In this document: positions 1 to 64,000 of the stretch, piece after piece
How the letters are laid out: each line of letters starts with the position of its first letter
How positions within the stretch are numbered: the stretch's first letter is position 1
Source of the DNA: Escherichia phage JoYop
Strand: one strand, 5' to 3'
Length of the DNA stretch: 64,000 bases
Sequence record: OR769032.1
Program-made: the position numbers and the translations under genes
Notes under the pieces: generated by a model
What the model saw: only the letters and a program-made list of their open reading frames with translations
Told to the model about the DNA's origin: nothing
The model's database searches: none

Positions 1-885
1 CTGTTTTATAATGATGGTACTACGTTCCATATATTATTAACAGATAAAAATACCGATACTGATAAAACTAAAGCCTCTGGTTCTTATAATAGCTTGAGAC
101 CTTTTTCTATCAATATTGCTTCTGGTAAAGTAACTATTTCAAACTCTATGAGCGTTTCTGGGGTATCAGAGTTTTATAATGGACTTAACATCAAAAATAA
201 TGGAAGTATTAACTTTGATAAGTCTGGCGCTAACCCGAGAAATATGAGAATATTTCATGCTGGTGATGCTTCTCGCGGTAACCGTATTGAAATTGCTGAT
301 GAAACTAACTATATTGCTTACTTTGAAAAAACTCCAGGTGGAGCTAACCGCTTTGTAGTAAATAATGCTACTGTGGATGGTGTTAATCAAATGAATTCAT
401 TTGGTATTAATATCAATAACGCACTTGGTGGAAATAGTATAGCATTTGGTGATAATGATACTGGAATTAAACAATCTGGTGACGGAATTCTCGATATCAT
501 TACTAACGCCGCACGCCGAATGAGATTCCAAACAGGTGACACCTATTCTGACATGAATATAAACGCCCCAAACGTTTATATTCGTTCTGATATTCGTTTG
601 AAATCTAATTTCAGACCTATTGAAAATGCTCTTGAAAAGGTTGAACAGCTTGATGGTTTAATCTATGATAAAGCTGACTATATAGGCGGTGAACCTGTTC
701 AAACAGAAGCAGGTATTATAGCTCAAACGTTGCAAGACGTTTTACCTGAAGCAGTTCGTGAAGTTGAAGATATTAAGGGTAATAAAATACTCACTGTTTC
801 TTCTCAATCCCAGATTGCTCTTCTGGTTGAAGCTGTGAAAACACTTTCTGCTCGTGTAAAAGAACTTGAATCTAAACTTATGTAA
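1..885 (+). CDS. 37: long tail fibre distal subunit (gp37-like), C-terminal fragment; 5-prime end outside window
   Basis: Frame 1 is open from nt 1 into track ORF 94..885; C-terminal ~110 aa (YIRSDIRLKSNF...LVEAVKTLSARVKELESKL) resembles self-cleaving intramolecular-chaperone domains of fibre/tailspike proteins; lies directly upstream of the gp38 adhesin gene. Confidence 0.75.
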   Translation: MFYNDGTTFHILLTDKNTDTDKTKASGSYNSLRPFSINIASGKVTISNSMSVSGVSEFYNGLNIKNNGSINFDKSGANPRNMRIFHAGDASRGNRIEIADETNYIAYFEKTPGGANRFVVNNATVDGVNQMNSFGININNALGGNSIAFGDNDTGIKQSGDGILDIITNAARRMRFQTGDTYSDMNINAPNVYIRSDIRLKSNFRPIENALEKVEQLDGLIYDKADYIGGEPVQTEAGIIAQTLQDVLPEAVREVEDIKGNKILTVSSQSQIALLVEAVKTLSARVKELESKLM

Positions 886-886
886 A

Positions 887-904
887 AGAGGGCTTCGGCC
901 CTCT
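887..904 (+). terminator. GC hairpin with UUCG loop (GAGGGC-UUCG-GCCCUC) just after gene 37 stop; possible attenuator before gene 38
   Basis: Perfect 6-bp inverted repeat seen in sequence, followed by AAGGAUUUUU and the gene 38 start. Confidence 0.35.
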
Positions 905-915
905 AAGGATTTTTA

Positions 916-1701
916 ATGGCAATTGTAGGTGTTCCTGGCTGGATTGGCGAATCTGCCGTGAATGAAACTGGACAACGTTGGATGGATGCTGCGATGAAAG
1001 CTGTTCGTGTTTCAGTTCCTGGTTGGATGAGCTCAATGGCTGGACAATCTAAAGAAGTATATTACAGCATTGGTGCTAGTAATTCTTATAATAAAGACAC
1101 GCTAATAAATTGGATAAAAGCTCAAGGAAGTACTCCTGTTGTTATTACAATTACAGGAAATATTGTTTCTCAATCTACTGGTGTTCCATGCTTAGATTTT
1201 CCTAGCTCATTAACTAATGCATACGTGACACTTAATATCAATTCAGGTGTATATGTTTGGGGCCGTGGCGGGAATGGCGGAAATAACTCTGCCGGTGGAG
1301 CAGGAGGAACTGCAATAAATAATGGAATTGGAACTAGATTGCGTATTAACAACAATGGTGTTATCGCAGGCGGTGGTGGCGGTGGCGGTGGTGGGTATTA
1401 TTCTCCTACGCCACAAATGAAATTAACCTTTGGTGGTGGTGGCGGTCGTCCGTTTGGTGCTGCTGGTGGATCTGCCAACATGCAATCAGGCGCAACTGCT
1501 GGTACTATTTCCGCGCCAGGTAAAGGGTCTGTCAACGGTGTCTATAATGGCGGAAACGGCGGTGATGCTGGTGCCGCAGGTGGTAAATGTAATATTCGTG
1601 GTCAAGGATCAGAATATAACGGCGGTGCGGCTGGTAAAGCTGTTACTGGTAATGCTCCAACTTGGACTAAAGTTGGTACAATATATGGTGCAAGAGTATA
1701 A
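916..1701 (+). CDS. 38: tail fibre tip adhesin gp38, T2-type with glycine-rich motifs
   Basis: 261 aa; N-terminus MAIVGVPGWIGESAVNETGQRWM and several poly-Gly blocks (GGGGGGGGGYY, FGGGGGRPFG) match my recollection of T2-type gp38; SD AAGGA upstream. Confidence 0.85.
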   Translation: MAIVGVPGWIGESAVNETGQRWMDAAMKAVRVSVPGWMSSMAGQSKEVYYSIGASNSYNKDTLINWIKAQGSTPVVITITGNIVSQSTGVPCLDFPSSLTNAYVTLNINSGVYVWGRGGNGGNNSAGGAGGTAINNGIGTRLRINNNGVIAGGGGGGGGGYYSPTPQMKLTFGGGGGRPFGAAGGSANMQSGATAGTISAPGKGSVNGVYNGGNGGDAGAAGGKCNIRGQGSEYNGGAAGKAVTGNAPTWTKVGTIYGARV

Positions 1702-1731
1702 TTTGAATAAATATCCTTAAAAGGAGGGTCT

Positions 1732-2388
1732 ATGGCAGCACCTAGAATATCATTTTCGCCCTCTGATATTCTATTTGGTGTTCTAGATCGCTTGTTCAAA
1801 GATAACGCTACCGGGAAAGTTCTTGCTTCCCGGGTAGCTGTCGTAATTCTTTTATTTATGATGGCGATTGTTTGGTATAGGGGAGATAGTTTCTTTGAGT
1901 ACTATAAGCAATCAAAGTATGAAACATACAGTGAAATTATTGAAAAGGAAAGAAATGCACGCTTTGAATCTGTCGCCCTGGAACAACTCCAGATAGTTCA
2001 TATATCATCTGAGGCAGACTTTAGTGCGGTGTATTCTTTCCGCCCTAAAAACTTAAACTATTTTGTTGATATTATAGCATACGAAGGAAAATTACCTTCA
2101 ACAATAAGTGAAAAATCACTTGGAGGATATCCTATTGATAAAACTATGGATGAATATACAGTTCATTTAAATGGACGTCATTATTATTCCAACTCAAAAT
2201 TTGCTTTTTTACCAACTAAAAAGCCTACTCCCGAAATAAATTACATGTACAGTTGTCCATATTTCAATTTGGATAATATCTATGCTGGAACAATAACCAT
2301 GTACTGGTATAGAAATGATCATATAAGTAATGACCGCCTTGAATCAATATGTTCTCAGGCGGCCAGAATATTAGGAAGGGCTAAATAA
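1732..2388 (+). CDS. t: holin T
   Basis: 218 aa, sequence MAAPRISFSPSDILFGVLDRLFKDNATGK... matches my recollection of T4 holin almost residue for residue; SD AAGGAGGG; AATAAATA late-promoter-like element at ~1706. Confidence 0.95.
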   Translation: MAAPRISFSPSDILFGVLDRLFKDNATGKVLASRVAVVILLFMMAIVWYRGDSFFEYYKQSKYETYSEIIEKERNARFESVALEQLQIVHISSEADFSAVYSFRPKNLNYFVDIIAYEGKLPSTISEKSLGGYPIDKTMDEYTVHLNGRHYYSNSKFAFLPTKKPTPEINYMYSCPYFNLDNIYAGTITMYWYRNDHISNDRLESICSQAARILGRAK

Positions 2389-2661
2389 TTATTTGTTTGT
2401 ATACATCTCTAGATATCGATATACACCCTCAAAACCCTCGTTGAATTCGTCGATGAGGGTTTTCTTATCTTCTTGAGTTAATTCAGAAACAATTTTACGG
2501 AATGAATTCTGATTTAATTTTCTACCTTCATGCGTTACTCCAATCTCATTCAGAAATGCGATAAAATTAGCACGATTCTCAACAATATCTTCTCTGGAAA
2601 ATTTAATCAAAATAGACGCAACAGTAATAATTTCACGAACTGTATCAATGTTTTTATTCAT
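2389..2661 (-). CDS. asiA: anti-sigma70 factor AsiA
   Basis: 90 aa, MNKNIDTVREIITVASILIKFSREDIVENRANF... matches recalled T4 AsiA. Confidence 0.95.
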   Translation of the reverse strand: MNKNIDTVREIITVASILIKFSREDIVENRANFIAFLNEIGVTHEGRKLNQNSFRKIVSELTQEDKKTLIDEFNEGFEGVYRYLEMYTNK

Positions 2662-2673
2662 TAACTATACCAC

Positions 2674-2826
2674 TCAATTAGTTGACTTTATTATAATATC
2701 ATCAGACACTTGATTTGTAAACTGGTCTGTGTTATTTTCTTCAAAAATTTTTTCTACGAATTCCTTGAACGACTCACGTTCCTGAGCTACATTATGCTCG
2801 ATTACCTTTTCAAGATTATGACTCAT
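2674..2826 (-). CDS. hypothetical small acidic protein (50 aa)
   Basis: ORF below track cutoff found by manual translation (MSHNLEKVIEHNVAQERESFKEF...); start overlaps arn stop in ATGA arrangement. Confidence 0.4.
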   Translation of the reverse strand: MSHNLEKVIEHNVAQERESFKEFVEKIFEENNTDQFTNQVSDDIIIKSTN

Positions 2827-3101
2827 TCGAAATAATCTTCAATTTCGTAATCATGGACGTAAATCATTATAGTTTTTAATACATCATCAATACTTTTTCC
2901 TGGAGCTGGAATTACGTAAAAATATCCCGCCTTTAAGTTATCTTTATAAGTTCCAACCAAGAAATCATTATTCTCAAGATGTAGTTCTTCAACTAATTCA
3001 TTAACAATTGAGTGGTATAAATTTGGTAGAAACTTATATAGCTTTTCTAGAATATCAATTTTGATTGTATATTGAACCACAGATTGAGAATCAATAATCA
3101 T
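2823..3101 (-). CDS. arn: Arn-like anti-restriction protein (McrBC inhibitor)
   Basis: 92 aa, same size and position (next to asiA) as T4 arn; sequence consistent with my recollection. Confidence 0.7.
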   Translation of the reverse strand: MIIDSQSVVQYTIKIDILEKLYKFLPNLYHSIVNELVEELHLENNDFLVGTYKDNLKAGYFYVIPAPGKSIDDVLKTIMIYVHDYEIEDYFE

Positions 3102-3184
3102 AGACCTTCCCCTTATGTTTCTGTTTGCGATTAGATTCTTTAAACGCTTTCTTCTTATCCTTATGAACAGAAGCTTTATTAAAA

Positions 3185-3403
3185 TTATGTTTTGCGACTA
3201 AATTGTTCATAGTGTTGAATTACCTCTCTTAAACATTTGCATGTGAATGAAAACTTTTTAGCTACACCACATTCAAATATATGTTCTCTTAAATCACGTG
3301 TGTCAGTATATCCCATCTCAACAATAAAATGCCGTATTAGATTTTTATCTTTATCATTGAGAGAGTTAAAATAATCGGATTTTGAATTAATTTCCCTGGC
3401 CAA
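3185..3403 (-). CDS. hypothetical protein (72 aa)
   Basis: Track ORF in the arn-motA interval; no motif recognised. Confidence 0.5.
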   Translation of the reverse strand: MAREINSKSDYFNSLNDKDKNLIRHFIVEMGYTDTRDLREHIFECGVAKKFSFTCKCLREVIQHYEQFSRKT

Positions 3404-3683
3404 ATTGAATCACCTTCAGTTGACGTTTTAGTTCTTTTATCATCTCTTCGTTCATCGCAATATAAAGATCGCGTAAAGCAGGCTTTAGCATTCCATTTAT
3501 TGGGGAACTAAATGGACATACATAATCTTTTCCTACGAGCTTTTTAGTGAATTCCATATTACAGAACTGAAATGCCGGTTCATTGGCATAAATTCCCCAT
3601 TTGGTTGACATCATTTTATTGGCATATTCCAATGCCTGGATTTGATTCATAATTCCATCAATTTGAAACTTTTTAATATTCAT
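3387..3683 (-). CDS. hypothetical protein (98 aa)
   Basis: Track ORF in the arn-motA interval; tightly packed with neighbours. Confidence 0.5.
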   Translation of the reverse strand: MNIKKFQIDGIMNQIQALEYANKMMSTKWGIYANEPAFQFCNMEFTKKLVGKDYVCPFSSPINGMLKPALRDLYIAMNEEMIKELKRQLKVIQFGQGN

Positions 3684-4144
3684 TAGTAAAGGTCCTCAGA
3701 GTAAAGTTCTTTTTCACTACCACCACGTTCAATACGTACTTGTCCAGCGTAAGTTGCAATAATCATTGCTTCTTCACGTGTCCAATAATTACTATATTGG
3801 TCAATAAACCCTTGGTCATCATCACAAACTTGTTGAGTAACTAATTGAGGTTTAACTACATCTAAAACTTCTGCCATATCTTTAGAATAATGACGAGCAC
3901 CTGGAATAATAAGAGTTCGTCCATCTTTTAATTTAAAACGATTAGCTGCACAGACAATTCGTCGTTGATACTTTTGGTTTTCATCCCAGTATGCAGTCTG
4001 CCAACAGATTTCAGGAACTTCATCTAAAACATTTTGTTCTGTATATTCACCACCGTAAGAAGCTAATTTAGCAGCCAGACTTTCCGGAGTCTCACGCGAC
4101 AAAGCTTTATCTAACAGAGCTAAGCGTTCTTTAAAAGTTTTCAT
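3683..4144 (-). CDS. hypothetical protein (153 aa)
   Basis: Track ORF; ATGA-type overlap with neighbours. Confidence 0.55.
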
Positions 4145-4470
4145 TTAAACCATCCTTTAATACGTTGCCACAAAGTTTTCTGCTGAGCTTTGTTAACACC
4201 AATTGAGCGAATAACCGGTTGAGATTCCTGGAATTCTTTATAATCATCAAGGTAAATTTCGTAAGCTGCATCTGTAAATGAACTTATTGCTGCCATAAAA
4301 TTATTGCGAATACCTACTGGAGCATCTTTACTTTCACGAATAATCATGTATTTACCAGTCTTAATCTTTACGATAGTTCCAAGATAAGCTCCGTGGTACC
4401 AAATATCCCAACCCTCTTGAGTAGGTTCTGCACAACGACGAAGTTCATTGATAATTTCTAACTTGTTCAT
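4141..4470 (-). CDS. hypothetical protein (109 aa)
   Basis: Track ORF directly upstream (in transcription order) of the arn-proximal ORFs. Confidence 0.55.
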
Positions 4471-4480
4471 TATTTATTCC

Positions 4481-5116
4481 TCACAGTTCAGATGCTACAG
4501 TGATTACAGCTTCGATGTTTTCTACCGAGCGTTTAATGTCAAGATACACATTACCATTTTTAGCGATTTTACATGACATTCCGATGTCAGTAAATTTCTG
4601 AATATGATGTTCCATCATTTTGTATCCAAAAATTCGCATATTTCCATTGTTGTTAATTTCAAAATTGCGAATTCCATGAGTACGTTTTTCTAAAATGGCA
4701 AGATAATTACTACGATAAGTTTCAACCTTTTTAAGAACAAATCCATTTTCATCTAAAAGTTTTAACATGAAGTCTTTATCTTCTTCCATATCAGAAGTAA
4801 TCTCACGAGCTTTACGAGTTGCTCGTTTTTTCAGCAGTTCCGGAGCATTTTCTTGTGCGTATAAAGTTGCTGCATTTGAAATAATATCCTGAGCTTCACC
4901 AGTAATGATTAATCCATCACCAGATTTCTCCACCAGGCCTTTTTTAATCAATACCCCAATATTACTATTAACTACTGCATTACCTAAATCTGGATGCACC
5001 TCACGAACTTCTGCAGCTGTAATGAAATCTTTCTTAGCAATGGTAATTAAAATTGCAGCAGTTTTTTCATTCAGAACATCGTTAGAAGCTTTGATGATGT
5101 AAGTTACTTTAGACAT
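4481..5116 (-). CDS. motA: MotA middle-transcription activator
   Basis: 211 aa, same size as T4 MotA; position between arn cluster and gene 52; early promoter immediately upstream. Confidence 0.85.
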   Translation of the reverse strand: MSKVTYIIKASNDVLNEKTAAILITIAKKDFITAAEVREVHPDLGNAVVNSNIGVLIKKGLVEKSGDGLIITGEAQDIISNAATLYAQENAPELLKKRATRKAREITSDMEEDKDFMLKLLDENGFVLKKVETYRSNYLAILEKRTHGIRNFEINNNGNMRIFGYKMMEHHIQKFTDIGMSCKIAKNGNVYLDIKRSVENIEAVITVASEL

Positions 5117-5187
5117 TTTCTAATCTCCGTAATTCTGTATCAGTAGTTGATAGTTGTATAGTACCACAGTATGCTTTGGTTGTAAAC
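5117..5187 (-). promoter_or_regulatory. early promoter plus conserved leader cassette upstream of motA
   Basis: Coding strand GTTTACA-17 bp-TACTAT followed by leader ACAACTATCAACT...GGAG...ATG; contains the 20-mer gttgatagttgtatagtacc (5146-5165). Confidence 0.6.
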
Positions 5188-5218
5188 CGTTTTGTGAAAA
5201 AAATTTTAAAATAAAAAA

Positions 5219-5238
5219 GGGAGAGCCGAAGCTCTCCC
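5219..5238 (-). terminator. intrinsic terminator hairpin (GGGAGAGC-UUCG-GCUCUCCC) plus U-tract
   Basis: Perfect 8-bp stem with tetraloop followed on the - strand by a T-rich run; downstream of gene 52/motA.1. Confidence 0.6.
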
Positions 5239-5243
5239 TAAAA

Positions 5244-5393
5244 TTACTGCATGACTGTGATAACTGTCATGATAACACGTTGAATTCCGAACGCAAGAAG
5301 ACCTCCTGCTACGGCTGGAACAACACCTAAACCCGCCAGTAAAATGCCACCAGATACTAATGCAGCGCTTGTAATACCTATGAATGGACTCAT
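5244..5393 (-). CDS. small hydrophobic membrane peptide (49 aa), motA.1-like by position
   Basis: Manual translation MSPFIGITSAALVSGGILLAGLGVVPAVAGGLLAFGIQRVIMTVITVMQ; start overlaps gene 52 stop (ATGA). Confidence 0.45.
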   Translation of the reverse strand: MSPFIGITSAALVSGGILLAGLGVVPAVAGGLLAFGIQRVIMTVITVMQ

Positions 5394-6718
5394 TTGATTT
5401 CCTCTAAATCTTTGGTGTATTCTGTAACTACATCAGTAGTTTTCCAATATTCGTTCTCTTCTTTTTTAGCTTTAGCTTCTTCAGCAAGTTTCTTTGCTTC
5501 ATCGGAAGTCATATGAAAAATATTCATTCCGACTAGTTTATCAGCATAAGAAGAATACATATCAATTTTAGAAAGTTCTTCAGTCAGTTCTTTGCGAGTT
5601 TTACCCTGTACAACGATTTCACCTGAAATTACTTTCTTAATGAAATGGGCCTTAGCAAAGGCTAAACGAAATGCTGACTCAGTTTCTTTGATTTTGTTAT
5701 CAATTCGTTTTTGGACATAAGTTTTACGAACTTCAACAAAGTCTTTGATTAAATCGACTACATTATCGTAAACTTGAAGCTTTCCTTTCTCATTAATAAC
5801 CGTAATATTCTGAGAACGACGCTCAATCAACCCGAAGTCTTTCATGATTTTTGCATGGCGTTCTTCTTCGTTATCACTCAAAGAGTATTCTTTACGGAAT
5901 TTAATTTTAAAACCAAAACCATGCTCACCGCAAGCATCATCCCATGTAATGAAGCCTTTATCTTCAAGCGGGTCTAAAATTTTGCTCACATAAGTTTCAC
6001 GATCATACTTATACGGAATCTCAGTGATATTCATTTGAGTTCGTGAAGTAAACTTGTATGTTCCGCGAATTTCATATTGTCCATCAATTTCAACGACTTC
6101 ACCGCGAAATTCTGGGAATTCTACTTTCGGTTTAGTTACTTTCTTTCCTTGAAGAGCTTGCAATACAGCTTTCTTGACAGAAGAAACACTATGAGGAAGA
6201 ATGTAAGTTGCATAACCAGTTGCAATACCGGAAACACCATTAAGAAGAACGGTAGGAATAATAGGCAAATAGAAAGCAGGCGGAATGTGTTCTTTATCTT
6301 GATGTACCGGAGCATATTCAGTATCTTTATATACACTATAGAAATTTTTACTTACACGAGCAAAAATATAACGACTTGCCGCTGCTTTTTGAACGGTACG
6401 AGAACCAAAGTTTCCTTGACCATCTAACAGAGGAAAGTTATTATTCCAAGTGTTAGCCATCAAAGCACCTGCGTCTTGCGCAGAGTTTTCACCATGATGA
6501 TATCCAAGGTCCGCTACACCACCTGCAATAGAAGCGAGTTTGTGAAACTTATCTTTATTTCCTCGTGCCAAATCAAGAGCTCGAGCAATAACAAATCGTT
6601 GAACTGGCTTAAATCCATCAATCATATTTGGAATGGCACGATTTTCAACCGTGTACATAGCATAAGCCAATGCTTCATTATCAATGATACTTTTTAAATC
6701 GCGATTATTCAGTTGCAT
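5390..6718 (-). CDS. 52: DNA topoisomerase II medium subunit gp52
   Basis: 442 aa, same size and position as T4 gp52; conserved topoisomerase-type segments. Confidence 0.9.
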   Translation of the reverse strand: MQLNNRDLKSIIDNEALAYAMYTVENRAIPNMIDGFKPVQRFVIARALDLARGNKDKFHKLASIAGGVADLGYHHGENSAQDAGALMANTWNNNFPLLDGQGNFGSRTVQKAAASRYIFARVSKNFYSVYKDTEYAPVHQDKEHIPPAFYLPIIPTVLLNGVSGIATGYATYILPHSVSSVKKAVLQALQGKKVTKPKVEFPEFRGEVVEIDGQYEIRGTYKFTSRTQMNITEIPYKYDRETYVSKILDPLEDKGFITWDDACGEHGFGFKIKFRKEYSLSDNEEERHAKIMKDFGLIERRSQNITVINEKGKLQVYDNVVDLIKDFVEVRKTYVQKRIDNKIKETESAFRLAFAKAHFIKKVISGEIVVQGKTRKELTEELSKIDMYSSYADKLVGMNIFHMTSDEAKKLAEEAKAKKEENEYWKTTDVVTEYTKDLEEIK

Positions 6719-6722
6719 AAAT

Positions 6723-6863
6723 TTACCATACTAGTGAATGTAGTGCCATAATAACATCAGAAATGAAAAGCACGACTTGAATTAATCCGAACATTACTCC
6801 ATAATATAGTGCTACTAATAAAGTAGCAAGGGCTAATGAATAGCCCAAGATTTTCTTAATCAT
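6723..6863 (-). CDS. small membrane peptide (46 aa), 52.1-like by position
   Basis: Manual translation MIKKILGYSLALATLLVALYYGVMFGLIQVVLFISDVIMALHSLVW; start overlaps upstream stop (ATGATTAA). Confidence 0.4.
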   Translation of the reverse strand: MIKKILGYSLALATLLVALYYGVMFGLIQVVLFISDVIMALHSLVW

Positions 6864-7014
6864 TGGTAGATAACAACACAAATGTTAAATATGCACACAT
6901 ACCCTGAGCTAAAGCTTGTGAAAACACACTGCTAGCATCGATACAGATAGTTAAAACACATGCTACTATCCAACAAATAAATGAAATAACTCCTAATAAT
7001 TTTGCGATATTCAT
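6856..7014 (-). CDS. small membrane protein (52 aa), Ac-like by position and size
   Basis: Manual translation MNIAKLLGVISFICWIVACVLTICIDASSVFSQALAQGMCAYLTFVLLSTND; lies between stp and gene 52 as ac does in T4. Confidence 0.4.
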   Translation of the reverse strand: MNIAKLLGVISFICWIVACVLTICIDASSVFSQALAQGMCAYLTFVLLSTND

Positions 7015-7021
7015 ATTTTCC

Positions 7022-7102
7022 TCACTGGCGTCCGAAGACGCCTTTAGTTTTAAGATTATTACGATAGAACTGCATCACGTGTTCGTTGTGGAAATTACTC
7101 AT
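7022..7102 (-). CDS. stp: Stp peptide (26 aa), activator of host anticodon nuclease / restriction modulator
   Basis: Manual translation [26 protein letters not shown] matches my recollection of T4 Stp; start overlaps ndd stop (TAATG). Confidence 0.8.
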
Positions 7103-7545
7103 TAATATGCCTGCAAAACAAATTTAAAGTTATCAGCCAACATACGATTCATTTCTTCAAGTGTTTGATACTCAGAATGATGATTACGAGTAAACGCCAA
7201 AGCTAACTGACCTTTTCCAAACCCCGTCGTCAGAGGTTTCATCTTAGAAGCAGGTAGATAAAATACCGTGTATGCCATATTGTTATTTGCAATAGTACGC
7301 GCAAGCTGAGATCGACGCTGACGAATATGACTTAGAACCGCACTGAATCCTTGCTTAGAACGCTGATTACCTACATAAAATCGTGCAGATACACATGAAC
7401 CGTCAAATTCATTTACCAAAAAGTAAAATCCAGGTTTAGACAAAATGTCTTTGTGCGGAGTTCCCAAAAACCACTCACCACCCTTAATTGTACCAATAAC
7501 AGTAGCACCTGCATTATTCAGATCAGTAACAGTCATATATTTCAT
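7102..7545 (-). CDS. ndd: Ndd nucleoid disruption protein
   Basis: Track ORF 7102..7593 trimmed to the ATG preceded by SD GAGGAAAT ([13 protein letters not shown]...); ~147 aa; position and sequence consistent with T4 ndd. Confidence 0.7.
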
Positions 7546-7577
7546 ATTAATTTCCTCTAAATTATTTTCTACTCCAA

Positions 7578-7599
7578 GGCCGCATGAATACACGCGGCC
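7578..7599 (-). promoter_or_regulatory. stem-loop (GGCCGC-10 nt loop-GCGGCC) in the ndd 5-prime region
   Basis: 6-bp GC inverted repeat seen in sequence between ORF 7606..7821 and ndd. Confidence 0.3.
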
Positions 7600-7605
7600 G
7601 ATAAA

Positions 7606-7821
7606 TTAATCGTCGCAGTCGACGCTCAATTCCCAGAACTCTTCTACAGTATAAGTTTCAGTATCATTTTCAATACAGAAACGTTCATTACTGTTATTTG
7701 CTAAAGTAGCATTAACTGTCGGTTTCTCGCTAGTGCTCTTAAGAGGTGAAATGCGAATTAACTGATCACCATTATCTAAACAGAAAATTTCACCAACTTT
7801 TACATCTTTAAAACTTTTCAT
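7606..7821 (-). CDS. hypothetical protein (71 aa)
   Basis: Track ORF; part of a run of small ORFs in the ndd-denB interval. Confidence 0.5.
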   Translation of the reverse strand: MKSFKDVKVGEIFCLDNGDQLIRISPLKSTSEKPTVNATLANNSNERFCIENDTETYTVEEFWELSVDCDD

Positions 7822-7829
7822 AATTCACC

Positions 7830-7940
7830 TCAAGGAGTATAAAATCCAAACGCAGTTGTTGACCATCCCATCCAATACGGGAAATTTGCGCCAATGTAAA
7901 ACATAAGAATATAAAACCAACCGCTCAGCAAATTCATCAT
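7830..7940 (-). CDS. tiny hydrophobic peptide (36 aa)
   Basis: Manual translation MMNLLSGWFYILMFYIGANFPYWMGWSTTAFGFYTP; ATGA overlap with upstream ORF. Confidence 0.3.
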   Translation of the reverse strand: MMNLLSGWFYILMFYIGANFPYWMGWSTTAFGFYTP

Positions 7941-8155
7941 TTTACACCATTCCAAATTGTTTCAACCACGGATTTTAAACCATTCTGATGAATATCCATT
8001 CCGACTACTGTCATCAAATAGATTCCAACTACAACTGAACCTAATGCAAAAATCAGCATGAAAATGAATAAAGCCGGAAAAATATTATCGAAAAACCATT
8101 CCATAAATGTAAAAGCACTGCGTTTACGTTTCATATTTTCCTCACATAAATCCAA
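7937..8155 (-). CDS. hypothetical membrane protein (72 aa)
   Basis: Track ORF with hydrophobic core ALFIFMLIFALGSVVVGIYLMTVV. Confidence 0.5.
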   Translation of the reverse strand: MDLCEENMKRKRSAFTFMEWFFDNIFPALFIFMLIFALGSVVVGIYLMTVVGMDIHQNGLKSVVETIWNGVK

Positions 8156-8255
8156 AGTAAGCGTTTAATACATCAATCATTAAAACGATTGGGAATATAC
8201 TCAAAACAACTAAAATTATAATTATATTCCATATAGCTTTAACAATCTTTTTCAT
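8142..8255 (-). CDS. tiny membrane peptide (37 aa)
   Basis: Track ORF 8142..8351 trimmed to the ATG after SD GGAGG (MKKIVKAIWNIIIILVVLSIFPIVLMIDVLNAYFGFM); the N-terminal extension in the track is translated promoter/leader. Confidence 0.45.
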   Translation of the reverse strand: MKKIVKAIWNIIIILVVLSIFPIVLMIDVLNAYFGFM

Positions 8256-8313
8256 TTTCTGTTCCTCCGTAGTTGATAGTTGTATAGTACCACAGAGGAA
8301 CAGTCTTGTAAAC
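8256..8313 (-). promoter_or_regulatory. early promoter plus leader cassette (type B copy 1)
   Basis: Coding strand GTTTACAAGACTGTTCCTCTGTGGTACTATACAACTATCAACTACGGAGGAACAGAAA-ATG; 61 bp identical to 61242..61302. Confidence 0.6.
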
Positions 8314-8319
8314 CACTTT

Positions 8320-8418
8320 TTAAAAATATTCGTAATAAATGTGAATACCAATCACTACTGCCGAAACTTGCGCAACCCACCACGCACAAGCAATAAGTAC
8401 AGAATTCAAAATTTTCAT
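8320..8418 (-). CDS. tiny membrane peptide (32 aa)
   Basis: Manual translation MKILNSVLIACAWWVAQVSAVVIGIHIYYEYF with SD GAGG. Confidence 0.3.
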   Translation of the reverse strand: MKILNSVLIACAWWVAQVSAVVIGIHIYYEYF

Positions 8419-8501
8419 AATAACCTCATTACAAAAGTAAATGTTAAACAAATTACCGGAATACTAATTAACCAAACAAAACACCACCATAACGAACTCA
8501 T
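8415..8501 (-). CDS. tiny hydrophobic peptide (28 aa)
   Basis: Manual translation MSSLWWCFVWLISIPVICLTFTFVMRLL; stop overlaps next start. Confidence 0.25.
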   Translation of the reverse strand: MSSLWWCFVWLISIPVICLTFTFVMRLL

Positions 8502-8529
8502 AGTTCAATCTCAACGATTTTCATTTTAC

Positions 8530-8736
8530 TCAATAATCCGCTAAAAGATCAACGATTGCATCACGAAGACATTTATTCGCAATACGTTTAAGAGCAATTT
8601 CAGTTTCAGGCGCATTTCGAATAATCATTGAATTCAATTCAGCTTCGGCAAACTGAAGTTCTTTGACTAATTCAGCTTTATATTTTCCTTGACCTTTCTT
8701 AGCTTTTGCTCGTTTTAATTCAGCTGTAGTAAACAT
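8530..8736 (-). CDS. hypothetical protein (68 aa)
   Basis: Track ORF 8530..8835 trimmed to the ATG after the conserved leader (MFTTAELKRAKAKKGQGKYKAELVKELQ...). Confidence 0.5.
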   Translation of the reverse strand: MFTTAELKRAKAKKGQGKYKAELVKELQFAEAELNSMIIRNAPETEIALKRIANKCLRDAIVDLLADY

Positions 8737-8800
8737 TTTATTCTCCAAATCCGTATCAGTTGATAGTTGTATAGTACCACAGTCCTTGTGGTATGTAAAC
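8737..8800 (-). promoter_or_regulatory. early promoter plus leader cassette (type A)
   Basis: Coding strand GTTTACATACCACAAGGACTGTGGTACTATACAACTATCAACTGATACGGATTTGGAGAATAAA-ATG. Confidence 0.6.
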
Positions 8801-8816
8801 CATTTTGTGAAAATTT

Positions 8817-9374
8817 TTAAATGGAAAGATACCATCCGTTGTAGTTACTTTTTCTTACAACCTTACGAAGGTCTTCTCTATCACCGATGAACTTCGGAGT
8901 GTACTGGATGACACCTGGATGAATTTCTTTAGTGTTGAATATAATTATACAGTCTGCGACCTGATGATTTAGAATGGGCCCTAGATTTATTCCAGAACCG
9001 TACGGATACTCTCCGCTGCATCCTGTTGTTACCGAAATCCAACGAGAGTCAGTTTGATGTGTTTTGACTTCTACTCGAAGACCGCAGTATTTTGGATGTG
9101 CCAAAACATCCCATGCATATGTATACGGGTCATCGACATCTTCTTGACCTTTGTTAACATACCCGCTTAGCCAATCTGCTACAAAAAATTCTGCGTACAC
9201 AGCGATACGGCATCTTTCGATAACTTCTGCCTTATCCTGATTTGGATTTTGCTTTAAAGAATATCTTGCAGTATCAGCAATTTTGACCTTCATTTCACTA
9301 GTCAAGTCACCGTTCGATAGGGTAAATGTCGGAATCTGAAATAGTCTCTGTAGCCCCGGATTCGTTTTCTGCAT
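8817..9374 (-). CDS. denB: endonuclease IV DenB
   Basis: 185 aa, same size and position (next to rIIB region) as T4 denB. Confidence 0.8.
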   Translation of the reverse strand: MQKTNPGLQRLFQIPTFTLSNGDLTSEMKVKIADTARYSLKQNPNQDKAEVIERCRIAVYAEFFVADWLSGYVNKGQEDVDDPYTYAWDVLAHPKYCGLRVEVKTHQTDSRWISVTTGCSGEYPYGSGINLGPILNHQVADCIIIFNTKEIHPGVIQYTPKFIGDREDLRKVVRKSNYNGWYLSI

Positions 9375-9636
9375 TTAGACTTTCCTTTTTACCGCTGAGA
9401 TAAGCGTTATACACTTTAAGAGTACCGTAGTAAATTCGATCGTTTTCATCTAAAGACTCGCGGTCAAGTTCATCGAGTTCCTTTTTATCCATGACTATAA
9501 CATCATTACAGTAAAGAAACCCAAGTTTTTCGTGACCAAACTCAAATTTATTACAGTACACAATATTAGCGTGATGATTTCCGTGTAGTTTAATCTCTTT
9601 TATGTCGGAATCACCGATATTCATACAATAAATCAT
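9307..9636 (-). CDS. hypothetical protein (109 aa)
   Basis: Track ORF; overlaps denB start by 68 nt in another frame; SD AAGGTAAA before first ATG. Confidence 0.45.
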   Translation of the reverse strand: MIYCMNIGDSDIKEIKLHGNHHANIVYCNKFEFGHEKLGFLYCNDVIVMDKKELDELDRESLDENDRIYYGTLKVYNAYLSGKKESLNAENESGATETISDSDIYPIER

Positions 9637-9653
9637 AATTTACCTTAAAACAA

Positions 9654-9669
9654 AAGGGCCGAAGCCCTT
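9654..9669 (-). terminator. terminator hairpin (AAGGGC-UUCG-GCCCUU)
   Basis: Perfect stem with tetraloop; part of a 30-bp block also found at 9880-9910. Confidence 0.5.
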
Positions 9670-9862
9670 ATTTAAATTGTTCAATTCTTTTCTCTAGACA
9701 TTCAGCATAAGATTTCATTGAGATAAACTGTGAAAGCAGTAATTCTTGTTCAACTTCATTAACTGTTAGAAACTTCGTGCTTTCTAAAAATTTGCCCAGT
9801 GCATTAATTTTGAGCATTAATTGTTCGTATTCTTCTTTTACTCGTGCTTGATAACCTAGCAT
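9668..9862 (-). CDS. hypothetical protein (64 aa), predicted helical/coiled
   Basis: Track ORF; ends with the same EQFK-stop-terminator sequence as rIIB. Confidence 0.5.
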   Translation of the reverse strand: MLGYQARVKEEYEQLMLKINALGKFLESTKFLTVNEVEQELLLSQFISMKSYAECLEKRIEQFK

Positions 9863-9879
9863 AATTTTCCTTAGTATGA

Positions 9880-9897
9880 TAAGGGCCGAAGCCCTTA
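9880..9897 (-). terminator. terminator hairpin after rIIB (UAAGGGC-UUCG-GCCCUUA)
   Basis: Perfect hairpin overlapping the rIIB stop codon. Confidence 0.55.
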
Positions 9898-10833
9898 TTT
9901 AAATTGTTCAGTAACGTCTTCAACTACTTCGTATTGGCAGGTACGCATTTTAGCATCGTTGTAATCAATCGGAATTGATACTACATCACGAGGATGTACT
10001 TTAACTTTTACAACTCGGCTGGTTGAACTGCCAAAGTGACGAATATAAGATTTAGAACACACATGCAGACCACGAGAACAAGTTTGTGTATCATCGTCAT
10101 TCACACGAGTACGTGGCATTTTAACTACTTTACCCGGACTGTTATCAAAGGTATTTGAGTGACAGTCAAAGTAATTACTGCGAACTACTTTCCAAGCATA
10201 GAAGTAACCATCTTCTGTAATTTCAATATCGTTTGCTACCAAGAAATCAAAGAGTCGAGATACCGCTTTCTGGCTCGGGTTTTCCAACAGATTTTCCAAG
10301 AACGGAAAATAGAATTCAAAGTTTTCGCCTTTTTCCATCGAGTCAAGAATACGATCAACCAGACCAGACCGTAATTCGATATTTTGATAGAACAAGCTTC
10401 CACCTTCAATTCGAACATCGCCGGAAATATATTTTTCAACAGCGCGACGAACATTAATTTTTTGTGCTGCTTCTTCCAACTTATCCGCTACGAGCAGATT
10501 AAGAATTTCCTGGAAGTTTGAATGAGTGTTAGGAGTTGCGTTATAAGTTACACCATCAACGGTAATTGAAATGAATTTTTTAGATGCATTCCAAATAATG
10601 TCAGATTTAGCAACTGGAGCAATAGCTGCATCGCTCTTAACTGTAACTGTAATGTCACCGCTAATGGTAACTTTGGAGCGCTCAGCTTCTTCAGCATTTT
10701 TCAAAACACGACGGATTGTGTCCACCGATACACCTTGCCAATCAGCCAATTCCTGTTGGGTGTAATTACCACTTGAATACAGTTTAACGATTTCAGCTTG
10801 TTCGTTTTTGGTCAGGCATTTAATATTGTACAT
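9895..10833 (-). CDS. rIIB: rIIB protein
   Basis: 312 aa, MYNIKCLTKNEQAEIVKLYSSG...; same size as T4 rIIB; adjacent to rIIA. Confidence 0.9.
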   Translation of the reverse strand: MYNIKCLTKNEQAEIVKLYSSGNYTQQELADWQGVSVDTIRRVLKNAEEAERSKVTISGDITVTVKSDAAIAPVAKSDIIWNASKKFISITVDGVTYNATPNTHSNFQEILNLLVADKLEEAAQKINVRRAVEKYISGDVRIEGGSLFYQNIELRSGLVDRILDSMEKGENFEFYFPFLENLLENPSQKAVSRLFDFLVANDIEITEDGYFYAWKVVRSNYFDCHSNTFDNSPGKVVKMPRTRVNDDDTQTCSRGLHVCSKSYIRHFGSSTSRVVKVKVHPRDVVSIPIDYNDAKMRTCQYEVVEDVTEQFK

Positions 10834-10844
10834 AATTTTCCTTA

Positions 10845-13022
10845 TTAGGCCGCAAGGGCCTTCATAGTTTTAGCGATTTGGGAAACTTCATCATCACTTA
10901 AAGAGTTGCGATAACCGATGAAGTCGGAAACAATACGGAATTTCTTGGTAAACTCAGCAACCATTTTATCACTGTTTTTTGAAGCATTATATGATAATTT
11001 ATCAAAAAGATTAGTTACTGTCCAGATGTCATGACCGATGGTATCTTTTCCACCGTTGAAATATACACCCTGTAATGAACTAACCATATTAGCGAGTCGT
11101 GTATATTTTTCAGAAACTTCATCTGTACTAAAGTACTTCATCATAAAATCTAACTCAGGATACTTGATGATTTTATCAATATATCGTTTAGCTGAACTTG
11201 AATAACCTACGTACTCATCATAATCTACATCATCAAAAGCATCTACATATAAATCACGCACAGTTTCAAAAATACATTGGCACTGACCAAGTTCTTTTAC
11301 CTTTTTCTGTAAAAGAGGACGAATAACATAAAATTCATTAATGCCAATAAGATTAGCCATACGAATCAAAATATTCATAGATGGATTACAAAGAGATGTA
11401 GTACCATCCATAGAAAAAATATCAGAACGATGCATAAACGCTACATAACCAGTAATTTCATCTGCTTCTGATGTAAGCGTAAATAGTTCTTCTTTTTCCC
11501 AACGCCCATCTTTAATTTCAAACTTAAACGCTGTAGCAGCTTTAGGACGAGGAGCTTTACTTTTAACTGCCTTCGGAATATAACTTTTAACTAAAGCTTC
11601 AATTTCTGACAAATAATGAATGTTAACTTCATCACTTTCAAACATCGCCATAATATCAGGAAGTAAATCAATTTGTGATTCTACTTCCGGGTTAATAAAC
11701 AGAAGACGCTCATTATGATGAATATTTAAAGTGTTATTAAATTCACTATCATCTAACGCATGTGCTAATCCACGGACAATATTAACACGATTTTTAATAT
11801 CATCAATAACGATATTAATTTTTGTTGTATTAATACCAAACAGACGATAGCTTGATGCAACGGCTGAAGTTTCATGGCTTTGCTTAATGCGTTTCAGTCG
11901 AGGGTCAAGATTTACTTCATACACAACCCCTGCATTACATAACTTACTATCAGGTTCAAACATGCTCTGCATCTTCTTATATGACAGATTTTTAGTCGTG
12001 AATTTGACTGAATTACTAATCATATAATCTCGAGCAGAATACCCCATCTTCATTAATTCGCGATATGTGTGACGAGGAGATGTAGATTCTTTAAATCGTT
12101 TTACATCTTCATTGAATGCCTTCTCACTAAGCTCTTTAACTCGTTCAATAATATTTTTACGAGTACGATCATCCAGTGAAAGAGCCTCGCGAGATGGAGC
12201 AATATCAAGTGAACCCATTGGAAACTTAATGTAATTCACTTCATTGCGAATGCTTAACCAATTACGCTCTCTAATAACACCATCAATAGGATAAACAATA
12301 CCGCCATATATGGCATACAATCCGCCGCGATCTGGCCAGTATCTTTCTGGATTTACGCCATAATAATCATCAAAATCTGGAAAATAATCAATTTCGCGGT
12401 CAAGACCATTAATGATAGCCAAATCTTTGAACGGTCGCATGATATAAGAAACTTCATAAGCAAAGTTTCTAAAGTCTTTTTCTTCAACTGGAACTACGAT
12501 TTCAATACCAGTTTTATCATCTGGACCCATTTCTTTTACGAATGTAGGTTTAATCTGTGGACCATCGCCATCCATATAAGCTACATAACCACGAATTTCG
12601 CCTTTATGATACGAAGTAATACTAAACGTATCAGTATAACTAAACGGAGATTTAGAACCTAAACCAAATCCACCAATGAAATCGTTGGATTCGGCTTTAG
12701 ATGAACTGAAGTATGAATTATACAAACCAGGAGAATTATCATCACCCTGAATATCAAAATCACTCATACCTGGACCAAAATCTCGGCAAACAAATCGTGG
12801 ATCTAATCGTCCAGGAACTTGAATGATAAATTTTTCAGGATTTCCATTGAGTGCATGAGCATCAATCATGTTAGTAATTAATTCACGAACTACTGCGCGA
12901 ATCTTGTTTGTATATAAATCAGACGACAGAATTTTAAATACTTTAGGAGATGCTGTGATGCTAAATGCTTTTGATTTAGAACCATTGCCCAGAATTGTTT
13001 CTTTTTCAGTGGTGATAATCAT
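10845..13022 (-). CDS. rIIA: rIIA protein
   Basis: 725 aa, same size as T4 rIIA; ATPase-like segments. Confidence 0.9.
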
Positions 13023-13032
13023 AATTTCCTCA

Positions 13033-13236
13033 TTAATTCATATTACGCTTAATAACTTCAGCAACTTCTAGCAATTCATCTTTAGTTGCAGTGTCGGATT
13101 GAATTTTATCTCTAATATCCTTAAAGCGGTTTTTAAACTCTTCGGCTTCTCCCATATCGAAAAAGCGCTGAATGATTCTATATTCTCGATGAACTGCTTT
13201 ATCAAAAAGTTCTAAATTTACTCTATATGATTTCAT
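13033..13236 (-). CDS. hypothetical protein (67 aa), rIIA.1-like by position
   Basis: Track ORF between gene 39 and rIIA with its own promoter. Confidence 0.55.
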
Positions 13237-13261
13237 TTCAATATCCTCATTTGCCCAATTA

Positions 13262-13291
13262 ATTATACCACATCCTTGTGGTAAAGTAAAC
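13262..13291 (-). promoter_or_regulatory. early promoter (GTTTAC -35, TGTGGTATAAT extended -10)
   Basis: Coding strand GTTTACTTTACCACAAGGATGTGGTATAAT upstream of ORF 13033..13236; the -35 overlaps the gene 39 stop. Confidence 0.55.
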
Positions 13292-15108
13292 TACTGGCTC
13301 ATCCATTCTTTGCGAAGGTCAGCATTATCTCCCATGAGCATTTCAAAAAGCTCTTTCCAATTCTCAGGAAGTTTAACAACATCATATACTGGATTTTGAA
13401 TCATCTCACGATATTCAGATTTTTCCAAAGAGCCAAGTCCTTTAATATAACGGATGCTATGTTTAGGTAGAGCATCTTTGGCACTCTCATATTCAGCGAC
13501 TGTATAAAACCATTCTTGTTTTTTACCGACCTGAGCGATGATTACAGGAGTTTTGACAAAGCGAATTCTTCCTTGTTCAAACAGTTCTGGCCAATTACTA
13601 AAAAATCCGAGCAGAGAAGGATAAATGCTTCCTAGACCATCATGGTCAGCATCAGTCATAATAGCAATATTACGATAATTCAAGTTTTCAGCTTTTTCAC
13701 CAAGAACTAGACCAGTGATTGCGCAAATATCAAATAGTTCTTTGTTTTTAAGCATATCGGCATATGACATACCCCAGCTATTAAGAACTTTACCACGCAA
13801 CGGATAACCACCATGAAGTTCTTTATCGCGAACATCAATAAGATATCCGATAGCAGAATCGCCTTCGGTTAAGAACAACGTAGTGTCAGCATCTTTACCA
13901 CAAAGATTCGCTTTAATATGTTTATGAACCTTAGCTTTAGAAGCCTTTTTAGCTGCTTTAGTTTCTGCTGCTTTTTCTGCCGCCAATTTACGAGCTAATG
14001 CTGCTTCAATAATTGGCATTAAAATTGCTTCATTATTTAGAATAGCGCGTGAAATCTTTTTAGCATCAAGTTGAATATGACTACGGATTTCACCAAATGG
14101 AGAAGTCAAACGCTCTTTAGTTTGAGAATCAAATCGCATGTTTTTCATATCACGAACAAACATAACGATAGTCAAACATTCTTTAACACGTGCTTTAGTT
14201 ACATCAATTTTGAACTTACGTTTGATTTGTGGAATAAGGTCTTCGCAAATATCATCCATAACACAATCAATGTGATGGCCACCATTCTTAGTGTGAATGT
14301 TATTCACGTAAGTTAATTGACGAAAACCATCCGGTGAACGACCAACCGCAATAGAACAATTTTCTTGCTCTTGAACGATAGCGTGTTCATCATATTGGCG
14401 TGCATATTTCTTAAAATTACCCTGAACCTTTTTACCATTAAAGGTAAATTGAATATCAGGATAAACTACAGCAAGAGTCTGGAGACGATCTAGTGTAATG
14501 TCAAGATAAACTTGGGATAACTCATTAGTTTCAAATGACATAAAATCAGGAATGAAAGTAACACGAGTTCCTTTCCATTTTCCAGGAATATCTTCCCATG
14601 ATTTATTTTCCATGCCATTTGAACAACGAACTACAATATTATTTTGACCATCACCAGTTTCACCGACAAACATCACAGAAAAAATGTTTGTTAAACTAGA
14701 ACCAACACCGTTCATACCACCGGTGACGCGTTCTTTATCATCACCGAAGTTACCACCTGCTTTTGGAATAGTCCATGCAGCAACAGGACCAGGAATTTCT
14801 TCACCGGTAGGTGTTTTAACCATCGCTTGTGGAATACCGCGACCGTTATCTTCAACTGTTACTTGATTGTTTTTAATAGTAACATTAATTTTATTCGCGA
14901 ATTTAAACTTAGTACGAATACCTTCATCTACTGAGTTATCGATAATTTCATCAATAAGCTTAACAAGACCAGGTACATACTGAACACTTTCCCATTTACC
15001 AAACAGAAAGCGCTCATGCATTTCATTAGCTGAAGAGCCAATGTACATGCCGCTACGCTTTTTGATATGTTCAATATCGCTCAGAATTTTAATTTCATTC
15101 TTAATCAT
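13291..15108 (-). CDS. 39: DNA topoisomerase II large subunit, continuous gene 39 (T4 gp39 plus gp60 equivalent)
   Basis: 605 aa from second Met (MIKNEIKILSDIEHIKKRSGMYIGSS...); GyrB-type ATPase motifs; C-terminus ...PENWKELFEMLMGDNADLRKEWMSQ in one frame. Confidence 0.9.
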   Translation of the reverse strand: MIKNEIKILSDIEHIKKRSGMYIGSSANEMHERFLFGKWESVQYVPGLVKLIDEIIDNSVDEGIRTKFKFANKINVTIKNNQVTVEDNGRGIPQAMVKTPTGEEIPGPVAAWTIPKAGGNFGDDKERVTGGMNGVGSSLTNIFSVMFVGETGDGQNNIVVRCSNGMENKSWEDIPGKWKGTRVTFIPDFMSFETNELSQVYLDITLDRLQTLAVVYPDIQFTFNGKKVQGNFKKYARQYDEHAIVQEQENCSIAVGRSPDGFRQLTYVNNIHTKNGGHHIDCVMDDICEDLIPQIKRKFKIDVTKARVKECLTIVMFVRDMKNMRFDSQTKERLTSPFGEIRSHIQLDAKKISRAILNNEAILMPIIEAALARKLAAEKAAETKAAKKASKAKVHKHIKANLCGKDADTTLFLTEGDSAIGYLIDVRDKELHGGYPLRGKVLNSWGMSYADMLKNKELFDICAITGLVLGEKAENLNYRNIAIMTDADHDGLGSIYPSLLGFFSNWPELFEQGRIRFVKTPVIIAQVGKKQEWFYTVAEYESAKDALPKHSIRYIKGLGSLEKSEYREMIQNPVYDVVKLPENWKELFEMLMGDNADLRKEWMSQ

Positions 15109-15160
15109 CACTTATCCTCGTTTGGTTTCGGGAATATTATACTCCGGTAATCATAAAGCT

Positions 15161-15178
15161 AAAGGCCCGAAGGCCTTT
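15161..15178 (-). terminator. terminator hairpin (AAAGGCC-UUCG-GGCCUUU)
   Basis: Perfect 7-bp stem with tetraloop overlapping the stop of ORF 15178..15447. Confidence 0.5.
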
Positions 15179-15447
15179 TATTTAAAACGAATAGTCGAAT
15201 CCTTGAAGAATAGACCAGAACACACGGTTCCTTCTACTTTCTGCCCGGTAGGTCCAATAGCACGAAATCCAGTATGTTGGAAATCATTTTCAGAGCAACC
15301 GAACCAGTTATATCCAGTGATTTCAATATTAGTAAAACCACTTGAAGACAAAACTTTAGTTGCATTATCAGCATCAGTACATCCTACTAAAGATACTGCT
15401 AATACTAATGCTGCGATAGAACGATTAACATATTTCATAATTTTCAC
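15178..15447 (-). CDS. small putative lipoprotein (89 aa)
   Basis: Signal peptide with lipobox-like LVGC (…AALVLAVSLVGCTDAD…). Confidence 0.5.
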   Translation of the reverse strand: MKIMKYVNRSIAALVLAVSLVGCTDADNATKVLSSSGFTNIEITGYNWFGCSENDFQHTGFRAIGPTGQKVEGTVCSGLFFKDSTIRFK

Positions 15448-15815
15448 TTAAATTTAATGGCTTGAAGAAGACTAATAATTCTCAAGCGACTTCTTTCATC
15501 TTTAACTGTAAAAGAAAGAGGGTCACCAGATTTCATAGTAATAGTACATTCAAAATCAAAATCTTCGGGAACTTCTTCGAATAGGTCAAATTCTTCATCA
15601 TAAATTAGAACATTACTCTGAAAACTGTGAAGAATTTTTCCATCATTTCCAGATGCTGTACTAATCATTGTAACATTATTACCTTTCATATCTTCAACGA
15701 TAAATTCGCTTGTAGATATTACAGCATTAATAGAACCATTCCTATAAATAGCAGAAAATAGATATTTCTTTTCTTCGCCTTCGCGAATACGATACTTCTT
15801 ACCGATTTTAAACAT
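15444..15815 (-). CDS. hypothetical protein (123 aa)
   Basis: Track ORF; ATGA overlap with downstream ORF. Confidence 0.55.
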   Translation of the reverse strand: MFKIGKKYRIREGEEKKYLFSAIYRNGSINAVISTSEFIVEDMKGNNVTMISTASGNDGKILHSFQSNVLIYDEEFDLFEEVPEDFDFECTITMKSGDPLSFTVKDERSRLRIISLLQAIKFK

Positions 15816-15817
15816 AA

Positions 15818-15994
15818 TTACCCTTTAAGTAAGTCGTAAAAACCGCCATTCACATGCTTAGGAGCAGAAGCCCGACGAGTAGACAAACGATGACATTTAG
15901 GGCAAACATCATTTTCTCGTTCAGAAATCTTTTTAATTTTTTCATATTCATGCCCGCAATCTTCGGATTGGCATTTATAATCATACATTGGCAT
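15818..15994 (-). CDS. small zinc-ribbon protein (58 aa)
   Basis: Manual translation MPMYDYKCQSEDCGHEYEKIKKISERENDVCPKCHRLSTRRASAPKHVNGGFYDLLKG; two CxxC pairs. Confidence 0.45.
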   Translation of the reverse strand: MPMYDYKCQSEDCGHEYEKIKKISERENDVCPKCHRLSTRRASAPKHVNGGFYDLLKG

Positions 15995-15996
15995 AA

Positions 15997-16401
15997 TTAT
16001 TCCTTAAAATGTGCTTTCAACATCTGATACAAAGACCATGCGTGTTCATTATTTTCAATAGTAACTTTCATTACCGGGAATTCTGTGAAATCTTCTATCT
16101 GTTCCTGCTCTTCAGAAGCTTGGTATGGATTTTCCACTTCATCAAAGAACTCAGCTTCGTTAGTAGAGAGCCAGATAAAGTTTTCGTCAAGGATATCAGC
16201 GCCGGCACAACGTTTGAGTACACCTGTGAATGTCACAATTTTAGTAGGACGACTGAGATGGTCAACATCTAAAATTTTAAAAGGCTCCATACCTAAACGT
16301 CGTGCATAGATTCCGTTATCAGTATGGTCTTTAATAAAAGCTTCTTGAGCTTGTTTATTTTTAAATTGATACCATTTATTAACTTCAAATCTAATAGCCA
16401 T
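15997..16401 (-). CDS. hypothetical acidic protein (134 aa), goF-like by position
   Basis: Track ORF upstream of cef-like ORF. Confidence 0.5.
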
Positions 16402-16616
16402 TAATAAATTTCCTTCCAGTAAGTTGTACCGTCTTCAGTGATTTCACGGAATACACCATAAATCGGTTGTTTATCACCAACCTTTTCATACACATAAACC
16501 GAAGTCAAGTGAGTAAACTTAACTGTGTGTTCCTTTTGAACTACTACCAAATCTGGATCGAATAATACATCTTCAAATTCGTCATTAGTACAATTCTGAA
16601 CAATTTTACGTTTCAT
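16401..16616 (-). CDS. cef: Cef-like protein (71 aa)
   Basis: Same size as T4 cef and same relative position; assignment by position/size only. Confidence 0.45.
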
Positions 16617-16629
16617 TACAATTTCCTCA

Positions 16630-16899
16630 TTAATTAAACAGTGGAGCGATGCGTTTCAGAAGAGTAGCAGCACCTTTGGCGAATTTTACATCATGAAAAA
16701 CAGTTTCTTCTTCCGTTACAACACGAGCTTTAATGTTTTCACAATCCCAATTTTTACGAACAATCTTCAAAAGCTGCAGTAAATCTTTACATTCAGCAAT
16801 ATCGATAACACATCCACGAGAATCTTCCATTATCGCACGATAACCATAAGCCATACCATAATCGTTGAAAGATTGTTCGATGATGATTAAGTTTTCCAT
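16630..16899 (-). CDS. hypothetical protein (89 aa)
   Basis: Track ORF 16630..16911 trimmed to the ATG after leader GGAGAATAAA (MENLIIIEQSFNDYG...). Confidence 0.5.
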   Translation of the reverse strand: MENLIIIEQSFNDYGMAYGYRAIMEDSRGCVIDIAECKDLLQLLKIVRKNWDCENIKARVVTEEETVFHDVKFAKGAATLLKRIAPLFN

Positions 16900-16975
16900 T
16901 TTATTCTCCAAGTTGTTTTCTGTATCAGTAGTTGATATTGATATAGTACCATAATCAACTACTGATGTATATAGT
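16900..16975 (-). promoter_or_regulatory. divergent copy of the promoter/leader cassette
   Basis: Coding strand ...GGTACTATATCAATATCAACTACTGATACAGAAAACAACTTGGAGAATAAA-ATG; -35 not canonical. Confidence 0.4.
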
Positions 16976-16997
16976 TTTATGAAAAAAATTTTAAACT

Positions 16998-17495
16998 TTA
17001 TGCACAGCGAGCTTTGCTATAGTGTTTAATCCAACTTTCAGGAATGACTTTGTATGTTCCTAAAAATACCGCGTTGTACAGCTTAACACCGTCTTCTACC
17101 CACTGATCGGTAATGTATGCGCACATAGCACGAGTACGGTGTTTTTGAACAACCCCTTCCTCATCTTCAGTAAATTCGAATTCATAAGGAGCAACGAACT
17201 TAATAGCTTGACCGAGTTTCCACTTAAAGTCTACACCTACATGTGAAGTATCAATCGTTTCAATTCCTTTAGCAGGAACAGCTTTCAAAAACGCAGATTC
17301 AAGAAATTTCGCACGAACATAGCCAAACTGAGGTTTAGACTTTCCATCTTTAGGAATGATACGCACTTTTACTTCAGAATCTTCATCTTTAACGCCATGT
17401 TTAAGCTGAATGCTTACAATTTCGACCAATTTTCCTGCTGCTTTAGAGCGGGATTTATCAGATACACGAGCTAATTCACCAATATTAATAATCAT
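16998..17495 (-). CDS. hypothetical protein (165 aa), MotB-like by position and size
   Basis: Track ORF; shares a C-terminal motif with ORF 17569..18003. Confidence 0.5.
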   Translation of the reverse strand: MIINIGELARVSDKSRSKAAGKLVEIVSIQLKHGVKDEDSEVKVRIIPKDGKSKPQFGYVRAKFLESAFLKAVPAKGIETIDTSHVGVDFKWKLGQAIKFVAPYEFEFTEDEEGVVQKHRTRAMCAYITDQWVEDGVKLYNAVFLGTYKVIPESWIKHYSKARCA

Positions 17496-17539
17496 AGTTA
17501 TTTCTCACTTGTTAAAAAGATTTTATACTCCGCGGGACC

Positions 17540-17569
17540 ATTATACTCTGGTCCCAAGAGTTTGTAAAC
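17540..17569 (-). promoter_or_regulatory. early promoter (GTTTACA-17 bp-TATAAT)
   Basis: Coding strand GTTTACAAACTCTTGGGACCAGAGTATAATGGTCCC; inverted repeat GGGACC/GGTCCC flanks the -10. Confidence 0.55.
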
Positions 17570-18003
17570 TAGCTTACACGAACATTAATCACTGCGCTGC
17601 GAGGAACTACGGAGTACTCTCCAGCATGAACTACATTAAGAAGTTCAACGCCATCTTCAATCCACTGGTCAGTTACCCAACCGCCAATCGGATTCGCGAA
17701 TGGACGACGAATATAAACTGCCTTACACAACAGATCAGTCGGGTCTTCAGGTTTTTCAATTTCTGTCAATAGATTAAAATCTTCTTCATAGATGATGAAT
17801 GATGATACCCTTCCATAATAGTTTCTAATTTCCATGTACACTGTACCAATGAGAATTCCGCTATTAACACTAATAACAGTAAAAGGATATCCGCCAGTTG
17901 TACCAAGAAGTTCCCAAAACTTGCTATCAGTCGTATTCGACATTGTCTGGAAATCAATTTCAGACGGTTTTTTCATTTGATACGTAGTATTAATTTTAAT
18001 CAT
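17569..18003 (-). CDS. hypothetical protein (144 aa), paralogue of 16998..17495 in its C-terminal part
   Basis: C-terminal WVTDQWIEDGVELLNVVHAGEYSVVP aligns with ITDQWVEDGVKLYNAVFLGTYKVIP. Confidence 0.5.
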   Translation of the reverse strand: MIKINTTYQMKKPSEIDFQTMSNTTDSKFWELLGTTGGYPFTVISVNSGILIGTVYMEIRNYYGRVSSFIIYEEDFNLLTEIEKPEDPTDLLCKAVYIRRPFANPIGGWVTDQWIEDGVELLNVVHAGEYSVVPRSAVINVRVS

Positions 18004-18013
18004 AATTTTCTCT

Positions 18014-18550
18014 TTAGTCTAAGGTAATAAAGCCTTTTAATTCAGCATGCGATTTGCGGAACATTACTTGGTGCCCACCAATGATAACTTCATCTTCAGG
18101 AACTTCGTATACAGCAAGATAAAATCCTTTAGAAGCTAATTCTTCACGCTCTTCTCGTGTGAACCATCTCATCATATCATATTCACTAGCGAAAGCAAAA
18201 TGATAAAGAGCTATAAACCATCCTGGAATATGATATTCTACTCCAACATAATCTTTCTTGAACTTAGTATTAATTACTATATTAGCGTTTTTAACTAGTA
18301 GTTTATCTTCGTGTGGTAAAGGAATTCTTTTATTATCGCTATGATGCATAAAATTAGGTCTGTCATAACCTACGTGTAATAGCCACTCTTCGCTCCATGA
18401 ATCTATTATACTCCTGTACGGCGTTATTTGAACACAAAGATTTCGACGTATTGTTATAGCATCTTCATAATCAAGAATACTAAATGATGATTCAACACGA
18501 TAAATTTTCATTTTATTATCCTCAGTAGCTATGGTGTTATAATACCACAA
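18014..18550 (-). CDS. hypothetical protein (178 aa)
   Basis: Track ORF upstream of the paralogue pair. Confidence 0.5.
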   Translation of the reverse strand: MWYYNTIATEDNKMKIYRVESSFSILDYEDAITIRRNLCVQITPYRSIIDSWSEEWLLHVGYDRPNFMHHSDNKRIPLPHEDKLLVKNANIVINTKFKKDYVGVEYHIPGWFIALYHFAFASEYDMMRWFTREEREELASKGFYLAVYEVPEDEVIIGGHQVMFRKSHAELKGFITLD

Positions 18551-18574
18551 CTAACCGAGGAAGTAAACAACTTT

Positions 18575-19258
18575 TTATCGTTTTGTTGGAAGAGATAGAG
18601 GATCGCAATCTTCCTCTGACGGAGCATCTTCAAGACCCATGGCGTATCGCAAAGCATACTTCATCATCAGGATGTCCTTCGCGCAGTCATGAATAGAATC
18701 ATGCGCAACGAATCCATCTAAGGTTCCTTTTGGAAGAGGACACGTGGTCATATCACGAACAAGTAGAAGTGCTTCAATTCTGGTACGAATATCACGCTGA
18801 TTCCAGAACTTACATGGTTCTAACTTAAATGTGTCAAGCTCATTTTCGGAAACGCCATTAAGACGTTGAATATCACGAATGAGATCGACTAAAATTGGAA
18901 AATCAAACGACATTCCACGGCACCAGCCTTGAGATTTCCAAGGATCGATATTATGTGCATTGATGTAATCATTAAATTTTGCAATACCATCGATAGTGCT
19001 TACATCTTCATCTGATGGTGCAATATTTTTTCGAGCTTCAGGGGATTGATTCTTCCACCATTCGATAGTGCTTTTAGTAAAAAGACGATGTCCTTTTTGG
19101 CTTTTTAAATCAAATTTGATTTTAATGCCGCGTGAAACTAATTCATCGAATGTTTCAACTACTTCTGGATTAGGGTCAAAAGCAATTACAGCCAAATCAA
19201 TAACAGCTGCTTTTTCACCACTTCCCATTGTTTCAAAATCTATAATAAAATCAAACAT
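18575..19258 (-). CDS. dexA: exonuclease A DexA
   Basis: 227 aa, same size and position as T4 dexA; N-terminus MFDFIIDFETMG typical of DEDD-type exonucleases. Confidence 0.85.
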   Translation of the reverse strand: MFDFIIDFETMGSGEKAAVIDLAVIAFDPNPEVVETFDELVSRGIKIKFDLKSQKGHRLFTKSTIEWWKNQSPEARKNIAPSDEDVSTIDGIAKFNDYINAHNIDPWKSQGWCRGMSFDFPILVDLIRDIQRLNGVSENELDTFKLEPCKFWNQRDIRTRIEALLLVRDMTTCPLPKGTLDGFVAHDSIHDCAKDILMMKYALRYAMGLEDAPSEEDCDPLSLPTKR

Positions 19259-19500
19259 TAAATTTTCCTTGCTAAATCGCGAATTTGACCTACAGTATAA
19301 TCTTGGATATAAACTTTATTAATGGGCTCATCAATAAATTTTGCCATAGATTCAATATCTTTTTGCATCTCTTCAAGACTGTATACTATCTTTAAAGCTT
19401 TTTCGCGAATAGTAACATTATCAGGTCCTGGATTTTTCTCAATGACAGCTTTAACGTTTGTCATAAGAGATTTAAACTGGCACAAACTTAATTCAATCAT
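19258..19500 (-). CDS. hypothetical protein (80 aa)
   Basis: Track ORF between dda and dexA. Confidence 0.5.
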   Translation of the reverse strand: MIELSLCQFKSLMTNVKAVIEKNPGPDNVTIREKALKIVYSLEEMQKDIESMAKFIDEPINKVYIQDYTVGQIRDLARKI

Positions 19501-19753
19501 TAATAATCACCTTATAAAGATGGCTAATTTCGCCTAAAACATAATCACTGATTGTAACAGTTTTCACTTCACCACAAAAGAATTCTAGAGCAATTAAATC
19601 TCGTTCAATTTCTTCCAATTGAAGCATTAACTTACCCGATTTAATTTTTACATTTGTGCGATTTTTACTATAAGCTATTTCATAAATTTCGCTCACTTTA
19701 TCCTGAAGAAGATAAAACTGATCTTTAGTTATTTCCACGAATAGCTTCCTCAA
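19493..19753 (-). CDS. hypothetical protein (86 aa)
   Basis: Track ORF between dda and dexA. Confidence 0.5.
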   Translation of the reverse strand: MRKLFVEITKDQFYLLQDKVSEIYEIAYSKNRTNVKIKSGKLMLQLEEIERDLIALEFFCGEVKTVTISDYVLGEISHLYKVIIND

Positions 19754-19985
19754 ATTTAATTAGTAATTTACAGACACTTTCATCTAATGTAATTACCGTA
19801 TCTGTATTACTATGATATGATTGTTTTTCAATTCGTTTAATTGCTAATATAGTATCACTTATAAGATAAAGCTTATTGAGGAGCTCAGCTCCTGTTACCA
19901 TAACATTAAGATTATCTTGCTTATTAGTATGCTTCCTTATACCATCTATTAGACGATGTAAATATTTTGAATTGATGTTAATCAT
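19725..19985 (-). CDS. hypothetical protein (86 aa)
   Basis: Track ORF between dda and dexA. Confidence 0.45.
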   Translation of the reverse strand: MININSKYLHRLIDGIRKHTNKQDNLNVMVTGAELLNKLYLISDTILAIKRIEKQSYHSNTDTVITLDESVCKLLIKFEEAIRGNN

Positions 19986-19991
19986 ATAGCC

Positions 19992-21311
19992 TCACACATA
20001 AAATACATCATAACGACCACGGGTAACACCTACATAAAGAAGCTGCTGAGCCAATTCAGCATCTGCATAATGAATACAAGGCGTATAAATGAAAGCACGG
20101 TCTACAGACATGCCCTGAGCTTTATGGAATGTTGATGCAGGAAGTGCTTTCACTTTACTAAACTGTGATTTAGCATCCCAAAAATCACTCCATGGAGCTT
20201 TTCCACCCTTATTCCAATTTTTATAAGTTTCTGCTGTTTTACCTAAAAATAGATTAAACTTATACAGCTCTTCATCGGATGAAATTATTTTAATCTTTTC
20301 ACGATAGTATTCATCATCGCCATAAGTTTCTACTGTCAAGTCCCAATGACGAATTAGGTATTCTCCAGAAACACCACGAGCTTTAACAAAGGTTGACGTA
20401 TACTCTGCTTCTATAATACGAACTAATTGTCCATTGTTAAAAATAATTTCTGACACAGGCTTTCCATCAATTTTATACGTTTTAATTAATGGTTCCTGCA
20501 TTACAATAATTTCACCTACAATAAAATCTTTATCAGTTTCAAAAATCTTTTTACGAATGATGCTATTTAACTTATCGACAGATTTATTCGTAAATGCCAT
20601 TACGCGATTTTCAAACAAATCATCTAGTGATTTAACGATTGAAAAATAATTTACCATAAAATCACGTAAAGCTGAATCACCAGTAAATCCACGTACTCCA
20701 TGACCGTCAACAACTTTATCATAAATCCACTTACCGTTACGAACGTCAGTAGCTACATCAATAATAGGAGCATTACTACGTTTAACTTCAGTGAGTTCAC
20801 ACTGATAAAAGTCTTTGTGTGTAAAGAATGGACTGATATAAGCAGTATTTTCTCCTGGGTCAACAGGTCTAATTTGCTTATTATCACCTATTCCAATTAT
20901 TGTACACCAAGGTGGAATGGTTGAAAGCAGAATTTTAAATAGCTTTCTATCATACATTGACACTTCGTCACAGATTAATACTCTGCATTTAGCTAAATCT
21001 GGTACTTCCTTCTGTTCAAAAAGGACATTTTCTTCATATGTTACAGGGTTAATTTTAAGAATACTATGAATAGTACTCGCTTCTTTCCCTGATAATTTTG
21101 AAAGAATCTTTTTAGCTGCGTGAGTAGGAGCCGCTAAAATAATACCAGTTTCACCTGTAGATATTAGGGCTTCAATAATGAACTTAGTAAGAGTAGTTTT
21201 ACCAGTACCAGCAGGTCCATTAATAGTTACATGGTGTTTCTTTTCTTTAATAGCCTTCATAACCATGTCGAAGGCATTTTTCTGGCCTTCGGTCAAATCA
21301 TCAAATGTCAT
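19992..21311 (-). CDS. dda: Dda DNA helicase (SF1)
   Basis: 439 aa; Walker A GPAGTGKTT, Walker B ICDEVSM; same size as T4 Dda. Confidence 0.9.
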   Translation of the reverse strand: MTFDDLTEGQKNAFDMVMKAIKEKKHHVTINGPAGTGKTTLTKFIIEALISTGETGIILAAPTHAAKKILSKLSGKEASTIHSILKINPVTYEENVLFEQKEVPDLAKCRVLICDEVSMYDRKLFKILLSTIPPWCTIIGIGDNKQIRPVDPGENTAYISPFFTHKDFYQCELTEVKRSNAPIIDVATDVRNGKWIYDKVVDGHGVRGFTGDSALRDFMVNYFSIVKSLDDLFENRVMAFTNKSVDKLNSIIRKKIFETDKDFIVGEIIVMQEPLIKTYKIDGKPVSEIIFNNGQLVRIIEAEYTSTFVKARGVSGEYLIRHWDLTVETYGDDEYYREKIKIISSDEELYKFNLFLGKTAETYKNWNKGGKAPWSDFWDAKSQFSKVKALPASTFHKAQGMSVDRAFIYTPCIHYADAELAQQLLYVGVTRGRYDVFYV

Positions 21312-21619
21312 CGTAAATTCCCTGCAATTGGTATACTAACAATACGCCCAGTATCTAGAATTCGTTGATATAATCTTTGCGTGTCTACGTCAGGCTTAAC
21401 ATGTTTAACTTCTATTTTATTAAACCAAAACTTACGCGGAGTCTCAACTAATCTTGGAATTCCCTTACCTAAAGCTAGTTGATACTGCTCTTTAAGAGTT
21501 GTAAAAACTTTATCAGCAATCTCCCTTTCAAAAAATACAGCAGGACGATGTTCATCAAGAGGAACAGGCACCGCAAATCCATCTTTATCTCTATACACTA
21601 TCGCATATACATAAAACAT
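21308..21619 (-). CDS. hypothetical protein (103 aa)
   Basis: Track ORF, ATGA overlap with dda. Confidence 0.5.
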   Translation of the reverse strand: MFYVYAIVYRDKDGFAVPVPLDEHRPAVFFEREIADKVFTTLKEQYQLALGKGIPRLVETPRKFWFNKIEVKHVKPDVDTQRLYQRILDTGRIVSIPIAGNLR

Positions 21620-21620
21620 A

Positions 21621-22376
21621 TTATCCTCGGATAAGTTTAAAAATTGAACAATTTAGCGGGTATCCTCTTTTCAGTTTAAGTTTATCAATAAAAGACAAGT
21701 TTTGATACCGCTTTACACCTTGAATAATTTTATCACACATATCATATTGCATTTCTGCTTCTGACAACTTTTTCACAGTTTTCCAATCAGAACCTTTAAG
21801 AAGAACGTTCAGTTTAACAATTTCAGCGCCTTCTGCTATGCGAGAACCATCAATTCGCGCTTTGAGTGCTATAATCATTAGCTTAATGTCAGAAGTTTGT
21901 TTTGATTTAGAAAGCTGAGAAAGATGTTCAATTCGGTTTTCACGTTTTTTCTGTATAGCTTTAATTTGATTATAAGTCTTTTTGATTTTAGCCCATTTCT
22001 TTTCATCTAAATTTAGTTTATGAACTTTTTTAGCAGATGAACGACCAATTCGCAAAGCAAATAAATCACGCTTTTCAATCAACTCCTCTAAAGTATAATC
22101 AGAACGAAATGTATTATACTTTTTCTTTACTGCAATAACATTCCCTTTAATGTATCCAACGTTATTATCAAAACGTTCTAACGATAATTTCTCACCTTCA
22201 ATACGATTATCAAAAGGTTCTCCCGAGTAAGCACAAACTTTTTGATCTAAAATGTTCTTAATGTAATTGAAGTCTAAGTTAAAATCTTTAGAACGTCTTT
22301 TTGCAGATGCCTGAGTATGCTCTAAACGACGTTTAATTTTACGAATTTGATTTTTGGACATATTATGCAGTTTCAT
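21621..22376 (-). CDS. srd: Srd-like protein (251 aa)
   Basis: Position between dda and modA as in T4; basic, sigma-like; assignment by position/size. Confidence 0.5.
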   Translation of the reverse strand: MKLHNMSKNQIRKIKRRLEHTQASAKRRSKDFNLDFNYIKNILDQKVCAYSGEPFDNRIEGEKLSLERFDNNVGYIKGNVIAVKKKYNTFRSDYTLEELIEKRDLFALRIGRSSAKKVHKLNLDEKKWAKIKKTYNQIKAIQKKRENRIEHLSQLSKSKQTSDIKLMIIALKARIDGSRIAEGAEIVKLNVLLKGSDWKTVKKLSEAEMQYDMCDKIIQGVKRYQNLSFIDKLKLKRGYPLNCSIFKLIRG

Positions 22377-22409
22377 ATTTTTCTCACATCTTACGGACGG
22401 TTGACTACT

Positions 22410-22441
22410 ATACTATAACATTTTTACCTTGGCCTGTAAAC
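22410..22441 (-). promoter_or_regulatory. early promoter upstream of srd-like gene
   Basis: Coding strand GTTTACAGGCCAAGGTAAAAATGTTATAGTAT. Confidence 0.45.
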
Positions 22442-22498
22442 AACTTTATGTAAAAATGCTTTAAAAATTTCATGGTATAATGAATCTAAGTCCTTCCA

Positions 22499-23101
22499 TT
22501 ATAAATTAAATCCTTCAAAATCGAGAGTATAGATAGTGTATGTTGAATACTTTTTATACTCATATCTATCTGCAATTCTAAATACACTTCCAGCTGGTAT
22601 CATTACTTCTTGTTCATCTGAAACTAATTCCATATTACGATAGCGATGGCTATCTGGAAATTTAAAGCTTGGATTATATTCTTTACAGCGTAGAGCTTTT
22701 ATAGCATACTCCTGGAAATTGAATACCATAGGAGCTTTGAATTCAAAAATAACTTGTGTGTTATACTCTAAACCAGAAGCAAAATGTAGAGCTATATTTT
22801 TATCATATGAAGCTGATACGACTTTATCAAATGTAATAATATCAATTCCTTGATTTAATACTTGTTTAGTTTCGACTGGAACACCTCTCCAAAGAGGTTT
22901 ATCGTTTGGAACCAAACGAGATTTGATTATTTCATTTAACCAAGTATGGTCATCTGGCTTATTAGTAATACAGTGAATTAAAAGTTCAATTTCAGATAAA
23001 TTAAACCCTTCAGAAAGCAATTCTTCACGAATAGAAGCACGCACAGATGCATCCATTGATTTTATTTTAAAATCTTTTAGTTGCATTACTGAGTATTTCA
23101 T
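22499..23101 (-). CDS. modA: ADP-ribosyltransferase ModA
   Basis: 200 aa, same size and position as T4 modA. Confidence 0.7.
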   Translation of the reverse strand: MKYSVMQLKDFKIKSMDASVRASIREELLSEGFNLSEIELLIHCITNKPDDHTWLNEIIKSRLVPNDKPLWRGVPVETKQVLNQGIDIITFDKVVSASYDKNIALHFASGLEYNTQVIFEFKAPMVFNFQEYAIKALRCKEYNPSFKFPDSHRYRNMELVSDEQEVMIPAGSVFRIADRYEYKKYSTYTIYTLDFEGFNL

Positions 23102-23733
23102 TCAACTACCTCAATATCATACACTTTAAATGTTCCAAATGAATCGTGTAATTTTTCTTTTGAAATAGAAGTTATTTTATACTTTCCAATTGGAACCATC
23201 CATTCTTGTTCATGTACAATCATCATTAAGTTATCAGTACGCTCTGAATCTAATCCATCAGTATCTTCATATGTATACTTGAACTCAGTATTTGGAGAAG
23301 AAAGTATAATATCGCTGATATGGTCAGAATAATTAAAAGCTTTATCAGTTTTTAAGCGAAATATTATTTCAGTAAAATATTCAGCATAAGAAAAAGAGCA
23401 TGCTGTATGCAAACTAGTAGTAAATGAATCTACCCTGTTCGTTGAAAACACTTCTCCAACTTGTAAATCTTTAATAAGTTCTTGTGTTGATTTTGATATA
23501 CCACGATATAATTGATAAGGCGATTTAGTTAAATGCTTTTTAACGATTTTATTCAACTGTCGATGAAGAGCTTCGTTCTTTTTGGCTTCCATACATTGCC
23601 AAAGAATTGACTGTTCAAAGTCAGTAAATTTTTCACAGACCTTTTTATACATATCATATTGAAAATCAACACTTTCAGCTTTTATAGATAACTGTTCAAC
23701 ATCTGCAAGATTAATAATCATGATAGCCTCCAT
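23098..23733 (-). CDS. modB: ADP-ribosyltransferase ModB
   Basis: 211 aa; adjacent to modA with ATGA overlap as in T4. Confidence 0.7.
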   Translation of the reverse strand: MEAIMIINLADVEQLSIKAESVDFQYDMYKKVCEKFTDFEQSILWQCMEAKKNEALHRQLNKIVKKHLTKSPYQLYRGISKSTQELIKDLQVGEVFSTNRVDSFTTSLHTACSFSYAEYFTEIIFRLKTDKAFNYSDHISDIILSSPNTEFKYTYEDTDGLDSERTDNLMMIVHEQEWMVPIGKYKITSISKEKLHDSFGTFKVYDIEVVE

Positions 23734-23788
23734 ATACTTCAGAAGCTATCATATCATTGTTAGAAAGTAAAGTAAACAACTTTTTGAA

Positions 23789-23971
23789 TTATTTTGCCCA
23801 GGGAGCCCAGGGCGGAGGGTCAAGATGGTATGAAGCTAGTTCTTCTAGAAGAGCATCTGGGGCTTCAATTCCATAATTCTGTAATACTATACGGTACTCT
23901 TTCTTATAATCACTAGAATCATTCTGGTTATTCGTAGAATGATTATCTTCTAACATCTCAAATAAATCCAT
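23789..23971 (-). CDS. hypothetical protein (60 aa)
   Basis: Track ORF in modB-soc interval. Confidence 0.45.
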   Translation of the reverse strand: MDLFEMLEDNHSTNNQNDSSDYKKEYRIVLQNYGIEAPDALLEELASYHLDPPPWAPWAK

Positions 23972-23979
23972 ATTAATTC

Positions 23980-24450
23980 CTAGCGATAAAAACCAAAGTG
24001 ACGATTAGCTTCAACAATCTTTCTTTCTTCTTCGGACATTCTCCAACGTAGTCCAACATCAAAATGAGCCCAGACCATCTTAACAAATGCGTTTATATCT
24101 TTAATATCTTCAATAATGAATGTTTTGCTTTTAGAAGGCTGACTCGCCAATTTAACTTTATCATCTTCAAACAGGTCAAAAAGACCATATTCGTGAGCTC
24201 TTTTATAGCCTTTAATAGTTAAAGCTTCAGAAGAAGAAAATGGTGAATCTGTATTCTGCAAAATATCTTCAGTATGCTTTATAATTAGAATAATATTTTC
24301 TGGATATTTTCTTTCTTTTATATCTTTAATTAAAATATCCGGATTTTCTGCTAAAGGAATAATTAACGAGCAATTTTTATCAAGCGTATTTACTGATTTA
24401 CCTTCTTTAGACATAAATCCTATTGAATAATGTTTTGCTACTTCAATCAT
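23980..24450 (-). CDS. hypothetical protein (156 aa)
   Basis: Track ORF in modB-soc interval. Confidence 0.55.
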
Positions 24451-24607
24451 GCGATTTCCTCTTGCCTACTAATGGACCATCAGGAATTTTGTTTTCCTGG
24501 ATATATTTCTCATTTTCTTCCATCATTTTACTACCGATTTTAAGAAGCAAATCTAAGGCTTCATTTGCTTTATCCTTAGCCTCTTCTAACGTCATATTCT
24601 TGTTCAT
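24443..24607 (-). CDS. hypothetical small protein (54 aa)
   Basis: Manual translation [54 protein letters not shown]; ATGA overlaps at both ends. Confidence 0.35.
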
Positions 24608-24807
24608 GATTTATCCCCATAGATGTCTCTCATCAATTTAAGCGCTGAGCGTTCTAATTTCTTTTCTTTCTCAGCACTAATCATTGATTTCATCCATTCT
24701 TCTGATTCGTTCTGCATTTCTTTATTTGCCTGTTCAACCCAACCATCATCAATATACATTGAGTTTGGTCTACTGAACCATTCAAGCATCTTCTTCAGAA
24801 CTTTCAT
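24604..24807 (-). CDS. hypothetical protein (67 aa)
   Basis: Track ORF. Confidence 0.5.
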
Positions 24808-25279
24808 TTGTTTTACCTAAAACAATAGTAGGAGCATCATCAAATTCATGAATTTTTAGCAATTTTGGATTTAAATTATTCCATACATAATAAATAAAGT
24901 ATGATAAAGCATCTTCACTCGCAATTATAAATTTATTTCCTTTATCTATTTTCCAGTCATATACTGAATCATACGAATAAAAAGATAAAGGGTTATCATT
25001 ATATTGTTCTGCGCTGACATTAATGTATTCGGATTTAGTAAATGCTTCAATTGCTCTAAACGGACTATTTGGTACAGTTTCAATAATTCCGATCTTTTTA
25101 AGTTTTATTTCAGCATCTTCTGGAACTGGCATTGAAACGAAATTTTCTACGAGATACATAGGGTTACGATAACCCTTATCAATCATTACGGCTACAGTAA
25201 TTGGAACATCTTTAGCAAATGACATGTTATTACTGCTAATATACATTTCAAACAAAATCGCTTCCATAATTTTCCTCAA
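24782..25279 (-). CDS. hypothetical protein (165 aa)
   Basis: Track ORF. Confidence 0.5.
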
Positions 25280-25617
25280 TCACAAGATGTAGATGAACAA
25301 CTAGAATCACAAGAACTTCCACATGAATCGCCCGTCCATACATGAACAGGAACATTAGTGTCATATGAATCAGAACTAGACTGTGTATTCTGCGTATTAG
25401 ATGATGCAGTAGGTATTGACCAGCGCCAAGGATTTTTATAATATTCTTGGGCTTCTTCATAAGTCATAGTAACTGCTTCTACTGTTCCATCTCCCATATA
25501 AACATATTCAACTACAGTTAAAGGAAGGTAGTCATTTGAAATAGGAACTACACCTTCTCCGGGAGTTGTAGAGAAAAAATCTTTAAAGAAACTTTTAAAC
25601 CAATTAAAGATAAACAT
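25276..25617 (-). CDS. hypothetical protein (113 aa) with Cys/Ser-rich C-terminus
   Basis: Track ORF ending ...[19 protein letters not shown]. Confidence 0.5.
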
Positions 25618-25823
25618 TACAAAAAGCCTCTTTTGAATTCAACTTGTTTATCGCCATAATCATATCGAATCTCTGCGTTAAATTCAACAGAACCATCCGC
25701 GTACATCATAAATGAATGCACAACAACTTCTGTAGACCATGGTTGCAATTCATATTTCTTCATTACATGCCGTGAAATGATAATATCTAAATCTTCATTT
25801 GGTTTAATCCAACGATTTAACAT
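25617..25823 (-). CDS. hypothetical protein (68 aa)
   Basis: Track ORF with its own early promoter. Confidence 0.5.
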   Translation of the reverse strand: MLNRWIKPNEDLDIIISRHVMKKYELQPWSTEVVVHSFMMYADGSVEFNAEIRYDYGDKQVEFKRGFL

Positions 25824-25849
25824 AGTGCTCTCCTCTATAAGATAGTTCT

Positions 25850-25879
25850 ATTATACCATACTCATTTTGATATGTAAAC
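25850..25879 (-). promoter_or_regulatory. early promoter (GTTTACA ... TGGTATAAT)
   Basis: Coding strand GGTTTACATATCAAAATGAGTATGGTATAAT upstream of ORF 25617..25823. Confidence 0.5.
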
Positions 25880-25892
25880 CATTTAAATGAAA

Positions 25893-25914
25893 AAGGACTC
25901 CCGAAGGAGTCCTT
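25893..25914 (-). terminator. terminator hairpin after soc (AAGGACUCC-CGAA-GGAGUCCUU)
   Basis: Perfect 9-bp stem with tetraloop just downstream of the soc stop. Confidence 0.55.
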
Positions 25915-25918
25915 GAAT

Positions 25919-26161
25919 TTATTCACCAGTTACTTTCCACAAATCTTCATTTGCAGCAATCCATTCAGTACGTTGATTTTCTTCATATACTGTAGAATAT
26001 GCTGCTTTTTCTGAAGGGAACGTCTGGTAATGAGCACCAGAAATTTTGTGAACATCAGAATAAAGAGGGAAAGCTACAGAAATTTCTTTACCCTGAATTG
26101 TACCACCATCAACTGCTTGGTCAAATGTTTTAATATTAACATAACCGCGAGTACTAGCCAT
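25919..26161 (-). CDS. soc: small outer capsid protein Soc
   Basis: 80 aa, MASTRGYVNIKTFDQAVDGGTIQGKEISVAFPLYSDVHKISGAHYQTF... matches recalled T4 Soc. Confidence 0.9.
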   Translation of the reverse strand: MASTRGYVNIKTFDQAVDGGTIQGKEISVAFPLYSDVHKISGAHYQTFPSEKAAYSTVYEENQRTEWIAANEDLWKVTGE

Positions 26162-26177
26162 GTAATTCTCCTTTTAT

Positions 26178-26387
26178 TTAAATTACATGATTATTTATAA
26201 TAAATTCTCGCGGAACGTTAAAATACCCGATTTTAGTTAATATAACAACATCGCCGTTAATGATTACCGGAGAATAATCTTCTGGAGCATTAAATTTCCA
26301 ATGGGCTCTAATATTATATCCATCAGAACCAAATGCTCGAGTAGCCGGTCTCCCGGCTTTTTGCCATGCGTAGAAATCAAATTTCAT
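26178..26387 (-). CDS. hypothetical protein (69 aa)
   Basis: Track ORF between gene 56 and soc. Confidence 0.5.
   Translation of the reverse strand: MKFDFYAWQKAGRPATRAFGSDGYNIRAHWKFNAPEDYSPVIINGDVVILTKIGYFNVPREFIINNHVI
26193..26200 (-). promoter_or_regulatory. late promoter TATAAATA upstream of soc
   Basis: Exact TATAAATA on the coding strand ~32 nt upstream of the soc ATG. Confidence 0.55.
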
Positions 26388-26578
26388 TTTGAATGCTCTA
26401 TAATTAATTTTAAAGCTTCTTCACTGACATAAATTTCGTCATGACCTTCTGTAACTTCAACCATACGAAGCTGATTAGTTAAGAGCTCACATACGAGCCC
26501 TTTGTCATAATCTTTAAATAGCTGGTCAATACGTTTCTTGTGGGCTTTCTTAAGCTGGCGTTTATTTAAACGAGCCAT
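26384..26578 (-). CDS. hypothetical protein (64 aa)
   Basis: Track ORF, ATGA overlap with gene 56. Confidence 0.5.
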   Translation of the reverse strand: MARLNKRQLKKAHKKRIDQLFKDYDKGLVCELLTNQLRMVEVTEGHDEIYVSEEALKLIIEHSK

Positions 26579-27096
26579 TAATAACCTCGGTCTTGACGAG
26601 CGAAGTTTTCAGCATTTTTCAGATAATAAAGTTTAAAGATTTCTTCAGCTGACATTCCAAGAGCAATGAATTTATTCATGAAAAAGTGAAATTGGTCAAT
26701 AAGTTCAAATTTAATTTCAAGCTGATCTTCGGGAGATAAATCTTGAATTTTTTTGGATTGCATTTCAGAATAACGTTTCTTCCAAGGTTTCCATACAGCA
26801 GAAGCTTCTTTTTCACCATTACTCATACCGCCAAGAGAAGTATATAGCTCGCGAGTTTCGTCTGCGATATAATCGTCTTGGTTTCGCAACCAAGCAAGAA
26901 CTTCTCCCGCAGTTTCAAGTGAATCGGGATGACGATTTGTTTCTGGTTTATCGTTAGCCAAACGAATCTGTAAATGCCGTTGCATATCAAGCATAACCTG
27001 CAGTGGGTCAATATTGTGCATAATATTCTCAGCATATGCACGATTTGCTTTATCAACACCTTCGATCAAATGAGCACATTCATTAAAGTAAGCCAT
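26578..27096 (-). CDS. 56: dCTP pyrophosphatase gp56
   Basis: 172 aa, size and position match T4 gp56; MazG-like helical signature. Confidence 0.8.
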   Translation of the reverse strand: MAYFNECAHLIEGVDKANRAYAENIMHNIDPLQVMLDMQRHLQIRLANDKPETNRHPDSLETAGEVLAWLRNQDDYIADETRELYTSLGGMSNGEKEASAVWKPWKKRYSEMQSKKIQDLSPEDQLEIKFELIDQFHFFMNKFIALGMSAEEIFKLYYLKNAENFARQDRGY

Positions 27097-27168
27097 TATT
27101 TTTTCCTTTCAATTCATGGGTTAGTAGATTAATTATACAATAAATATATAAAGCAATAAGGAGGACAT

Positions 27169-27369
27169 ATGGTACAAAAATTAATGGCACTTGTCAATGC
27201 CATAAAAGGTAATAAAAAGCGTATAGCTTTTACTATTTCTGCTATGGTAGGAATTTTACTCTGGAACTTTATTTTATCACCAATTGCAATTGCGCATGGT
27301 GTTAATATTCCAGTAGTTACTCTTGATACATTCGTAGATTTAGCATTTGCTCTAGTTGGGCTAATTTAA
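27169..27369 (+). CDS. small membrane protein (66 aa) on the opposite strand
   Basis: Strong SD AAGGAGG 5 nt before ATG; hydrophobic segments; AATAAATA/TATATAAA late-promoter-like AT box upstream; convergent with gene 61. Confidence 0.55.
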   Translation: MVQKLMALVNAIKGNKKRIAFTISAMVGILLWNFILSPIAIAHGVNIPVVTLDTFVDLAFALVGLI

Positions 27370-28394
27370 ATCTTAGCATATTTAGATAGCCGCATTTTAG
27401 CCATTAACCCCTGGGCAATATTATTTTTCATATATTCCATAATTTGTTCAGGGGTTGCACCTTCCTTTCTAATCATATCATTAACATCTTTAGATTTCCA
27501 GGGAGATTTATCCCAAAACATAACCCTTTCTCCTGCATTGACTAATTTAGTCATTCGCTTAATTGTATCAGGATGCCGAGGTTCATTATCTAAGACCCAC
27601 ACACGTCTATCTTTAAATGGAACAACTTCTAGGTCTAATTGGCCACCCGTAATGGCTATACCATTTTCAATAAAAAGTGAGTCGATAGGTCCTTCTAGAA
27701 CATATACATCACCATCTTTAACTCGTTCAACACCGTAAATTTTTGTTGCCTCAGGATAAGCTTTGATGGTGATATATTTTTGAGGAGCATCTTTCTTTAA
27801 TGCGCGTCCTTGAAAAGACTCAGCTTTTCCGTTAGCATTATAAATTGGAATAACAAGTCTAGGTTCAGAAATTTCCTTTTTGTATGTTCCTGGAGCTATG
27901 CTATTAACTAATTTAGGCCATTCAGATGTAAACCAAAGATACTTCCATTTATCCTTTGGAATACAACGAGCTTTTACATATTTTATAATTGGATGGTCTT
28001 CCGCCAGTTTATCTAATCTAATGCATGACGGAAGAGATTTAATTATTTTCTTCTCAGGTTGTTTAGGAAGTTCTTTAGGTTTTTCTACTGGACGACTTTT
28101 ACCTTTTTCTTTTCTTATTTCAAAGATATACTCACGATATAAATCAGGTTCAAACTCCTTTAAATATATTCCGATTGGTGCATGATAGTTGCAGTTATAA
28201 CAATGAATATTTCCTTCATTATTATCGCCATAATACCATCCACGGGCTTTATTTTGATCGGTTTTTGAATCTCCACAAACAGGGCATCTAAACCGTAATT
28301 TAAAAGTTGAACTATTATTTACTTGTGTAAATTTAGGTAAATGAGCTAATGCACGGTATGCAAACTCATTATCAATCCAAGGTATTGATGACAT
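27366..28394 (-). CDS. 61: DNA primase gp61
   Basis: 342 aa; zinc-ribbon CPVCGDSK...CYNCNYH; same size as T4 gp61. Confidence 0.9.
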   Translation of the reverse strand: MSSIPWIDNEFAYRALAHLPKFTQVNNSSTFKLRFRCPVCGDSKTDQNKARGWYYGDNNEGNIHCYNCNYHAPIGIYLKEFEPDLYREYIFEIRKEKGKSRPVEKPKELPKQPEKKIIKSLPSCIRLDKLAEDHPIIKYVKARCIPKDKWKYLWFTSEWPKLVNSIAPGTYKKEISEPRLVIPIYNANGKAESFQGRALKKDAPQKYITIKAYPEATKIYGVERVKDGDVYVLEGPIDSLFIENGIAITGGQLDLEVVPFKDRRVWVLDNEPRHPDTIKRMTKLVNAGERVMFWDKSPWKSKDVNDMIRKEGATPEQIMEYMKNNIAQGLMAKMRLSKYAKI

Positions 28395-28396
28395 TT

Positions 28397-28561
28397 TTAC
28401 TCTTCTTTTTCTTTAGATTCCTCTTTTTTCTTTTTAGGAATCTGCTCAGGACCTTTATTTACTACAGCGCCTGACGTTGTTCCAGTGGAGATATTTTCAG
28501 GATTACCACCTGAATCTCCAGCGACCATATCTTCTTTGATAAATTCTTTATACGTTTTCAT
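28397..28561 (-). CDS. hypothetical small lysine-rich protein (54 aa)
   Basis: Manual translation MKTYKEFIKEDMVAGDSGGNPENISTGTTSGAVVNKGPEQIPKKKKEESKEKEE. Confidence 0.35.
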   Translation of the reverse strand: MKTYKEFIKEDMVAGDSGGNPENISTGTTSGAVVNKGPEQIPKKKKEESKEKEE

Positions 28562-28562
28562 A

Positions 28563-28919
28563 TTAACCTCTATTCATAAAAGCATTAAAAATTTGGTCAT
28601 CAATCGACGGAATAGCAACCTTTTCTGCGTTATTTAGCAAATCATTAATTTCATCAGATAGCATAACACATGTACCTTTATTTCCTGTAATTGTTACTGC
28701 GCAATTACGAACGTTTTCTTTATCAAATTTTAGGTTAATATTTTCGTAGTGAAAATCCTTTAATGCTGAATATATTTTTAAAATAAAATTATCTTTTACT
28801 ACAATAAAACCGACTTCACTGTTAAAACGCGGCTCATGAAAACTGTAATAAACCTTTTCATCTATAAAATCGTATGAAATTTTTTCCATTTTTAAATATG
28901 GAAATTCAGAACTATACAT
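28563..28919 (-). CDS. hypothetical protein (118 aa)
   Basis: Track ORF between sp and gene 61. Confidence 0.5.
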   Translation of the reverse strand: MYSSEFPYLKMEKISYDFIDEKVYYSFHEPRFNSEVGFIVVKDNFILKIYSALKDFHYENINLKFDKENVRNCAVTITGNKGTCVMLSDEINDLLNNAEKVAIPSIDDQIFNAFMNRG

Positions 28920-28931
28920 ATTAACCTCTAA

Positions 28932-29225
28932 TTATTCACCTACCACTTCAGCGATGATATTTTTATTATTAAAGTTTTTATCGCAATACAAAACATAATT
29001 ATACTGCATTACACCGCCAGATTTAAGCTGTTTTTGCACTTCAGCTTTCATTTCAGGACGATCGCGCTCAACGATATTCATAATATCTGCTTCAATTTGA
29101 GTTTCAACCTCAGTCTGATCTGCAGTCATAGACCACTCACATAAATCTTTATCATAACCCGCCATAGCAGGCTGAGCAGTACAAGAAGCCAAAGCAAAAA
29201 TTGCAGCAAAAACAAATTTTTTCAT
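28932..29225 (-). CDS. sp: Spackle periplasmic protein
   Basis: 97 aa with signal peptide MKKFVFAAIFALASCTAQPAMAGYDKD; same size and position as T4 sp. Confidence 0.75.
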   Translation of the reverse strand: MKKFVFAAIFALASCTAQPAMAGYDKDLCEWSMTADQTEVETQIEADIMNIVERDRPEMKAEVQKQLKSGGVMQYNYVLYCDKNFNNKNIIAEVVGE

Positions 29226-29251
29226 GATAATCTCCTCAGTAGTTTATGTTT

Positions 29252-29281
29252 ATAGTATCTCAATTTTCAACAAAAGTAAAC
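29252..29281 (-). promoter_or_regulatory. early promoter upstream of sp
   Basis: Coding strand GTTTACTTTTGTTGAAAATTGAGATACTAT. Confidence 0.5.
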
Positions 29282-29328
29282 ACTAGTAGAAGCAAACAGA
29301 CAAATTGCAATAATTGGTGATTTCAGTT

Positions 29329-29511
29329 TCATTCTTCTCCTCCTTCATGTTGATGAACATATTCTTTTTCAAGTCTAGAGCACAAGTTTTCATATTCAAC
29401 TAATAAAAGTGAATCAAGTGCGTTATTTCTATGCTGACACCGTTCTTGTAAAGAATCCATTTCTGAGCGTTGTTCTTGTGTTAATAATTGATAACCTGAT
29501 ACTTTAGACAT
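29329..29511 (-). CDS. hypothetical protein (60 aa)
   Basis: Track ORF trimmed to the ATG after leader GGAGAACAAA (MSKVSGYQLLTQEQRSEMDSLQERCQHRNN...). Confidence 0.5.
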   Translation of the reverse strand: MSKVSGYQLLTQEQRSEMDSLQERCQHRNNALDSLLLVEYENLCSRLEKEYVHQHEGGEE

Positions 29512-29547
29512 TTTGTTCTCCATTTACTCGTTTGTTTTGATAGGTCT

Positions 29548-29576
29548 ATAATAACATGTTTAAAACAAAAGTAAAC
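29548..29576 (-). promoter_or_regulatory. early promoter
   Basis: Coding strand GTTTACTTTTGTTTTAAACATGTTATTAT upstream of ORF 29329..29511. Confidence 0.45.
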
Positions 29577-29830
29577 TATTTTATTTCCTCAAGTTCGTTA
29601 ATCAATAAAAGTTCTCTGACGCTAAAAACAAAGAAAAATGTGTTCCCATCAACCAGAGCATGACCGCTAATAGAACACCCTCTGCGGAATTTAGAAACTT
29701 CACAATCTAGAACTGTAAAGGGTTTTAATCCTATGACTTTAGCTGTGCGTCTATTCAGTTCACAACCACTCGCGAATTTTTCCAAATCTTCTTCTGATTT
29801 AAACTGATATTCTCTATTAACTAGCATCAT
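29576..29830 (-). CDS. hypothetical protein (84 aa)
   Basis: Track ORF with its own early promoter. Confidence 0.5.
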   Translation of the reverse strand: MMLVNREYQFKSEEDLEKFASGCELNRRTAKVIGLKPFTVLDCEVSKFRRGCSISGHALVDGNTFFFVFSVRELLLINELEEIK

Positions 29831-29861
29831 TTTCTTTTCTCCGCGATTAGCTGATAGAATT

Positions 29862-29891
29862 ACTATAACACAACTCTATCAGCTTGTAAAC
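29862..29891 (-). promoter_or_regulatory. early promoter
   Basis: Coding strand GTTTACAAGCTGATAGAGTTGTGTTATAGT. Confidence 0.45.
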
Positions 29892-29914
29892 TACTATTTT
29901 ACTAGCATCAATAA

Positions 29915-30178
29915 CTATTTCTCTAACTTGACGATTTTACGAAAGTATCTTTTGCATTGACGAATCTGTCGCTTAGTAGGGCGCACAGCAAACTTAATAA
30001 ATTCCACTCGACCGAATGGAGGGTTTTCTTCTGATGGAATATCTAACACCAATTCCCACGTATCTGCGATAAGTGCTTTGAATTGAGTATTTTTCCTAAC
30101 GTTATACGGAGTAGGCTTAAATAAAACTATATGCATATTATCCTCGGCAATCCACTTCACACACTTTCTTGTCATCAA
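29915..30178 (-). CDS. hypothetical basic protein (87 aa)
   Basis: Track ORF; overlaps dmd-like ORF by 41 nt, true start may be internal. Confidence 0.45.
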   Translation of the reverse strand: MMTRKCVKWIAEDNMHIVLFKPTPYNVRKNTQFKALIADTWELVLDIPSEENPPFGRVEFIKFAVRPTKRQIRQCKRYFRKIVKLEK

Positions 30179-30320
30179 TGAAAGCTTTAACTAGCGCTTT
30201 ATTAACTTCAGCATATTGAGTAGTAGCCCATTGAACATCATCTTTCATCATTGTGATTTCTTTAGTAAACATGCTTTCATTCTTAAACCACCCCATAAAA
30301 ACTACCTTTACCAATTCCAT
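30138..30320 (-). CDS. dmd: Dmd-like protein (60 aa), antitoxin against RnlA-type toxins
   Basis: 60 aa and immediately next to gene 41 as T4 dmd; own early promoter; assignment by position/size. Confidence 0.55.
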   Translation of the reverse strand: MELVKVVFMGWFKNESMFTKEITMMKDDVQWATTQYAEVNKALVKAFIDDKKVCEVDCRG

Positions 30321-30349
30321 AACAATCTCCTCATTTAACCAACAAGACT

Positions 30350-30379
30350 ACTATACCATAGTCTTGTCAGCTTGTAAAC
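30350..30379 (-). promoter_or_regulatory. early promoter upstream of dmd-like gene
   Basis: Coding strand GTTTACAAGCTGACAAGACTATGGTATAGT; -35 overlaps gene 41 stop. Confidence 0.5.
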
Positions 30380-31806
30380 TAAAATTTTAATTCATTCGCC
30401 AAAGCATCTAACTGAGCTCGAGTCGATTCATTTCTTTGATAGCGATTCTGCTCAGCCTGAATCTGCTGCGAACCTGCCACTTCATTCACTTCGGTTGGAG
30501 TAGAATCTTGTTCAATTTCTACCCATTTTTGATTTCCTTTTTGAACACCCATTAAAAACTTATTCCATTTATTCTTATCACCATATCGTGATTTGATTTG
30601 CTTAATGAGTTGCTGTTCAGCAGCTGCTAACTCCTCGGTTTCAATGACCGCAAGCATAAAATCGGCTGTCGCTGGAAGACCAGCAGATTCTGCGATATCA
30701 CTCATGTTAACATCAGAAGAGTCCCAAGCTTGCTTACCAACCTGTGCTGCAGTCCAAAGAACAGTTTCGGTTTCAACAGCCAGAGCACGTAATTCCTCTG
30801 CAATAGCTTTAACAGTTGTGTAACTATTTTCTGAATAAACTCGGATGCGACACGATTTACAAATACCCAAATAGTCGACAATAATGATTGTTGGAACAAA
30901 ATTCTTCTTGAGCTTCAATTCGTTTAAAAGTGATCGAAATGTATTAGCGTCTGCTCCACCAGTAGGATACTGTTTAACGATTAAACGACCGAGAGTAGAT
31001 TTCTCACGCCATTTTTCCATTTTTCCTTTATACTCAGCGTAAGAAATATGCCCATCATCAATGTCATCAAGAGAAACATCAAGCATATTAGCATCAATAC
31101 GCTTAGCACAGACTTCTTCAGCCATTTCCATGGAAATGTAAAGAACATTATGTCCAAGCTGTAAATAATCCGCTGCTAGTGAACACAATCCTAATGACTT
31201 ACCAACGTTAACGCCAGCCATTAAAACATTTAGTGTTCCAGTCTCAGCTCCGCCTTTAGTAATTTTGTTCAGAATTTTTAGTTTAAATGGAACCTTACGA
31301 GCTTTATTCATATAAGATAGCCAACGTGCTTCATAGTCATCCATCCAATCATGACCAACGTAACTATCAAATGAAATAGATAATGCTTGCCGCATGATGT
31401 CAGGAATGGCACCTACATCTGGCATTTTCTTATTTCGTTTTTCCGGAGGAAGCTCAGCATTAGTTTGAATTTCAATTATTTTAGATGTGGCGTTAAACAT
31501 CGCCCTTTGCTGAACATATTTTTCTGTTTCTTTTACTAACCAGCTGTGGTCTTCCGGAGAATCAGCTAGTTTTGAAATAAGTGTTTTTACACCAGAATAT
31601 TCTGTTTCAGTAAATGAACTATTTTCTAATGCAACATTTAACGCATTAATAGATGGAACGCTATGGTACTCATCGACATGAGATTTAATTAATTTGAATG
31701 TATTTTTAGCTGGACCACTTTCAAAATATTCTGAATCCATATATGGCCAAACTTTTGAAAAATAAGCTTGATCAAATATGAGATGAGAAAGAATAATTTC
31801 TACCAC
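30379..31806 (-). CDS. 41: replicative DNA helicase gp41 (DnaB family)
   Basis: 475 aa; Walker A GVNVGKS; same size as T4 gp41. Confidence 0.9.
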   Translation of the reverse strand: MVEIILSHLIFDQAYFSKVWPYMDSEYFESGPAKNTFKLIKSHVDEYHSVPSINALNVALENSSFTETEYSGVKTLISKLADSPEDHSWLVKETEKYVQQRAMFNATSKIIEIQTNAELPPEKRNKKMPDVGAIPDIMRQALSISFDSYVGHDWMDDYEARWLSYMNKARKVPFKLKILNKITKGGAETGTLNVLMAGVNVGKSLGLCSLAADYLQLGHNVLYISMEMAEEVCAKRIDANMLDVSLDDIDDGHISYAEYKGKMEKWREKSTLGRLIVKQYPTGGADANTFRSLLNELKLKKNFVPTIIIVDYLGICKSCRIRVYSENSYTTVKAIAEELRALAVETETVLWTAAQVGKQAWDSSDVNMSDIAESAGLPATADFMLAVIETEELAAAEQQLIKQIKSRYGDKNKWNKFLMGVQKGNQKWVEIEQDSTPTEVNEVAGSQQIQAEQNRYQRNESTRAQLDALANELKF

Positions 31807-31815
31807 ACTTACTCC

Positions 31816-32160
31816 TTAAAAGAATTTAAATTTTTTCTTTGACCTTTTATTAAATGCATCTTGTAGTTGCATTGTAATACATTTTTCTACATGAGGAGCT
31901 AACTCAGCTTTTCTTTCTTGGTCAAGAACAGCAAAGTCCATTACAACCTTTCCATCAACCCAATCTAATTTTGTCACATACACAATGTGTGTAGAACCGT
32001 CTTCTAGTTTAATGACAATCTCCTGGATAACATTTTCCATAGCGGATTTAATTATCTTAAGAGATTCATTAAAAAGACGTTCTTTTCTTTCTTCTTCCCC
32101 CTCCGAAGAGGGGGATTCATCGATAATTTCTAGATCTAAATCTAAATCATCTTTATTCAT
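31816..32160 (-). CDS. 40: head vertex assembly chaperone gp40
   Basis: Track ORF trimmed to the ATG 3 nt after the uvsX stop (MNKDDLDL..., 114 aa, the T4 gp40 length). Confidence 0.7.
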   Translation of the reverse strand: MNKDDLDLDLEIIDESPSSEGEEERKERLFNESLKIIKSAMENVIQEIVIKLEDGSTHIVYVTKLDWVDGKVVMDFAVLDQERKAELAPHVEKCITMQLQDAFNKRSKKKFKFF

Positions 32161-33334
32161 TAAATTCTTCCATATCACTTAACTGATCTAGGTCAGTTTC
32201 TAAATCAGCTGCTGATTTACTTTTACTTTCTGGAAATTTAAATTTTTCAACCTTTGAGTTAATTAATTCATCAACTTCAGCTTCAACAATTTCATTACTA
32301 TCAATAGCACCTAACTGATAAGCACGTTTAATAGCATCTCGGAATGGTTGATGCTTAAATAAAGGACCCCAGAATGTAGTACAGTTGGTATCTTTTGCAC
32401 GCCAAGATTTTTCTTCGCGAATCATCTCGCCGGTTTCTTCATCAAGAAATTCACGAGCATACCAACCATTTTTAGGTTTTACTACAAATCCTAATTCTAG
32501 AGCCATATCTAACAATCCAGAATAAGGATCGATACCACCGTCAAATTTAACATCAATAAAGAATTTACTTTTTTCTTTAACGGTACGAGATTTTTCTACA
32601 TTTAGAACAAATTGATACCCCTGAAGATCAGAACCATCTTTAATCTGGCGCTTACCGATAATGAATACGGTATCAGCCGAATACATTACGCCTGTACCAC
32701 CTGTCATCACGGTTTTACTAAACATTTCAATTGTTTCAATTGTATGGTTAACCGCAACACATGGAATATTTTTAATGCTAAAATAAGGAGTAACAATACG
32801 GAATAATGACTTCAGCGATTTAGCACGAGTCATATCTGCCACAGATTTTTCATTCAAGGCATCTTCCGTTTCTTTCTTAGAAGCCATATTACCGATTGAG
32901 TCGATGAAAACAATAACCTTTTCACCACGCTCAATAGCTTCAAGCTGATTCACCATATCAATTTTCAGTTGTTCAACTGACTGAATTGGTGTATGAATTA
33001 CTCGTTCCGGGTCAACACCCATGGATCGCAAATAAGCTGGAGTAATACCAAATTCGCTATCATAAAATAGACAAACCGCGTCAGGATATTTGTTCAAATA
33101 CGCCGCAACCATAGTCAAAGACATATTTGATTTAAAGTGTTTAGAAGGACCTGCAAAAATAGTTAAACCAGACTGCATACCACCATCAATCGCACCAGAA
33201 ATAGCGATATTAAGCATTGGGATTTTTGTGCGAATTACATCCTTTTCATTAAAGAATTTAGATGTAGTCAGTTCAGCAGTCATTTTAGAAGTGGAAGCTT
33301 TAATCAAACGGGATTTTAAATCTGCAATAGACAT
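32153..33334 (-). CDS. uvsX: UvsX recombinase (RecA/Rad51 family)
   Basis: 393 aa; Walker A GPSKHFKS; near-identical to recalled T4 UvsX. Confidence 0.9.
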   Translation of the reverse strand: MSIADLKSRLIKASTSKMTAELTTSKFFNEKDVIRTKIPMLNIAISGAIDGGMQSGLTIFAGPSKHFKSNMSLTMVAAYLNKYPDAVCLFYDSEFGITPAYLRSMGVDPERVIHTPIQSVEQLKIDMVNQLEAIERGEKVIVFIDSIGNMASKKETEDALNEKSVADMTRAKSLKSLFRIVTPYFSIKNIPCVAVNHTIETIEMFSKTVMTGGTGVMYSADTVFIIGKRQIKDGSDLQGYQFVLNVEKSRTVKEKSKFFIDVKFDGGIDPYSGLLDMALELGFVVKPKNGWYAREFLDEETGEMIREEKSWRAKDTNCTTFWGPLFKHQPFRDAIKRAYQLGAIDSNEIVEAEVDELINSKVEKFKFPESKSKSAADLETDLDQLSDMEEFNE

Positions 33335-33411
33335 TCATTTTTTCCATAGGCATCATTATATTTTCCTCACTGGTTAAAGATAAAGTAATTATAACACAAT
33401 AAATTTAGGCA

Positions 33412-34260
33412 TTAATCAACTGCTATTGGATGAATAGCATTAAACTTATGAAATGCTTCTGATTTTTCTTTACGCGAAACACACATGCGAAGAACCTTTA
33501 ATGGCTCGTCTTCTTCACCCAACGATTTTCGCTTTTCAATATTAGATGTTTTCCAACGAGCTTGCTCTGGAAACTCTTTATTAATTTGCTCAAGCGCTCT
33601 ATTATGTTTAGAATTACTACGAATTGAACTACACCCACCCGGAGCCTGTGCTTTTCCAGATACAACCAGATATTTGAACAAGGCCAAATGCGGATAACCT
33701 TGATTAATTAAATTGAGAAATGCATACATATCTTCGCATAAATCAATTTTTCCATACCCAATTTGTTCTGTCGTAAGTTTTCCGAGGTCATACCATGTAT
33801 TCGTGAATCCATATGAATTTTCACGATAATTACCCCAAGATGAAGTAATTTTAAAAATTGGTAGACGAGCATGGCCATGATAATACCCACAATCCATAGC
33901 ATCTTCAACGTATTGAATTAATTCGTAGAATTGTTCACGGGTTAATTGATTGACTTTATCTACACAACGACGATCGTCTCTTTTTCGCATTGAGCTCATA
34001 CGAATCGTAGTATCATCGTCAATCATCCAGATTCGTTGACCTGCATACATATCAGTAATTGCTTTACGAGTACCAGCAATTCCATTTACATCATCAGGAA
34101 TGGTTATAATTTTAGCTCTAGACCCGTAAGCGTCATAATAAGCTTTTTCTTCATGTTCACGTACTACGATATGAGGTTCATAATCAGTCGGAAACATATC
34201 AAGGGCAGAAACTGCCCCTACGCGTTGATAGCTTGGAATTACAAATTGAATCATTTCCAC
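33412..34260 (-). CDS. candidate DNA glucosyltransferase (GT-A fold, DxD motif); occupies the T4 beta-gt position but is 282 aa
   Basis: Motif RIWMIDDDTT; located between uvsX and gene 42; size consistent with the beta-glucosyl-HMC alpha-glucosyltransferase of T2/T6 as I recall it. Confidence 0.5.
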   Translation of the reverse strand: MEMIQFVIPSYQRVGAVSALDMFPTDYEPHIVVREHEEKAYYDAYGSRAKIITIPDDVNGIAGTRKAITDMYAGQRIWMIDDDTTIRMSSMRKRDDRRCVDKVNQLTREQFYELIQYVEDAMDCGYYHGHARLPIFKITSSWGNYRENSYGFTNTWYDLGKLTTEQIGYGKIDLCEDMYAFLNLINQGYPHLALFKYLVVSGKAQAPGGCSSIRSNSKHNRALEQINKEFPEQARWKTSNIEKRKSLGEEDEPLKVLRMCVSRKEKSEAFHKFNAIHPIAVD

Positions 34261-34991
34261 TCACCGTTATAATCTTTTTTCATAATATGAGTTTCGCCAG
34301 TATTCCACCAATGATCAACCAAGTAAAAATGACGGGAATATACATGAAGACTTCCAACATTCCATATAATAGAACCTGCTTTATACTGACGAGTTGAATC
34401 GCCTGCATTCAAATCAGATACTAATTTATCTAGTACGTATTTTTGCCATGCATAGTCATTACGGAATCCGAAGACCACGTCATTTGAGCGCATGCTAACA
34501 ACTGCATTGATTTTCTTGTCACGAATCAAGTATTGTACTGTATTCGTGCACATGAAATCTGACATACCATCTTTATTGTAGTCAAATTGCATGGATGGAC
34601 GAGTATAAATCATGATACCACGTCGAGAATCAGGATTTTGACCAAGTTCAGCTAAGCACATATCATACTGGGCATAGTTATCTTCTGACCAGATAGCCCA
34701 ACCATAATTCGAGTTAATTTCGCCTTTAGAAGATGCTACCTGTTGCCAAATCTTTGGTGTTTCACCTGGAATATCTTTAACAAACAGGCTTTGAGACTTG
34801 TACCATTCAAGTTCACGCTGAATGTATTCATCATTAAGAGCACCAAAAATAAAGGGTTCATCTGCTACAAATGATGCGCCAATAATTTCAATAGTTTTAA
34901 CACCAGTTTTATCAATTACGAAATCTTTTTCCTTTAATGCAGTTCCCAAATAAAGACGGATTTCTTCAACTGTCATAGAGTCATTAATCAT
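34251..34991 (-). CDS. 42: dCMP hydroxymethylase gp42
   Basis: 246 aa, thymidylate-synthase-like; same size and position as T4 gp42. Confidence 0.85.
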   Translation of the reverse strand: MINDSMTVEEIRLYLGTALKEKDFVIDKTGVKTIEIIGASFVADEPFIFGALNDEYIQRELEWYKSQSLFVKDIPGETPKIWQQVASSKGEINSNYGWAIWSEDNYAQYDMCLAELGQNPDSRRGIMIYTRPSMQFDYNKDGMSDFMCTNTVQYLIRDKKINAVVSMRSNDVVFGFRNDYAWQKYVLDKLVSDLNAGDSTRQYKAGSIIWNVGSLHVYSRHFYLVDHWWNTGETHIMKKDYNGEWK

Positions 34992-35144
34992 TTAAACCTC
35001 AATTGATGCATTCATATTTAAATTGTAACAGTAATAAACCCCACCCTATGATAAGAGTTGGAATCATAACAGGAACTGTTACGCTATAGTATATACTTAT
35101 TATAACCATCAAGATTAAAAGCAACACTGCTATAATTTTGCTTT

Positions 35145-35396
35145 TCATTCTTTCTCTCTGATGATAATTACTTGATTTGGCTGTGCAGACTTTTTGGTTT
35201 CACCCGCAATTGACCAAATAAATGTAATAAACCAACCGATAATTGACCAGTTAAACAGTAAAGACGTGAAAAAGATTCCTACTGTCGATTTTGACCCACG
35301 CATCAAGGCAATGAACCATGGAAGCATGTATATAATAATAGCCAACACGCCTGAAACTAAAACCATAAAAATTGAACCTGCTACTAAAGTTTCCAT
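35145..35396 (-). CDS. imm: Imm superinfection immunity membrane protein
   Basis: 83 aa, two TM segments, METLVAGSIFMVLVSGVLAIIIYMLPWFIALMRG... matches recalled T4 Imm. Confidence 0.85.
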   Translation of the reverse strand: METLVAGSIFMVLVSGVLAIIIYMLPWFIALMRGSKSTVGIFFTSLLFNWSIIGWFITFIWSIAGETKKSAQPNQVIIIREKE

Positions 35397-35403
35397 ATTT
35401 TCC

Positions 35404-35784
35404 TCACTTAGTCAAATTTTTTACACATGAATTATAAGAATTCACCACATACTCCATCGGAGCATTTTTACCTGTACGCCATTGGTAATTATTAGCCCAA
35501 TTTGCCCAAAGTTCAGCGCAATAATTTTCAATTTTTTCTTCGTGTGTAATTACATCTGAATTACGATATGCTTGAGCAGATTCATCTGGGCGAATAGCTT
35601 CGTCAAAATTCGCCTGCATTTGTTCTACTGTCTGCTTTGGAGCTTCTTTATAACACTTGACATTAGGATTATAAAATTTGCTTGAGCAGTTTACAATTTT
35701 TCCTACATCAGATTGATTTACTACCGGTCCTTGAGCTACACAACCAGTAAGACCCAATGCAATAACCAAAATAGCGATTTTCAT
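35404..35784 (-). CDS. putative lipoprotein (126 aa)
   Basis: Signal peptide with lipobox LTGC (MKIAILVIALGLTGCVAQ). Confidence 0.55.
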   Translation of the reverse strand: MKIAILVIALGLTGCVAQGPVVNQSDVGKIVNCSSKFYNPNVKCYKEAPKQTVEQMQANFDEAIRPDESAQAYRNSDVITHEEKIENYCAELWANWANNYQWRTGKNAPMEYVVNSYNSCVKNLTK

Positions 35785-35794
35785 AACAATTTCC

Positions 35795-36031
35795 TCAAAT
35801 GCAAGTAGTAATTACACCTGTAGTGCTCACACATGTATTCCCTAATTGAACACCTAAAGATCCGTTAGTATTCATATGAAGATTATCACCAATTTTAGTT
35901 GATACTTTCCCATTCATATGAATAATAACACTAGATTCAATAGGAGTCTGAATATCATTTTCAACATCAATAAATGGAATTGTTGCTAATGCAACTAAAC
36001 AAACTGCTAAGCAACCATAAACAATTTTCAT
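35795..36031 (-). CDS. small secreted protein (78 aa)
   Basis: Track ORF trimmed to the ATG after leader GGAGAACAAA (MKIVYGCLAVCLVALATIPF...); signal-peptide-like N-terminus. Confidence 0.5.
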   Translation of the reverse strand: MKIVYGCLAVCLVALATIPFIDVENDIQTPIESSVIIHMNGKVSTKIGDNLHMNTNGSLGVQLGNTCVSTTGVITTCI

Positions 36032-36095
36032 TTTGTTCTCCAAATCCGTATCAGTTGATAGTTGTATAGTACCATGGAAGAACAGTGATGTAAAC
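36032..36095 (-). promoter_or_regulatory. early promoter plus leader cassette (type A)
   Basis: Coding strand GTTTACATCACTGTTCTTCCATGGTACTATACAACTATCAACTGATACGGATTTGGAGAACAAA-ATG. Confidence 0.6.
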
Positions 36096-36183
36096 AGTTT
36101 TGTGAAAAAATTTTCAATGAATTCTAAAGACCCAGAATCATCTGTTTTTCACAAGTATAGATTTATATTACTTGTATGAAAAA

Positions 36184-36199
36184 GGGACCCGGAGGTCCC
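36184..36199 (-). terminator. terminator hairpin after gene 43 (GGGACC-UCCG-GGUCCC)
   Basis: Perfect 6-bp GC stem downstream of the gp43 stop. Confidence 0.5.
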
Positions 36200-36212
36200 T
36201 AGATTTATTCTA

Positions 36213-38909
36213 TCAGCCAAACAGGAAGTCTAACGAAGCTTTTTCTTCATAGTCCATACCTGCCGATTCACACATACCTGCAAGTGGTTTAACAAACGAT
36301 TTTTGGAACAAAGTTGAGTAGTCAATCCAAGATAGTACGTCAGAACGAATTTCCTTTGGAAGTTCTGTTCCCGATGGCCAAGCAATACACTTATCACCAA
36401 ATGGGTTTCCTTCACGTAATGGAAGAACCATTACTTTATTTCCATCCAAAATTGGAGCTACACCTAAACCGCTAACAGCTCGACGATAAGTTAGCACACC
36501 ACGAATATGGAACGGGCATTTAAATCCTGGCCAACCTTTATCATCGTATTTCGCTATATCGTTCGCAGTTTTTACTTCAGCAATAACTTTATAGTCAAGT
36601 TGACGATATTCTTTCTCAAAGTTCTTGTAATATTCTTGGACAGACTCTTCACCTTCCTGAAGAATACGACGAATACTTTCTTCGAGAGCTTCTTGTACTG
36701 CTTTTGGTGTTGAACTCTGTTGAGTTTCCATACCCATGATTTTTAGATGCGGTTCAGCAAATCGCTTATCTTCCATATCATAAACGTTCAGAGCATAACG
36801 CTTTTTCGCTTTCCAAAAACCACCGACACCCTTTGAACCAAGTGGAGGACAAGAAATAGCTTCACGGTCCATATGCATCAGATGCTCGCGGTTATTCATA
36901 TAATCACATAACTCACGATATGCAACATCAATCATAGGTTCCATCTTTTTCTTACCGAACTGATTCATGAATTCAACTAAATCATTTTGTTCTTTAAAGC
37001 GGTCAAGACCTACTTTTTCAATAACTTTATCTACGCAAACATATACCGAATCAGTGTCACCAGCTGCGATGAAGTCTTCACCATTAGTTCCACACACTTT
37101 ATTCAGATACTCATTAATTTTACGAGCAATCCACTGAATACCAACTTGGCCGAAAATTGTGATAGCAGTAGCATTTCGCAAATCATAGTAACGGAAATGA
37201 ATATTACCAAGAGCACCATAAAGACTGTTAATAAGAATTTTACGGTTCAGCTGATTTGTATTAGCAAGTGTAGCAGCTTTTTCACATTCTTCAATCAAAC
37301 TATTGAGAACAGATTCAGTATAATTCGATAGTTCATTTAAGAAATCATCACTGAACTTAACATATCGTTCAACTTCCGGTTTAGTTGAACAAGTCCCTGC
37401 GCCTTTCATAATAATTTTTTTAATAGCTTCGGCATTCATTTCTTCTGCGAACATTTTCTTTTTCCAGTCTTTACGTTGGAAAAATACTTTAGCGATTTCC
37501 TTTGGAATGATACCTTCTTGGTGCTTATCATACATCCATCCATTCGGAGAGCAAGAATATTCATCACTTGGCTTAGGAGCTGTTCCTGCGATATATTCAT
37601 GAATTGGATGAACTTTAAACTGACCACGAATAGTCTCAGGACTAATGTTAACCTGACGAATAATGCTCGGATACAGAGAAGTTAAGTCAAAACTCATAAT
37701 ATACCGACGAGCAATCGGTTTAGGTTCAAACACAAATGCACCCGGAAAACTCTGCTTAACGTGTGAACCTTGCTGAGGAATAACCTTATGTTCACCTTTC
37801 AGTGAGTTAAAAATAATAGCATCCCAAGTTTTAATAGGACTCATTACGCCAGAAAAAGGCATTTTAGCGTAATAAGACATACTTAAAACCAGATCGATAA
37901 ACCCACGAATTTTATCGATTGCTTGAACTGATTCTACGTCAATGATGTTATAACTAATGTATCGTTGATGATTAGTCTCACGAAGTTTATTAATAGGACC
38001 ATCGTACGGTAATTTACCTTTTTTGGTTTCATGTTGAGCAACTGATTCCAAAGAGAATGACGGCAAATTAGTAAACGCGAATTTCTTATACAAATCTAAA
38101 TAATCAAGAATAGATACGCCATCAATAGAATAAATTTCTTTGCTACCGTACATGTTTTGAATTAGTTTAGATTTTACTCGACCGATTGGGGAGAAGCGTT
38201 TCATACTGCGTTCACCAAGAACCATTTTAACACGATTCATGATATACGGAACGTCAAATCCCTCAATATTCCAACCAGTAAAAATAGCAGGTCGTTTCTG
38301 TTCCCAGAGATTAATATATTCCATGAGCATATCACGCTCATTATCAAATGGCATATAAATTACTCGGTCAAGAATTTCTTGAGGAACTTCATCACCACCT
38401 TCACAGTCAAGCTTAGCAGCTAATTTTGCATCCCATTTTGATACTGAGCCATACATTGAATTCAACAAATCAAAGACGTAAAAACGGTCGTCAATTGAAT
38501 CATAATGAGTGATAGCATCAATTTCATATTCTGCTTTCATTGGGTCAGGAAATTTATCACCAGTAACCTCAATGTCACAGTTAGCTACACGAACAAATTT
38601 TCGGTCATAAACAATTTCCGAACCGTATGTATCACTGATATAAGCGAGTTTAAAATCGTTCATACCGAGAGCTTCGAGACCGATGTCTTCCATTCGCTTC
38701 ATCCAGTCTCGTGCATCTTTCATTGATGGAAATTTTTGAGGAGCGCAGTTTTTACCATAGATGTCTTTGTATTTTGACTCTTCCTTACAATGCCTAAACA
38801 TAGTCGGAAGATATTCTACTTCACGAGTACGTTCCTTTCCATTTTCATCAATATAACGCTCAACAATGTTATTTCCGACTGTTTCGATAGAGATATAAAA
38901 TTCTTTCAT
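36213..38909 (-). CDS. 43: DNA polymerase gp43 (family B)
   Basis: 898 aa, same size as T4 gp43; exonuclease and polymerase motifs (YGDTDS). Confidence 0.95.
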   Translation of the reverse strand: MKEFYISIETVGNNIVERYIDENGKERTREVEYLPTMFRHCKEESKYKDIYGKNCAPQKFPSMKDARDWMKRMEDIGLEALGMNDFKLAYISDTYGSEIVYDRKFVRVANCDIEVTGDKFPDPMKAEYEIDAITHYDSIDDRFYVFDLLNSMYGSVSKWDAKLAAKLDCEGGDEVPQEILDRVIYMPFDNERDMLMEYINLWEQKRPAIFTGWNIEGFDVPYIMNRVKMVLGERSMKRFSPIGRVKSKLIQNMYGSKEIYSIDGVSILDYLDLYKKFAFTNLPSFSLESVAQHETKKGKLPYDGPINKLRETNHQRYISYNIIDVESVQAIDKIRGFIDLVLSMSYYAKMPFSGVMSPIKTWDAIIFNSLKGEHKVIPQQGSHVKQSFPGAFVFEPKPIARRYIMSFDLTSLYPSIIRQVNISPETIRGQFKVHPIHEYIAGTAPKPSDEYSCSPNGWMYDKHQEGIIPKEIAKVFFQRKDWKKKMFAEEMNAEAIKKIIMKGAGTCSTKPEVERYVKFSDDFLNELSNYTESVLNSLIEECEKAATLANTNQLNRKILINSLYGALGNIHFRYYDLRNATAITIFGQVGIQWIARKINEYLNKVCGTNGEDFIAAGDTDSVYVCVDKVIEKVGLDRFKEQNDLVEFMNQFGKKKMEPMIDVAYRELCDYMNNREHLMHMDREAISCPPLGSKGVGGFWKAKKRYALNVYDMEDKRFAEPHLKIMGMETQQSSTPKAVQEALEESIRRILQEGEESVQEYYKNFEKEYRQLDYKVIAEVKTANDIAKYDDKGWPGFKCPFHIRGVLTYRRAVSGLGVAPILDGNKVMVLPLREGNPFGDKCIAWPSGTELPKEIRSDVLSWIDYSTLFQKSFVKPLAGMCESAGMDYEEKASLDFLFG

Positions 38910-38926
38910 AGATATTCCTTAGTTTA

Positions 38927-38944
38927 TAGCCCGAGTTATTAGGC
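38927..38944 (-). promoter_or_regulatory. gp43 translational operator hairpin next to the SD
   Basis: mRNA sequence AGCCUAAUAACUCGGGCU followed by AUAAACUAAGGAAUAUCUAUG, as I recall for the T4 gene 43 operator. Confidence 0.5.
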
Positions 38945-38967
38945 TCTTGATATATTATACTCCAAAT

Positions 38968-38985
38968 AAGGGGCCGAAGCCCCTT
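38968..38985 (-). terminator. terminator hairpin (AAGGGGC-UUCG-GCCCCUU) between regA and gene 43
   Basis: Perfect 7-bp stem with tetraloop. Confidence 0.5.
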
Positions 38986-39210
38986 GCTTAAATTAGTACT
39001 ATTTGTCGGGTGAAAATTGTCAATCCATTTGCATCAATTGACTTAACGACTGCAGTAAAGTGTTTTTGTTCTGGGTGAATTAATTTTTGAAATTCTACCT
39101 GAAATTTTAGTTGGAGGTTTTCTGGTAAATCAAAAAGTGTTTCTGTCGCAGAAAGATTGTATTTTTCTTTAAGAGACGCCATGTATTCTTGCGGAGTTAT
39201 AGCAGTCATA

Positions 39211-39579
39211 TTAATTACCAATCGTATATTTAGGAACGAGTTTCCATTCATGTTTTTGTTTAAAAGAAATAACTCGGAAGTTATTAGTTAAATCTTTCAT
39301 AAAAGTTCTTTGGCCAGGAGCGATTTCAATCAGTCCCCAATCTTCTAACAGCCACGCAATCGAATCACGACGAATTTCATCTTCTTCTGTCATTTCAACT
39401 TGGCGACCATCCATGCGAAGCATTTCTTTAAAATGAACGATATAGTATAGTCCTTTTTTCTGGAGAATATGACAGGACTGATACAGAACTTTATCTTTGT
39501 TATTAGCAATTCCCATACGAGTCAAAGTTTCTTTTACTTTCAGAAAATCTTCAGGTTTTTTAAGAGTAATTTCAATCAT
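39211..39579 (-). CDS. regA: RegA translational repressor
   Basis: 122 aa, MIEITLKKPEDFLKVKETLTRMGIANNKDKVLYQSCHILQKKGLYYIVHFKEM... matches recalled T4 RegA. Confidence 0.9.
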   Translation of the reverse strand: MIEITLKKPEDFLKVKETLTRMGIANNKDKVLYQSCHILQKKGLYYIVHFKEMLRMDGRQVEMTEEDEIRRDSIAWLLEDWGLIEIAPGQRTFMKDLTNNFRVISFKQKHEWKLVPKYTIGN

Positions 39580-39580
39580 T

Positions 39581-40144
39581 TTACCATTCCAATGCTAGTT
39601 TTTTGAGTTGTTTCTGTTCTTTTACGTTCTTAGTCACTTCTTTCAAAAAATCATCCGTGACTAAACCTTTTAGTTCTTTTAATACTAAAGGAAGTTTTCC
39701 ATTTTTAGTAAGAATTGATTTATAGTTAATTGCATCATTCGTATTAACTTGATACCGCTTAGCAAGTAACTTAATAATCAATACTTCGGTAGAATCTTCA
39801 ACCAGTTTCGCCCATTTACCATATCTTTTACCACGAGGAACTGCAGCCATTAGATAATTAAAATGAGCTTCATCACTTAATCCAGAACCGATTAAATTCA
39901 TTGCATACACTGCCGGCATGCACTCCGGAAATTGTGATAGTGCATTTTCAACCATGAATTTTGAATAATCTTTTTGAGCAATAGAGCATTTAGTTTTATT
40001 ATTAATAGCTCCAATTATTTCAAAAAATTCATTTTCAGCTTTTTCTTTAAAAGAATCAGCAGCAGATTGGACAGCTGTCCAATCTTTTGAATACCAAGCA
40101 ACTTGATGCTCGTTTAATTGAATATCATCTTCAAATAAGCTCAT
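39581..40144 (-). CDS. 62: clamp loader small subunit gp62
   Basis: 187 aa, same size and position as T4 gp62. Confidence 0.85.
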
Positions 40145-40145
40145 A

Positions 40146-41105
40146 TCACTTCCACTGCATTTCGCATGCTAATTGAATGAAAAGATAAGCTAAATGTAAT
40201 TCCGTGTTAGCTGCAATTCCATGATACTGGTTATTTTCACCGACAATTTCATACATGCGAATAATACTCTGTGGAGTTACACGTGAATAAATTTCTTCGG
40301 CAAGTTTACCAACGAACCAAGAATAATCAGCCGCATATTTTGGTGCTAAAGCTCTGAGTTGTTTAACATCTTTATTTTTGAGAGACTCAAGAACATCATC
40401 AATAGCACCACGATCGTTAGTAACCAGTGATAAAATACCAGCATCCAAAACACCTTTAGATGAATAACTATCGAGCTCACCAATAGTTTTACGAAAATCA
40501 GGAAAATTCTTTTTAACCAAAGCTGCTACAACTTTCATATCAGCTATAGCAATTCCTTCATGCTTGCAGATTTCAGTCAATCGACGAATCATCTGCTTCA
40601 TCATTTCAATTTTATCTTCATCGGTCGGTTGACCGAACGTAATAACTCGGCAGCGTGACTGAAGTGGTTTAATAATACCATCAATATTGTTAGCAGTAAT
40701 AATAATACTACAGTTTGAACTATAAGCTTCCATAAAGGAACGAAGATGCCGCTGAGACTCTGCTAACCCTGAACGGTCAAATTCATCAATAACGATTACT
40801 TTTTGACGACCATCAAATGAAGCTGCACTGGCAAAATTAGTCAAAGGACCACGAACGAAATCAATTTTACAATCTGACCCATTCACAAACATCATATCAG
40901 CATTTACATCATGGCACAATGCTTTTGCTACGGTTGTTTTACCTGTTCCTGGAGAAGGAGAATGAAGAATAATATGTGGAATCTTACCTTTACTTGTAAT
41001 AGATTTAAAGGTTTCTTTATCAAAGGCGGGAAGAATACATTCATCGATAGTAGATGGACGATATTTCTGTTCAAGAATGTGTTCTTTTTCATTTACAGTA
41101 ATCAT
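40146..41105 (-). CDS. 44: clamp loader ATPase gp44
   Basis: Track ORF trimmed to [17 protein letters not shown] (319 aa); Walker [11 protein letters not shown]. Confidence 0.9.
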
Positions 41106-41137
41106 AATTTCCTCATTCAAGTTTTAGTGTAAATTAT

Positions 41138-41155
41138 AAAGGGCCGAAGCCCTTT
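41138..41155 (-). terminator. hairpin (AAAGGGC-UUCG-GCCCUUU) between genes 45 and 44; partial terminator or processing signal
   Basis: Perfect stem with tetraloop in the 36-bp gap. Confidence 0.45.
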
Positions 41156-41156
41156 A

Positions 41157-41843
41157 TTAAAAGTCGTGGGTAGAATCAGCTTCAAGAGCTACTACATAAT
41201 TCGCATGTTCACCTTCAAATTTAGCAGCACCTTGTTTACCTTTTGCCCAAAGCAGAAGTTTATAATTTCCTGGTTGCATTTTCATATTTGCCATATTGAT
41301 AATGAAATTAAATGTATTTTCACCATCATAATCACCAAGAGTCAAAGAATATTTAACACGAGTCAAAGCAGAATCTTCTACTTTATTAAAACCGTTAATT
41401 ACGATTTTACCTTCTTTTACTGTGATAGCAATTGTATCAATCTGCAGACCACGAGATACACGCAACAGCTGTTGAAGGTCTTCAGCTTTAATTTCAGTAA
41501 CAACAGATGCTACCGGGAATGGAATTGGTTTATTAGGAGCAACTACTGTACTTGGATCGGCTGCTGGCCAAAAAATTGTTGAGCGGGCATCAGCAATTTT
41601 AATATTTCCATCTTCTGACTGGGAAATTTCTGCATCATCATTAACTAAGGACAGAATACCAAGAAAACCGTTCAAATCGTAAATTGCTACATCAAAATCA
41701 ATAACGTCAGAAATATTTGCTTCCGCATAAGTTGTACCATTAACTGCGCGAGTCATAATAAATTGACCTGATTTAAGCATAATACCGGAGTTAATAGTAG
41801 CGAAATTTTTAAGCAGAGCAGTAGTATCTTTAGACAGTTTCAT
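41157..41843 (-). CDS. 45: sliding clamp gp45
   Basis: 228 aa, same size and position as T4 gp45. Confidence 0.9.
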   Translation of the reverse strand: MKLSKDTTALLKNFATINSGIMLKSGQFIMTRAVNGTTYAEANISDVIDFDVAIYDLNGFLGILSLVNDDAEISQSEDGNIKIADARSTIFWPAADPSTVVAPNKPIPFPVASVVTEIKAEDLQQLLRVSRGLQIDTIAITVKEGKIVINGFNKVEDSALTRVKYSLTLGDYDGENTFNFIINMANMKMQPGNYKLLLWAKGKQGAAKFEGEHANYVVALEADSTHDF

Positions 41844-41898
41844 GTAATTTCCTTCAATTCAAATGAGATTTAATTTTATAACTAATTTAATAAAGCAA

Positions 41899-42288
41899 TT
41901 AACGATTAAAATCAGAAGCAATTGTTTCTGCAACAATTTGAGCAGCAACAATTAGACGTTCATCTGCATTACCGCAATAATCATCTTCAAGGCGTTCACC
42001 ACATGAAGTCATAATAAATTTAGCACCAGCATTTAGGGATTCTGCAGTATGTTTACGCATTAGTTCAATCCATTTATCACTTACTTCACGATCGATAGCT
42101 TCATAATACGCATGACGAGCTGGAGCAGATTTAATTTTATCCTGAATAATTTCCATTGCGTTTTCAGAAAGAGACAAAACCCATGCTCGACGAATTTTAT
42201 TTTGGTTTTGCGGATTTGAGTCAGAACGCACGTGTTTTGGCTGAATATCTTTTACATCAACGTTATAATTCACAGTAATTTTAGTCAT
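41899..42288 (-). CDS. rpbA: RNA polymerase-binding protein RpbA
   Basis: 129 aa, same size and position as T4 rpbA. Confidence 0.75.
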
Positions 42289-42297
42289 AATACACCT

Positions 42298-42486
42298 TTA
42301 GTCATAATAATCAGTAACAGTCCAAGCTTCATTTCTGTTGGACATTATTTTTGTATATTCTGATTTAAATGCATTCTTAAGCATAGATTCAGTAACTATA
42401 TGCTCTTCATTAGAAAAATTATTTCTCAGAATATATCGTTTTATTTCAGGAAAAGTTAATAAATGCTGTCCAGTTGAATATTCCAT
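42298..42486 (-). CDS. hypothetical protein (62 aa)
   Basis: Track ORF between gene 46 and rpbA. Confidence 0.5.
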   Translation of the reverse strand: MEYSTGQHLLTFPEIKRYILRNNFSNEEHIVTESMLKNAFKSEYTKIMSNRNEAWTVTDYYD

Positions 42487-42541
42487 GTTTTTCCTCCATA
42501 GAGATTATACTCTAATAAATTAAAGCATAATCTCTTGTAAA

Positions 42542-44224
42542 TTAAGCCATTACAGTAAATCGACCAACTTTCTTCATTTGAAGATGCTGACCATATTCTT
42601 GTGGGTCATGGTCTTTATGCGAAATTATAAAAACATTAGTATTTTTCATTGAATTTATAATATTCGCTACACCTTTAATACCTTCGGCATCAAATGACCC
42701 ATCAAACACTTCATCGAGTATTAATGTACTAATACTAACACCAGATACAATAGAAGCAATATCACGCCAAGTAAATAAAAGAGCAATATCAATTCTTGCC
42801 TTTTCACCTTCACTAAATGAAGCATAACTAAAATCTTCACGACCGCGGGATTTAATTGTCTCATTAAATTCTTCATCTAATGTAAACACATAATCCGCTT
42901 CCATTATTTTAAGATAATGGTTAATCTGCTTATTGAATAATGGAATGTACTTTTTAATAATAGCACCTTTAATACCAGAATCTTTGAGCATATCAGTCAA
43001 AATTCCTCGGTGGTATTTTTCCATTACTAAATTAGTTTTTGTCTTAACAATTTTATCAAGTTCTTCTTGAAGCAGTGCTATTTCATCAGCATGGTCAATA
43101 AACTCAGAAGATGCTTTTTCTATAGCCGCTTTAACCTTTTTAGCTTTATCTACCGTCGTGATTAAAGATTGCTTTTTATTGCGAATATCATTTGCCAACG
43201 ACTGCTGGGTTTTAATATTATCTCGATATTCATCAACAAGAACTTTTAAATTATCACGATGTGTTGAAAGCTGTTCAAACGAATGCGTGCATTCAGAAAC
43301 TTTATCTTTAATTTTAGAAACAACTTTGTCACCGGAACTTAATTGTGACAAACAGGTTGGACATAATCCACCTTCGTGATACATATTAATGACTTTATTA
43401 TACGAGTCAATTTTTGATTTAATTAAAAATGCTTCTTGACCGATTTTATTAAATGCATCAGTCGGGTCTTCATCTAAAACAATATTAACTAATCTTTCAT
43501 TAGCTTCTTCAATTTCTGATTTTAGCGTTCTAGCTTCTTTTGCTAAATCATCATACATATTCTGCAGACGAGTAAGGTTGTCACCAGTTAATTTTTTCTG
43601 GCGTTCAACGTTATCATTATATATTTTAATTTGTTGGATAATACTATCTTTTTTAACGTCAAGCACTTGGTTTTGTGAATTTAATTCACGTATTAGTGCT
43701 TTATTAAGCTTATCCATTTCAGCTAATGTTCCTACCTCGAGCAGGTCTTCCACAAGCTTTCTTCGCGCAGGGGTCGACAAACCCATGAAAGGGGTATACC
43801 CTGCTGTACCAAGGACAACAATCTGCTTGAAACTGGCATATGACATTCCGATAAGCTGTTCAAATTCTGCTTGGAAATCTTTACTGCTGGCAGATTCATT
43901 AAGACGTGTACCGTTAACGGTGATTTCGAAAACGTTTGGTTTTTGTCCTCTTTTGATATAGTACTTTTTCTCATCATATTCCATCCACAGTTCAACTAAA
44001 AGTTCTTTCTTATTTGTGCTGTTTATTAATTGGCCTTTCTTTACATCGCGAAATGGCTTGCCAAAAAGCCCAAATGTGATGGCTTCTAACATAGTAGACT
44101 TACCACCGCCATTTCGTCCAGTAATAAGAGTTTTTTGAACCTTATCTAATTGAATGTCAATAGGATTTTGTCCAACTGACATTATATTTTTATATTTTAC
44201 TCTGTTAAGTTTAAAATTCTTCAC
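42542..44224 (-). CDS. 46: recombination nuclease subunit gp46 (Rad50/SbcC-like ATPase)
   Basis: 560 aa; Walker A GRNGGGKST; coiled-coil middle; C-terminal ABC signature region. Confidence 0.9.
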   Translation of the reverse strand: MKNFKLNRVKYKNIMSVGQNPIDIQLDKVQKTLITGRNGGGKSTMLEAITFGLFGKPFRDVKKGQLINSTNKKELLVELWMEYDEKKYYIKRGQKPNVFEITVNGTRLNESASSKDFQAEFEQLIGMSYASFKQIVVLGTAGYTPFMGLSTPARRKLVEDLLEVGTLAEMDKLNKALIRELNSQNQVLDVKKDSIIQQIKIYNDNVERQKKLTGDNLTRLQNMYDDLAKEARTLKSEIEEANERLVNIVLDEDPTDAFNKIGQEAFLIKSKIDSYNKVINMYHEGGLCPTCLSQLSSGDKVVSKIKDKVSECTHSFEQLSTHRDNLKVLVDEYRDNIKTQQSLANDIRNKKQSLITTVDKAKKVKAAIEKASSEFIDHADEIALLQEELDKIVKTKTNLVMEKYHRGILTDMLKDSGIKGAIIKKYIPLFNKQINHYLKIMEADYVFTLDEEFNETIKSRGREDFSYASFSEGEKARIDIALLFTWRDIASIVSGVSISTLILDEVFDGSFDAEGIKGVANIINSMKNTNVFIISHKDHDPQEYGQHLQMKKVGRFTVMA

Positions 44225-44484
44225 AAAAGATTCCTTTTAATGTATCTTTTAGACCATTCTATCATATCATCATAATCTAAAAAGTATTCATCAAATTCAG
44301 CCATACAAACAACGCCTTGTGCTGCTTTTGATGTGATATAAATTATTCCAACATATCTAGAATCTTCTTCGGTGTAATCAATATTTGCTATGAATTCATC
44401 ATTAATGTCAAATGTCGAAAACTTCACAGTATGCATCCTTAATACAAGATACAGCCATATCTTGTAATGATTTAGGTGTATCAT
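44221..44484 (-). CDS. hypothetical protein (87 aa)
   Basis: Track ORF between genes 47 and 46. Confidence 0.5.
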   Translation of the reverse strand: MIHLNHYKIWLYLVLRMHTVKFSTFDINDEFIANIDYTEEDSRYVGIIYITSKAAQGVVCMAEFDEYFLDYDDMIEWSKRYIKRNLL

Positions 44485-44671
44485 TATCTAAAATGTTGAA
44501 GTTAAAAGATACAGCCCAGTCAGTGCAGACTGTAACCTTTTTAATACAATTATCTTCAACCTCTAGCGGTTCAAACCAGTATTCAATAATATCTTTATGA
44601 CCAATATCATCTTTTACTTCGCATTCAAAATGCTGACTCATCATAACATTTTTAAATTCATCAAAAGTCAT
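44408..44671 (-). CDS. hypothetical protein (87 aa)
   Basis: Track ORF between genes 47 and 46; overlaps neighbour, start may be internal. Confidence 0.45.
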   Translation of the reverse strand: MTFDEFKNVMMSQHFECEVKDDIGHKDIIEYWFEPLEVEDNCIKKVTVCTDWAVSFNFNILDNDTPKSLQDMAVSCIKDAYCEVFDI

Positions 44672-45687
44672 TGTGTTGCCTCTACATATAACTGATTTGC
44701 ATATTGAATAAGTGCTTCACGGTCAGAATCAGTGATGTCTGGAATTGCATTAATATACTCTTCCATCAACGTCTGAAGCGATTGAACTTCAACTTCTTCA
44801 CTATCATCTGACTCGACAGAGTTATCAATCTTTGACACAACTCGTAATGAATGCACAACTTTTTCTAGCTCAGATTCGAACTTCGTCAGATTTTTGTCTA
44901 CCTCAGTTACTATAACACGTACTGATAGATTTGTAAAATCTTTATAATCAATTTTTCCCTTAAATGGATATTGAATTCGACGATGCCAAGTAGTATTGTT
45001 TGGAATAAATTCCATTCGTTCTGTTTCTGTGTCAAACATCCAGAACCCACGAGGGTCATTCTCGTCACCTGCAGTTAGTGTCCATGGTGTCCCAATATAT
45101 TTGACGTTTGCAGCCTCAGAAATAGTATGGAAGTGACCAGACCACACTTCTTTATAAGTCTTAAGGAAATCAGGTTCAAGACCGTGAGATTTCATTCCTT
45201 TATAAAAATAAAATCCATTCAGTTCCCAGTGACCGACACAAAAAGAAGCAGATGAAGTTTTGATATGCTCAAGAATTTCACCAGTATTTTCTTCGCACAT
45301 CCAAGGAATCAAATCAATCAAACATCCGTCAAAATCTACTGTAGTAGGCTTATCATATACTTTAACATTAGGATATTTAGCCAAAAGCTCAGTAGAGGCA
45401 TTTGGAGTTAAAGTATTTTTGAAGTGCATATCATGGTTTCCTACAATAGTATGTAGGGTAATACCAGCATCATCAAGCATTTGAACTATTTCACGAGCGA
45501 ACTCCATAGTTTTATGCGTGATTGCTTTTCGCACATCAAAAATATCGCCGTATTGAATCCAGGTAGTAATTCCATTTTTCTTAGAATATTCTATAGCTTG
45601 CTTAATTCCATCCAGCTGAATGGATTGAACCCACTCATCATCGGCTTTAACGCCTAAATGCCAATCACCTAAATTTAAAATTTTCAT
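44668..45687 (-). CDS. 47: recombination nuclease subunit gp47 (Mre11/SbcD-like)
   Basis: 339 aa; phosphoesterase motifs (LGDWH, GNHD); same size as T4 gp47. Confidence 0.9.
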   Translation of the reverse strand: MKILNLGDWHLGVKADDEWVQSIQLDGIKQAIEYSKKNGITTWIQYGDIFDVRKAITHKTMEFAREIVQMLDDAGITLHTIVGNHDMHFKNTLTPNASTELLAKYPNVKVYDKPTTVDFDGCLIDLIPWMCEENTGEILEHIKTSSASFCVGHWELNGFYFYKGMKSHGLEPDFLKTYKEVWSGHFHTISEAANVKYIGTPWTLTAGDENDPRGFWMFDTETERMEFIPNNTTWHRRIQYPFKGKIDYKDFTNLSVRVIVTEVDKNLTKFESELEKVVHSLRVVSKIDNSVESDDSEEVEVQSLQTLMEEYINAIPDITDSDREALIQYANQLYVEATQ

Positions 45688-45824
45688 ATATCAAGAACCG
45701 TCATTGAAATGCAAAATAAAATTATTGAAATAAATCCATCTGGAGTGTTAAAAAACCCAATCCAACATGCTCTAGCGAATAGATAAAATGCAAGAAAAAG
45801 TATCACATATCCAAGAAATATCAT
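45684..45824 (-). CDS. small membrane peptide (46 aa)
   Basis: Manual translation MIFLGYVILFLAFYLFARACWIGFFNTPDGFISIILFCISMTVLDI; ATGA overlap with gene 47. Confidence 0.4.
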   Translation of the reverse strand: MIFLGYVILFLAFYLFARACWIGFFNTPDGFISIILFCISMTVLDI

Positions 45825-45846
45825 TATATCAAACTCCGTATAAAGC

Positions 45847-45864
45847 TAAAGGGCCGAAGCCCTT
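45847..45864 (-). terminator. terminator hairpin after alpha-gt (AAAGGGC-UUCG-GCCCUUU)
   Basis: Perfect stem with tetraloop overlapping the alpha-gt stop. Confidence 0.5.
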
Positions 45865-47066
45865 TATTTTGTAATAATGTCAAACTGTTCTTTAAAACAG
45901 AAGCTTGAATCTTGGTGCTGATACAAAAATTCATAAGCTTTTTCACGTTCACGATCATAAAGAGCTCGGTCAGATGACAGTTCTTTAATTCGTTCAAATG
46001 TTGATTCCATGTCATTTTCATCAAACCAAACGATACCGCTATCATGCGAAATTAACGGAGTATTATCAACACGGAATTTTAAATTTTCGCCAGTAGATTT
46101 CCAAAATACCGGAATTGTTCCGCACGCACCAAGCTCGAGATGAGTATATTCTAAAGAACGTTGTAGATATTTTTTGTCCAACTTACTCAGCTGATAACCA
46201 AATCCGGATTTACTCATGCGTTCAAGCATTTCGCTATTTACATAACGGTCAAGAATTTGCGTTGGCAAATTAGGAGCAATTTTAATTTGGTCTACTTGAT
46301 GAAGACGATAATACTCGTATGGAATTCCTTTTTCTTTAATAGGAATGAATGCCGGAGAACGTTCCAGACCTTCCATAATAGTACTTAGTCCTGCAGGTTT
46401 AAGATGTTTTTCGTGAAAATCAAACATCTGATAAAAACCTTTCCACGTAGTTGTACGACCAATCCAACGGTTGATATTCATGTTAATTTCAGAAACATCT
46501 TTCCAGTAAGTTGATCGAACCTTCGCAATATCCATAGGAGGCTGAAAGTTATATACGGTCGGTGCTTCTTCAATATCATCAAACAAAGAAACTGTTTCTG
46601 GATACCATTCTTTCATCAAAACTTTATTAAAGTCACCATTATCAGAATGACTAAAAATAACATCAGCTCGACGAACAGTTTCTTCTAATCCCAAATTTCG
46701 GCGTAAAGAAAGAGAAGAATGGTCATGTTGATAAACTACAACACGAACAGAAGGTTTAATGTTATCAATAATTTTTTTATAGTTATTAATTGTGTCTTCT
46801 TCAACTGAAGTAGCAGGAACTGAATTGATAACTAGAATATCACAATCATTTACCAGCTTAAGTGTTTTATCGTATTCTTTTGCCAATAAAACTGGAATTG
46901 AAAATGACTTATAATCATGCGCGCAATTACGAGTAAATGATTTATCTTTAGCATAAACCAAAGTTACTTCATGACCATTTTTAATAAACCAATCACGCTG
47001 CTCAAGAGAAAATTTAGTTACGCCACAACCTTCAAGACCTCGAGCCATAAAAATGCATACTTTCAT
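45864..47066 (-). CDS. agt: DNA alpha-glucosyltransferase
   Basis: 400 aa, same size and position (between gene 47 and gene 55 region) as T4 alpha-gt. Confidence 0.8.
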   Translation of the reverse strand: MKVCIFMARGLEGCGVTKFSLEQRDWFIKNGHEVTLVYAKDKSFTRNCAHDYKSFSIPVLLAKEYDKTLKLVNDCDILVINSVPATSVEEDTINNYKKIIDNIKPSVRVVVYQHDHSSLSLRRNLGLEETVRRADVIFSHSDNGDFNKVLMKEWYPETVSLFDDIEEAPTVYNFQPPMDIAKVRSTYWKDVSEINMNINRWIGRTTTWKGFYQMFDFHEKHLKPAGLSTIMEGLERSPAFIPIKEKGIPYEYYRLHQVDQIKIAPNLPTQILDRYVNSEMLERMSKSGFGYQLSKLDKKYLQRSLEYTHLELGACGTIPVFWKSTGENLKFRVDNTPLISHDSGIVWFDENDMESTFERIKELSSDRALYDREREKAYEFLYQHQDSSFCFKEQFDIITK

Positions 47067-47116
47067 TTAATATCCTCATTGTTTTGGTTTATTTTACCAA
47101 AAATTTATAAAGCAAT

Positions 47117-47136
47117 ATAGGAGCCGAAGCTCCTAT
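47117..47136 (-). terminator. hairpin (AUAGGAGC-UUCG-GCUCCUAU) upstream of alpha-gt
   Basis: Perfect 8-bp stem with tetraloop. Confidence 0.45.
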
Positions 47137-47306
47137 CCGCATAATACGCCATACAGAGGCTCATTAGAACTTCTAAATTTTATACGCTTATATTTTATAG
47201 TTCCTTCTGCTTTAGCTTTATCATGAGACTCTTTAAAGCGTCTCATCATTTCTTCTTTAGAGGAACGAATTTTATTATAATCTATTTCAGAGGTCTGGGC
47301 GTTCAT
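47133..47306 (-). CDS. hypothetical basic protein (57 aa)
   Basis: Manual translation MNAQTSEIDYNKIRSSKEEMMRRFKESHDKAKAEGTIKYKRIKFRSSNEPLYGVLCG. Confidence 0.35.
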   Translation of the reverse strand: MNAQTSEIDYNKIRSSKEEMMRRFKESHDKAKAEGTIKYKRIKFRSSNEPLYGVLCG

Positions 47307-47309
47307 CTT

Positions 47310-47516
47310 TCACAGTTGCCACCATTTTTTGACTTGATAAGAATCAACCCACACTTTCATATTAGGGTCTGCTCTTACAATAGGAGGATTAACTTCTTTA
47401 ATTGAACTATCATGGTATTCTTTTTCAGAAATTTTCACACAAAGATGACCATTCAAAGATTCAGTAAATCCTGCATTAATTTTAAGACGCTTGAATTTTA
47501 CGTGTGTAAGCATCAA
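47310..47516 (-). CDS. hypothetical protein (68 aa)
   Basis: Track ORF. Confidence 0.5.
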   Translation of the reverse strand: MMLTHVKFKRLKINAGFTESLNGHLCVKISEKEYHDSSIKEVNPPIVRADPNMKVWVDSYQVKKWWQL

Positions 47517-47799
47517 TCATATCCTCAATCTGTGATCTAGTAGTCTTCCAAAGAATACTAATGAGTTCATCGTTATATGGCTGTTTAAGAATATCCCGAC
47601 TTTTCTTGATAGCATATTCGTACTGAGCAAAATTATTATTTTCAGCTGCAATCTGAGCGTGCTTGTAAAGACGGTTCAGTTCGCGTTTGTTTTTAGACAA
47701 TAACTTGTTTGCTTTTCTTTCTGCTTCAAGACGGTTCTTTTCTTCAATAGAAGAAATAAGCTTTTCCACTTCATCATTAATTTCGGGTTTATCAGTCAT
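47482..47799 (-). CDS. hypothetical protein (105 aa)
   Basis: Track ORF. Confidence 0.5.
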   Translation of the reverse strand: MTDKPEINDEVEKLISSIEEKNRLEAERKANKLLSKNKRELNRLYKHAQIAAENNNFAQYEYAIKKSRDILKQPYNDELISILWKTTRSQIEDMIDAYTRKIQAS

Positions 47800-47800
47800 A

Positions 47801-48019
47801 TTATTTCTCTAATATAAAATAAAAATCATCATCTGTTAAATGATACCGATAGTTTAATTCTACACCATTAGATTTAAAAGCGGTATCATACGGATTTTCT
47901 GGGTCAATATCAATGTCAAGAGCTAAAACTTCCCTGAGATACATTTTAAGTAAATAGGGAATAGCTTCAACTTCAGGTATTTCTTCCAAGAATCCGGAGA
48001 GGTTAATCGTTAGCCTCAT
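47801..48019 (-). CDS. hypothetical protein (72 aa)
   Basis: Track ORF immediately downstream of gene 55. Confidence 0.5.
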
Positions 48020-48560
48020 ATAAAAAATCCAAACTAGGAGAATCGTCTACAACACTTTTCTTTTCAGCCCCCGGTGTTCTATAGGTTGATTCTTCGTAAT
48101 GCGTCATTTTATCGTAGATATCTTGAATAAAAGTTTCATCTACTAACGCAACCATATCGTCGTCACGACTGTCATAGACATTGTGAACGAAGTAACTATA
48201 TTTCTTTGCAACTTCCTTACGCTCTTTTTTAATACGTTGGACGAATGCATTAAAACAAGCTTGAGTTATATATGCATGTGGGTTTTTATATTTCGTTTCA
48301 TCAAAATTATGAAGCCCCTTAATAGAAGCTTCTATACCATCTGCAATCATTTCTTGTTTCCAAGACTGGGTGTATCCTGAAAAGTTGAAACGTTTAGATA
48401 AGCCTTCTGCAATAAGCATAATGGCTAATCCGATAGTATCATTCTGACGAACTACTTTATTTGGGTCTTTATTATTTGCTAATTCTGTTTTCCAATCAAT
48501 AATAGCTTGTAAAAGCTCTTTATTGTTTACGTAATTATATTTAGGCTTAGTTTCTGACAT
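48003..48560 (-). CDS. 55: late sigma factor gp55
   Basis: Track ORF trimmed to [23 protein letters not shown] (185 aa), matches recalled T4 gp55. Confidence 0.9.
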
Positions 48561-48638
48561 TTTCACCTCTTAGCTCAATTCATAGATCTATTATATCATA
48601 ATATTTGAAGACCTATCTTAAAGCATAGAGGATATCAG

Positions 48639-48908
48639 TTATCTAAGTAAGCAGTATGCTTGGAACACTTTCTCCATCATCTTTTTAAATTCATGAATAT
48701 CTATATAATGACTAGTTAAATCAGCATGATATAAAAAGTCTAAAAACTTTTCATGTGTGCTAACATATTCACTTTCATTTAATTCAGAAACATGACTTTC
48801 CCAATATCCAACACCAGTCTTATTTGGGAAAAATGAAATTTTCATGTATTGGTCAACATAGAAAATTCCATAATTTTCAATAGTAATAGAAATATTAATT
48901 AATTTCAT
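48639..48908 (-). CDS. hypothetical protein (89 aa)
   Basis: Track ORF in the nrdH-55 interval. Confidence 0.5.
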   Translation of the reverse strand: MKLINISITIENYGIFYVDQYMKISFFPNKTGVGYWESHVSELNESEYVSTHEKFLDFLYHADLTSHYIDIHEFKKMMEKVFQAYCLLR

Positions 48909-49120
48909 GCATTCATCAACTTAGCCGCTCCAAGAGCTGCATCTAGTGAATCAAATTGGTCAACATATTCAATCAATTCGCCGTAATTGGCGTATAACCA
49001 CCATTGATTGAATTCATACTCAAGGATGAATCCATTTCCTTCAATTTGAGTTAAACCAATGCCATTTGTATTTACTTCATATCCAGCAAGGCGTAAATCG
49101 TTAATAAGAGCTTCGTTCAT
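48905..49120 (-). CDS. hypothetical protein (71 aa)
   Basis: Track ORF, ATGA overlap. Confidence 0.5.
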   Translation of the reverse strand: MNEALINDLRLAGYEVNTNGIGLTQIEGNGFILEYEFNQWWLYANYGELIEYVDQFDSLDAALGAAKLMNA

Positions 49121-49122
49121 AA

Positions 49123-49449
49123 TTATGCCTTAGTAATTTTCAGGTCTGCAAATTTTTTCTTGCGTTGATTTTTCATGCGACGAATAGTTTTATCAGAAAT
49201 TTCATGCTTTTGATAAGCTTTCGATTCTACACCAAAGGCTTTAACATCAAATTCTGACAAGATATATTGAACCAGCAATTCACGGACAGTATTGCGTCCA
49301 ATCTTCTGATCATTCTGTTTCATCGTCTGATGAAGCTCTTTTTCCCAGTTATCCAAAATTTGAGGAGTTACAATATCGCCTTTTTCTAGCAAAGAAACTA
49401 CTTTATCATATGCATAAGAATTAATGGCGTTTTTAATTTGAATAGTCAT
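49123..49449 (-). CDS. hypothetical protein (108 aa)
   Basis: Track ORF. Confidence 0.5.
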   Translation of the reverse strand: MTIQIKNAINSYAYDKVVSLLEKGDIVTPQILDNWEKELHQTMKQNDQKIGRNTVRELLVQYILSEFDVKAFGVESKAYQKHEISDKTIRRMKNQRKKKFADLKITKA

Positions 49450-49487
49450 ACATTATCCTCAATTGCGTTAAAATTTTATTATCCAAA

Positions 49488-49503
49488 AAGGGCCGAAGCC
49501 CTT
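49488..49503 (-). terminator. terminator hairpin (AAGGGC-UUCG-GCCCUU)
   Basis: Perfect stem with tetraloop overlapping the stop of ORF 49502..49702. Confidence 0.5.
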
Positions 49504-49702
49504 AGCTAAACTGTTTGGCGCCCTTCCAGCCTTCGTACATCATTGCAGCTGATATTAATATTGCTCCTGCGCATTTTGAATATTTGTGATTCCAAAACCA
49601 GTTCAGAAAAACTTCGTCATCAATACCTTGGGCTATCATATTTTCAAAGAACTGACGACGAGCTTCGGCAATTCGTTGTGATAATTTAGATTCAGGATTC
49701 AT
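49502..49702 (-). CDS. hypothetical protein (66 aa)
   Basis: Track ORF. Confidence 0.5.
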   Translation of the reverse strand: MNPESKLSQRIAEARRQFFENMIAQGIDDEVFLNWFWNHKYSKCAGAILISAAMMYEGWKGAKQFS

Positions 49703-49834
49703 TTAAATTTTCCAGTTACCATTTTCATCAATAAATTTAATCCAGTCATTTACTGACCACTTAGTTGTATCACCTTTTGGAGTAACATTTAAAGTGTATA
49801 ACCCCTGCTTAAAAAGCATTCGTTTGATATTCAT
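49703..49834 (-). CDS. hypothetical small protein (43 aa)
   Basis: Track ORF 49703..49918 trimmed to the ATG after SD GAGGAAAAT (MNIKRMLFKQ...). Confidence 0.35.
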   Translation of the reverse strand: MNIKRMLFKQGLYTLNVTPKGDTTKWSVNDWIKFIDENGNWKI

Positions 49835-49841
49835 ATTTTCC

Positions 49842-50135
49842 TCAGCTGTAACGATAACACTCGTTTGATTTACGTTTAGCAACTCGTTGAGAAGTATTAT
49901 AATCAAAATCATCATCAATGTAAATTGATTTTTTCAACTTTCTTACTTCACCACGTAATTGGCGATTTAGCTCATCTTTAACTTCTGAATCAATGCCTTT
50001 CATTCTACGCCATTTATCTGAGCGAAAAATGTTTTCAACCATATCTTTATGACTTACACCATCAGGAGCTTTACGCTTTCCGAAATAGTCATAATCACGA
50101 ACTTTCAAGTCTTTACGACGATACGTTTTACCCAT
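49842..50135 (-). CDS. hypothetical basic protein (97 aa)
   Basis: Track ORF 49842..50180 trimmed to internal ATG (MGKTYRRKDLKVRDY...). Confidence 0.45.
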   Translation of the reverse strand: MGKTYRRKDLKVRDYDYFGKRKAPDGVSHKDMVENIFRSDKWRRMKGIDSEVKDELNRQLRGEVRKLKKSIYIDDDFDYNTSQRVAKRKSNECYRYS

Positions 50136-50310
50136 GGAGTTTAATTTCCTTAGCAACTGAACTAAATACAGCACGGTCACAAATCATCTGTTTATTTAAC
50201 TTAAGTATAAGATAATAAACTTCAAAACCGTTTACATAAGTAACACGAACAACATTACCATTAATAAGATAATATTGTCCCTTTTTAATTTCTTTATCAA
50301 CCACAACCAT
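50128..50310 (-). CDS. hypothetical protein (60 aa)
   Basis: Track ORF with its own early promoter. Confidence 0.5.
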   Translation of the reverse strand: MVVVDKEIKKGQYYLINGNVVRVTYVNGFEVYYLILKLNKQMICDRAVFSSVAKEIKLHG

Positions 50311-50340
50311 ATCAATTCCTCAAAGGCAATTCATATGTTA

Positions 50341-50370
50341 ATAATACCACGGTTTGAACTCGTTGTAAAC
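50341..50370 (-). promoter_or_regulatory. early promoter
   Basis: Coding strand GTTTACAACGAGTTCAAACCGTGGTATTAT. Confidence 0.5.
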
Positions 50371-50448
50371 AACTTTGTGAAAATTTTTAGGGAATGATAA
50401 GAAGGGAACGATAGCTTAGAATGGTAATATACAGAATGTGAGAAAGAA

Positions 50449-50461
50449 AGGCCCAGAGGGC
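50449..50461 (-). terminator. short hairpin after nrdH (GGCCC-AGA-GGGCC)
   Basis: 5-bp GC stem downstream of the nrdH stop. Confidence 0.35.
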
Positions 50462-50466
50462 CCGTC

Positions 50467-50775
50467 TTAGTCTTCTATGATATCTCTATCATATCCAAGT
50501 GAAATGAGAGTTTCTTTGAAGTGTTTAATGTTCTTTTGTCTAGAATCATTAATGAAAATGACTGGATAACGAATGTTAAGAGATGTGAATCCAGCGCGTT
50601 TAGCAAGAGATACAATCAGCGGACGATCATACTCAATCTTACCGTTATTTGTAAGAACTTTATAGAAAGTAAAAGGAGCATTAAGCTCCTTTAGAAGTTT
50701 TGTAACTGATTGACATCCAGGACAACGACCTACTTCTTCAGGGATACCATAAATCTCAATTAAGTTTTGACCCAC
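50467..50775 (-). CDS. nrdH: glutaredoxin-like protein NrdH
   Basis: 102 aa; CPGC redox motif. Confidence 0.75.
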   Translation of the reverse strand: MGQNLIEIYGIPEEVGRCPGCQSVTKLLKELNAPFTFYKVLTNNGKIEYDRPLIVSLAKRAGFTSLNIRYPVIFINDSRQKNIKHFKETLISLGYDRDIIED

Positions 50776-51067
50776 AGGAAATTACCCCCTGATAGTTCCA
50801 GGTTTTTAGAACTTCTTCGCAAACAGCTTCTTCATCAACGGTTTCATAAGGAACATAAACCTGGATAAGGAATCCGGTATCGTCGAAGCTGAAATAAACT
50901 GTAGGCTTAATACCATGAATCTCAGACAATGCATAGATGTCTTTAAGGTCGTCTTCTTTACCCACAAAGAACTCTGGATTCAGGTCACAATCATGGAAAT
51001 ACCATTCATCACCGAACTTGTCCCATGCATTCCAGTTTGTTACAACATATTCTTCAAATCTAATCAT
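50756..51067 (-). CDS. hypothetical protein (103 aa)
   Basis: Track ORF. Confidence 0.5.
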   Translation of the reverse strand: MIRFEEYVVTNWNAWDKFGDEWYFHDCDLNPEFFVGKEDDLKDIYALSEIHGIKPTVYFSFDDTGFLIQVYVPYETVDEEAVCEEVLKTWNYQGVISCGSKLN

Positions 51068-51069
51068 AA

Positions 51070-51309
51070 TTAAGCCTTTTTATCAAGAACAGAATTCAGC
51101 TTATTAGTAATTTTATCCAGACGCGCATTGAACTCGCTAGAAGACAGTCCTTTTTCTGGAGAAATCAAACTAATCACGAAAAATATAACAATAAAAGGAA
51201 TAAGGAAAATAGCTCCAACTGCCATAAACAGAAAGAATGTTACAGTTGTAAGAAAATCAGCTAAACCTTTACGAAATTTATACATATTTACCCTTAATTG
51301 ATTAACCAA
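51070..51309 (-). CDS. hypothetical membrane protein (79 aa)
   Basis: Track ORF with long hydrophobic segment. Confidence 0.5.
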   Translation of the reverse strand: MVNQLRVNMYKFRKGLADFLTTVTFFLFMAVGAIFLIPFIVIFFVISLISPEKGLSSSEFNARLDKITNKLNSVLDKKA

Positions 51310-51399
51310 GCATTGATAAGCACTAAACTATATTGTGAATAAAATTCTGGACCAAAATGAAAAATCATATCATTTATAGTATCCATAATATAATTCAAT

Positions 51400-51870
51400 T
51401 TAATCATGTTTCCACACCCCATCGGTATTTGACCAAAGTCGCTGATTATCTGATCCTCGCCACAGCTTTTTGGTAGGAAGATTTTTCTCATACTTCCCAT
51501 CAATAATAACATCAACATATTTAAGCATTTCTAGTTGTTTAATATCTTCAAACTTATACCCTGTCCACAACCAAATGCTTTTATTGGGATAAAGATTTTT
51601 AATAGTTTGTACCACAGAGTGAATCACGTCTCTGTTATCAGGATAGAGAGGGTCTCCTCCAGTTATAGTTAATCCTTCTATATAATCATTATTCAAACAT
51701 TCAATTAATTGTTCTAGTGTTTCACCAGTGAATGGAATACCGTTTCTAGCATTCCATGTTGATTTATTATAACACCCTTCGCATTTATGCAAACATCCAG
51801 TAACAAAAAGAACGGTCCTGCACCCAGGACCATTAACAAAATCACAAGGATAAATTCTATCGTAATTCAT
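51400..51870 (-). CDS. nrdG: anaerobic ribonucleotide reductase activase NrdG (radical SAM)
   Basis: 156 aa; cysteine motif GCLHKCEGC; overlaps nrdD stop. Confidence 0.85.
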   Translation of the reverse strand: MNYDRIYPCDFVNGPGCRTVLFVTGCLHKCEGCYNKSTWNARNGIPFTGETLEQLIECLNNDYIEGLTITGGDPLYPDNRDVIHSVVQTIKNLYPNKSIWLWTGYKFEDIKQLEMLKYVDVIIDGKYEKNLPTKKLWRGSDNQRLWSNTDGVWKHD

Positions 51871-53684
51871 TGATGCTTAACCCTATGCATGATTTCTTTA
51901 TTTTTGCCGAGATTAAATCCGCGTTCATTCGGATTTCCCAAATAGCCGCATGTTCTTCTTATGGTATTCATCTTTTTAGGATCAGTTTCTCCACAAATAG
52001 AACAAACAAATCCATTTTCAGTCGGAGTCATTTCATGGGTACTTCCGCATGTAAAACACTTATCTACTGGCATGTTAACACCAAAATAATCTAAATGCTG
52101 TGCAGCATAATCCCATACAGCCTCAAGACCTTTTAGGTTGTTTTTCATATCAGGAAGTTCAACATAAGAAATGTGACCACCTGTCGCAATGAAATGATAT
52201 GGTGCTTCACGAGAAATCTTTTCAAACGGAGTAATATTTTCTTCTACTGAAACATGGAAACTGTTAGTGTACCATCCTTTATCAGTAACATCCTTTACAC
52301 TTCCATATTTTTCGGTATCGAGTTTACAGAAGCGATAACAAAGGTTTTCAGCAGGAGTAGAATACAAGCTAAAAGCAAATCCGGTTCTTTCTGTCCACTG
52401 CTTAAGACGAGCATTCATTTTAGTTAAAATTTCTTGTCCAATATCACGACCAACAAGAATATTCAATTCGTGAATACCAATGTATCCTAGGGACACTGAA
52501 CTTCTACCGTTTTTAAATAACTCAATTATATCGTCATCAGGTTTAAGACGAACCCCGAATGCACCTTCTTGGTAAAGAATAGGAGCAACAGTCGCTTTAA
52601 CTCCTTTTAAGGAACTAATTCTACACATCAATGCTTCAAAACACAAATCCATTCGCTCATTGAATAATTCGGCAAATTTCTGTTCATTGAACTGTGTTCC
52701 AATATAAGAATCTAGCGCAATGCGAGGAAGATTCAGTGTTACAACACCAAGATTATTACGTCCATCAAGAATTTCATTACCAGTCGAATCTTTCCATACA
52801 CTCAAGAAACTGCGGCAACCCATCGGAGAAACAGGAATAGATGAACCGGTGATAGCTTTATTATTCTTAGCTGAAATAATATCAGGATACATCCTTTTGC
52901 TTGCGCACTCTAGAGCAAGCTGCTTAATATCATAGTTCGGATCGTCTTTGTAAAGATTAACGCCTTCTTCGACGAACATAACAAGCTTAGGAAAAATAGG
53001 AGTTATCCCATCACGACCAAGACCTTTAATACGATTTTTCAGAATTGCTTTCTGAATCATTCGTTCAGTCCAGTCAGTTCCCGTACCAAATGTAATTGTT
53101 ACAAAAGGCGTTTGCCCGTTTGAACTAAAGAGAGTATTTACTTCATATTCATAAGCTTGGAATGCATCGTATACGTCTTTTTCTGTTTTAGATTGAGCAT
53201 AATTCAACGCATCAGCGATTTGCCATTTTTCTGCATCCTCGATATGTTTTGCATAGGTGCGTTTAACATAAGGAGAAAGTACTTTATCTACATTCGCAAA
53301 AGTCGTTCCGCCATATTGATGAGAAGCAACTTGTGCAGTAATTTGTGCCATAATTGCAGTAGCAACGCCAATTGATTTAGGAGTTTCAATCTGCGCATTA
53401 CCAAGCTTAAATCCATTCTCAAGCATTCCTTTTAAATCTACTAAACAGCAATTAGTAAATGGAAGAGCAGGTGAATAATCAATATCATGAAAATGGATAA
53501 TTCCGCTTTCATGCGCTTTCATAATAAAAGACGGGACCATATTTTTGGCAATGTGTTTAGACACAATACCAGCCATAAGGTCCCGTTGAGTTGGAAAAAC
53601 ACGAGAATCTTTATTAGCATTCTCGTTTAAAAGGTCTTTATTAGTTTTATGAATTAATCCTTCAATTTCTTTTTCAATTGTCAT
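51867..53684 (-). CDS. nrdD: anaerobic ribonucleoside-triphosphate reductase NrdD, uninterrupted
   Basis: 605 aa; C-terminal Cys cluster and glycyl-radical motif RTCGY; no intervening sequence. Confidence 0.9.
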   Translation of the reverse strand: MTIEKEIEGLIHKTNKDLLNENANKDSRVFPTQRDLMAGIVSKHIAKNMVPSFIMKAHESGIIHFHDIDYSPALPFTNCCLVDLKGMLENGFKLGNAQIETPKSIGVATAIMAQITAQVASHQYGGTTFANVDKVLSPYVKRTYAKHIEDAEKWQIADALNYAQSKTEKDVYDAFQAYEYEVNTLFSSNGQTPFVTITFGTGTDWTERMIQKAILKNRIKGLGRDGITPIFPKLVMFVEEGVNLYKDDPNYDIKQLALECASKRMYPDIISAKNNKAITGSSIPVSPMGCRSFLSVWKDSTGNEILDGRNNLGVVTLNLPRIALDSYIGTQFNEQKFAELFNERMDLCFEALMCRISSLKGVKATVAPILYQEGAFGVRLKPDDDIIELFKNGRSSVSLGYIGIHELNILVGRDIGQEILTKMNARLKQWTERTGFAFSLYSTPAENLCYRFCKLDTEKYGSVKDVTDKGWYTNSFHVSVEENITPFEKISREAPYHFIATGGHISYVELPDMKNNLKGLEAVWDYAAQHLDYFGVNMPVDKCFTCGSTHEMTPTENGFVCSICGETDPKKMNTIRRTCGYLGNPNERGFNLGKNKEIMHRVKHQ

Positions 53685-54154
53685 TTTAAACTCTTTCTAA
53701 GCTGCTTCTTAAATGAAGCTATTAATTGTGTTTTAGTGTCAGATTCATTATATTCAAATCCTCTTTGAAGCATCTCGGCCATCATTTCCTCTTTTCCTAA
53801 ACGAGAAAATTCCTTTGATTTATCTCCAACAAAGTTAGGGTGAATATTATTTTGGGTGTAATCGGATTTTAAATAAGTGAGTAAATTTTCTAACCATTCA
53901 AGATAATCAACGCCTTGTCCCTTTAAACCAGAACGATTAAATTTGTGCTTCATTTGACCTTCTGCAGCATTACACAGATTACATAACAATCCACGTACCT
54001 TTCCTGCTTTCGGTCCATTTAATTCATGGTCATGATCGAGGTGATTAGCTTGAACATCAGGATTTAATTCTCGTTGGCAAATTAAGCATTTACCATTTTG
54101 TGCATTATAAAATTTTTGTTTTTCTTCTTTGTATAATTTGCCAGTCAATAACAT
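53681..54154 (-). CDS. 49: endonuclease VII gp49 (Holliday junction resolvase)
   Basis: 157 aa; zinc-binding CLIC...CNLC and HLDHDHE motif. Confidence 0.85.
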   Translation of the reverse strand: MLLTGKLYKEEKQKFYNAQNGKCLICQRELNPDVQANHLDHDHELNGPKAGKVRGLLCNLCNAAEGQMKHKFNRSGLKGQGVDYLEWLENLLTYLKSDYTQNNIHPNFVGDKSKEFSRLGKEEMMAEMLQRGFEYNESDTKTQLIASFKKQLRKSLK

Positions 54155-54203
54155 AATAAAACCCTTACCTTAAATAGATAAGGGTATTTATTATTTTCAA
54201 GTA

Positions 54204-54668
54204 TTAAAACGCTCGGTCAGAAAAAGAAATTTGAGTTTCAAGCCATTCAATGTACTCTGCAGCAGCTTGCATCAAATTTCCTTCATAGCCATCGTTATTT
54301 TCTTGTGAAGCTAATTTAGCTAATGCATATGAAATACGTTCACCTTGAAAAGCGGCTTTAGGCTTCTGGGCAGCTTGATCAATTCGTTCTACAACTTCTT
54401 CAATTTCGCCATTTTCTGCGGATTCAGTATTCCACAAGCACCAATACGTAATTGGCTTATCATAGATGTTAATAATCTTTCCATCAGAAAGTTCAATTTC
54501 AATAATTCCAGTATCAGGTTCTATATCATCTTCACATTCTTTTGCAAGTTCACGAACTTTAAAGACAGTACCTGCACTAAGTTCCGGCCAATAATTACAC
54601 AGCCCTTTATCAGCACGATTAATTCTAAACCACTTATCTACTGCAATCATGTCCCATCTCCATATCAA
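54204..54668 (-). CDS. hypothetical protein (154 aa), Pin-like by position
   Basis: Track ORF downstream of gene 49 where T4 carries pin; assignment by position only. Confidence 0.45.
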   Translation of the reverse strand: MIWRWDMIAVDKWFRINRADKGLCNYWPELSAGTVFKVRELAKECEDDIEPDTGIIEIELSDGKIINIYDKPITYWCLWNTESAENGEIEEVVERIDQAAQKPKAAFQGERISYALAKLASQENNDGYEGNLMQAAAEYIEWLETQISFSDRAF

Positions 54669-54773
54669 TTAAGTCATTTATTGTTGGTTCATTATATACT
54701 GTTTCTTCATCAGTGTAAACCGGTTCTTCCGGCTCTGGCTCTACAGTTTCCCATCTAGCCGCCCACCAAGGTT

Positions 54774-55094
54774 TTATAGCGTAATCCATTCTCGTACTGT
54801 CTGAGTTACTACACGTTCACGGGGCTCGACTAATTCAACAGTCGGAACTGCATAATACCAGTCAGAATGATAAGAACCTGATCGAGATTCATTTACCGCT
54901 ACATGTACATTATGTTTTGGACTAAAGTAAACACACTGACGATATTGGCATTTACCATCTTGCACCCAATCTTCTATTTCGACAGGTTTAAGATAATCCG
55001 AAAAATCGAAATCATAATTTTCTGAAAATGCATCGTGGTCTTCAATAATTTCACTCAGAACTGCATCAACATCTAATTTATTTTCAATAGTCAT
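54774..55094 (-). CDS. hypothetical protein (106 aa)
   Basis: Track ORF. Confidence 0.5.
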   Translation of the reverse strand: MTIENKLDVDAVLSEIIEDHDAFSENYDFDFSDYLKPVEIEDWVQDGKCQYRQCVYFSPKHNVHVAVNESRSGSYHSDWYYAVPTVELVEPRERVVTQTVREWITL

Positions 55095-55104
55095 TTGTCA
55101 CCAC

Positions 55105-55314
55105 TTAATTTCGCAATTTATTAAGTTCTTCATAATCAATCCAGGATTCTAATCCTGATGGCAAATCAGATTCAATTTCCCAAAGAAGTTCTTCAATTTT
55201 CTGAAGACGATCCAATTCTTCAGCTGGAATAGTAACCATTGCCGGAGCTCTTGCTGCACTAATATCGTAAATCATATTTACCCCAGTTTGACCATGCAAT
55301 CGCCATATTTCCAC
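55105..55314 (-). CDS. hypothetical protein (69 aa)
   Basis: Track ORF; overlaps neighbour by 56 nt, start may be internal. Confidence 0.4.
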   Translation of the reverse strand: MEIWRLHGQTGVNMIYDISAARAPAMVTIPAEELDRLQKIEELLWEIESDLPSGLESWIDYEELNKLRN

Positions 55315-55492
55315 TTAGAAATAGACTTTTCGTCATTAGAATAATAAACTTCGAGTTTAGCACGGTTATTTTAATTTGAATAACCTTAGCTGTCATTAAA
55401 GTTCCATACCCATAGTAAACTGCAACTTCATCACCTACATATACCGCGCTTCCGCGGTAGTCATGGATATAATCAGTTCCTTCGAGCATCAT
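55259..55492 (-). CDS. hypothetical protein (77 aa)
   Basis: Track ORF, ATGA overlap with nrdC. Confidence 0.45.
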   Translation of the reverse strand: MMLEGTDYIHDYRGSAVYVGDEVAVYYGYGTLMTAKVIQIKITVLNSKFIILMTKSLFLSGNMAIAWSNWGKYDLRY

Positions 55493-55752
55493 TTAAAGTA
55501 TTCCCGCAATTGGTCAAATCCACCAATATGACTTCCATCAGGAGCAAATACTTGAGGCATCGTCAAGCCGATTTGAGTATCACGACCTAGTTTCGTCAGA
55601 AGCTCAGCAATTTTCTCATCATCAAAAACACCTTTTTCCGGCATAATGTTGATAAATTCAAACGGCTGCTTCTTCACGGTCAAAAGACGTTTTGCATTAT
55701 CGCAATACACACATTTATGGATGTTGCTATCATAACCGTATACTTTAAACAT
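55489..55752 (-). CDS. nrdC: thioredoxin/glutaredoxin NrdC
   Basis: 87 aa; CVYC motif; MFKVYGYDSNIHKCVYCDNAKRLL matches recalled T4 NrdC. Confidence 0.9.
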   Translation of the reverse strand: MFKVYGYDSNIHKCVYCDNAKRLLTVKKQPFEFINIMPEKGVFDDEKIAELLTKLGRDTQIGLTMPQVFAPDGSHIGGFDQLREYFK

Positions 55753-55753
55753 A

Positions 55754-56011
55754 TTATTCCTTAATTCCTAGTACTTGTTTAAAAGTCTCATCGTAATCAA
55801 GACTTTGGCCCGTTTGTTCTTTATGTTTGTATATAATATCACTTACTTCTGATAGCATATTTTTATATGAACGAGTTAAAGCAGATTTAAGAACGCTGTA
55901 TCTATCAGGAAATTTACCATGTTCATTATAATAAGCTATTGCTAATTCACGGACTGCCTTTTCAGCAGCCTCCATATATTCTTTACGCTTGGTCATTTTC
56001 TTCTCGGTCAA
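55754..56011 (-). CDS. hypothetical protein (85 aa)
   Basis: Track ORF. Confidence 0.5.
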
Positions 56012-56300
56012 ATCGGTGTTTACAATGGCGACATTTATAACGAAGATTACTATTCTGCCAATGAACTAATTGTACCTGTTCAGTGCCGCACTTTGGGCAA
56101 TTAGGAATATTCTTAGAAGCTCTTTCACGTCGTTCAACCATGGCCATAATAGCATCCCATGCTGGAGGTTTAAAATCTAAATCGTCGCAACCATGAATCT
56201 TTCCACGCATTTCCATATCATCTTCCTCACCAGCCATAATAATTTTAATTAAACTGGAATTACTTGAAGCTGCGATGTCTTCTAATAAACGCTTTTTCAT
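55983..56300 (-). CDS. hypothetical zinc-ribbon protein (105 aa)
   Basis: C-terminal CPKCG...CRHCKHRF. Confidence 0.5.
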
Positions 56301-57226
56301 TTCAATACCTCGATGGCATTACGTAAACCATTTGCTTTGGCGGTTAAAGCCTTAAGAACTTTAGTATGCTCTTCAATTTGTTTTTCAACTTCAGCCAAAC
56401 GTATATTGAGATATTCACGTTCTTCGCTCAGATTATCAACCTTTTCTACTTTAGGTTCTTTTATAACTGACTTATATGTATTAGGGTTCTTCAGTTTAAT
56501 TAGAATGCGTGAACTATATAACATTGAACCATTATCTTCGGTTTCGTCATACATTTCTACTACGTCCATGATTTTTAACATCATGCGGAGTTTATAAGAC
56601 AACGAACGAATAGTTTTGTTGTGCTTATTAATTTCTCTAGAGTTCATGGTGCCGAGATTACGTGAGTAATAATAAGGAACCTGGATATTAATTAATACTG
56701 ATGAACCACCTGGCTTGTGTGTTACTTCATCAGCAATAACCCAGTCCTTAACATGAACTGTATTTGTACGATCATCGCCCGCGGTGAACAGTTTGCGAGC
56801 ATGCTTAAAAAGCATATTCACTTGGTCATTGAATTGGCAAGCAAATTTATCAGCAAATTTGGTTTCAGGAATGGTAGAAAACCAATCAGCCAAATGAGTC
56901 TTTTTAACATCATTAACAATAGTAAATTCAACCAAATCGGTTATAGATGTCTCAGATTTAATGAAGCTCGGCTTCATAAAGTTTTTAATGTTCTCATGAG
57001 CTACAGTAGAAGATAACATACGAGAACGTTTAAACCATTCAAGCAAATTGCCTAACGAATGAGAATAAGCGTTTTGAGTATCTTTACAGATATGATTTTC
57101 CTGTCCAACATATTGAAGGAAATCACGAAGAATATTATTAACTACTGCTCTGTGTCCTATCTGATAATTGCGATGTTTAGTAATAAGACTGTCAAAATAA
57201 TCAATATAATGTTTACGAGTTTTCAT
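56297..57226 (-). CDS. hypothetical protein (309 aa) with C-terminal coiled coil; member A of tandem family
   Basis: Track ORF; heptad-like C-terminus [42 protein letters not shown]. Confidence 0.6.
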   Translation of the reverse strand: MKTRKHYIDYFDSLITKHRNYQIGHRAVVNNILRDFLQYVGQENHICKDTQNAYSHSLGNLLEWFKRSRMLSSTVAHENIKNFMKPSFIKSETSITDLVEFTIVNDVKKTHLADWFSTIPETKFADKFACQFNDQVNMLFKHARKLFTAGDDRTNTVHVKDWVIADEVTHKPGGSSVLINIQVPYYYSRNLGTMNSREINKHNKTIRSLSYKLRMMLKIMDVVEMYDETEDNGSMLYSSRILIKLKNPNTYKSVIKEPKVEKVDNLSEEREYLNIRLAEVEKQIEEHTKVLKALTAKANGLRNAIEVLK

Positions 57227-57280
57227 ATTCTTCTCACTTAGTTAATGATTTATGCTCCAAGCCATCCTTGGCTTTAAATT

Positions 57281-58282
57281 TTACTTAATTAACTGTAAAG
57301 CTTGTTCAAGACGATCAAGACGATTAACAGATTCTTCCCAAATCCTTTTAGCCTGTTCATATTCTTTCTGTGCTTTATTAGAAATTTCTAGAACTTCTTT
57401 ATAAGCTTTTTCTAGTGCAATAACTTCTGGACGAATTTCTACCGGTTCAGGTGAATCATCAAGACATTCTATTAGTTCCTCAAGAGTAGTTTCTTCTTTA
57501 GGAGTATTCACAATTTCCTCGCATTTTTGTTGATAAATTTCTTTATCAGTCGGTGAGTACGCGCATTTCACTTCACGAAGGCTAATTATAATTTTATATC
57601 CTTCCCAACCACATATATTTTTGAAAGGATACGTATGAATACTTTTTACAGTTTCCATACAGCCCAAAGCCGCCTCTAACTGATGGGTTATAGTACTAGC
57701 AATTGAGAAAAATTTATTAATATTCTTTTGGTTAACTTCCGGTGTAAAAAATCCATAATTCACAAAAATAGCTACTTTATTTTTATCAAGCTCATATTCT
57801 TTTACGATAATCATATCAGAAGCTAAAGGATGAATTTGACGATAATCACCATAACATAATTTAGAAGCTGATTTTAAAATTTGTCCTTTAAAAAGTCTGA
57901 AATTACTAATCCAACGACGAGTAAAAATATTCTCAGGGTCTTCTTTATTATTAAGATGATAAGAATTAACATCACCGAACCAATTATATCCTACTACATC
58001 TTTGGTTCGTTTAATTTCTTTCCCAAATTTACCAAAAATATCCCGATTAACCAAATATGAAAGAAGACGAGACCCTTTAAAGGTTTCCTTAATATCATCT
58101 TTATCTACACGGCTAGAAATTTTACAAACTTCATGAATAAATTTACTTGAAGAAACTATACTTGCATCAATACTATTGAGCCATTGATTGATAATAGAAA
58201 GAACACCGTGATGACTAGACATGGGTTTAACTTTATCATCAATAACGCTATTGAATGATTTGATATATTCGTTACGAGTCAT
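57281..58282 (-). CDS. hypothetical protein (334 aa) with C-terminal coiled coil; member B
   Basis: Track ORF 57281..58333 trimmed to the ATG after SD GAGGAGATT (MTRNEYIKSF...). Confidence 0.6.
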   Translation of the reverse strand: MTRNEYIKSFNSVIDDKVKPMSSHHGVLSIINQWLNSIDASIVSSSKFIHEVCKISSRVDKDDIKETFKGSRLLSYLVNRDIFGKFGKEIKRTKDVVGYNWFGDVNSYHLNNKEDPENIFTRRWISNFRLFKGQILKSASKLCYGDYRQIHPLASDMIIVKEYELDKNKVAIFVNYGFFTPEVNQKNINKFFSIASTITHQLEAALGCMETVKSIHTYPFKNICGWEGYKIIISLREVKCAYSPTDKEIYQQKCEEIVNTPKEETTLEELIECLDDSPEPVEIRPEVIALEKAYKEVLEISNKAQKEYEQAKRIWEESVNRLDRLEQALQLIK

Positions 58283-58310
58283 AATAATCTCCTCAGTAGA
58301 AAGTAAGAAC

Positions 58311-58340
58311 ATTATACCACATTCTTGTGGCAAAGTAAAC
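58311..58340 (-). promoter_or_regulatory. early promoter (GTTTAC ... TGTGGTATAAT) inside the tandem family
   Basis: Coding strand GTTTACTTTGCCACAAGAATGTGGTATAAT; -35 overlaps the stop of member C. Confidence 0.55.
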
Positions 58341-59347
58341 TAGTTCAGTGCATTTAGTGCATTGTTCAGTTTAGAACGTTGTTTTGTCAGATTTTGAACC
58401 CTTGACTGTGCTTGTTCTAACACCTTTTCAGCTTCTAACATTTCATTAGTTGCTTTAACAAGTTCATCATCTACTGCTTTAAGAGACTTCTCAATCGCAT
58501 CGGCGTGCCATTTTTCTACAGGTTTAAAATTTGAATTTTCAGTAGGAAGAAAACTCACTTTATTAAGTTTCCATGCATCTGTACTACTTGAACTGTACAT
58601 CCAACATTTAGGATCGTTGGATGAGCGATTAGTTTGAGGTTCAGGTTTTTTCTCTTGCGTAACTTCATCCTTTCTCAAATAATCATATTTAAATGAAACG
58701 ACCATATCAAGTTCATATGTTGTCGTATCTAATTTAAATCGTTCGAAATGCTGCGAAATCTTAGACTGAACAGCGGAAACAACATCCATATACTTAAATG
58801 CTTCTGTCAATTGTGATTTAAGGCATTCACAGATTGAAAGAGAATTTTTTGTATTAGGTTTAAAGCTAATTCGTGCAGTTCTGTTATTTTCTTTTAATGG
58901 TCTTACTTCCATCTGAAGAGTATAACCATCAAATTTCAGATTCTTTAAGTTAATGTCAGAGCCTTTTAATCGACTAGCTGTGGACAAAATTTGCTTTAGT
59001 TGTTTACGAAATAGAGCAATAAATCTCCATTCAATACGATAATGATTTGGATTGAAAAATCCAGATGATAAATCGACCTTACTTTGACCAACGCCTTGAA
59101 CAAATAGAGGATTTTTATAATCAATAGTTTTACAGAAATCAACGAGTTGTTCACGAGCAGTCATTTGTGTAATATACCCCGCTTTACTAAAATGACGTAA
59201 CCATTCACTGCTATTCAGATGCTTAAAGGCATGAATGGAACAATTAACTTTACCAAGGTCTAAATTATTTTCGCACAAAAATGTCATAACATCACGAGTA
59301 TAACTGGCATTACGAACAATATCTTCAATTTGAGAACGAGTTTTCAT
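58340..59347 (-). CDS. hypothetical protein (335 aa) with C-terminal coiled coil; member C
   Basis: Track ORF; C-terminus ...DELVKATNEMLEAEKVLEQAQSRVQNLTKQRSKLNNALNALN. Confidence 0.6.
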   Translation of the reverse strand: MKTRSQIEDIVRNASYTRDVMTFLCENNLDLGKVNCSIHAFKHLNSSEWLRHFSKAGYITQMTAREQLVDFCKTIDYKNPLFVQGVGQSKVDLSSGFFNPNHYRIEWRFIALFRKQLKQILSTASRLKGSDINLKNLKFDGYTLQMEVRPLKENNRTARISFKPNTKNSLSICECLKSQLTEAFKYMDVVSAVQSKISQHFERFKLDTTTYELDMVVSFKYDYLRKDEVTQEKKPEPQTNRSSNDPKCWMYSSSSTDAWKLNKVSFLPTENSNFKPVEKWHADAIEKSLKAVDDELVKATNEMLEAEKVLEQAQSRVQNLTKQRSKLNNALNALN

Positions 59348-59355
59348 AGTATTCC

Positions 59356-60246
59356 TTAAGATTTAAGTAAATCAACAATTTTAATTAACTTTTCACGCTC
59401 AGATTTAGCTTTACTACTCAATCCAGATAGTCTAAAAATTTCATCATCATATTGTTGAATAGAAATATTCAGTTCTTCAATCTGTTTATTAAAATAATCA
59501 ATTTGTTCAGAATGTTTTTCGTTACTACGAACTGGTACAGGTTTTGTAGGCAATTCAATTGAACTGGATTCATCCGGGCGATAAATTAAAATACAACTTG
59601 AACCAATTGGGCATTTTGCACCAGATGAATATTCTAATGTTCCAGCTTCTTTTAAAACTTCAAAAGCTAAGCAGAGATGATGCCCCATATTAACATAATC
59701 TGTAGAGCGAGCTCTAATGTAATAATCAATTCCACGAGTACTAAATTTAAAGCATTTAAGGTCTTCTGTATTATTAGTCTTAAAAATCATTTGTTTATCT
59801 AGACCTTTAGCCAATCGAGCGCCTAATGCTAATAATCGTCGTTGATTTTCCCACAAATCTGTAATCATTTGATCGAATGATAATTTCGGCATTAGTCGAC
59901 CATAAAGGTCATATCCTTTATTATAATTGCGAAGGATTTCACTCGCGTTAATACGAGACAATGCTCCAATTTTATTAAGGGCTTTCATAATGCGATTAGA
60001 TAAACTCATTCCAGACCCATTTGTTCGCTGTAAATGTTTTTCTAATCCAAATCCAATATCAATTTTAAATTTATCTAAAATTTCAGCATGAACATCTCTG
60101 TCAATAACATTCAAATCCAAAGTTGGGTTAAATCTATGAAAAAATTTATCTGGCTCTCCACGACGAAATACAGTCCATTCATTCATCATTTTTTTATTAA
60201 CTAAAGATTTAATTACTGCATTGACATTATTAATTACTACTGACAT
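59356..60246 (-). CDS. hypothetical protein (~296 aa) with C-terminal coiled coil; member D
   Basis: Track ORF trimmed to the ATG after SD GAGGAAAAT (MSVVINNVNAV...). Confidence 0.55.
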   Translation of the reverse strand: MSVVINNVNAVIKSLVNKKMMNEWTVFRRGEPDKFFHRFNPTLDLNVIDRDVHAEILDKFKIDIGFGLEKHLQRTNGSGMSLSNRIMKALNKIGALSRINASEILRNYNKGYDLYGRLMPKLSFDQMITDLWENQRRLLALGARLAKGLDKQMIFKTNNTEDLKCFKFSTRGIDYYIRARSTDYVNMGHHLCLAFEVLKEAGTLEYSSGAKCPIGSSCILIYRPDESSSIELPTKPVPVRSNEKHSEQIDYFNKQIEELNISIQQYDDEIFRLSGLSSKAKSEREKLIKIVDLLKS

Positions 60247-60253
60247 ATTTTCC

Positions 60254-60661
60254 TCACTCAATTTCAATTTTACTAAATACACAGAATATGATTGAACAGA
60301 CTACATAAGCACCACACACAGATTGAACTAATACCATCCCAAAGAACCAAACAATATTATCAAACAGTGTCTGTTTTACGTCGAAAGGACGTAAACTTAC
60401 AGTAATATTATCACCTTTTTCTATTGAAGAATACATCTCTGGGGAAATATATTCACTAAATCTATAACCGTCTTTGAGTTCATATACGGCAATAAACGAT
60501 AAACTAGACCCTTTTCCTTGTGTTCCTGTAATAGTATTAACTACAGTAACATCATAATCTTTATAATGCATATAATCATTAATAGCATAATAACCATATG
60601 CAACTACTATACATAAACAACATATCAATAAATTCAATCTTTTAATTATCAACTGTTTCAT
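60254..60661 (-). CDS. hypothetical membrane protein (135 aa)
   Basis: Track ORF; N- and C-terminal hydrophobic segments. Confidence 0.55.
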   Translation of the reverse strand: MKQLIIKRLNLLICCLCIVVAYGYYAINDYMHYKDYDVTVVNTITGTQGKGSSLSFIAVYELKDGYRFSEYISPEMYSSIEKGDNITVSLRPFDVKQTLFDNIVWFFGMVLVQSVCGAYVVCSIIFCVFSKIEIE

Positions 60662-60716
60662 AATAATCTCAATTAAAAGGGCTTAGAACCATTATACCAT
60701 CCTTGGTATAAAGCGG

Positions 60717-61244
60717 TTATGCGAGTACCGTCTTTAACCGTTCTTCAAACTTCCGAAGAGTATTTTGGCGTTCAGCTCTTTGCTTTTTGTAAGTTTCAAT
60801 ACGCTCTGAAATGAGAGTGTATCGTTCATTCACTGATTCTTTCATAAAATCAGGAATTTCACGAGAAGCTTTAATCTCGTCAAATTTATCAATAACAGCT
60901 TGCTCTTCAGCAATTAAGTTATCATACATTAAAATATCTTTCTTGATGAACTCAATATCTTCTTGAGTTACACGAGATAATTTAGATGCTTTATCCTTTT
61001 TGTACTGTTCGTTAGTATCACGAGACCAGTGTAATGTACGATTTTTATTCGTATTTTTGTAAATTTCTACAATACCAATCTCATCAATAATAACGATCCA
61101 ATTCCAACGGGATTTGTAAATCTGTCCTCCATCAACCGTAATTTCACCTCCGATTGAGATGTCATTAAAGAACTTGCTTTGTGCTTCTGACTTAAATTTA
61201 CCATCGTTGTAATTTACCAGGTTGAAAATATCTTTAGCATTCAT
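60717..61244 (-). CDS. hypothetical protein (175 aa)
   Basis: Track ORF 60717..61304 trimmed to the ATG after leader GGAGGAACAGAAA (MNAKDIFNLVNYNDG...). Confidence 0.55.
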   Translation of the reverse strand: MNAKDIFNLVNYNDGKFKSEAQSKFFNDISIGGEITVDGGQIYKSRWNWIVIIDEIGIVEIYKNTNKNRTLHWSRDTNEQYKKDKASKLSRVTQEDIEFIKKDILMYDNLIAEEQAVIDKFDEIKASREIPDFMKESVNERYTLISERIETYKKQRAERQNTLRKFEERLKTVLA

Positions 61245-61302
61245 TTTCTGTTCCTCCGTAGTTGATAGTTGTATAGTACCACAGAGGAACAGTCTTGTAA
61301 AC
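61242..61302 (-). promoter_or_regulatory. early promoter plus leader cassette (type B copy 2)
   Basis: 61 bp identical to 8253..8313. Confidence 0.6.
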
Positions 61303-61304
61303 AA

Positions 61305-61619
61305 CTAAAAGAAACTTCTTTCACAATTTTTTCCACTGAACCAGGCGCTCACTGCTTTCTTAGTCTCGGGAGCAGTGTTATCCATAAACCATTCAAAGGC
61401 AGCCTTTTTATGATTCTGGAGGGCTTCTCGGGCTTTAATCTGCTCACGGTCTATTAACACTAACATATGAGCCTTTCTTGTCACCATGGGCTTCTTATGA
61501 TTTTTTGAATACTCCCAATCATTTGTCCATCGCATTGTCGTTGCGAATTGAAGTACAGCTTCTTTAATTTTAGTTTCGTAAATTTCACGAGCCTTTGAGT
61601 ATAACATTATTACCTCCAT
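61305..61619 (-). CDS. hypothetical protein (104 aa)
   Basis: Track ORF. Confidence 0.5.
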   Translation of the reverse strand: MEVIMLYSKAREIYETKIKEAVLQFATTMRWTNDWEYSKNHKKPMVTRKAHMLVLIDREQIKAREALQNHKKAAFEWFMDNTAPETKKAVSAWFSGKNCERSFF

Positions 61620-61689
61620 TCACCAGTTTAATTCTAGTCATCTTTTCGATGGCAGTCCATATAATCTATTTCTGAACTGCCTTTTTGTC

Positions 61690-62409
61690 TTACGATTCTT
61701 CTAAATGTCTTTTCTGAAAAGTTGATACCATACTACGATATGGTTCATTTGGATACCCGTGTTTTATAGCTTCCTTTGTAAATTTTCTCCATCCATATTT
61801 GGTTTCTTTCCAAAGCTCGAATAATTCATCTTCATATTGCCATATAGTTAAATGAGAACGCTTTGCAGCTTTAATTCCATTAATGTGCTTTTCTTTTACT
61901 GTAGGATTGCTTAGTGTCTTTTTAATAATATTACTAACTTTTCTAACAAAAGCTGGGTCCTTATATCGTTGTGAAGTTTTTATTGAAGTGTTTAATTTAG
62001 CTTCCGGCGTGGATGTGACCTCTTTCATCTTTTTCTTCATATGCTGTATATGATTAGGATTTTTCCATAAATTTATAGAATGCTTTTTACATTTTATCCT
62101 AGTTTCATCTGCAACCTTTCCTCCTTCACCCCCATATGACAGGTTAACACAGTTTTTTCCATATTTCAATTTACCTGCCATGATATATAATATTTCAGCT
62201 TGTACCATTTTATCATAATTATCAAAAACTTCTAAAACCGTTTTTGATAATATGTGGTCATTTGACACTTTTACACGTTCTATATAATTTCCACTACCAA
62301 CATATGAATCATTGATGTTATTAGTTATATGTCGACCATAATAGTATTTCTTAATACCTGTCTTTAAATTTAATATTTCAGTTTTATAGATAGTAAAATA
62401 TTTTTTCAT
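61690..62409 (-). CDS. GIY-YIG-like nuclease domain protein (239 aa); possible Seg-type endonuclease
   Basis: N-terminal TIYKTEILNLKTGIKKYYYGRH...YVGSG resembles GIY-(10-11)-YIG; basic C-terminal half with repeated K/S/N motifs; start overlaps ATPase stop (ATGA). Confidence 0.4.
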   Translation of the reverse strand: MKKYFTIYKTEILNLKTGIKKYYYGRHITNNINDSYVGSGNYIERVKVSNDHILSKTVLEVFDNYDKMVQAEILYIMAGKLKYGKNCVNLSYGGEGGKVADETRIKCKKHSINLWKNPNHIQHMKKKMKEVTSTPEAKLNTSIKTSQRYKDPAFVRKVSNIIKKTLSNPTVKEKHINGIKAAKRSHLTIWQYEDELFELWKETKYGWRKFTKEAIKHGYPNEPYRSMVSTFQKRHLEES

Positions 62410-63374
62410 TTTAATAATACCGTTTCAGCAATTTCTTCCCAATGGTTTTTGTCGGTCATAATAAAGTCAGCAAGATAAAGAGCAGTACGCAGTGAAACAT
62501 TGCGTAAACGATTAACATTAACTTTCATCCATGATAATGCTTTATAAGTTTCTTCATCAGAAAGACCACGTTTTTGCATCATGTCAGTTGAAAGAATAAC
62601 ATCTTCAACCCTGACCATAATTTCTTCATTAGTGTGAACACCTAAATCTAAATAAACTGAGCGGGACACTAATGCTTGTAAATGTGGAGCAAGTTTAGTT
62701 CCACGGTCTAATTCACGGTCAATGTCAACGTTTGTGATAAAAACAATCGTTCCTTTAAATTCAAACTCACGCTCAATGCCTTTTTCTTCTAAGTAAGAAG
62801 ATGCAGTGCTCCAGCAGACTTTACGGGTCTCTCCAGTGTCCAGAGCAGCTTTTAGAAGATTAAGAATGTCCATATCAGAGAAAACATCCACATCATCAAT
62901 TAAAAGGACAGAATTCTCTTCACGATTATTCCAGAGCTGCTCATAAAGACCGATACCAGAGATTTTACCATTAATGCTTTTATATTCAATGTATCCAACA
63001 TCATTTGCTTTATTTAAAGCTTTATCTAAAGAATACGTTTTACCAATACCTGCCGCACCAGAGATAATTAATGAACGAATGTTTCCGTTAATAATACCAT
63101 TCGTCATCATTCCCATAACATTAAATCTTTTATTAATGCGGGTTTTCATATCTTCATATGATTCTTTAACTTCTTCAACTTTTACACCATCATATGAAAT
63201 ATCTGATTTGTAAACCCAAACACCGCGACGCTTACCGTCAATTTCAACAAAAACTTTACCATCTCCTTGTGCATCTACCGGAGCATTATCTGGGAACCAT
63301 TCACCTAAGAGCTCAAAAGTTCCAGAGATTTCTTTACCGAAGTAGATACCCTTATTGATAGTTACAGTTTTCAT
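62406..63374 (-). CDS. P-loop NTPase (AAA+-like), 322 aa
   Basis: Track ORF trimmed to the ATG after leader GGAGAACAAA; Walker A GAAGIGKT, Walker B VLLIDDVD. Confidence 0.6.
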   Translation of the reverse strand: MKTVTINKGIYFGKEISGTFELLGEWFPDNAPVDAQGDGKVFVEIDGKRRGVWVYKSDISYDGVKVEEVKESYEDMKTRINKRFNVMGMMTNGIINGNIRSLIISGAAGIGKTYSLDKALNKANDVGYIEYKSINGKISGIGLYEQLWNNREENSVLLIDDVDVFSDMDILNLLKAALDTGETRKVCWSTASSYLEEKGIEREFEFKGTIVFITNVDIDRELDRGTKLAPHLQALVSRSVYLDLGVHTNEEIMVRVEDVILSTDMMQKRGLSDEETYKALSWMKVNVNRLRNVSLRTALYLADFIMTDKNHWEEIAETVLLK

Positions 63375-63438
63375 TTTGTTCTCCAAATCCGTATCAGTTG
63401 ATAGTTGTATAGTACCATAAAGCTTTATGCTTGTAAAC
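63375..63438 (-). promoter_or_regulatory. early promoter plus leader cassette (type A)
   Basis: Coding strand GTTTACAAGCATAAAGCTTTATGGTACTATACAACTATCAACTGATACGGATTTGGAGAACAAA-ATG. Confidence 0.6.
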
Positions 63439-63468
63439 TGTTTTGTGAAAAATTTTTAAAAATAAAAA

Positions 63469-63488
63469 AGGGAGCCCGAAGGCTCCCT
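63469..63488 (-). terminator. terminator hairpin (AGGGAGCC-UUCG-GGCUCCCU) plus U-tract
   Basis: Perfect 8-bp stem with tetraloop followed on the - strand by a T-run. Confidence 0.55.
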
Positions 63489-63489
63489 A

Positions 63490-64000
63490 TCATTTATAAT
63501 AACTTCGGTGGTTTTCAAGATAAACCTTCTCAAGGAAGTCATCCCAGAAACTCATGTCTACTTTTTGCTGCATACCGTTCTTAGAAGCTTCAGTAGATGC
63601 TGCTTCTACTTGATCGACCACATCTTCCAAAAACTCTTGAACCGTTTTAAACGGATGCTTACCCAACTTCACGTCGAGAATAAATGGAGCATCTTTGAGT
63701 GGATAGACCAAGTCACCAGTTTTGTAAATTTCCAATAGTTGGAGTCCACCACGACAAGCATGACTTAGTGCTTTCCAGTCAATACCTTCATTGGCTTCAG
63801 CCTTACGAGCACGTTCACCGTATTCAGCATCTAATTTGTTCAGTGACTGCTTAAGCTCAATAAGAGAAAGCGTTGTCTGATATTTACGACCCAACACAGT
63901 GTAGAACGTTTGAGGGCCTGTTTTCTCATGATTATGGAATACCCATTCACAGAATTCGTTTTCTGGAAGACGATGCTTAATATCTTCAACCTTGGTACGA
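63490..64000 (-). CDS. hypothetical protein, C-terminal fragment (5-prime end outside window)
   Basis: Frame stays open from track ORF 63490..63897 to the window edge. Confidence 0.5.
   Translation of the reverse strand, partial: RTKVEDIKHRLPENEFCEWVFHNHEKTGPQTFYTVLGRKYQTTLSLIELKQSLNKLDAEYGERARKAEANEGIDWKALSHACRGGLQLLEIYKTGDLVYPLKDAPFILDVKLGKHPFKTVQEFLEDVVDQVEAASTEASKNGMQQKVDMSFWDDFLEKVYLENHRSYYK

What the first reader, a model, noticed from the sequence alone, without database searches (positions are those of the whole stretch)
1..1701. Host-range module: self-cleaving-type fibre C-terminus followed by glycine-rich adhesin
The gene 37 product ends in a domain resembling intramolecular chaperone/auto-cleavage modules, and gene 38 encodes a T2-type adhesin with several poly-glycine blocks flanking short variable segments. 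The variable segments between glycine blocks are the likely receptor-specificity determinants; the poly-Gly codon runs (1375-1400, 1435-1450) are also prone to slippage or recombination.
Basis: partly seen in the sequence, partly recalled or inferred. Interest (0 to 1): 0.35.

Follow-up and report, generated by a model that had tools for sequence, protein, structure and literature searches.

The report
T-even phage tail-fibre tip module
This is the ordinary, well-studied host-recognition end of a T2/T6-like phage tail fibre: a fibre protein that cuts off its own folding helper, followed by a glycine-rich tip protein that most likely binds the E. coli outer-membrane protein Tsx.

Summary
Window 1-885 is the 3' end of gene 37, cut by the window start. 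Its last 99 codons are a Peptidase_S74 intramolecular-chaperone domain with the Ser/Lys pair (S196, K201) aligned to the mapped S16 cleavage site. Window 916-1701 is a 261-aa T2-type gp38 adhesin. It matches Pfam Gp38_N and GP38, the solved S16 gp38 (6F45_D, E=3e-49), and keeps the three docking tryptophans. Gene t (holin) follows.

The poly-Gly runs lie at 1369-1395 and 1432-1446, a few bases from the stated coordinates. Across 31 gp38 sequences, variation concentrates between the glycine blocks.

The loops in HVS2-4 are 82-90% identical to three Tsx-typed adhesins (T6, FL23, Bas39). They are 16-54% identical to OmpA, OmpC and FadL/OmpF types, so Tsx is the predicted receptor.

The allele is a mosaic. 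The gp37 part is REP1-like, the gp38 N-terminal half Bas39-like, and the gp38 loops Pu-Krd-SF4-like. A significant breakpoint at 1342-1370 abuts the poly-Gly tract, which supports recombination. No slippage signal was found.

Near-identical genes are already in GenBank (gp38 97.7%). The finding is ordinary and already known.

The parts
1..885 (+). 3' end of gene 37 (long tail fibre distal subunit): 294 codons plus stop. The 5' part lies outside the window.
   Evidence: Frame +1 is open from nt 1. PHROG long tail fibre distal subunit, 1.4e-64. 93.4% DNA identity to phage REP1 g37-g38.
1..585 (+). Distal shaft and tip of mature gp37 (window aa 1-195). It ends ...NAPNVYIR, the predicted docking surface for gp38.
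   Evidence: Aa 138-195 align to the S16 gp37 tip in 6F45_A, including the GDNDTG motif. The tip is 93-100% REP1-like over nt 1-780 and differs from most other relatives in nt 1-171.
586..882 (+). C-terminal intramolecular chaperone / autocleavage domain (S196-M294, 99 aa). Predicted scissile bond R195|S196; predicted catalytic pair S196 and K201.
   Evidence: Pfam PF13884 at aa 196-253, E=1.5e-15. Alignment to the S16 cleavage site. S, D, R and K invariant. Same Ser/Lys+5 spacing as T5 pb1 S1264/K1269. Profile hits to other solved chaperone domains. 88% identical to the T2 domain.
887..904 (+). Intercistronic GC-rich hairpin AGAGGGC-UUCG-GCCCUCU (7 bp, UUCG loop) between the g37 stop and the g38 ribosome-binding site.
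   Evidence: MFE -13.4 kcal/mol for the 61-nt stretch. Flagged as terminator-like. A hairpin sits at the same position, with different stem sequences, in T6, PP01, FL18, S16 and IMG/VR loci.
905..909 (+). Shine-Dalgarno-like AAGGA, 6 nt upstream of the g38 ATG.
   Evidence: Read directly from the sequence.
916..1701 (+). Gene 38: T2-type tail-fibre tip adhesin, 261 aa.
   Evidence: Pfam Gp38_N + GP38. PHROG_2056 'tail fiber protein; host specificity', 3.9e-104. PDB 6F45_D 3e-49 and 9V85 2e-33. 97.7% identical to Pu-Krd-SF4 gp38 and 96.9% to Bas39 gp38.
916..1050 (+). gp38 N-terminal attachment domain (aa 1-45) with W9, W22 and W37.
   Evidence: Pfam Gp38_N 7e-18. The three Trp are invariant in 11 adhesins from 4 genera. 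They correspond to the three docking tryptophans of S16 gp38. 96% identical to T2 and 67% to T6.
1051..1260 (+). gp38 central beta-helix region (aa 46-115), T2/Bas39 subtype.
   Evidence: Aligned to the S16 gp38 beta-helix. 63% identical to T2 and 33% to T6.
1261..1635 (+). Glycine-rich specificity region (aa 116-240): glycine-rich motifs alternating with variable loops. Aa 132-151 is a conserved beta-helix rung.
   Evidence: 34% Gly in aa 116-261. Entropy profile. Aligned to the S16 polyglycine sandwich. Segment boundaries are my own approximation.
1342..1370 (+). Interval containing a recombination breakpoint. To the left, g38 resembles Bas39; to the right, it resembles Pu-Krd-SF4.
   Evidence: 68 informative sites. 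Left of the breakpoint 24 Bas39-like and 8 Pu-Krd-like; right of it 3 and 33. Maximum chi-square 31.5, reached by 0 of 10000 permutations.
1369..1395 (+). Poly-Gly block GRM2: nine Gly codons (G152-G160), GGC GGT GGT GGC GGT GGC GGT GGT GGG.
   Evidence: TRF finds only an imperfect array (period 3, 80% matches; period 9, 2.9 copies). Entropy 0.50 bits.
1396..1431 (+). Variable loop HVS2 (aa 161-172, YYSPTPQMKLTF). T165 is F in T6, FL23, Bas39, Bas43 and REP1, and M in Pu-Krd-SF4.
   Evidence: Highest entropy, 2.44 bits. 75-83% identical to the T6-class Tsx-typed adhesins (T6, FL23, Bas39), 50% to the divergent Tsx-typed Bas43, and 0-25% to the others.
1432..1446 (+). Poly-Gly block in GRM3: five Gly codons (G173-G177), followed by the conserved RPFG.
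   Evidence: The run length is 5 in 28 of 30 gp38 sequences. Invariant columns G173-G177.
1471..1548 (+). Variable loop region HVS3 (aa 186-211).
   Evidence: Entropy 1.78 bits. 100% identical to Pu-Krd-SF4, 81-88% to T6, FL23 and Bas39, and 26-63% to OmpC, FadL and OmpA types.
1585..1620 (+). Variable loop HVS4 (aa 224-235, KCNIRGQGSEYN).
   Evidence: Entropy 2.32 bits. 83-100% identical to the T6-class Tsx-typed adhesins (T6, FL23, Bas39), and 8-58% to the others, including the divergent Tsx-typed Bas43 at 21%.
1732..2388 (+). Gene t (holin). This is the conserved right-hand flank of the module, included as context.
   Evidence: Pfam Phage_holin_T 5e-117. 95-100% DNA identity to all T-even relatives compared.

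Best explanation
This is the distal long-tail-fibre tip module of a T2/T6-like Tequatrovirus.

gp37 folds as a trimeric beta-helical fibre with the help of its own C-terminal 99-residue intramolecular chaperone. Once the trimer is correct, the chaperone removes itself by Ser196/Lys201-mediated autoproteolysis at R195|S196, which exposes the ...NVYIR tip. One gp38 monomer then docks onto that tip through the three tryptophans (W9, W22, W37) of its N-terminal helical domain.

The C-terminal half of gp38 forms a glycine-rich sandwich. Its distal loops (HVS2-4) bind the primary receptor and so set host range. The loop set is the T6 / FL23 / Bas39 type, so the predicted receptor is the nucleoside channel Tsx.

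The allele was assembled by homologous recombination among co-circulating T-even phages, and one junction abuts the poly-Gly tract.

What is shown here: gene identities, domain membership, conserved catalytic and docking residues, the variability pattern, loop similarity to receptor-typed adhesins, and the mosaic breakpoint.

What is inferred from established work on S16, T2, T6, T5 pb1 and K1F endosialidase: actual cleavage, 3:1 assembly, the polyglycine-II fold and Tsx binding.
For: Domain hits are. Solved-structure homology is 6F45_D at 3e-49, 9V85 at 2e-33 and 6F45_A at 2.6e-10, the last rising to 1.7e-48 with a profile.

The cleavage motif aligns to the experimentally mapped S16 site. It has the same Ser/Lys+5 geometry as T5 pb1, and S, D, R and K are invariant.

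The three Trp are invariant, matching their described role in S16.

Gene order g37-g38-t-asiA is the same as in T2, T6, S16 and the other relatives.

Entropy peaks fall between the glycine blocks.

HVS2+3+4 identity is 90% to Bas39, 82% to T6 and 82% to FL23. All three are Tsx-dependent by knockout assays. The figures for other types are OmpA 46-54%, OmpC 20-22% and FadL/OmpF 16%.

Trojet et al. 2011 state that T2/T6 gp37 is proteolytically cleaved and capped by gp38, and that Tsx binders share one HVS set.
Against: No experiment exists on this phage. The closest gp38 (Pu-Krd-SF4, 97.7%) has no receptor typing that I found.

A few HVS2 and HVS3 substitutions can change or add receptors. PST versus T6 gained OmpA dependence, and this allele has a private residue, T165, in HVS2.

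A second Tsx-typed adhesin (Bas43) has quite different loops (44% identity), so loop class and receptor do not map one-to-one.

The 3D fold was not predicted here. gp37 is truncated by the window, so nothing can be said about the rest of the fibre.
Confidence: 0.9

Rival explanations
1. The module is as described, but the receptor is not Tsx alone. The adhesin might use OmpA, or need Tsx plus another outer-membrane component, as phage PST does.
For: A few HVS2 and HVS3 changes convert T6-like PST to OmpA, Tsx, FhuA and LPS dependence. T165 in HVS2 is private to this allele. OmpA-typed Bas45 gp38 is 84% identical overall. According to Lutz et al., type 1 OmpA adhesins sit phylogenetically close to Tsx adhesins.
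Against: OmpA-typed adhesins (Bas45, FL12, FL18) carry a 5-residue deletion in HVS2 and a 4-residue insertion in HVS3, both absent here. Loop identity to them is only 46-54%, against 82-90% to three T6-class Tsx-typed adhesins.
Confidence: 0.2
2. The gene 38 product is a T4-type tail-fibre assembly chaperone that is not part of the virion, as many public annotations suggest ('distal long tail fiber assembly catalyst', 'tail assembly protein').
For: Those product names are attached to near-identical genes in several GenBank records.
Against: There is no similarity to T4 gp38 (BLASTP E=20) or to the T4 gp37 C-terminus (E=0.35). There is a full-length match to the adhesin family and to the S16 and PP01 adhesin structures. 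The T4 RefSeq note itself says the T2-subfamily 'gp38' is unrelated and is the adhesin.
Confidence: 0.02
3. The poly-Gly codon runs act as slippage-prone contingency tracts that generate in-frame length variants of the adhesin.
For: TRF reports a weak period-3 and period-9 array at 1369-1394. Pure-Gly run length in GRM2 ranges from 5 to 10 across diverse gp38s.
Against: The run uses mixed GGC, GGT and GGG codons (80% matches as a period-3 repeat). All close relatives have exactly 9 and 5 Gly. In the 10- and 11-sequence alignments the GRM2 columns are ungapped, and shorter runs arise by substitution. The 5-Gly run is fixed in 28 of 30 sequences. Both blocks have the lowest entropy in the protein. 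Deletion of a GRM inactivates the T6 adhesin, according to the abstract of Trojet et al..
Confidence: 0.05

Closest known systems
Salmonella phage S16 gp37-gp38 fibre tip (PDB 6F45; Dunne et al. 2018)
   Same: Same architecture: a gp37 tip plus a cleavable C-terminal chaperone with the S-D-x-R-x-K motif. gp38 has three docking Trp, a beta-helix and a glycine-rich sandwich. Gene order is g37-g38-t-asiA.
   Different: Only 46% gp38 identity and about 25% chaperone identity. The S16 loops differ (20% identity in HVS2-4) and S16 targets Salmonella OmpC. The chaperone is 113 aa in S16 and 99 aa here.
Phage T6 gp38 (Tsx-specific adhesin)
   Same: The specificity half is 79% identical and HVS2-4 are 82% identical. 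Length is the same (261 aa), as are the Gly-run lengths of 9 and 5.
   Different: The N-terminal 115 aa are only 46% identical, and the T6 gp37 C-terminus is a different subtype with a longer tail. This is a different attachment-domain and fibre-tip pairing.
Phage T2 gp37 C-terminus and gp38 N-terminal domain
   Same: The gp37 chaperone domain is 88% identical with an identical cleavage motif. The g37-g38 intergenic hairpin is identical. The gp38 attachment domain is 96% identical.
   Different: T2 HVS2-4 are only 16% identical, and T2 uses FadL/OmpF.
Escherichia phages Pu-Krd-SF4/SF3, FriedrichMiescher (Bas39) and REP1
   Same: These are the nearest alleles. Their gp38s are 97.7%, 96.9% and 93.5% identical. 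REP1 matches the whole 1-1701 at 93.4% DNA identity. Bas39 is experimentally Tsx-dependent.
   Different: No single record matches throughout. The window combines a REP1-like gp37 tip, a Bas39-like gp38 N-terminal half and Pu-Krd-SF4-like loops, and it carries the private residue T165.
C-terminal intramolecular chaperone domains of K1F endosialidase, T5 pb1, phi29/GA-1 appendage and MYRF (Pfam Peptidase_S74)
   Same: The same Pfam family, the Ser nucleophile with Lys at +5, and a position at the extreme C-terminus of a trimeric fibre.
   Different: Sequence similarity is distant. Here the domain is short (99 aa), and its removal creates a docking site for a separate adhesin rather than finishing the receptor-binding tip itself.

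Membership tests
T2-type gp38 tail-fibre adhesin (Pfam PF21721 + PF05268; S16 gp38 fold) | Full-length sequence match to the family models and to a solved member. | tested here: met
   Gp38_N 64.8 bits and GP38 238.4 bits against cutoffs of 25. 6F45_D at E=3e-49 over aa 8-259.
T2-type gp38 tail-fibre adhesin (Pfam PF21721 + PF05268; S16 gp38 fold) | N-terminal attachment domain with three conserved tryptophans that dock into gp37. | tested here: met
   W9, W22 and W37 are invariant in 11 adhesins. Their role is described for S16.
T2-type gp38 tail-fibre adhesin (Pfam PF21721 + PF05268; S16 gp38 fold) | Conserved glycine-rich motifs alternating with hypervariable segments in the C-terminal half. 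| tested here: met
   Gly runs of 9 and 5 plus GRGGNGG, GGAGG, GGNGG and GGAAG. Entropy is 0.5-1.0 bits in the glycine blocks and 1.8-2.4 bits in HVS2-4.
T2-type gp38 tail-fibre adhesin (Pfam PF21721 + PF05268; S16 gp38 fold) | The gene lies immediately downstream of g37, and that g37 ends in a cleavable chaperone. | tested here: met
   g37 stop at 885 and g38 start at 916, followed by t and asiA. Relatives have the same order.
T2-type gp38 tail-fibre adhesin (Pfam PF21721 + PF05268; S16 gp38 fold) | Three-layer polyglycine-II sandwich fold. | not tested
   No structure prediction was run. A deep alignment from fetched loci is not accepted by the prediction tool, and a single-sequence model would be unreliable. 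The fold is inferred from 49% identity to 6F45_D.
T2-type gp38 tail-fibre adhesin (Pfam PF21721 + PF05268; S16 gp38 fold) | Present on the virion as a monomer capping the gp37 trimer, where it binds the receptor. | not testable with these tools
   Requires virion proteomics, cryo-EM or adsorption assays.
Peptidase_S74 / C-terminal intramolecular chaperone domain | Match to PF13884 above the gathering score, at the extreme C-terminus of a fibre protein. | tested here: met
   57.6 bits against 22 at aa 196-253 of 294. The profile finds 6F45_A, MYRF 7DC3, 8JOV and 3GUD.
Peptidase_S74 / C-terminal intramolecular chaperone domain | Scissile/nucleophilic Ser at the domain start with the activating Lys five residues downstream. 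| tested here: met
   S196 and K201 in SDIRLK. S, D, R and K are invariant in six gp37 C-termini. T5 pb1 has S1264/K1269. The S16 site S|SDRRIKK aligns.
Peptidase_S74 / C-terminal intramolecular chaperone domain | Autoproteolytic release after trimerisation. | not testable with these tools
   Needs expression, SDS-PAGE and mass spectrometry of wild type against S196A and K201A.
T4-type gp37 needle tip plus gp38 chaperone | Sequence similarity to T4 gp38 and to the T4 gp37 C-terminal receptor-binding domain. | tested here: not met
   BLASTP E=20 to T4 gp38 and E=0.35 to the T4 gp37 C-terminus.
T6-class (Tsx-recognising) gp38 specificity domain | Shares the HVS set common to Tsx-dependent adhesins. 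| tested here: met
   HVS2+3+4 identity is 82% to T6, 82% to FL23 and 90% to Bas39, against 16-54% to adhesins typed for other receptors.
T6-class (Tsx-recognising) gp38 specificity domain | Infection depends on Tsx. | not testable with these tools
   Needs plating on tsx deletion and complemented strains.

The most novel reading that the evidence does not exclude
This recombinant allele combines a REP1-like fibre tip, a Bas39-like gp38 body and Pu-Krd-SF4-like loops, and it carries the private HVS2 residue T165. That position is F in every Tsx-typed relative compared. The allele might therefore have a shifted or widened receptor range, for example tolerating Tsx variants of non-K-12 hosts or gaining a second receptor as PST did relative to T6. 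The junction at the poly-Gly tract would then be a recent natural example of glycine-motif-guided loop swapping.
Probability: 0.1. Interest if true: 0.3.

Novelty: already known. Interest (0 to 1): 0.08.

Why it matters
It matters little for discovery. The module, its structure, its maturation and its logic of host-range variation are textbook for T-even phages, and near-identical genes are already deposited.

There are three practical points:
- The receptor can be predicted from the loops (Tsx), which helps with phage-cocktail design and with anticipating resistance through tsx loss.
- Overall gp38 identity is a poor predictor. An OmpA-typed adhesin is 84% identical overall, while T6 is only 65% identical overall yet shares the loops.
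- The locus gives a clean, statistically supported example of a recombination junction next to a glycine-rich motif, consistent with the long-standing model of motif-mediated adhesin shuffling.

Tried and rejected
- T4-type reading (gp38 as chaperone, gp37 as needle tip): rejected by direct comparison.
- Slippage at the poly-Gly codons: I looked for run-length polymorphism in close and distant relatives and for perfect tandem repeats, and found no support.
- Late promoter TATAAATA inside 1-2800: no exact match. The 1-mismatch site at 1706-1713 upstream of t is no more than chance would give.
- Known structured RNAs: no Rfam family reaches its gathering score anywhere in the window.
- Formal covariation test of the g37-g38 hairpin by RNAalifold: the short MAFFT alignment slipped register and recovered only 4 pairs with a negligible covariation term, so it is uninformative. 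Individual folds were used instead.
- Structure prediction and fold search: not run. A single-sequence model of a polyglycine sandwich would be unreliable, and the sequence match to 6F45 already answers the question.
- The large protein-database searches (search for homologous proteins and the search of protein representatives) were not spent, because the phage collection already gave 97.7%-identical proteins.
- Antisense ORFs within 1-1701 (41-74 aa) were treated as chance ORFs opposite a coding strand that has strong homology.
- The segment I first labelled 'HVS1' (aa 132-151) proved conserved (0.85 bits) and is a beta-helix rung. The real first variable loop is the short NNSA stretch around aa 123-126, which is also an insertion hot spot.
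Full report
**What is there.** The first 2.4 kb of the window carry three co-oriented genes on the + strand.
- Nt 1-885: an ORF open from nt 1, with 294 codons, truncated by the window start.
- Nt 916-1701: a 261-codon ORF.
- Nt 1732-2388: a 218-codon ORF.

Downstream on the minus strand are asiA (2389-2661) and motA (4481-5116). I identified those two by comparing their positions and sequences with the annotated T6 and T2 records, not by a dedicated search.

Pfam assigns the first ORF to Peptidase_S74 ('chaperone of endosialidase') at aa 196-253 (E=1.5e-15). It assigns the second to Gp38_N (aa 1-42, 7e-18) plus GP38 adhesin (aa 47-261, 1e-70), and the third to the T holin (5e-117). PHROGs agree: long tail fibre distal subunit; tail fibre protein, host specificity; holin.

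At the DNA level, 1-1701 matches Tequatrovirus genomes, best REP1 at 93.4% over the full length. A 20-kb stretch of the backbone is at most 95.8% identical to any record in the collection. The window therefore comes from a T-even phage that is not itself in that collection.

**Checking the observation.** gp38 is 23% glycine overall and 34% in aa 116-261.
- The two pure Gly runs are G152-G160 (nt 1369-1395) and G173-G177 (nt 1432-1446).
- I aligned 31 distinct gp38 sequences taken from GenBank phage records and IMG/VR contigs.
- Mean column entropy is 0.50 and 0.57 bits in the two poly-Gly blocks.
- It is 2.44, 1.78 and 2.32 bits in the segments between them, which I call HVS2, HVS3 and HVS4. 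These boundaries are my own approximation of those in Trojet et al. 2011.
- Aa 132-151, which I first took for HVS1, is conserved and is a beta-helix rung. The first variable loop is the short NNSA stretch near aa 123-126.
- The description 'glycine blocks flanking variable segments' is therefore quantitatively correct.

**gp37 C-terminus.** The window fragment matches the solved S16 gp37 tip-plus-chaperone chain (6F45_A, E=2.6e-10).
- In an alignment with T2, T6, PP01, FL18 and S16, the residues S196, D197, R199 and K201 (SDIRLK) are invariant.
- The S16 cleavage site has been mapped to DLNVS|SDRRIKK, releasing the last 113 residues and exposing the gp38 docking surface (PMC7917993).
- The aligned window site is NVYIR|SDIRLKS. 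The predicted cut is therefore R195|S196 (nt 585|586), releasing 99 residues.
- The Ser and Lys-at-+5 arrangement matches T5 pb1 (S1264/K1269), where the mechanism was worked out by analogy with K1F endosialidase (PMC4690869).
- A profile of the six gp37 C-termini also retrieves other solved chaperone domains from the PDB: MYRF 7DC3 (1.8e-10), a tail fibre 8JOV (2.9e-8) and the GA-1 neck appendage 3GUD (7e-4).
- The domain is 88% identical to that of T2. [quoted passage not shown]
- The T4 gp37 C-terminus is unrelated.

**gp38.** The protein aligns over aa 8-259 with the crystal structure of S16 gp38 (6F45_D, E=3e-49) and with PP01 gp38 (9V85, 2e-33).
- W9, W22 and W37 are invariant in 11 adhesins from Tequatrovirus, Mosigvirus and Gelderlandvirus.
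- In S16, three tryptophans at the apices of the N-terminal helices insert into symmetry-related pockets of the gp37 trimer (PMC6851490).
- T4 gp38, the chaperone, shows no similarity (E=20). The 'assembly catalyst' and 'tail assembly protein' labels on many near-identical GenBank genes are carried-over misnomers.

**Which receptor.** I aligned the protein with adhesins whose receptors were determined with knockout strains.

| Adhesin | Typed receptor | Source | Overall identity | HVS2+3+4 identity |
|---|---|---|---|---|
| Bas39 FriedrichMiescher | Tsx | BASEL table, | 97% | 90% |
| T6 | Tsx | | 65% | 82% |
| FL23 | Tsx | | 62% | 82% |
| Bas45 PaulHMueller | OmpA | | 84% | 54% |
| FL12 | OmpA | | 63% | 46% |
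| Bas43 TadeuszReichstein | Tsx | BASEL table, | 84% | 44% |
| PP01 | OmpC | | 44% | 22% |
| S16 | OmpC |, reference yellow group | 46% | 20% |
| T2 | FadL/OmpF | | 63% | 16% |

- FL18 (OmpA) was compared in the first alignment only. Its HVS2+3+4 identity is 54%.
- S16's OmpC specificity rests on my knowledge of Marti et al. 2013 and Dunne et al. 2018, not on a passage I read here.
- Overall identity misleads. OmpA-typed Bas45 is 84% identical overall, and T6 only 65%. The N-terminal 115 residues are of the T2/Bas39 subtype (76% identical to T2, 46% to T6).
- The OmpA-typed adhesins (Bas45, FL12, FL18) also carry a 5-residue deletion in HVS2 and a 4-residue insertion in HVS3. Both are absent here.
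- Trojet et al. noted that nearly all Tsx binders share one set of four HVSs. This protein has that set.
- I therefore predict Tsx, with about 0.75 confidence.
- Two caveats apply. A few HVS2 and HVS3 changes turned T6-like PST into a phage with multi-receptor dependence. Residue T165 in HVS2 is private to this allele: it is F in T6, FL23, Bas39, Bas43 and REP1, and M in Pu-Krd-SF4.

**Mosaic origin, and the 'slippage or recombination' claim.** Sliding-window DNA identity and ungapped difference maps show the following pattern.
- Nt 1-780 are REP1-like (93-100%) and far from most other relatives.
- Nt 781-1020 cover the chaperone end, the intergenic hairpin and the gp38 attachment domain. This stretch is shared by all T2-subtype phages at 92-100%.
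- Nt 1253-1370 are identical to Bas39.
- Nt 1410-1628 are identical to Pu-Krd-SF4. Across 1360-1640, Pu-Krd-SF4 and its near-twin SF3 are 98.2% identical and almost all other records are 87-89%; one partial match reaches 90.8%.
- A three-sequence maximum-chi-square test on 68 informative sites places a breakpoint between 1341 and 1371 (chi-square 31.5, reached by 0 of 10000 permutations).
- That interval ends in the first Gly codon of the 9-Gly tract. This fits the published idea that conserved glycine-rich motifs mediate loop swapping.
- It is a single case, and the interval also includes 27 nt of the conserved 'RINNNGVIA' coding sequence.
- Slippage has no support:
  - The tract uses mixed GGC, GGT and GGG codons and is only an imperfect repeat.
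  - Close relatives all have 9 and 5 Gly.
  - The 5-Gly run is fixed in 28 of 30 diverse gp38s.
  - GRM2 columns are ungapped in the curated alignments.

**Mechanism, with status of each step.**
- Shown here: gene identities, domain membership, conserved catalytic and docking residues, the variability pattern, receptor-class similarity, and recombination mosaicism.
- Inferred from the S16, T2/T6, T5 pb1 and K1F literature: chaperone-assisted trimerisation, autocleavage at R195|S196, docking of one gp38 per gp37 trimer, the polyglycine-II sandwich fold, and Tsx binding by the distal loops.

**Comparison with the known, and verdict.** The module meets every sequence-testable defining feature of the T2-type gp38 adhesin family and of the Peptidase_S74 chaperone family. 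It fails the T4-type test. The nearest deposited gp38 proteins are 97.7% (Pu-Krd-SF4) and 96.9% (Bas39) identical. The finding is correct but ordinary. It is an already known kind of system with near-identical deposited members. Only the particular mosaic and one private loop residue are new.

Noticed in passing
window 887-904 (+): A GC-rich hairpin with a UUCG tetraloop (AGAGGGC-UUCG-GCCCUCU, about -13 kcal/mol) sits between the g37 stop and the g38 Shine-Dalgarno. A hairpin occupies the same position with different stem sequences in T6 (GGGGC/GCCCC), S16 (GAGCC/GGCTC), PP01 and many IMG/VR loci. It is not followed by a clean T-run. It could stabilise the mRNA or tune gp38 output relative to gp37, which are 1:3 in the fibre, but this is pure speculation.
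   Followed up: partly
window 2431-2463 (+), inside asiA (2389-2661, minus strand): A 14-bp inverted repeat with a T-rich tail, flagged as terminator-like, lies 43 nt downstream of the t stop codon and within the 3' coding part of the convergent asiA gene. It may terminate the late g37-g38-t transcript.
   Followed up: no
whole window 1-64000: The T4 late-promoter octamer TATAAATA occurs only twice (15743 +, 26192 -), against 10.5 +/- 3.3 expected from shuffles. This suggests avoidance of spurious late promoters in this mostly early/middle gene region.
   Followed up: no
window 916-1050 (gp38 aa 1-45); hits H144-H147: The gp38 attachment domain alone is about 75% identical to the N-termini of proteins in RB43-like Pseudotevenvirus and in Klebsiella, Enterobacter and Cronobacter phages. 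The remainder of those proteins does not align. The docking domain therefore appears to be a portable module shared by otherwise different adhesins.
   Followed up: no
L007 (phage FL18, PP400780.1) 1483-2256; several GenBank records: Annotation problems in public records. The FL18 adhesin CDS is annotated from an internal ATG (locus nt 1543), 20 codons short of the conserved MAVEG... start at 1483. Many T2-type gp38 genes, including that of T6, are labelled 'distal long tail fiber assembly catalyst' or 'tail assembly protein', which is the function of the unrelated T4 gp38.
   Followed up: partly
L050 (Bas45 PaulHMueller) 2147-2929 vs window 916-1701: An OmpA-typed adhesin is 84% identical overall to this predicted Tsx binder, because the two share the N-terminal half. 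T6 (Tsx) is only 65% identical overall. Whole-protein identity or BLAST ranking is therefore a poor receptor predictor, and loop-restricted comparison is needed.
   Followed up: yes
window 2400-22400: The backbone downstream of the fibre module is at most 95.8% identical to any phage record (PaulHMueller, FL23, the slur phages). The source phage sits near the species boundary relative to deposited Tequatrovirus genomes.
   Followed up: partly

What the first reader, a model, noticed from the sequence alone, without database searches (positions are those of the whole stretch)
7606..8736. Chain of seven translationally coupled micro-ORFs, mostly single-pass membrane peptides
Between ndd and denB lie ORFs of 71, 36, 72, 37, 32, 28 and 68 aa, most with ATGA/TAATG overlaps. 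Four are predicted single-helix hydrophobic peptides and two cassette promoters lie within the run. Three of these are below the ORF-track cutoff and would be missed by automated annotation.
Basis: partly seen in the sequence, partly recalled or inferred. Interest (0 to 1): 0.35.

Follow-up and report, generated by a model that had tools for sequence, protein, structure and literature searches.

The report
Known T4 ndd.1–ndd.6 small-gene cluster
The run of tiny reading frames is real and under selection, but it is the long-annotated ndd.1–ndd.6 early-gene cluster of T4-type phages plus one mobile extra gene, whose proteins still have no known job.

Summary
The window is a Tequatrovirus (T4-like phage). 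All seven ORFs lie on the minus strand between denB and ndd and match annotated genes:
- ndd.1 (71 aa)
- ndd.2 (36 aa)
- ndd.2a (65 aa, not 72)
- ndd.4 (37 aa)
- ndd.5 (32 aa)
- ndd.6 (28 aa)
- RB32ORF266c (68 aa, absent from T4)

Each has a PHROG family. Window-versus-relative pN/pS is 0.05–0.27, and 67 of 102 variable sites fall at third codon positions. Homologues with intact frames occur in distant T4-like phages; ndd.4 is the most widespread (34 of 40 loci). Four products are strongly hydrophobic single-helix peptides.

"Seven coupled ORFs" is overstated. Only two ATGA overlaps join the seven; a third joins ndd.6 to an unnoticed 8-codon remnant ORF. There are no TAATG overlaps. An early promoter splits the run into two units.

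Both promoters are repeated PeSL cassettes already described at this locus. In the ndd.4 cassette, a 15-bp hairpin pairs the promoter spacer with the ndd.4 Shine-Dalgarno, and the arms differ in a matching way between lineages.

Published T4 data show early transcripts for all, detected Ndd.1 protein, and no knockdown fitness effect. Structure searches gave no functional clue. Verdict: real, already known, low interest.

The parts
7606..7821 (-). ndd.1 orthologue, 71 aa. Soluble, with an acidic C-terminus. Predicted small beta-barrel plus a C-terminal helix.
   Evidence: 97% identical to T4 Ndd.1. phrog_2183 at 2.5e-38. tblastn match in 791 phage records. pN/pS 0.10 and variable sites 2/3/12 by codon position. 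AF2 best model pLDDT 84; the other four models 55-68. No significant PDB fold match. T4 protein detected early by mass spectrometry (PMC9697503 Table S2).
7830..7940 (-). ndd.2 orthologue, 36 aa. Aromatic-rich, uncharged, moderately hydrophobic. Its start overlaps the ndd.2a stop (ATGA).
   Evidence: 97% identical to T4 Ndd.2. phrog_4135 at 1.7e-24. Kyte-Doolittle maximum 1.17. pN/pS 0.07. Family found in 17 of 40 loci, with a conserved GxNxPYWxG motif.
7937..8134 (-). Full-length ndd.2a, 65 aa, Pfam DUF7248. Basic N-terminus, one TM helix, and a conserved C-terminal GLKSVVExIWNG motif. GAGGA Shine-Dalgarno, 7 nt after the ndd.4 stop.
   Evidence: PF23906 at 72.6 bits against a cut-off of 27. 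phrog_2401. Kyte-Doolittle maximum 2.71. pN/pS 0.10 and variable sites 3/2/18. Found in 22 of 40 loci. In the T4 reference a 1-nt deletion after the ATG splits it into the annotated ndd.3 and ndd.2a.
8142..8255 (-). ndd.4 orthologue, 37 aa. Single TM helix, MKK N-terminus, conserved KAIWN...FP...D pattern. First gene after promoter P1.
   Evidence: 86% identical to T4 Ndd.4. phrog_3098 at 1.8e-20. Kyte-Doolittle maximum 3.08. The most widespread member, in 34 of 40 loci. Only 6 clusters among 1.84 billion representative proteins.
8259..8303 (-). 15-bp hairpin. The 5' arm (8303-8289) is the spacer of promoter P1. The 3' arm (8273-8259) contains the ndd.4 Shine-Dalgarno GGAGG. The -10 box and the expected start site (about 8277) lie in the loop.
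   Evidence: Inverted repeat I5. MFE -23.2 kcal/mol, z = -5.9. Arms differ between lineages but stay complementary. Cognate spacer/SD duplex is -26 against a best non-cognate of -12.6 kcal/mol. The identical cassette occurs again before the ORF starting at 61244.
8284..8312 (-). Early promoter P1 (PeSL cassette type A): TTTACA, 17 nt, TG-extended TACTAT. It begins 8 nt after the ndd.5 stop.
   Evidence: Promoter scan. Matches the published PST/T4 PeSL consensus TTTACW-N17-TAYWAT (PMC4122927). The 24-mer core occurs 6 times in the window, against 0 expected.
8320..8418 (-). ndd.5 orthologue, 32 aa. Hydrophobic peptide whose start overlaps the ndd.6 stop (ATGA). Found only in Tequatrovirus at the sensitivity used.
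   Evidence: 96% identical to T4 Ndd.5. phrog_5011 at 3.9e-26. 493 phage records. Kyte-Doolittle maximum 2.18. pN/pS 0.05 and variable sites 1/0/7.
8415..8501 (-). ndd.6 orthologue, 28 aa. Hydrophobic peptide with a weak Shine-Dalgarno. Its start overlaps the stop of the 8-codon ORF.
   Evidence: 100% identical to T4 Ndd.6. phrog_8851 at 1.6e-17. 493 phage records. Kyte-Doolittle maximum 2.33. pN/pS 0.06. Homologues at 40-48% identity in other lineages, with a conserved WCxxW...IPxIC pattern.
8498..8524 (-). 8-codon ORF, MKIVEIEL*. It is what remains of an 87-aa gene after deletion of everything upstream of its last eight codons (a second ATGAAA lies at the intact gene's own start). It starts 5 nt after the o7 stop, and its TGA overlaps the ndd.6 ATG.
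   Evidence: Translation. The intact 87-aa gene ends ...NSNEMKI(A/V)EIEL* in L003-L007 and L028. The same remnant is present in T4 and RB32.
8530..8736 (-). RB32ORF266c-type gene, 68 aa. Soluble and all-helical. A variable cassette gene absent from T4.
   Evidence: 95% identical to RB32ORF266c. phrog_4535 at 1.8e-23. 128 phage records, against about 493 for its neighbours. 92% amino-acid and 86% nucleotide identity in L033, where ndd is only 62% identical and the flanks are unrelated. AF2 pLDDT 82.5 with three helices. No significant fold match.
8771..8799 (-). Early promoter P2 (PeSL cassette type B): TTTACA, 17 nt, TG-extended TACTAT. A 5-bp hairpin (CCACA-AGGAC-TGTGG) sits in the spacer. 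It lies between the denB stop and o7.
   Evidence: Promoter scan. It shares 24 identical nt with P1. The same 5'UTR and Shine-Dalgarno module recurs before the ORFs starting at 36031 and 63374.
7578..7599 (-). 9-bp GC-rich hairpin followed by UUGGAG, in the 60-nt gap between ndd.1 and ndd. There is no U-tract, so it is not a canonical terminator.
   Evidence: Fold of -19.3 kcal/mol, z = -2.9. A hairpin followed by a GGAG occupies the same position in most lineages. In some it lies inside an intact GTTTACA...TATAAT promoter.

Best explanation
This is the ndd-denB 'hyperplastic' segment of a T4-type phage. It holds seven small, dispensable but selected early genes: ndd.1, ndd.2, full-length ndd.2a, ndd.4, ndd.5, ndd.6 and the mobile RB32ORF266c gene.

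Expression (steps 1-3 follow from the sequence; step 4 is inferred):
1. Host sigma-70 RNA polymerase starts at two repeated early-promoter cassettes (PeSLs). P2 sits just downstream of denB. P1 sits between ndd.5 and ndd.4.
2. Unit 1 is P2 -> o7 -> 8-codon remnant ORF -> ndd.6 -> ndd.5. Unit 2 is P1 -> ndd.4 -> ndd.2a -> ndd.2 -> ndd.1, probably continuing into ndd.
3. Within each unit, ribosomes pass between genes across ATGA overlaps or 5-8 nt spacers. ndd.6 and ndd.2 have weak Shine-Dalgarno sequences and probably depend on this coupling.
4. RNA reading through from P2 folds a 15-bp hairpin between the P1 spacer and the ndd.4 Shine-Dalgarno. That hairpin attenuates the read-through RNA or blocks ndd.4 initiation on it. 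RNA started at P1 begins inside the loop and leaves the Shine-Dalgarno free.

Products (inferred): four, perhaps five, single-pass inner-membrane peptides (ndd.2a, ndd.4, ndd.5, ndd.6, possibly ndd.2) and two small soluble proteins (Ndd.1 and the 68-aa helical protein).

Most likely function (inferred, untested): accessory modulators of the host envelope or inner membrane during the first minutes of infection, useful only on some hosts or in some conditions.

Gene content between the promoters is reshuffled by recombination at the repeated cassettes.
For: Identity:
- Synteny with T4, RB32 and PaulHMueller, and 86-100% amino-acid identity to the T4 or RB32 proteins.
- Every ORF has a PHROG family. 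o3 is Pfam DUF7248.

Coding:
- 0 of 1000 shuffles reach the observed ORF tiling.
- pN/pS is 0.05-0.27, and variable sites number 23/12/67 at codon positions 1/2/3.
- Intact homologues occur in lineages where ndd is only 46-65% identical.

Expression in T4:
- All ndd.x transcripts are early, Ndd.1 protein is detected early, and denB is middle (PMC9697503 Table S2).

Promoters and cassettes:
- Two TTTACA-N17-TG-TACTAT promoters.
- Six copies of the core 24-mer in the window.
- Whole promoter-5'UTR-SD modules are reused elsewhere in the window.
- PeSLs and this very locus are described in PMC2839356 and PMC4122927.

Coupling:
- Junction lengths of -4, +7/+10 and +8 are conserved across lineages, even where the downstream gene differs.
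- The 8-codon remnant keeps the ATGA junction to ndd.6 in T4, RB32 and the window.

Hairpin:
-.

Membrane peptides:
- Kyte-Doolittle maxima of 2.2-3.1 and basic N-termini.

Dispensability:
- The T4 sa-delta-9 deletion (52.1 to denB) is viable at about 50% yield (PMC6071114).
- CRISPRi-ART scores every ndd.x gene 'Not Fit' (PMC11879866).

Mobility:
- o7 is in 128 records against about 493 for its neighbours, and appears at 86% nucleotide identity in an otherwise unrelated context.
- Four different denB-to-ndd.6 arrangements were seen.
Against: - No direct evidence of translation exists for the six hydrophobic or very small products. T4 proteomics lists ndd.2 to ndd.6 as not detected. That is expected for tiny hydrophobic peptides, but it leaves translation unproven.
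- Membrane insertion, topology and translational coupling are inferred from sequence only.
- The ndd.4 variable sites among close relatives are not biased to third positions (5/1/2). Its support comes from deep conservation instead.
- The hairpin has no U-tract. Whether it terminates transcription, blocks translation or stabilises RNA is open. In three of seven lineages the spacer-SD pairing is weak or arranged differently.
- No homology or fold match gives a biochemical function.
Confidence: 0.8

Rival explanations
1. Some or all of the micro-ORFs are chance open frames in AT-rich promoter-bearing spacer DNA. The conserved element would be the DNA or RNA (PeSL cassettes, hairpins), not peptides.
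For: - Three ORFs are only 28-36 aa long.
- T4 proteomics did not detect ndd.2 to ndd.6.
- Promoter cassettes can create spurious frames. Examples are the 101-aa extension of o7 and the 69-aa TTG extension of ndd.4, both of which read through promoters.
- T4's annotated ndd.3 is such an artefact.
Against: - pN/pS is 0.05-0.10 for six ORFs and 0.27 for the seventh, with 67 of 102 variable sites at third positions.
- Frames and motifs persist at 36-61% amino-acid identity where the nucleotide sequence has diverged.
- Each start has a Shine-Dalgarno or an overlapping upstream stop.
- 0 of 1000 shuffles give the observed tiling.
Confidence: 0.03
2. The hydrophobic peptides are membrane-damaging toxins of the type I toxin or holin kind. 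They would depolarise or permeabilise the host inner membrane early, to shut off host physiology.
For: - Size (28-37 aa), a single hydrophobic helix and early expression resemble Hok, TisB or Ldr-type peptides (own knowledge).
- Kyte-Doolittle profiles.
Against: - No sequence similarity to any toxin, holin or defence-related family.
- Removing or knocking down the genes has little effect on T4 growth.
- Early membrane collapse would harm a phage that needs about 25 min of host energy (inference).
- Toxicity was not tested here.
Confidence: 0.07
3. The cluster, especially the conserved ndd.4/ndd.2a pair, is the determinant of the T4-induced stimulation of phosphatidylglycerol synthesis, which is lost in the sa-delta-9 deletion.
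For: - Deleting 52.1 to denB abolishes the stimulation. None of the named genes in the interval explains it, and several products are predicted membrane proteins (PMC6071114).
- ndd.4 and ndd.2a are the most conserved members.
Against: - The deletion also removes ac, stp, ndd, denB and 52.1. Mutants lacking dCTPase, EndoIV (denB) and Alc also lose the stimulation, according to the same paper.
- There is no gene-level mapping and no similarity to lipid enzymes or their regulators.
Confidence: 0.1
4. The small membrane proteins act in phage-phage or phage-defence conflict. They would mediate superinfection exclusion, like T4 Imm and Sp, or inhibit membrane-associated host defence or abortive-infection systems.
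For: - They sit in a hyperplastic region next to known conflict genes (stp, ac, rIIB).
- They are dispensable in laboratory hosts yet under purifying selection.
- Presence and absence are patchy, and o7 has been transferred horizontally.
- Such accessory regions are thought to hold adaptive functions (PMC4122927).
Against: - No similarity to Imm, Sp or any known anti-defence protein was found in PHROGs, Pfam or NCBIfam.
- The PADLOC library was not searched.
- There is no experimental link.
Confidence: 0.25

Closest known systems
Phage T4 genes ndd.1, ndd.2, ndd.2a/ndd.3, ndd.4, ndd.5 and ndd.6 (NC_000866, T4p269-T4p275) and RB32ORF266c
   Same: Same position between ndd and denB, same order and strand, and 86-100% amino-acid identity. 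Same PHROG families.
   Different: - The window carries the 68-aa RB32ORF266c gene, which T4 lacks.
- ndd.2a is an intact 65-aa frame here. The T4 reference has a 1-nt deletion that produces the annotated ndd.3 and a truncated ndd.2a.
- T4 annotates ndd.4 as 42 aa, against 37 aa here.
PeSL (promoter-early stem-loop) regulatory cassettes of T4-type phages (Arbiol et al. 2010, PMC2839356; Comeau et al. 2014, PMC4122927)
   Same: - TTTACW-N17-TAYWAT early promoter with AT-rich upstream DNA.
- Stem-loop within or overlapping the promoter.
- Shine-Dalgarno and ATG at the 3' end.
- Many copies per genome.
- They flank genes that differ between close relatives. The 2014 paper illustrates an exchange at ndd.4/ndd.5.
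   Different: The papers treat the stem-loop as a terminator or attenuator. Here the 3' arm of the ndd.4 cassette contains the Shine-Dalgarno, and the arms differ in a matching way between lineages. That adds, or substitutes, a translational-masking reading. I did not find this reading in the passages I read.
T4 genes whose ribosome-binding site is masked by a hairpin on long transcripts and exposed on transcripts started inside the hairpin (e, soc, 49, I-TevI; own knowledge of the T4 literature, not checked here)
   Same: The geometry is the same. A promoter is embedded in a hairpin whose 3' arm holds the Shine-Dalgarno, so only promoter-proximal RNA would be translatable.
   Different: In the classical cases a late or middle promoter gives temporal control. 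Here an early promoter sits downstream of another early promoter, so the effect would be insulation between adjacent early units. This is untested.
Small T4 membrane proteins of known function (Imm, Sp, Ac, RI; own knowledge)
   Same: They are small early or accessory proteins with one or two TM helices, encoded in dispensable regions. ac (52 aa here) lies about 600 bp away in the window.
   Different: No sequence similarity was detected, and no phenotype is assigned to any ndd.x gene.
Bacterial small membrane proteins and type I toxins (AcrZ, MgtS, TisB, Hok; own knowledge)
   Same: They are 20-50 aa single-helix peptides that act by binding larger membrane proteins or by perturbing the bilayer.
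   Different: There is no homology. The products are phage-encoded, and the family is confined to T4-like phages (6 clusters among 1.84 billion representative proteins for ndd.4).

Membership tests
T4 ndd.1-ndd.6 / RB32ORF266c orthologues | Location between ndd and denB, on the same strand and in the same order | tested here: met
   Annotated regions of T4, RB32 and PaulHMueller compared with the window ORFs.
T4 ndd.1-ndd.6 / RB32ORF266c orthologues | High sequence identity to the named proteins, and the same protein family | tested here: met
   86-100% amino-acid identity to T4 and 94-100% to RB32. PHROG hits from 1.6e-17 to 2.5e-38 for all seven.
T4 ndd.1-ndd.6 / RB32ORF266c orthologues | Early transcription and translation in infected cells | not testable with these tools
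   Known for T4 only. RNA is early for all. Protein is detected only for Ndd.1 (PMC9697503 Table S2).
PeSL cassette | Sigma-70-type early promoter (TTTACW-N17-TAYWAT) with AT-rich upstream DNA | tested here: met
   Hexamers at 8312-8284 and 8799-8771, both with a TG extension. The upstream sequences aatatttttaaaaag and aaaaattttcacaaaa are visible.
PeSL cassette | Stem-loop between -35 and -10, or overlapping -10 | tested here: met
   P1 has a 15-bp stem with the -10 box in the loop. P2 has a 5-bp stem in the spacer.
PeSL cassette | Repeated in the genome and flanking genes that vary between close relatives | tested here: met
   6 copies in the window against 0 expected. Four arrangements between denB and ndd.6. 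The denB-ndd interval spans 279-2443 bp with 1-8 ORFs.
PeSL cassette | Demonstrated promoter and terminator activity | not testable with these tools
   Shown for RB49/phi1 PeSLs with lacZ fusions (PMC2839356), not for these copies.
Translationally coupled operon | Overlapping or closely abutting stop and start codons | tested here: met
   ATGA at ndd.6/ndd.5, at ndd.2a/ndd.2 and at remnant-ORF/ndd.6. Gaps of 5, 7 and 8 nt elsewhere. The gaps before ndd.4 (64 nt) and before o7 (about 80 nt) are not coupled.
Translationally coupled operon | Downstream translation depends on upstream translation | not testable with these tools
   Inferred from the weak Shine-Dalgarno sequences of ndd.6 and ndd.2.
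Single-pass small membrane proteins | One hydrophobic segment of about 19 or more residues with Kyte-Doolittle mean >= 1.6 | tested here: met
   ndd.2a 2.71, ndd.4 3.08, ndd.5 2.18, ndd.6 2.33. ndd.2 scores 1.17 and does not meet it. ndd.1 and o7 do not meet it.
Single-pass small membrane proteins | Experimental membrane localisation | not testable with these tools
   No data were found. The 'outer membrane' and 'periplasmic' labels in GenBank are predictions.
Pfam DUF7248 (ndd.2a) | Score above the Pfam gathering threshold | tested here: met
   72.6 bits against a cut-off of 27, covering residues 5-63.
Known toxin, holin or anti-defence families | Sequence or fold similarity to a characterised member | tested here: not met
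   No hits in Pfam, NCBIfam or PDB sequences. Foldseek found nothing significant for Ndd.1 or o7. The PADLOC library was not searched.

The most novel reading that the evidence does not exclude
The pair ndd.4 (about 37 aa) plus ndd.2a/DUF7248 (about 65 aa) would be a two-part inner-membrane device conserved across T4-like genera. ndd.4 is always the first gene behind an early promoter, and its Shine-Dalgarno is masked on read-through RNA. The pair would act on a host envelope process in the first minutes of infection. One candidate is the genetically unmapped stimulation of phosphatidylglycerol synthesis lost in T4 sa-delta-9. Another is a membrane-based defence system.
Probability: 0.12. Interest if true: 0.5.

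Novelty: already known. Interest (0 to 1): 0.15.

Why it matters
The finding adds little, because the genes, their promoters and the shuffling mechanism are already in the literature and the databases. Three things have practical value.
1. The check gives clean comparative evidence that even the 28-37 aa frames are real genes under purifying selection.
2. It corrects annotations: ndd.2a is 65 aa, T4 'ndd.3' is a frameshift artefact, the 101-aa form of RB32ORF266c reads through a promoter, and 'naphthalene 1,2-dioxygenase' is a wrong label for Ndd.1.
3. It singles out ndd.4 and ndd.2a as the conserved core. These are the members most worth testing for the unmapped membrane-lipid phenotype of the T4 sa-delta-9 deletion.

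Tried and rejected
- tblastn of ndd.4 against the phage collection returned nothing, because the low-complexity filter removes the hydrophobic query. I used the fetched loci and HMMs instead.
- Pfam gave only DUF7248 for ndd.2a. NCBIfam gave nothing.
- A word-indexed homologue search for Ndd.1 returned only close relatives. A profile query reached 36-55% identity but still only unnamed phage proteins.
- The AF2 model of Ndd.1 is a small beta-barrel. The best PDB matches (EF-P domain I, Tudor domains) have E >= 0.38, so they are not significant. The viral library returned only uncharacterised phage proteins.
- The AF2 model of o7 is a helical bundle. The best PDB match has E = 1.2, which is generic for helical hairpins. 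PDB sequence search had nothing below E = 0.42.
- An exhaustive representative search with ndd.4 found 6 clusters, which shows a narrow family.
- Rfam found no RNA family in 7000-9500.
- Literature searches for ribosome profiling of T4 small proteins found nothing relevant. The HIDEN-SEQ preprint main text does not mention these genes.
- I rejected the 72-aa TTG start for o3, the 69-aa TTG form of ndd.4 and the 101-aa form of o7 as read-through of neighbouring coding or promoter sequence.
Full report
**What the window is.** Region 7000-9400 is 93-96% identical at the nucleotide level to several hundred Tequatrovirus genomes, including RB32, RB14, PaulHMueller and T4. All genes here are on the minus strand. 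Read 5' to 3' on that strand, the order is:
- denB (9374-8817)
- the seven micro-ORFs
- ndd (7545-7102)
- stp (7102-7022)
- ac (7014-6856)
- 52.1
- gene 52

This is the layout annotated in T4, RB32 and PaulHMueller.

**Checking the observation.** The seven ORFs exist at the stated coordinates.
- They cover 90.5% of the 1131 nt on one strand, against 9.8% on the other. None of 1000 dinucleotide-preserving shuffles reached that coverage (mean 0.30, max 0.74).
- A 19-residue Kyte-Doolittle scan gives strong single hydrophobic segments for ndd.2a (2.71), ndd.4 (3.08), ndd.5 (2.18) and ndd.6 (2.33). ndd.2 is borderline (1.17). The 71-aa and 68-aa products have none.

Four details need correction.
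1. The '72 aa' ORF starts at a TTG inside ndd.4. The ATG at 8134 behind GAGGA gives 65 aa. This agrees with the RB32 and PaulHMueller annotations and with distant homologues.
2. Only two of the six junctions are ATGA overlaps and none is TAATG. The others are gaps of 7, 8, 28 and 64 nt.
3. The second promoter lies outside the stated coordinates.
4. The genes are not missed in practice. T4 annotates the 28-aa and 32-aa genes, and all seven have PHROG families.

**Identity of each ORF.**

| Window ORF | Named gene | Identity |
|---|---|---|
| 7606-7821 | ndd.1 | 97% to T4 |
| 7830-7940 | ndd.2 | 97% to T4 |
| 7937-8134 | ndd.2a, as annotated at 65 aa in RB32 | 95% |
| 8142-8255 | ndd.4 | 86% to T4, 94% to RB32 |
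| 8320-8418 | ndd.5 | 96% |
| 8415-8501 | ndd.6 | 100% to T4 |
| 8530-8736 | RB32ORF266c, absent from T4 | 95% |

ndd.2a also matches Pfam DUF7248 at 72.6 bits against a cut-off of 27.

**Are they genes?** Three lines of evidence say yes.
- *Purifying selection.* Against eight close relatives (two for o7, seven for o3 and o5), pN/pS is 0.10, 0.07, 0.10, 0.27, 0.05, 0.06 and 0.06 for o1 to o7. Variable sites fall 23, 12 and 67 at codon positions 1, 2 and 3.
- *Deep conservation.* In 36 IMG/VR loci whose ndd is 47-93% identical, the denB-ndd interval stays syntenic but varies from 279 to 2443 bp and holds 1-8 small same-strand ORFs. Iterated HMM searches over 40 loci (36 IMG/VR, three GenBank, the window) find ndd.4 in 34, ndd.2a in 22, ndd.1 in 18, ndd.2 in 17, ndd.6 in 16, o7 in 10 and ndd.5 in 8. 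Conserved motifs include:
  - MKKxxKAIWN...FP...D in ndd.4
  - a basic N-terminus, a TM helix and GLKSVVExIWNG in ndd.2a
  - WCxxW...IPxIC in ndd.6
  - GxNxPYWxG in ndd.2
- *Distribution in phage genomes.* In 50,697 phage genomes, tblastn finds ndd.1 in 791 records, ndd.2a in 494, ndd.5 in 493, ndd.6 in 493 and o7 in 128. An exhaustive search of 1.84 billion representative proteins finds only six ndd.4 clusters, so the family is narrow.

**Published experiments on T4.**
- Wolfram-Schauerte et al. 2022 (PMC9697503, Table S2) classify the RNAs of ndd.1, ndd.2, ndd.2a, ndd.3, ndd.4, ndd.5 and ndd.6 as early and denB as middle. They detect Ndd.1 protein early. The hydrophobic products are listed as not detected.
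- The sa-delta-9 deletion (52.1 through denB) is viable at about half yield. It abolishes the infection-induced stimulation of phosphatidylglycerol synthesis. The ndd.1-ndd.6 products are described as unknown (PMC6071114).
- CRISPRi-ART knockdowns of every ndd.x gene are 'Not Fit', meaning no fitness effect (PMC11879866).

**Expression architecture.** Two promoters of the form TTTACA-N17-TG-TACTAT lie at 8799-8771 (P2, between denB and o7) and at 8312-8284 (P1, starting 8 nt after the ndd.5 stop).
- They share a 24-nt -10/initial-transcribed block. This block occurs six times in the window, all on the minus strand, against zero expected.
- Whole promoter-5'UTR-SD modules are reused. The 59-nt P1 module is identical before the ORF starting at 61244. 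The P2-type 5'UTR recurs before the ORFs at 36031 and 63374.
- These are the PeSL cassettes of Arbiol et al. 2010 and Comeau et al. 2014. [quoted passage not shown]

The run is therefore two early units, not one chain:
- P2 -> o7 -> 8-codon ORF -> ndd.6 -> ndd.5
- P1 -> ndd.4 -> ndd.2a -> ndd.2 -> ndd.1

**The overlooked 8-codon ORF.** MKIVEIEL* (8524-8498) starts 5 nt after the o7 stop and ends in an ATGA overlap with ndd.6.
- In L003-L007 and L028, an 87-aa gene occupies this place. It begins MKFKFYY and ends ...NSNEMKI(A/V)EIEL*.
- The window, RB32 and T4 keep only its last eight codons, which begin at a second ATGAAA near the 3' end of the gene, placed behind the upstream ribosome-binding region in place of the gene's own ATGAAA start. 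The simplest reading is a deletion between the two ATGAAA repeats.
- The remnant preserves the termination-reinitiation junction to ndd.6, whose own Shine-Dalgarno is weak.
- Four arrangements exist between denB and ndd.6:
  - P2-87aa
  - P2-o7-87aa (PaulHMueller)
  - P2-o7-remnant (window, RB32)
  - P2-remnant (T4)

**A hairpin linking promoter and ribosome-binding site.** The P1 spacer (8303-8289) is complementary to 8273-8259, which contains the ndd.4 GGAGG.
- The RNA fold is -23.2 kcal/mol with z = -5.9. The -10 box and the expected start site (about 8277) lie in the loop.
- Other lineages have different arms that remain complementary:
  - CAUCUCCAUUAG / CUAAUGGAGAUG
  - CAUCUCCGGUGGUUG / CAACUACUGGAGAUG
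  - CUCCGUUAG / CUAACGGAG
- Cognate spacer/SD duplexes beat all non-cognate pairings in the Tequatrovirus group (-26 against -12.6), the L009 group (-26.8 against -20.6) and the L039 group (-22.1 against -18.2).
- The L024 group is a tie. Three groups have a weaker or different arrangement.
- Within Tequatrovirus, all arm differences are C/U changes opposite G.
- My inference is that RNA reading through from P2 has the ndd.4 Shine-Dalgarno buried, or is attenuated there, while P1-started RNA lacks the 5' arm. The PeSL papers read the stem-loop as a terminator or attenuator. There is no U-tract after this one.

**Mobility.**
- o7 is present in roughly a quarter of Tequatrovirus records.
- It also occurs at 62% identity in Salmonella phages.
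- It occurs at 92% amino-acid and 86% nucleotide identity in L033 (phage VR26), where ndd is only 62% identical. There the similarity ends within about 12 nt of the gene on each side. The gene sits behind a different PeSL and in front of the 88-aa homologue of the 87-aa gene.

**Function.** Nothing biochemical could be assigned.
- The Ndd.1 model is a small beta-barrel with a C-terminal helix. The best model has pLDDT 84 and the other four 55-68.
- The best PDB matches for Ndd.1 have E >= 0.38. The viral library returns only uncharacterised phage proteins.
- The o7 model is three helices at pLDDT 82.5, with only generic helical matches at E >= 1.2.
- My working view, marked as inference, is that these are accessory early proteins acting at the host inner membrane or envelope. 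Phage-host or phage-phage conflict is the likeliest role, and the unmapped phosphatidylglycerol phenotype is a specific testable candidate.

**Verdict.** The feature is real, is more than chance, and is correctly sensed as small membrane-peptide genes with cassette promoters. But it is the known ndd.1-ndd.6 cluster in a known PeSL-shuffled region, and the 'seven coupled ORFs' picture is only partly right. Interest is low. The modest additions are the Shine-Dalgarno-masking hairpin with lineage-matched arms, the remnant ORF that preserves coupling, the T4 ndd.3 artefact, and the identification of ndd.4/ndd.2a as the conserved core.

Noticed in passing
window 8125-8134; L002 (T4 NC_000866) locus 3049-3129: The T4 reference has a 1-nt deletion (ATGAAACGT to ATG-AACGT) right after the ndd.2a start codon. 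T4's annotated ndd.3 (26 aa, a PHROG singleton) and its 40-aa ndd.2a are products of that frameshift. The window and all 8 other close relatives examined keep one 65-aa frame.
   Followed up: partly
window 8498-8524 (-): An 8-codon ORF, MKIVEIEL*, is the last eight codons of a deleted 87-aa gene that is intact in L003-L007 and L028; they start at a second ATGAAA near that gene's 3' end. It keeps an ATGA junction with ndd.6.
   Followed up: yes
window 61244-61302 (-) and 8255-8313 (-): The whole 59-nt P1 module (-35, spacer, -10, 5'UTR, SD-masking hairpin, up to the ATG) is identical in front of an unrelated 175-aa ORF starting at 61244. The P2-type 5'UTR/SD module recurs before the ORFs at 36031 (78 aa) and 63374.
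   Followed up: partly
window 7578-7599 (-) and the equivalent gap in L008-L038: A GC-rich hairpin followed within a few nt by GGAG lies upstream of ndd in most lineages. In some (L008, L010, L025, L038) it sits inside an intact GTTTACA...TATAAT promoter. In Tequatrovirus no clear promoter remains, which looks like a decayed PeSL. The ndd ribosome-binding region TGAGGAAATTAATATG is nearly invariant.
   Followed up: partly
window 8737-8835 (-): Many database entries give RB32ORF266c as 101-104 aa, starting at an ATG inside denB and reading through promoter P2. The 33-residue extension resembles the spurious extension before ndd.4, because both translate the same promoter repeat. The 68-aa form fits the Shine-Dalgarno and the distant homologues.
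   Followed up: yes
window 7606-7821 (-): Ndd.1 homologues are labelled 'naphthalene 1,2-dioxygenase', 'outer membrane protein' or '12.8 kDa protein' in various records. No support for any of these was found in the family or fold searches, so they appear to be propagated mis-annotations.
   Followed up: partly
L033 2139-2369: The o7 gene is 86% nucleotide-identical to the window in phage VR26, whose ndd is only 62% amino-acid identical. The similarity ends about 12 nt outside the gene on each side. This is a clean case of single-gene transfer between T4-like lineages.
   Followed up: yes
window 8386-8397 (-), ndd.5 residues 8-11: ndd.5 contains L-I-A-C, which fits the lipoprotein lipobox pattern. 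It follows a very short (10-residue) N-terminal segment. This may explain the old 'outer membrane' prediction. It is probably too short to be a real signal peptide.
   Followed up: no
L006 2369-2620: In one close relative, ndd.6 is fused into an 83-aa frame that runs through the ndd.5 region and promoter P1, so ndd.5 is lost as a separate gene.
   Followed up: no
window 9307-9636 (-) against denB 8817-9374 (-): A 109-aa ORF (RB32ORF268c-like, absent from T4) overlaps the annotated denB start by 68 nt. PaulHMueller annotates a shorter denB (477 bp). The true denB start in phages carrying this extra gene may therefore be the internal ATG.
   Followed up: no
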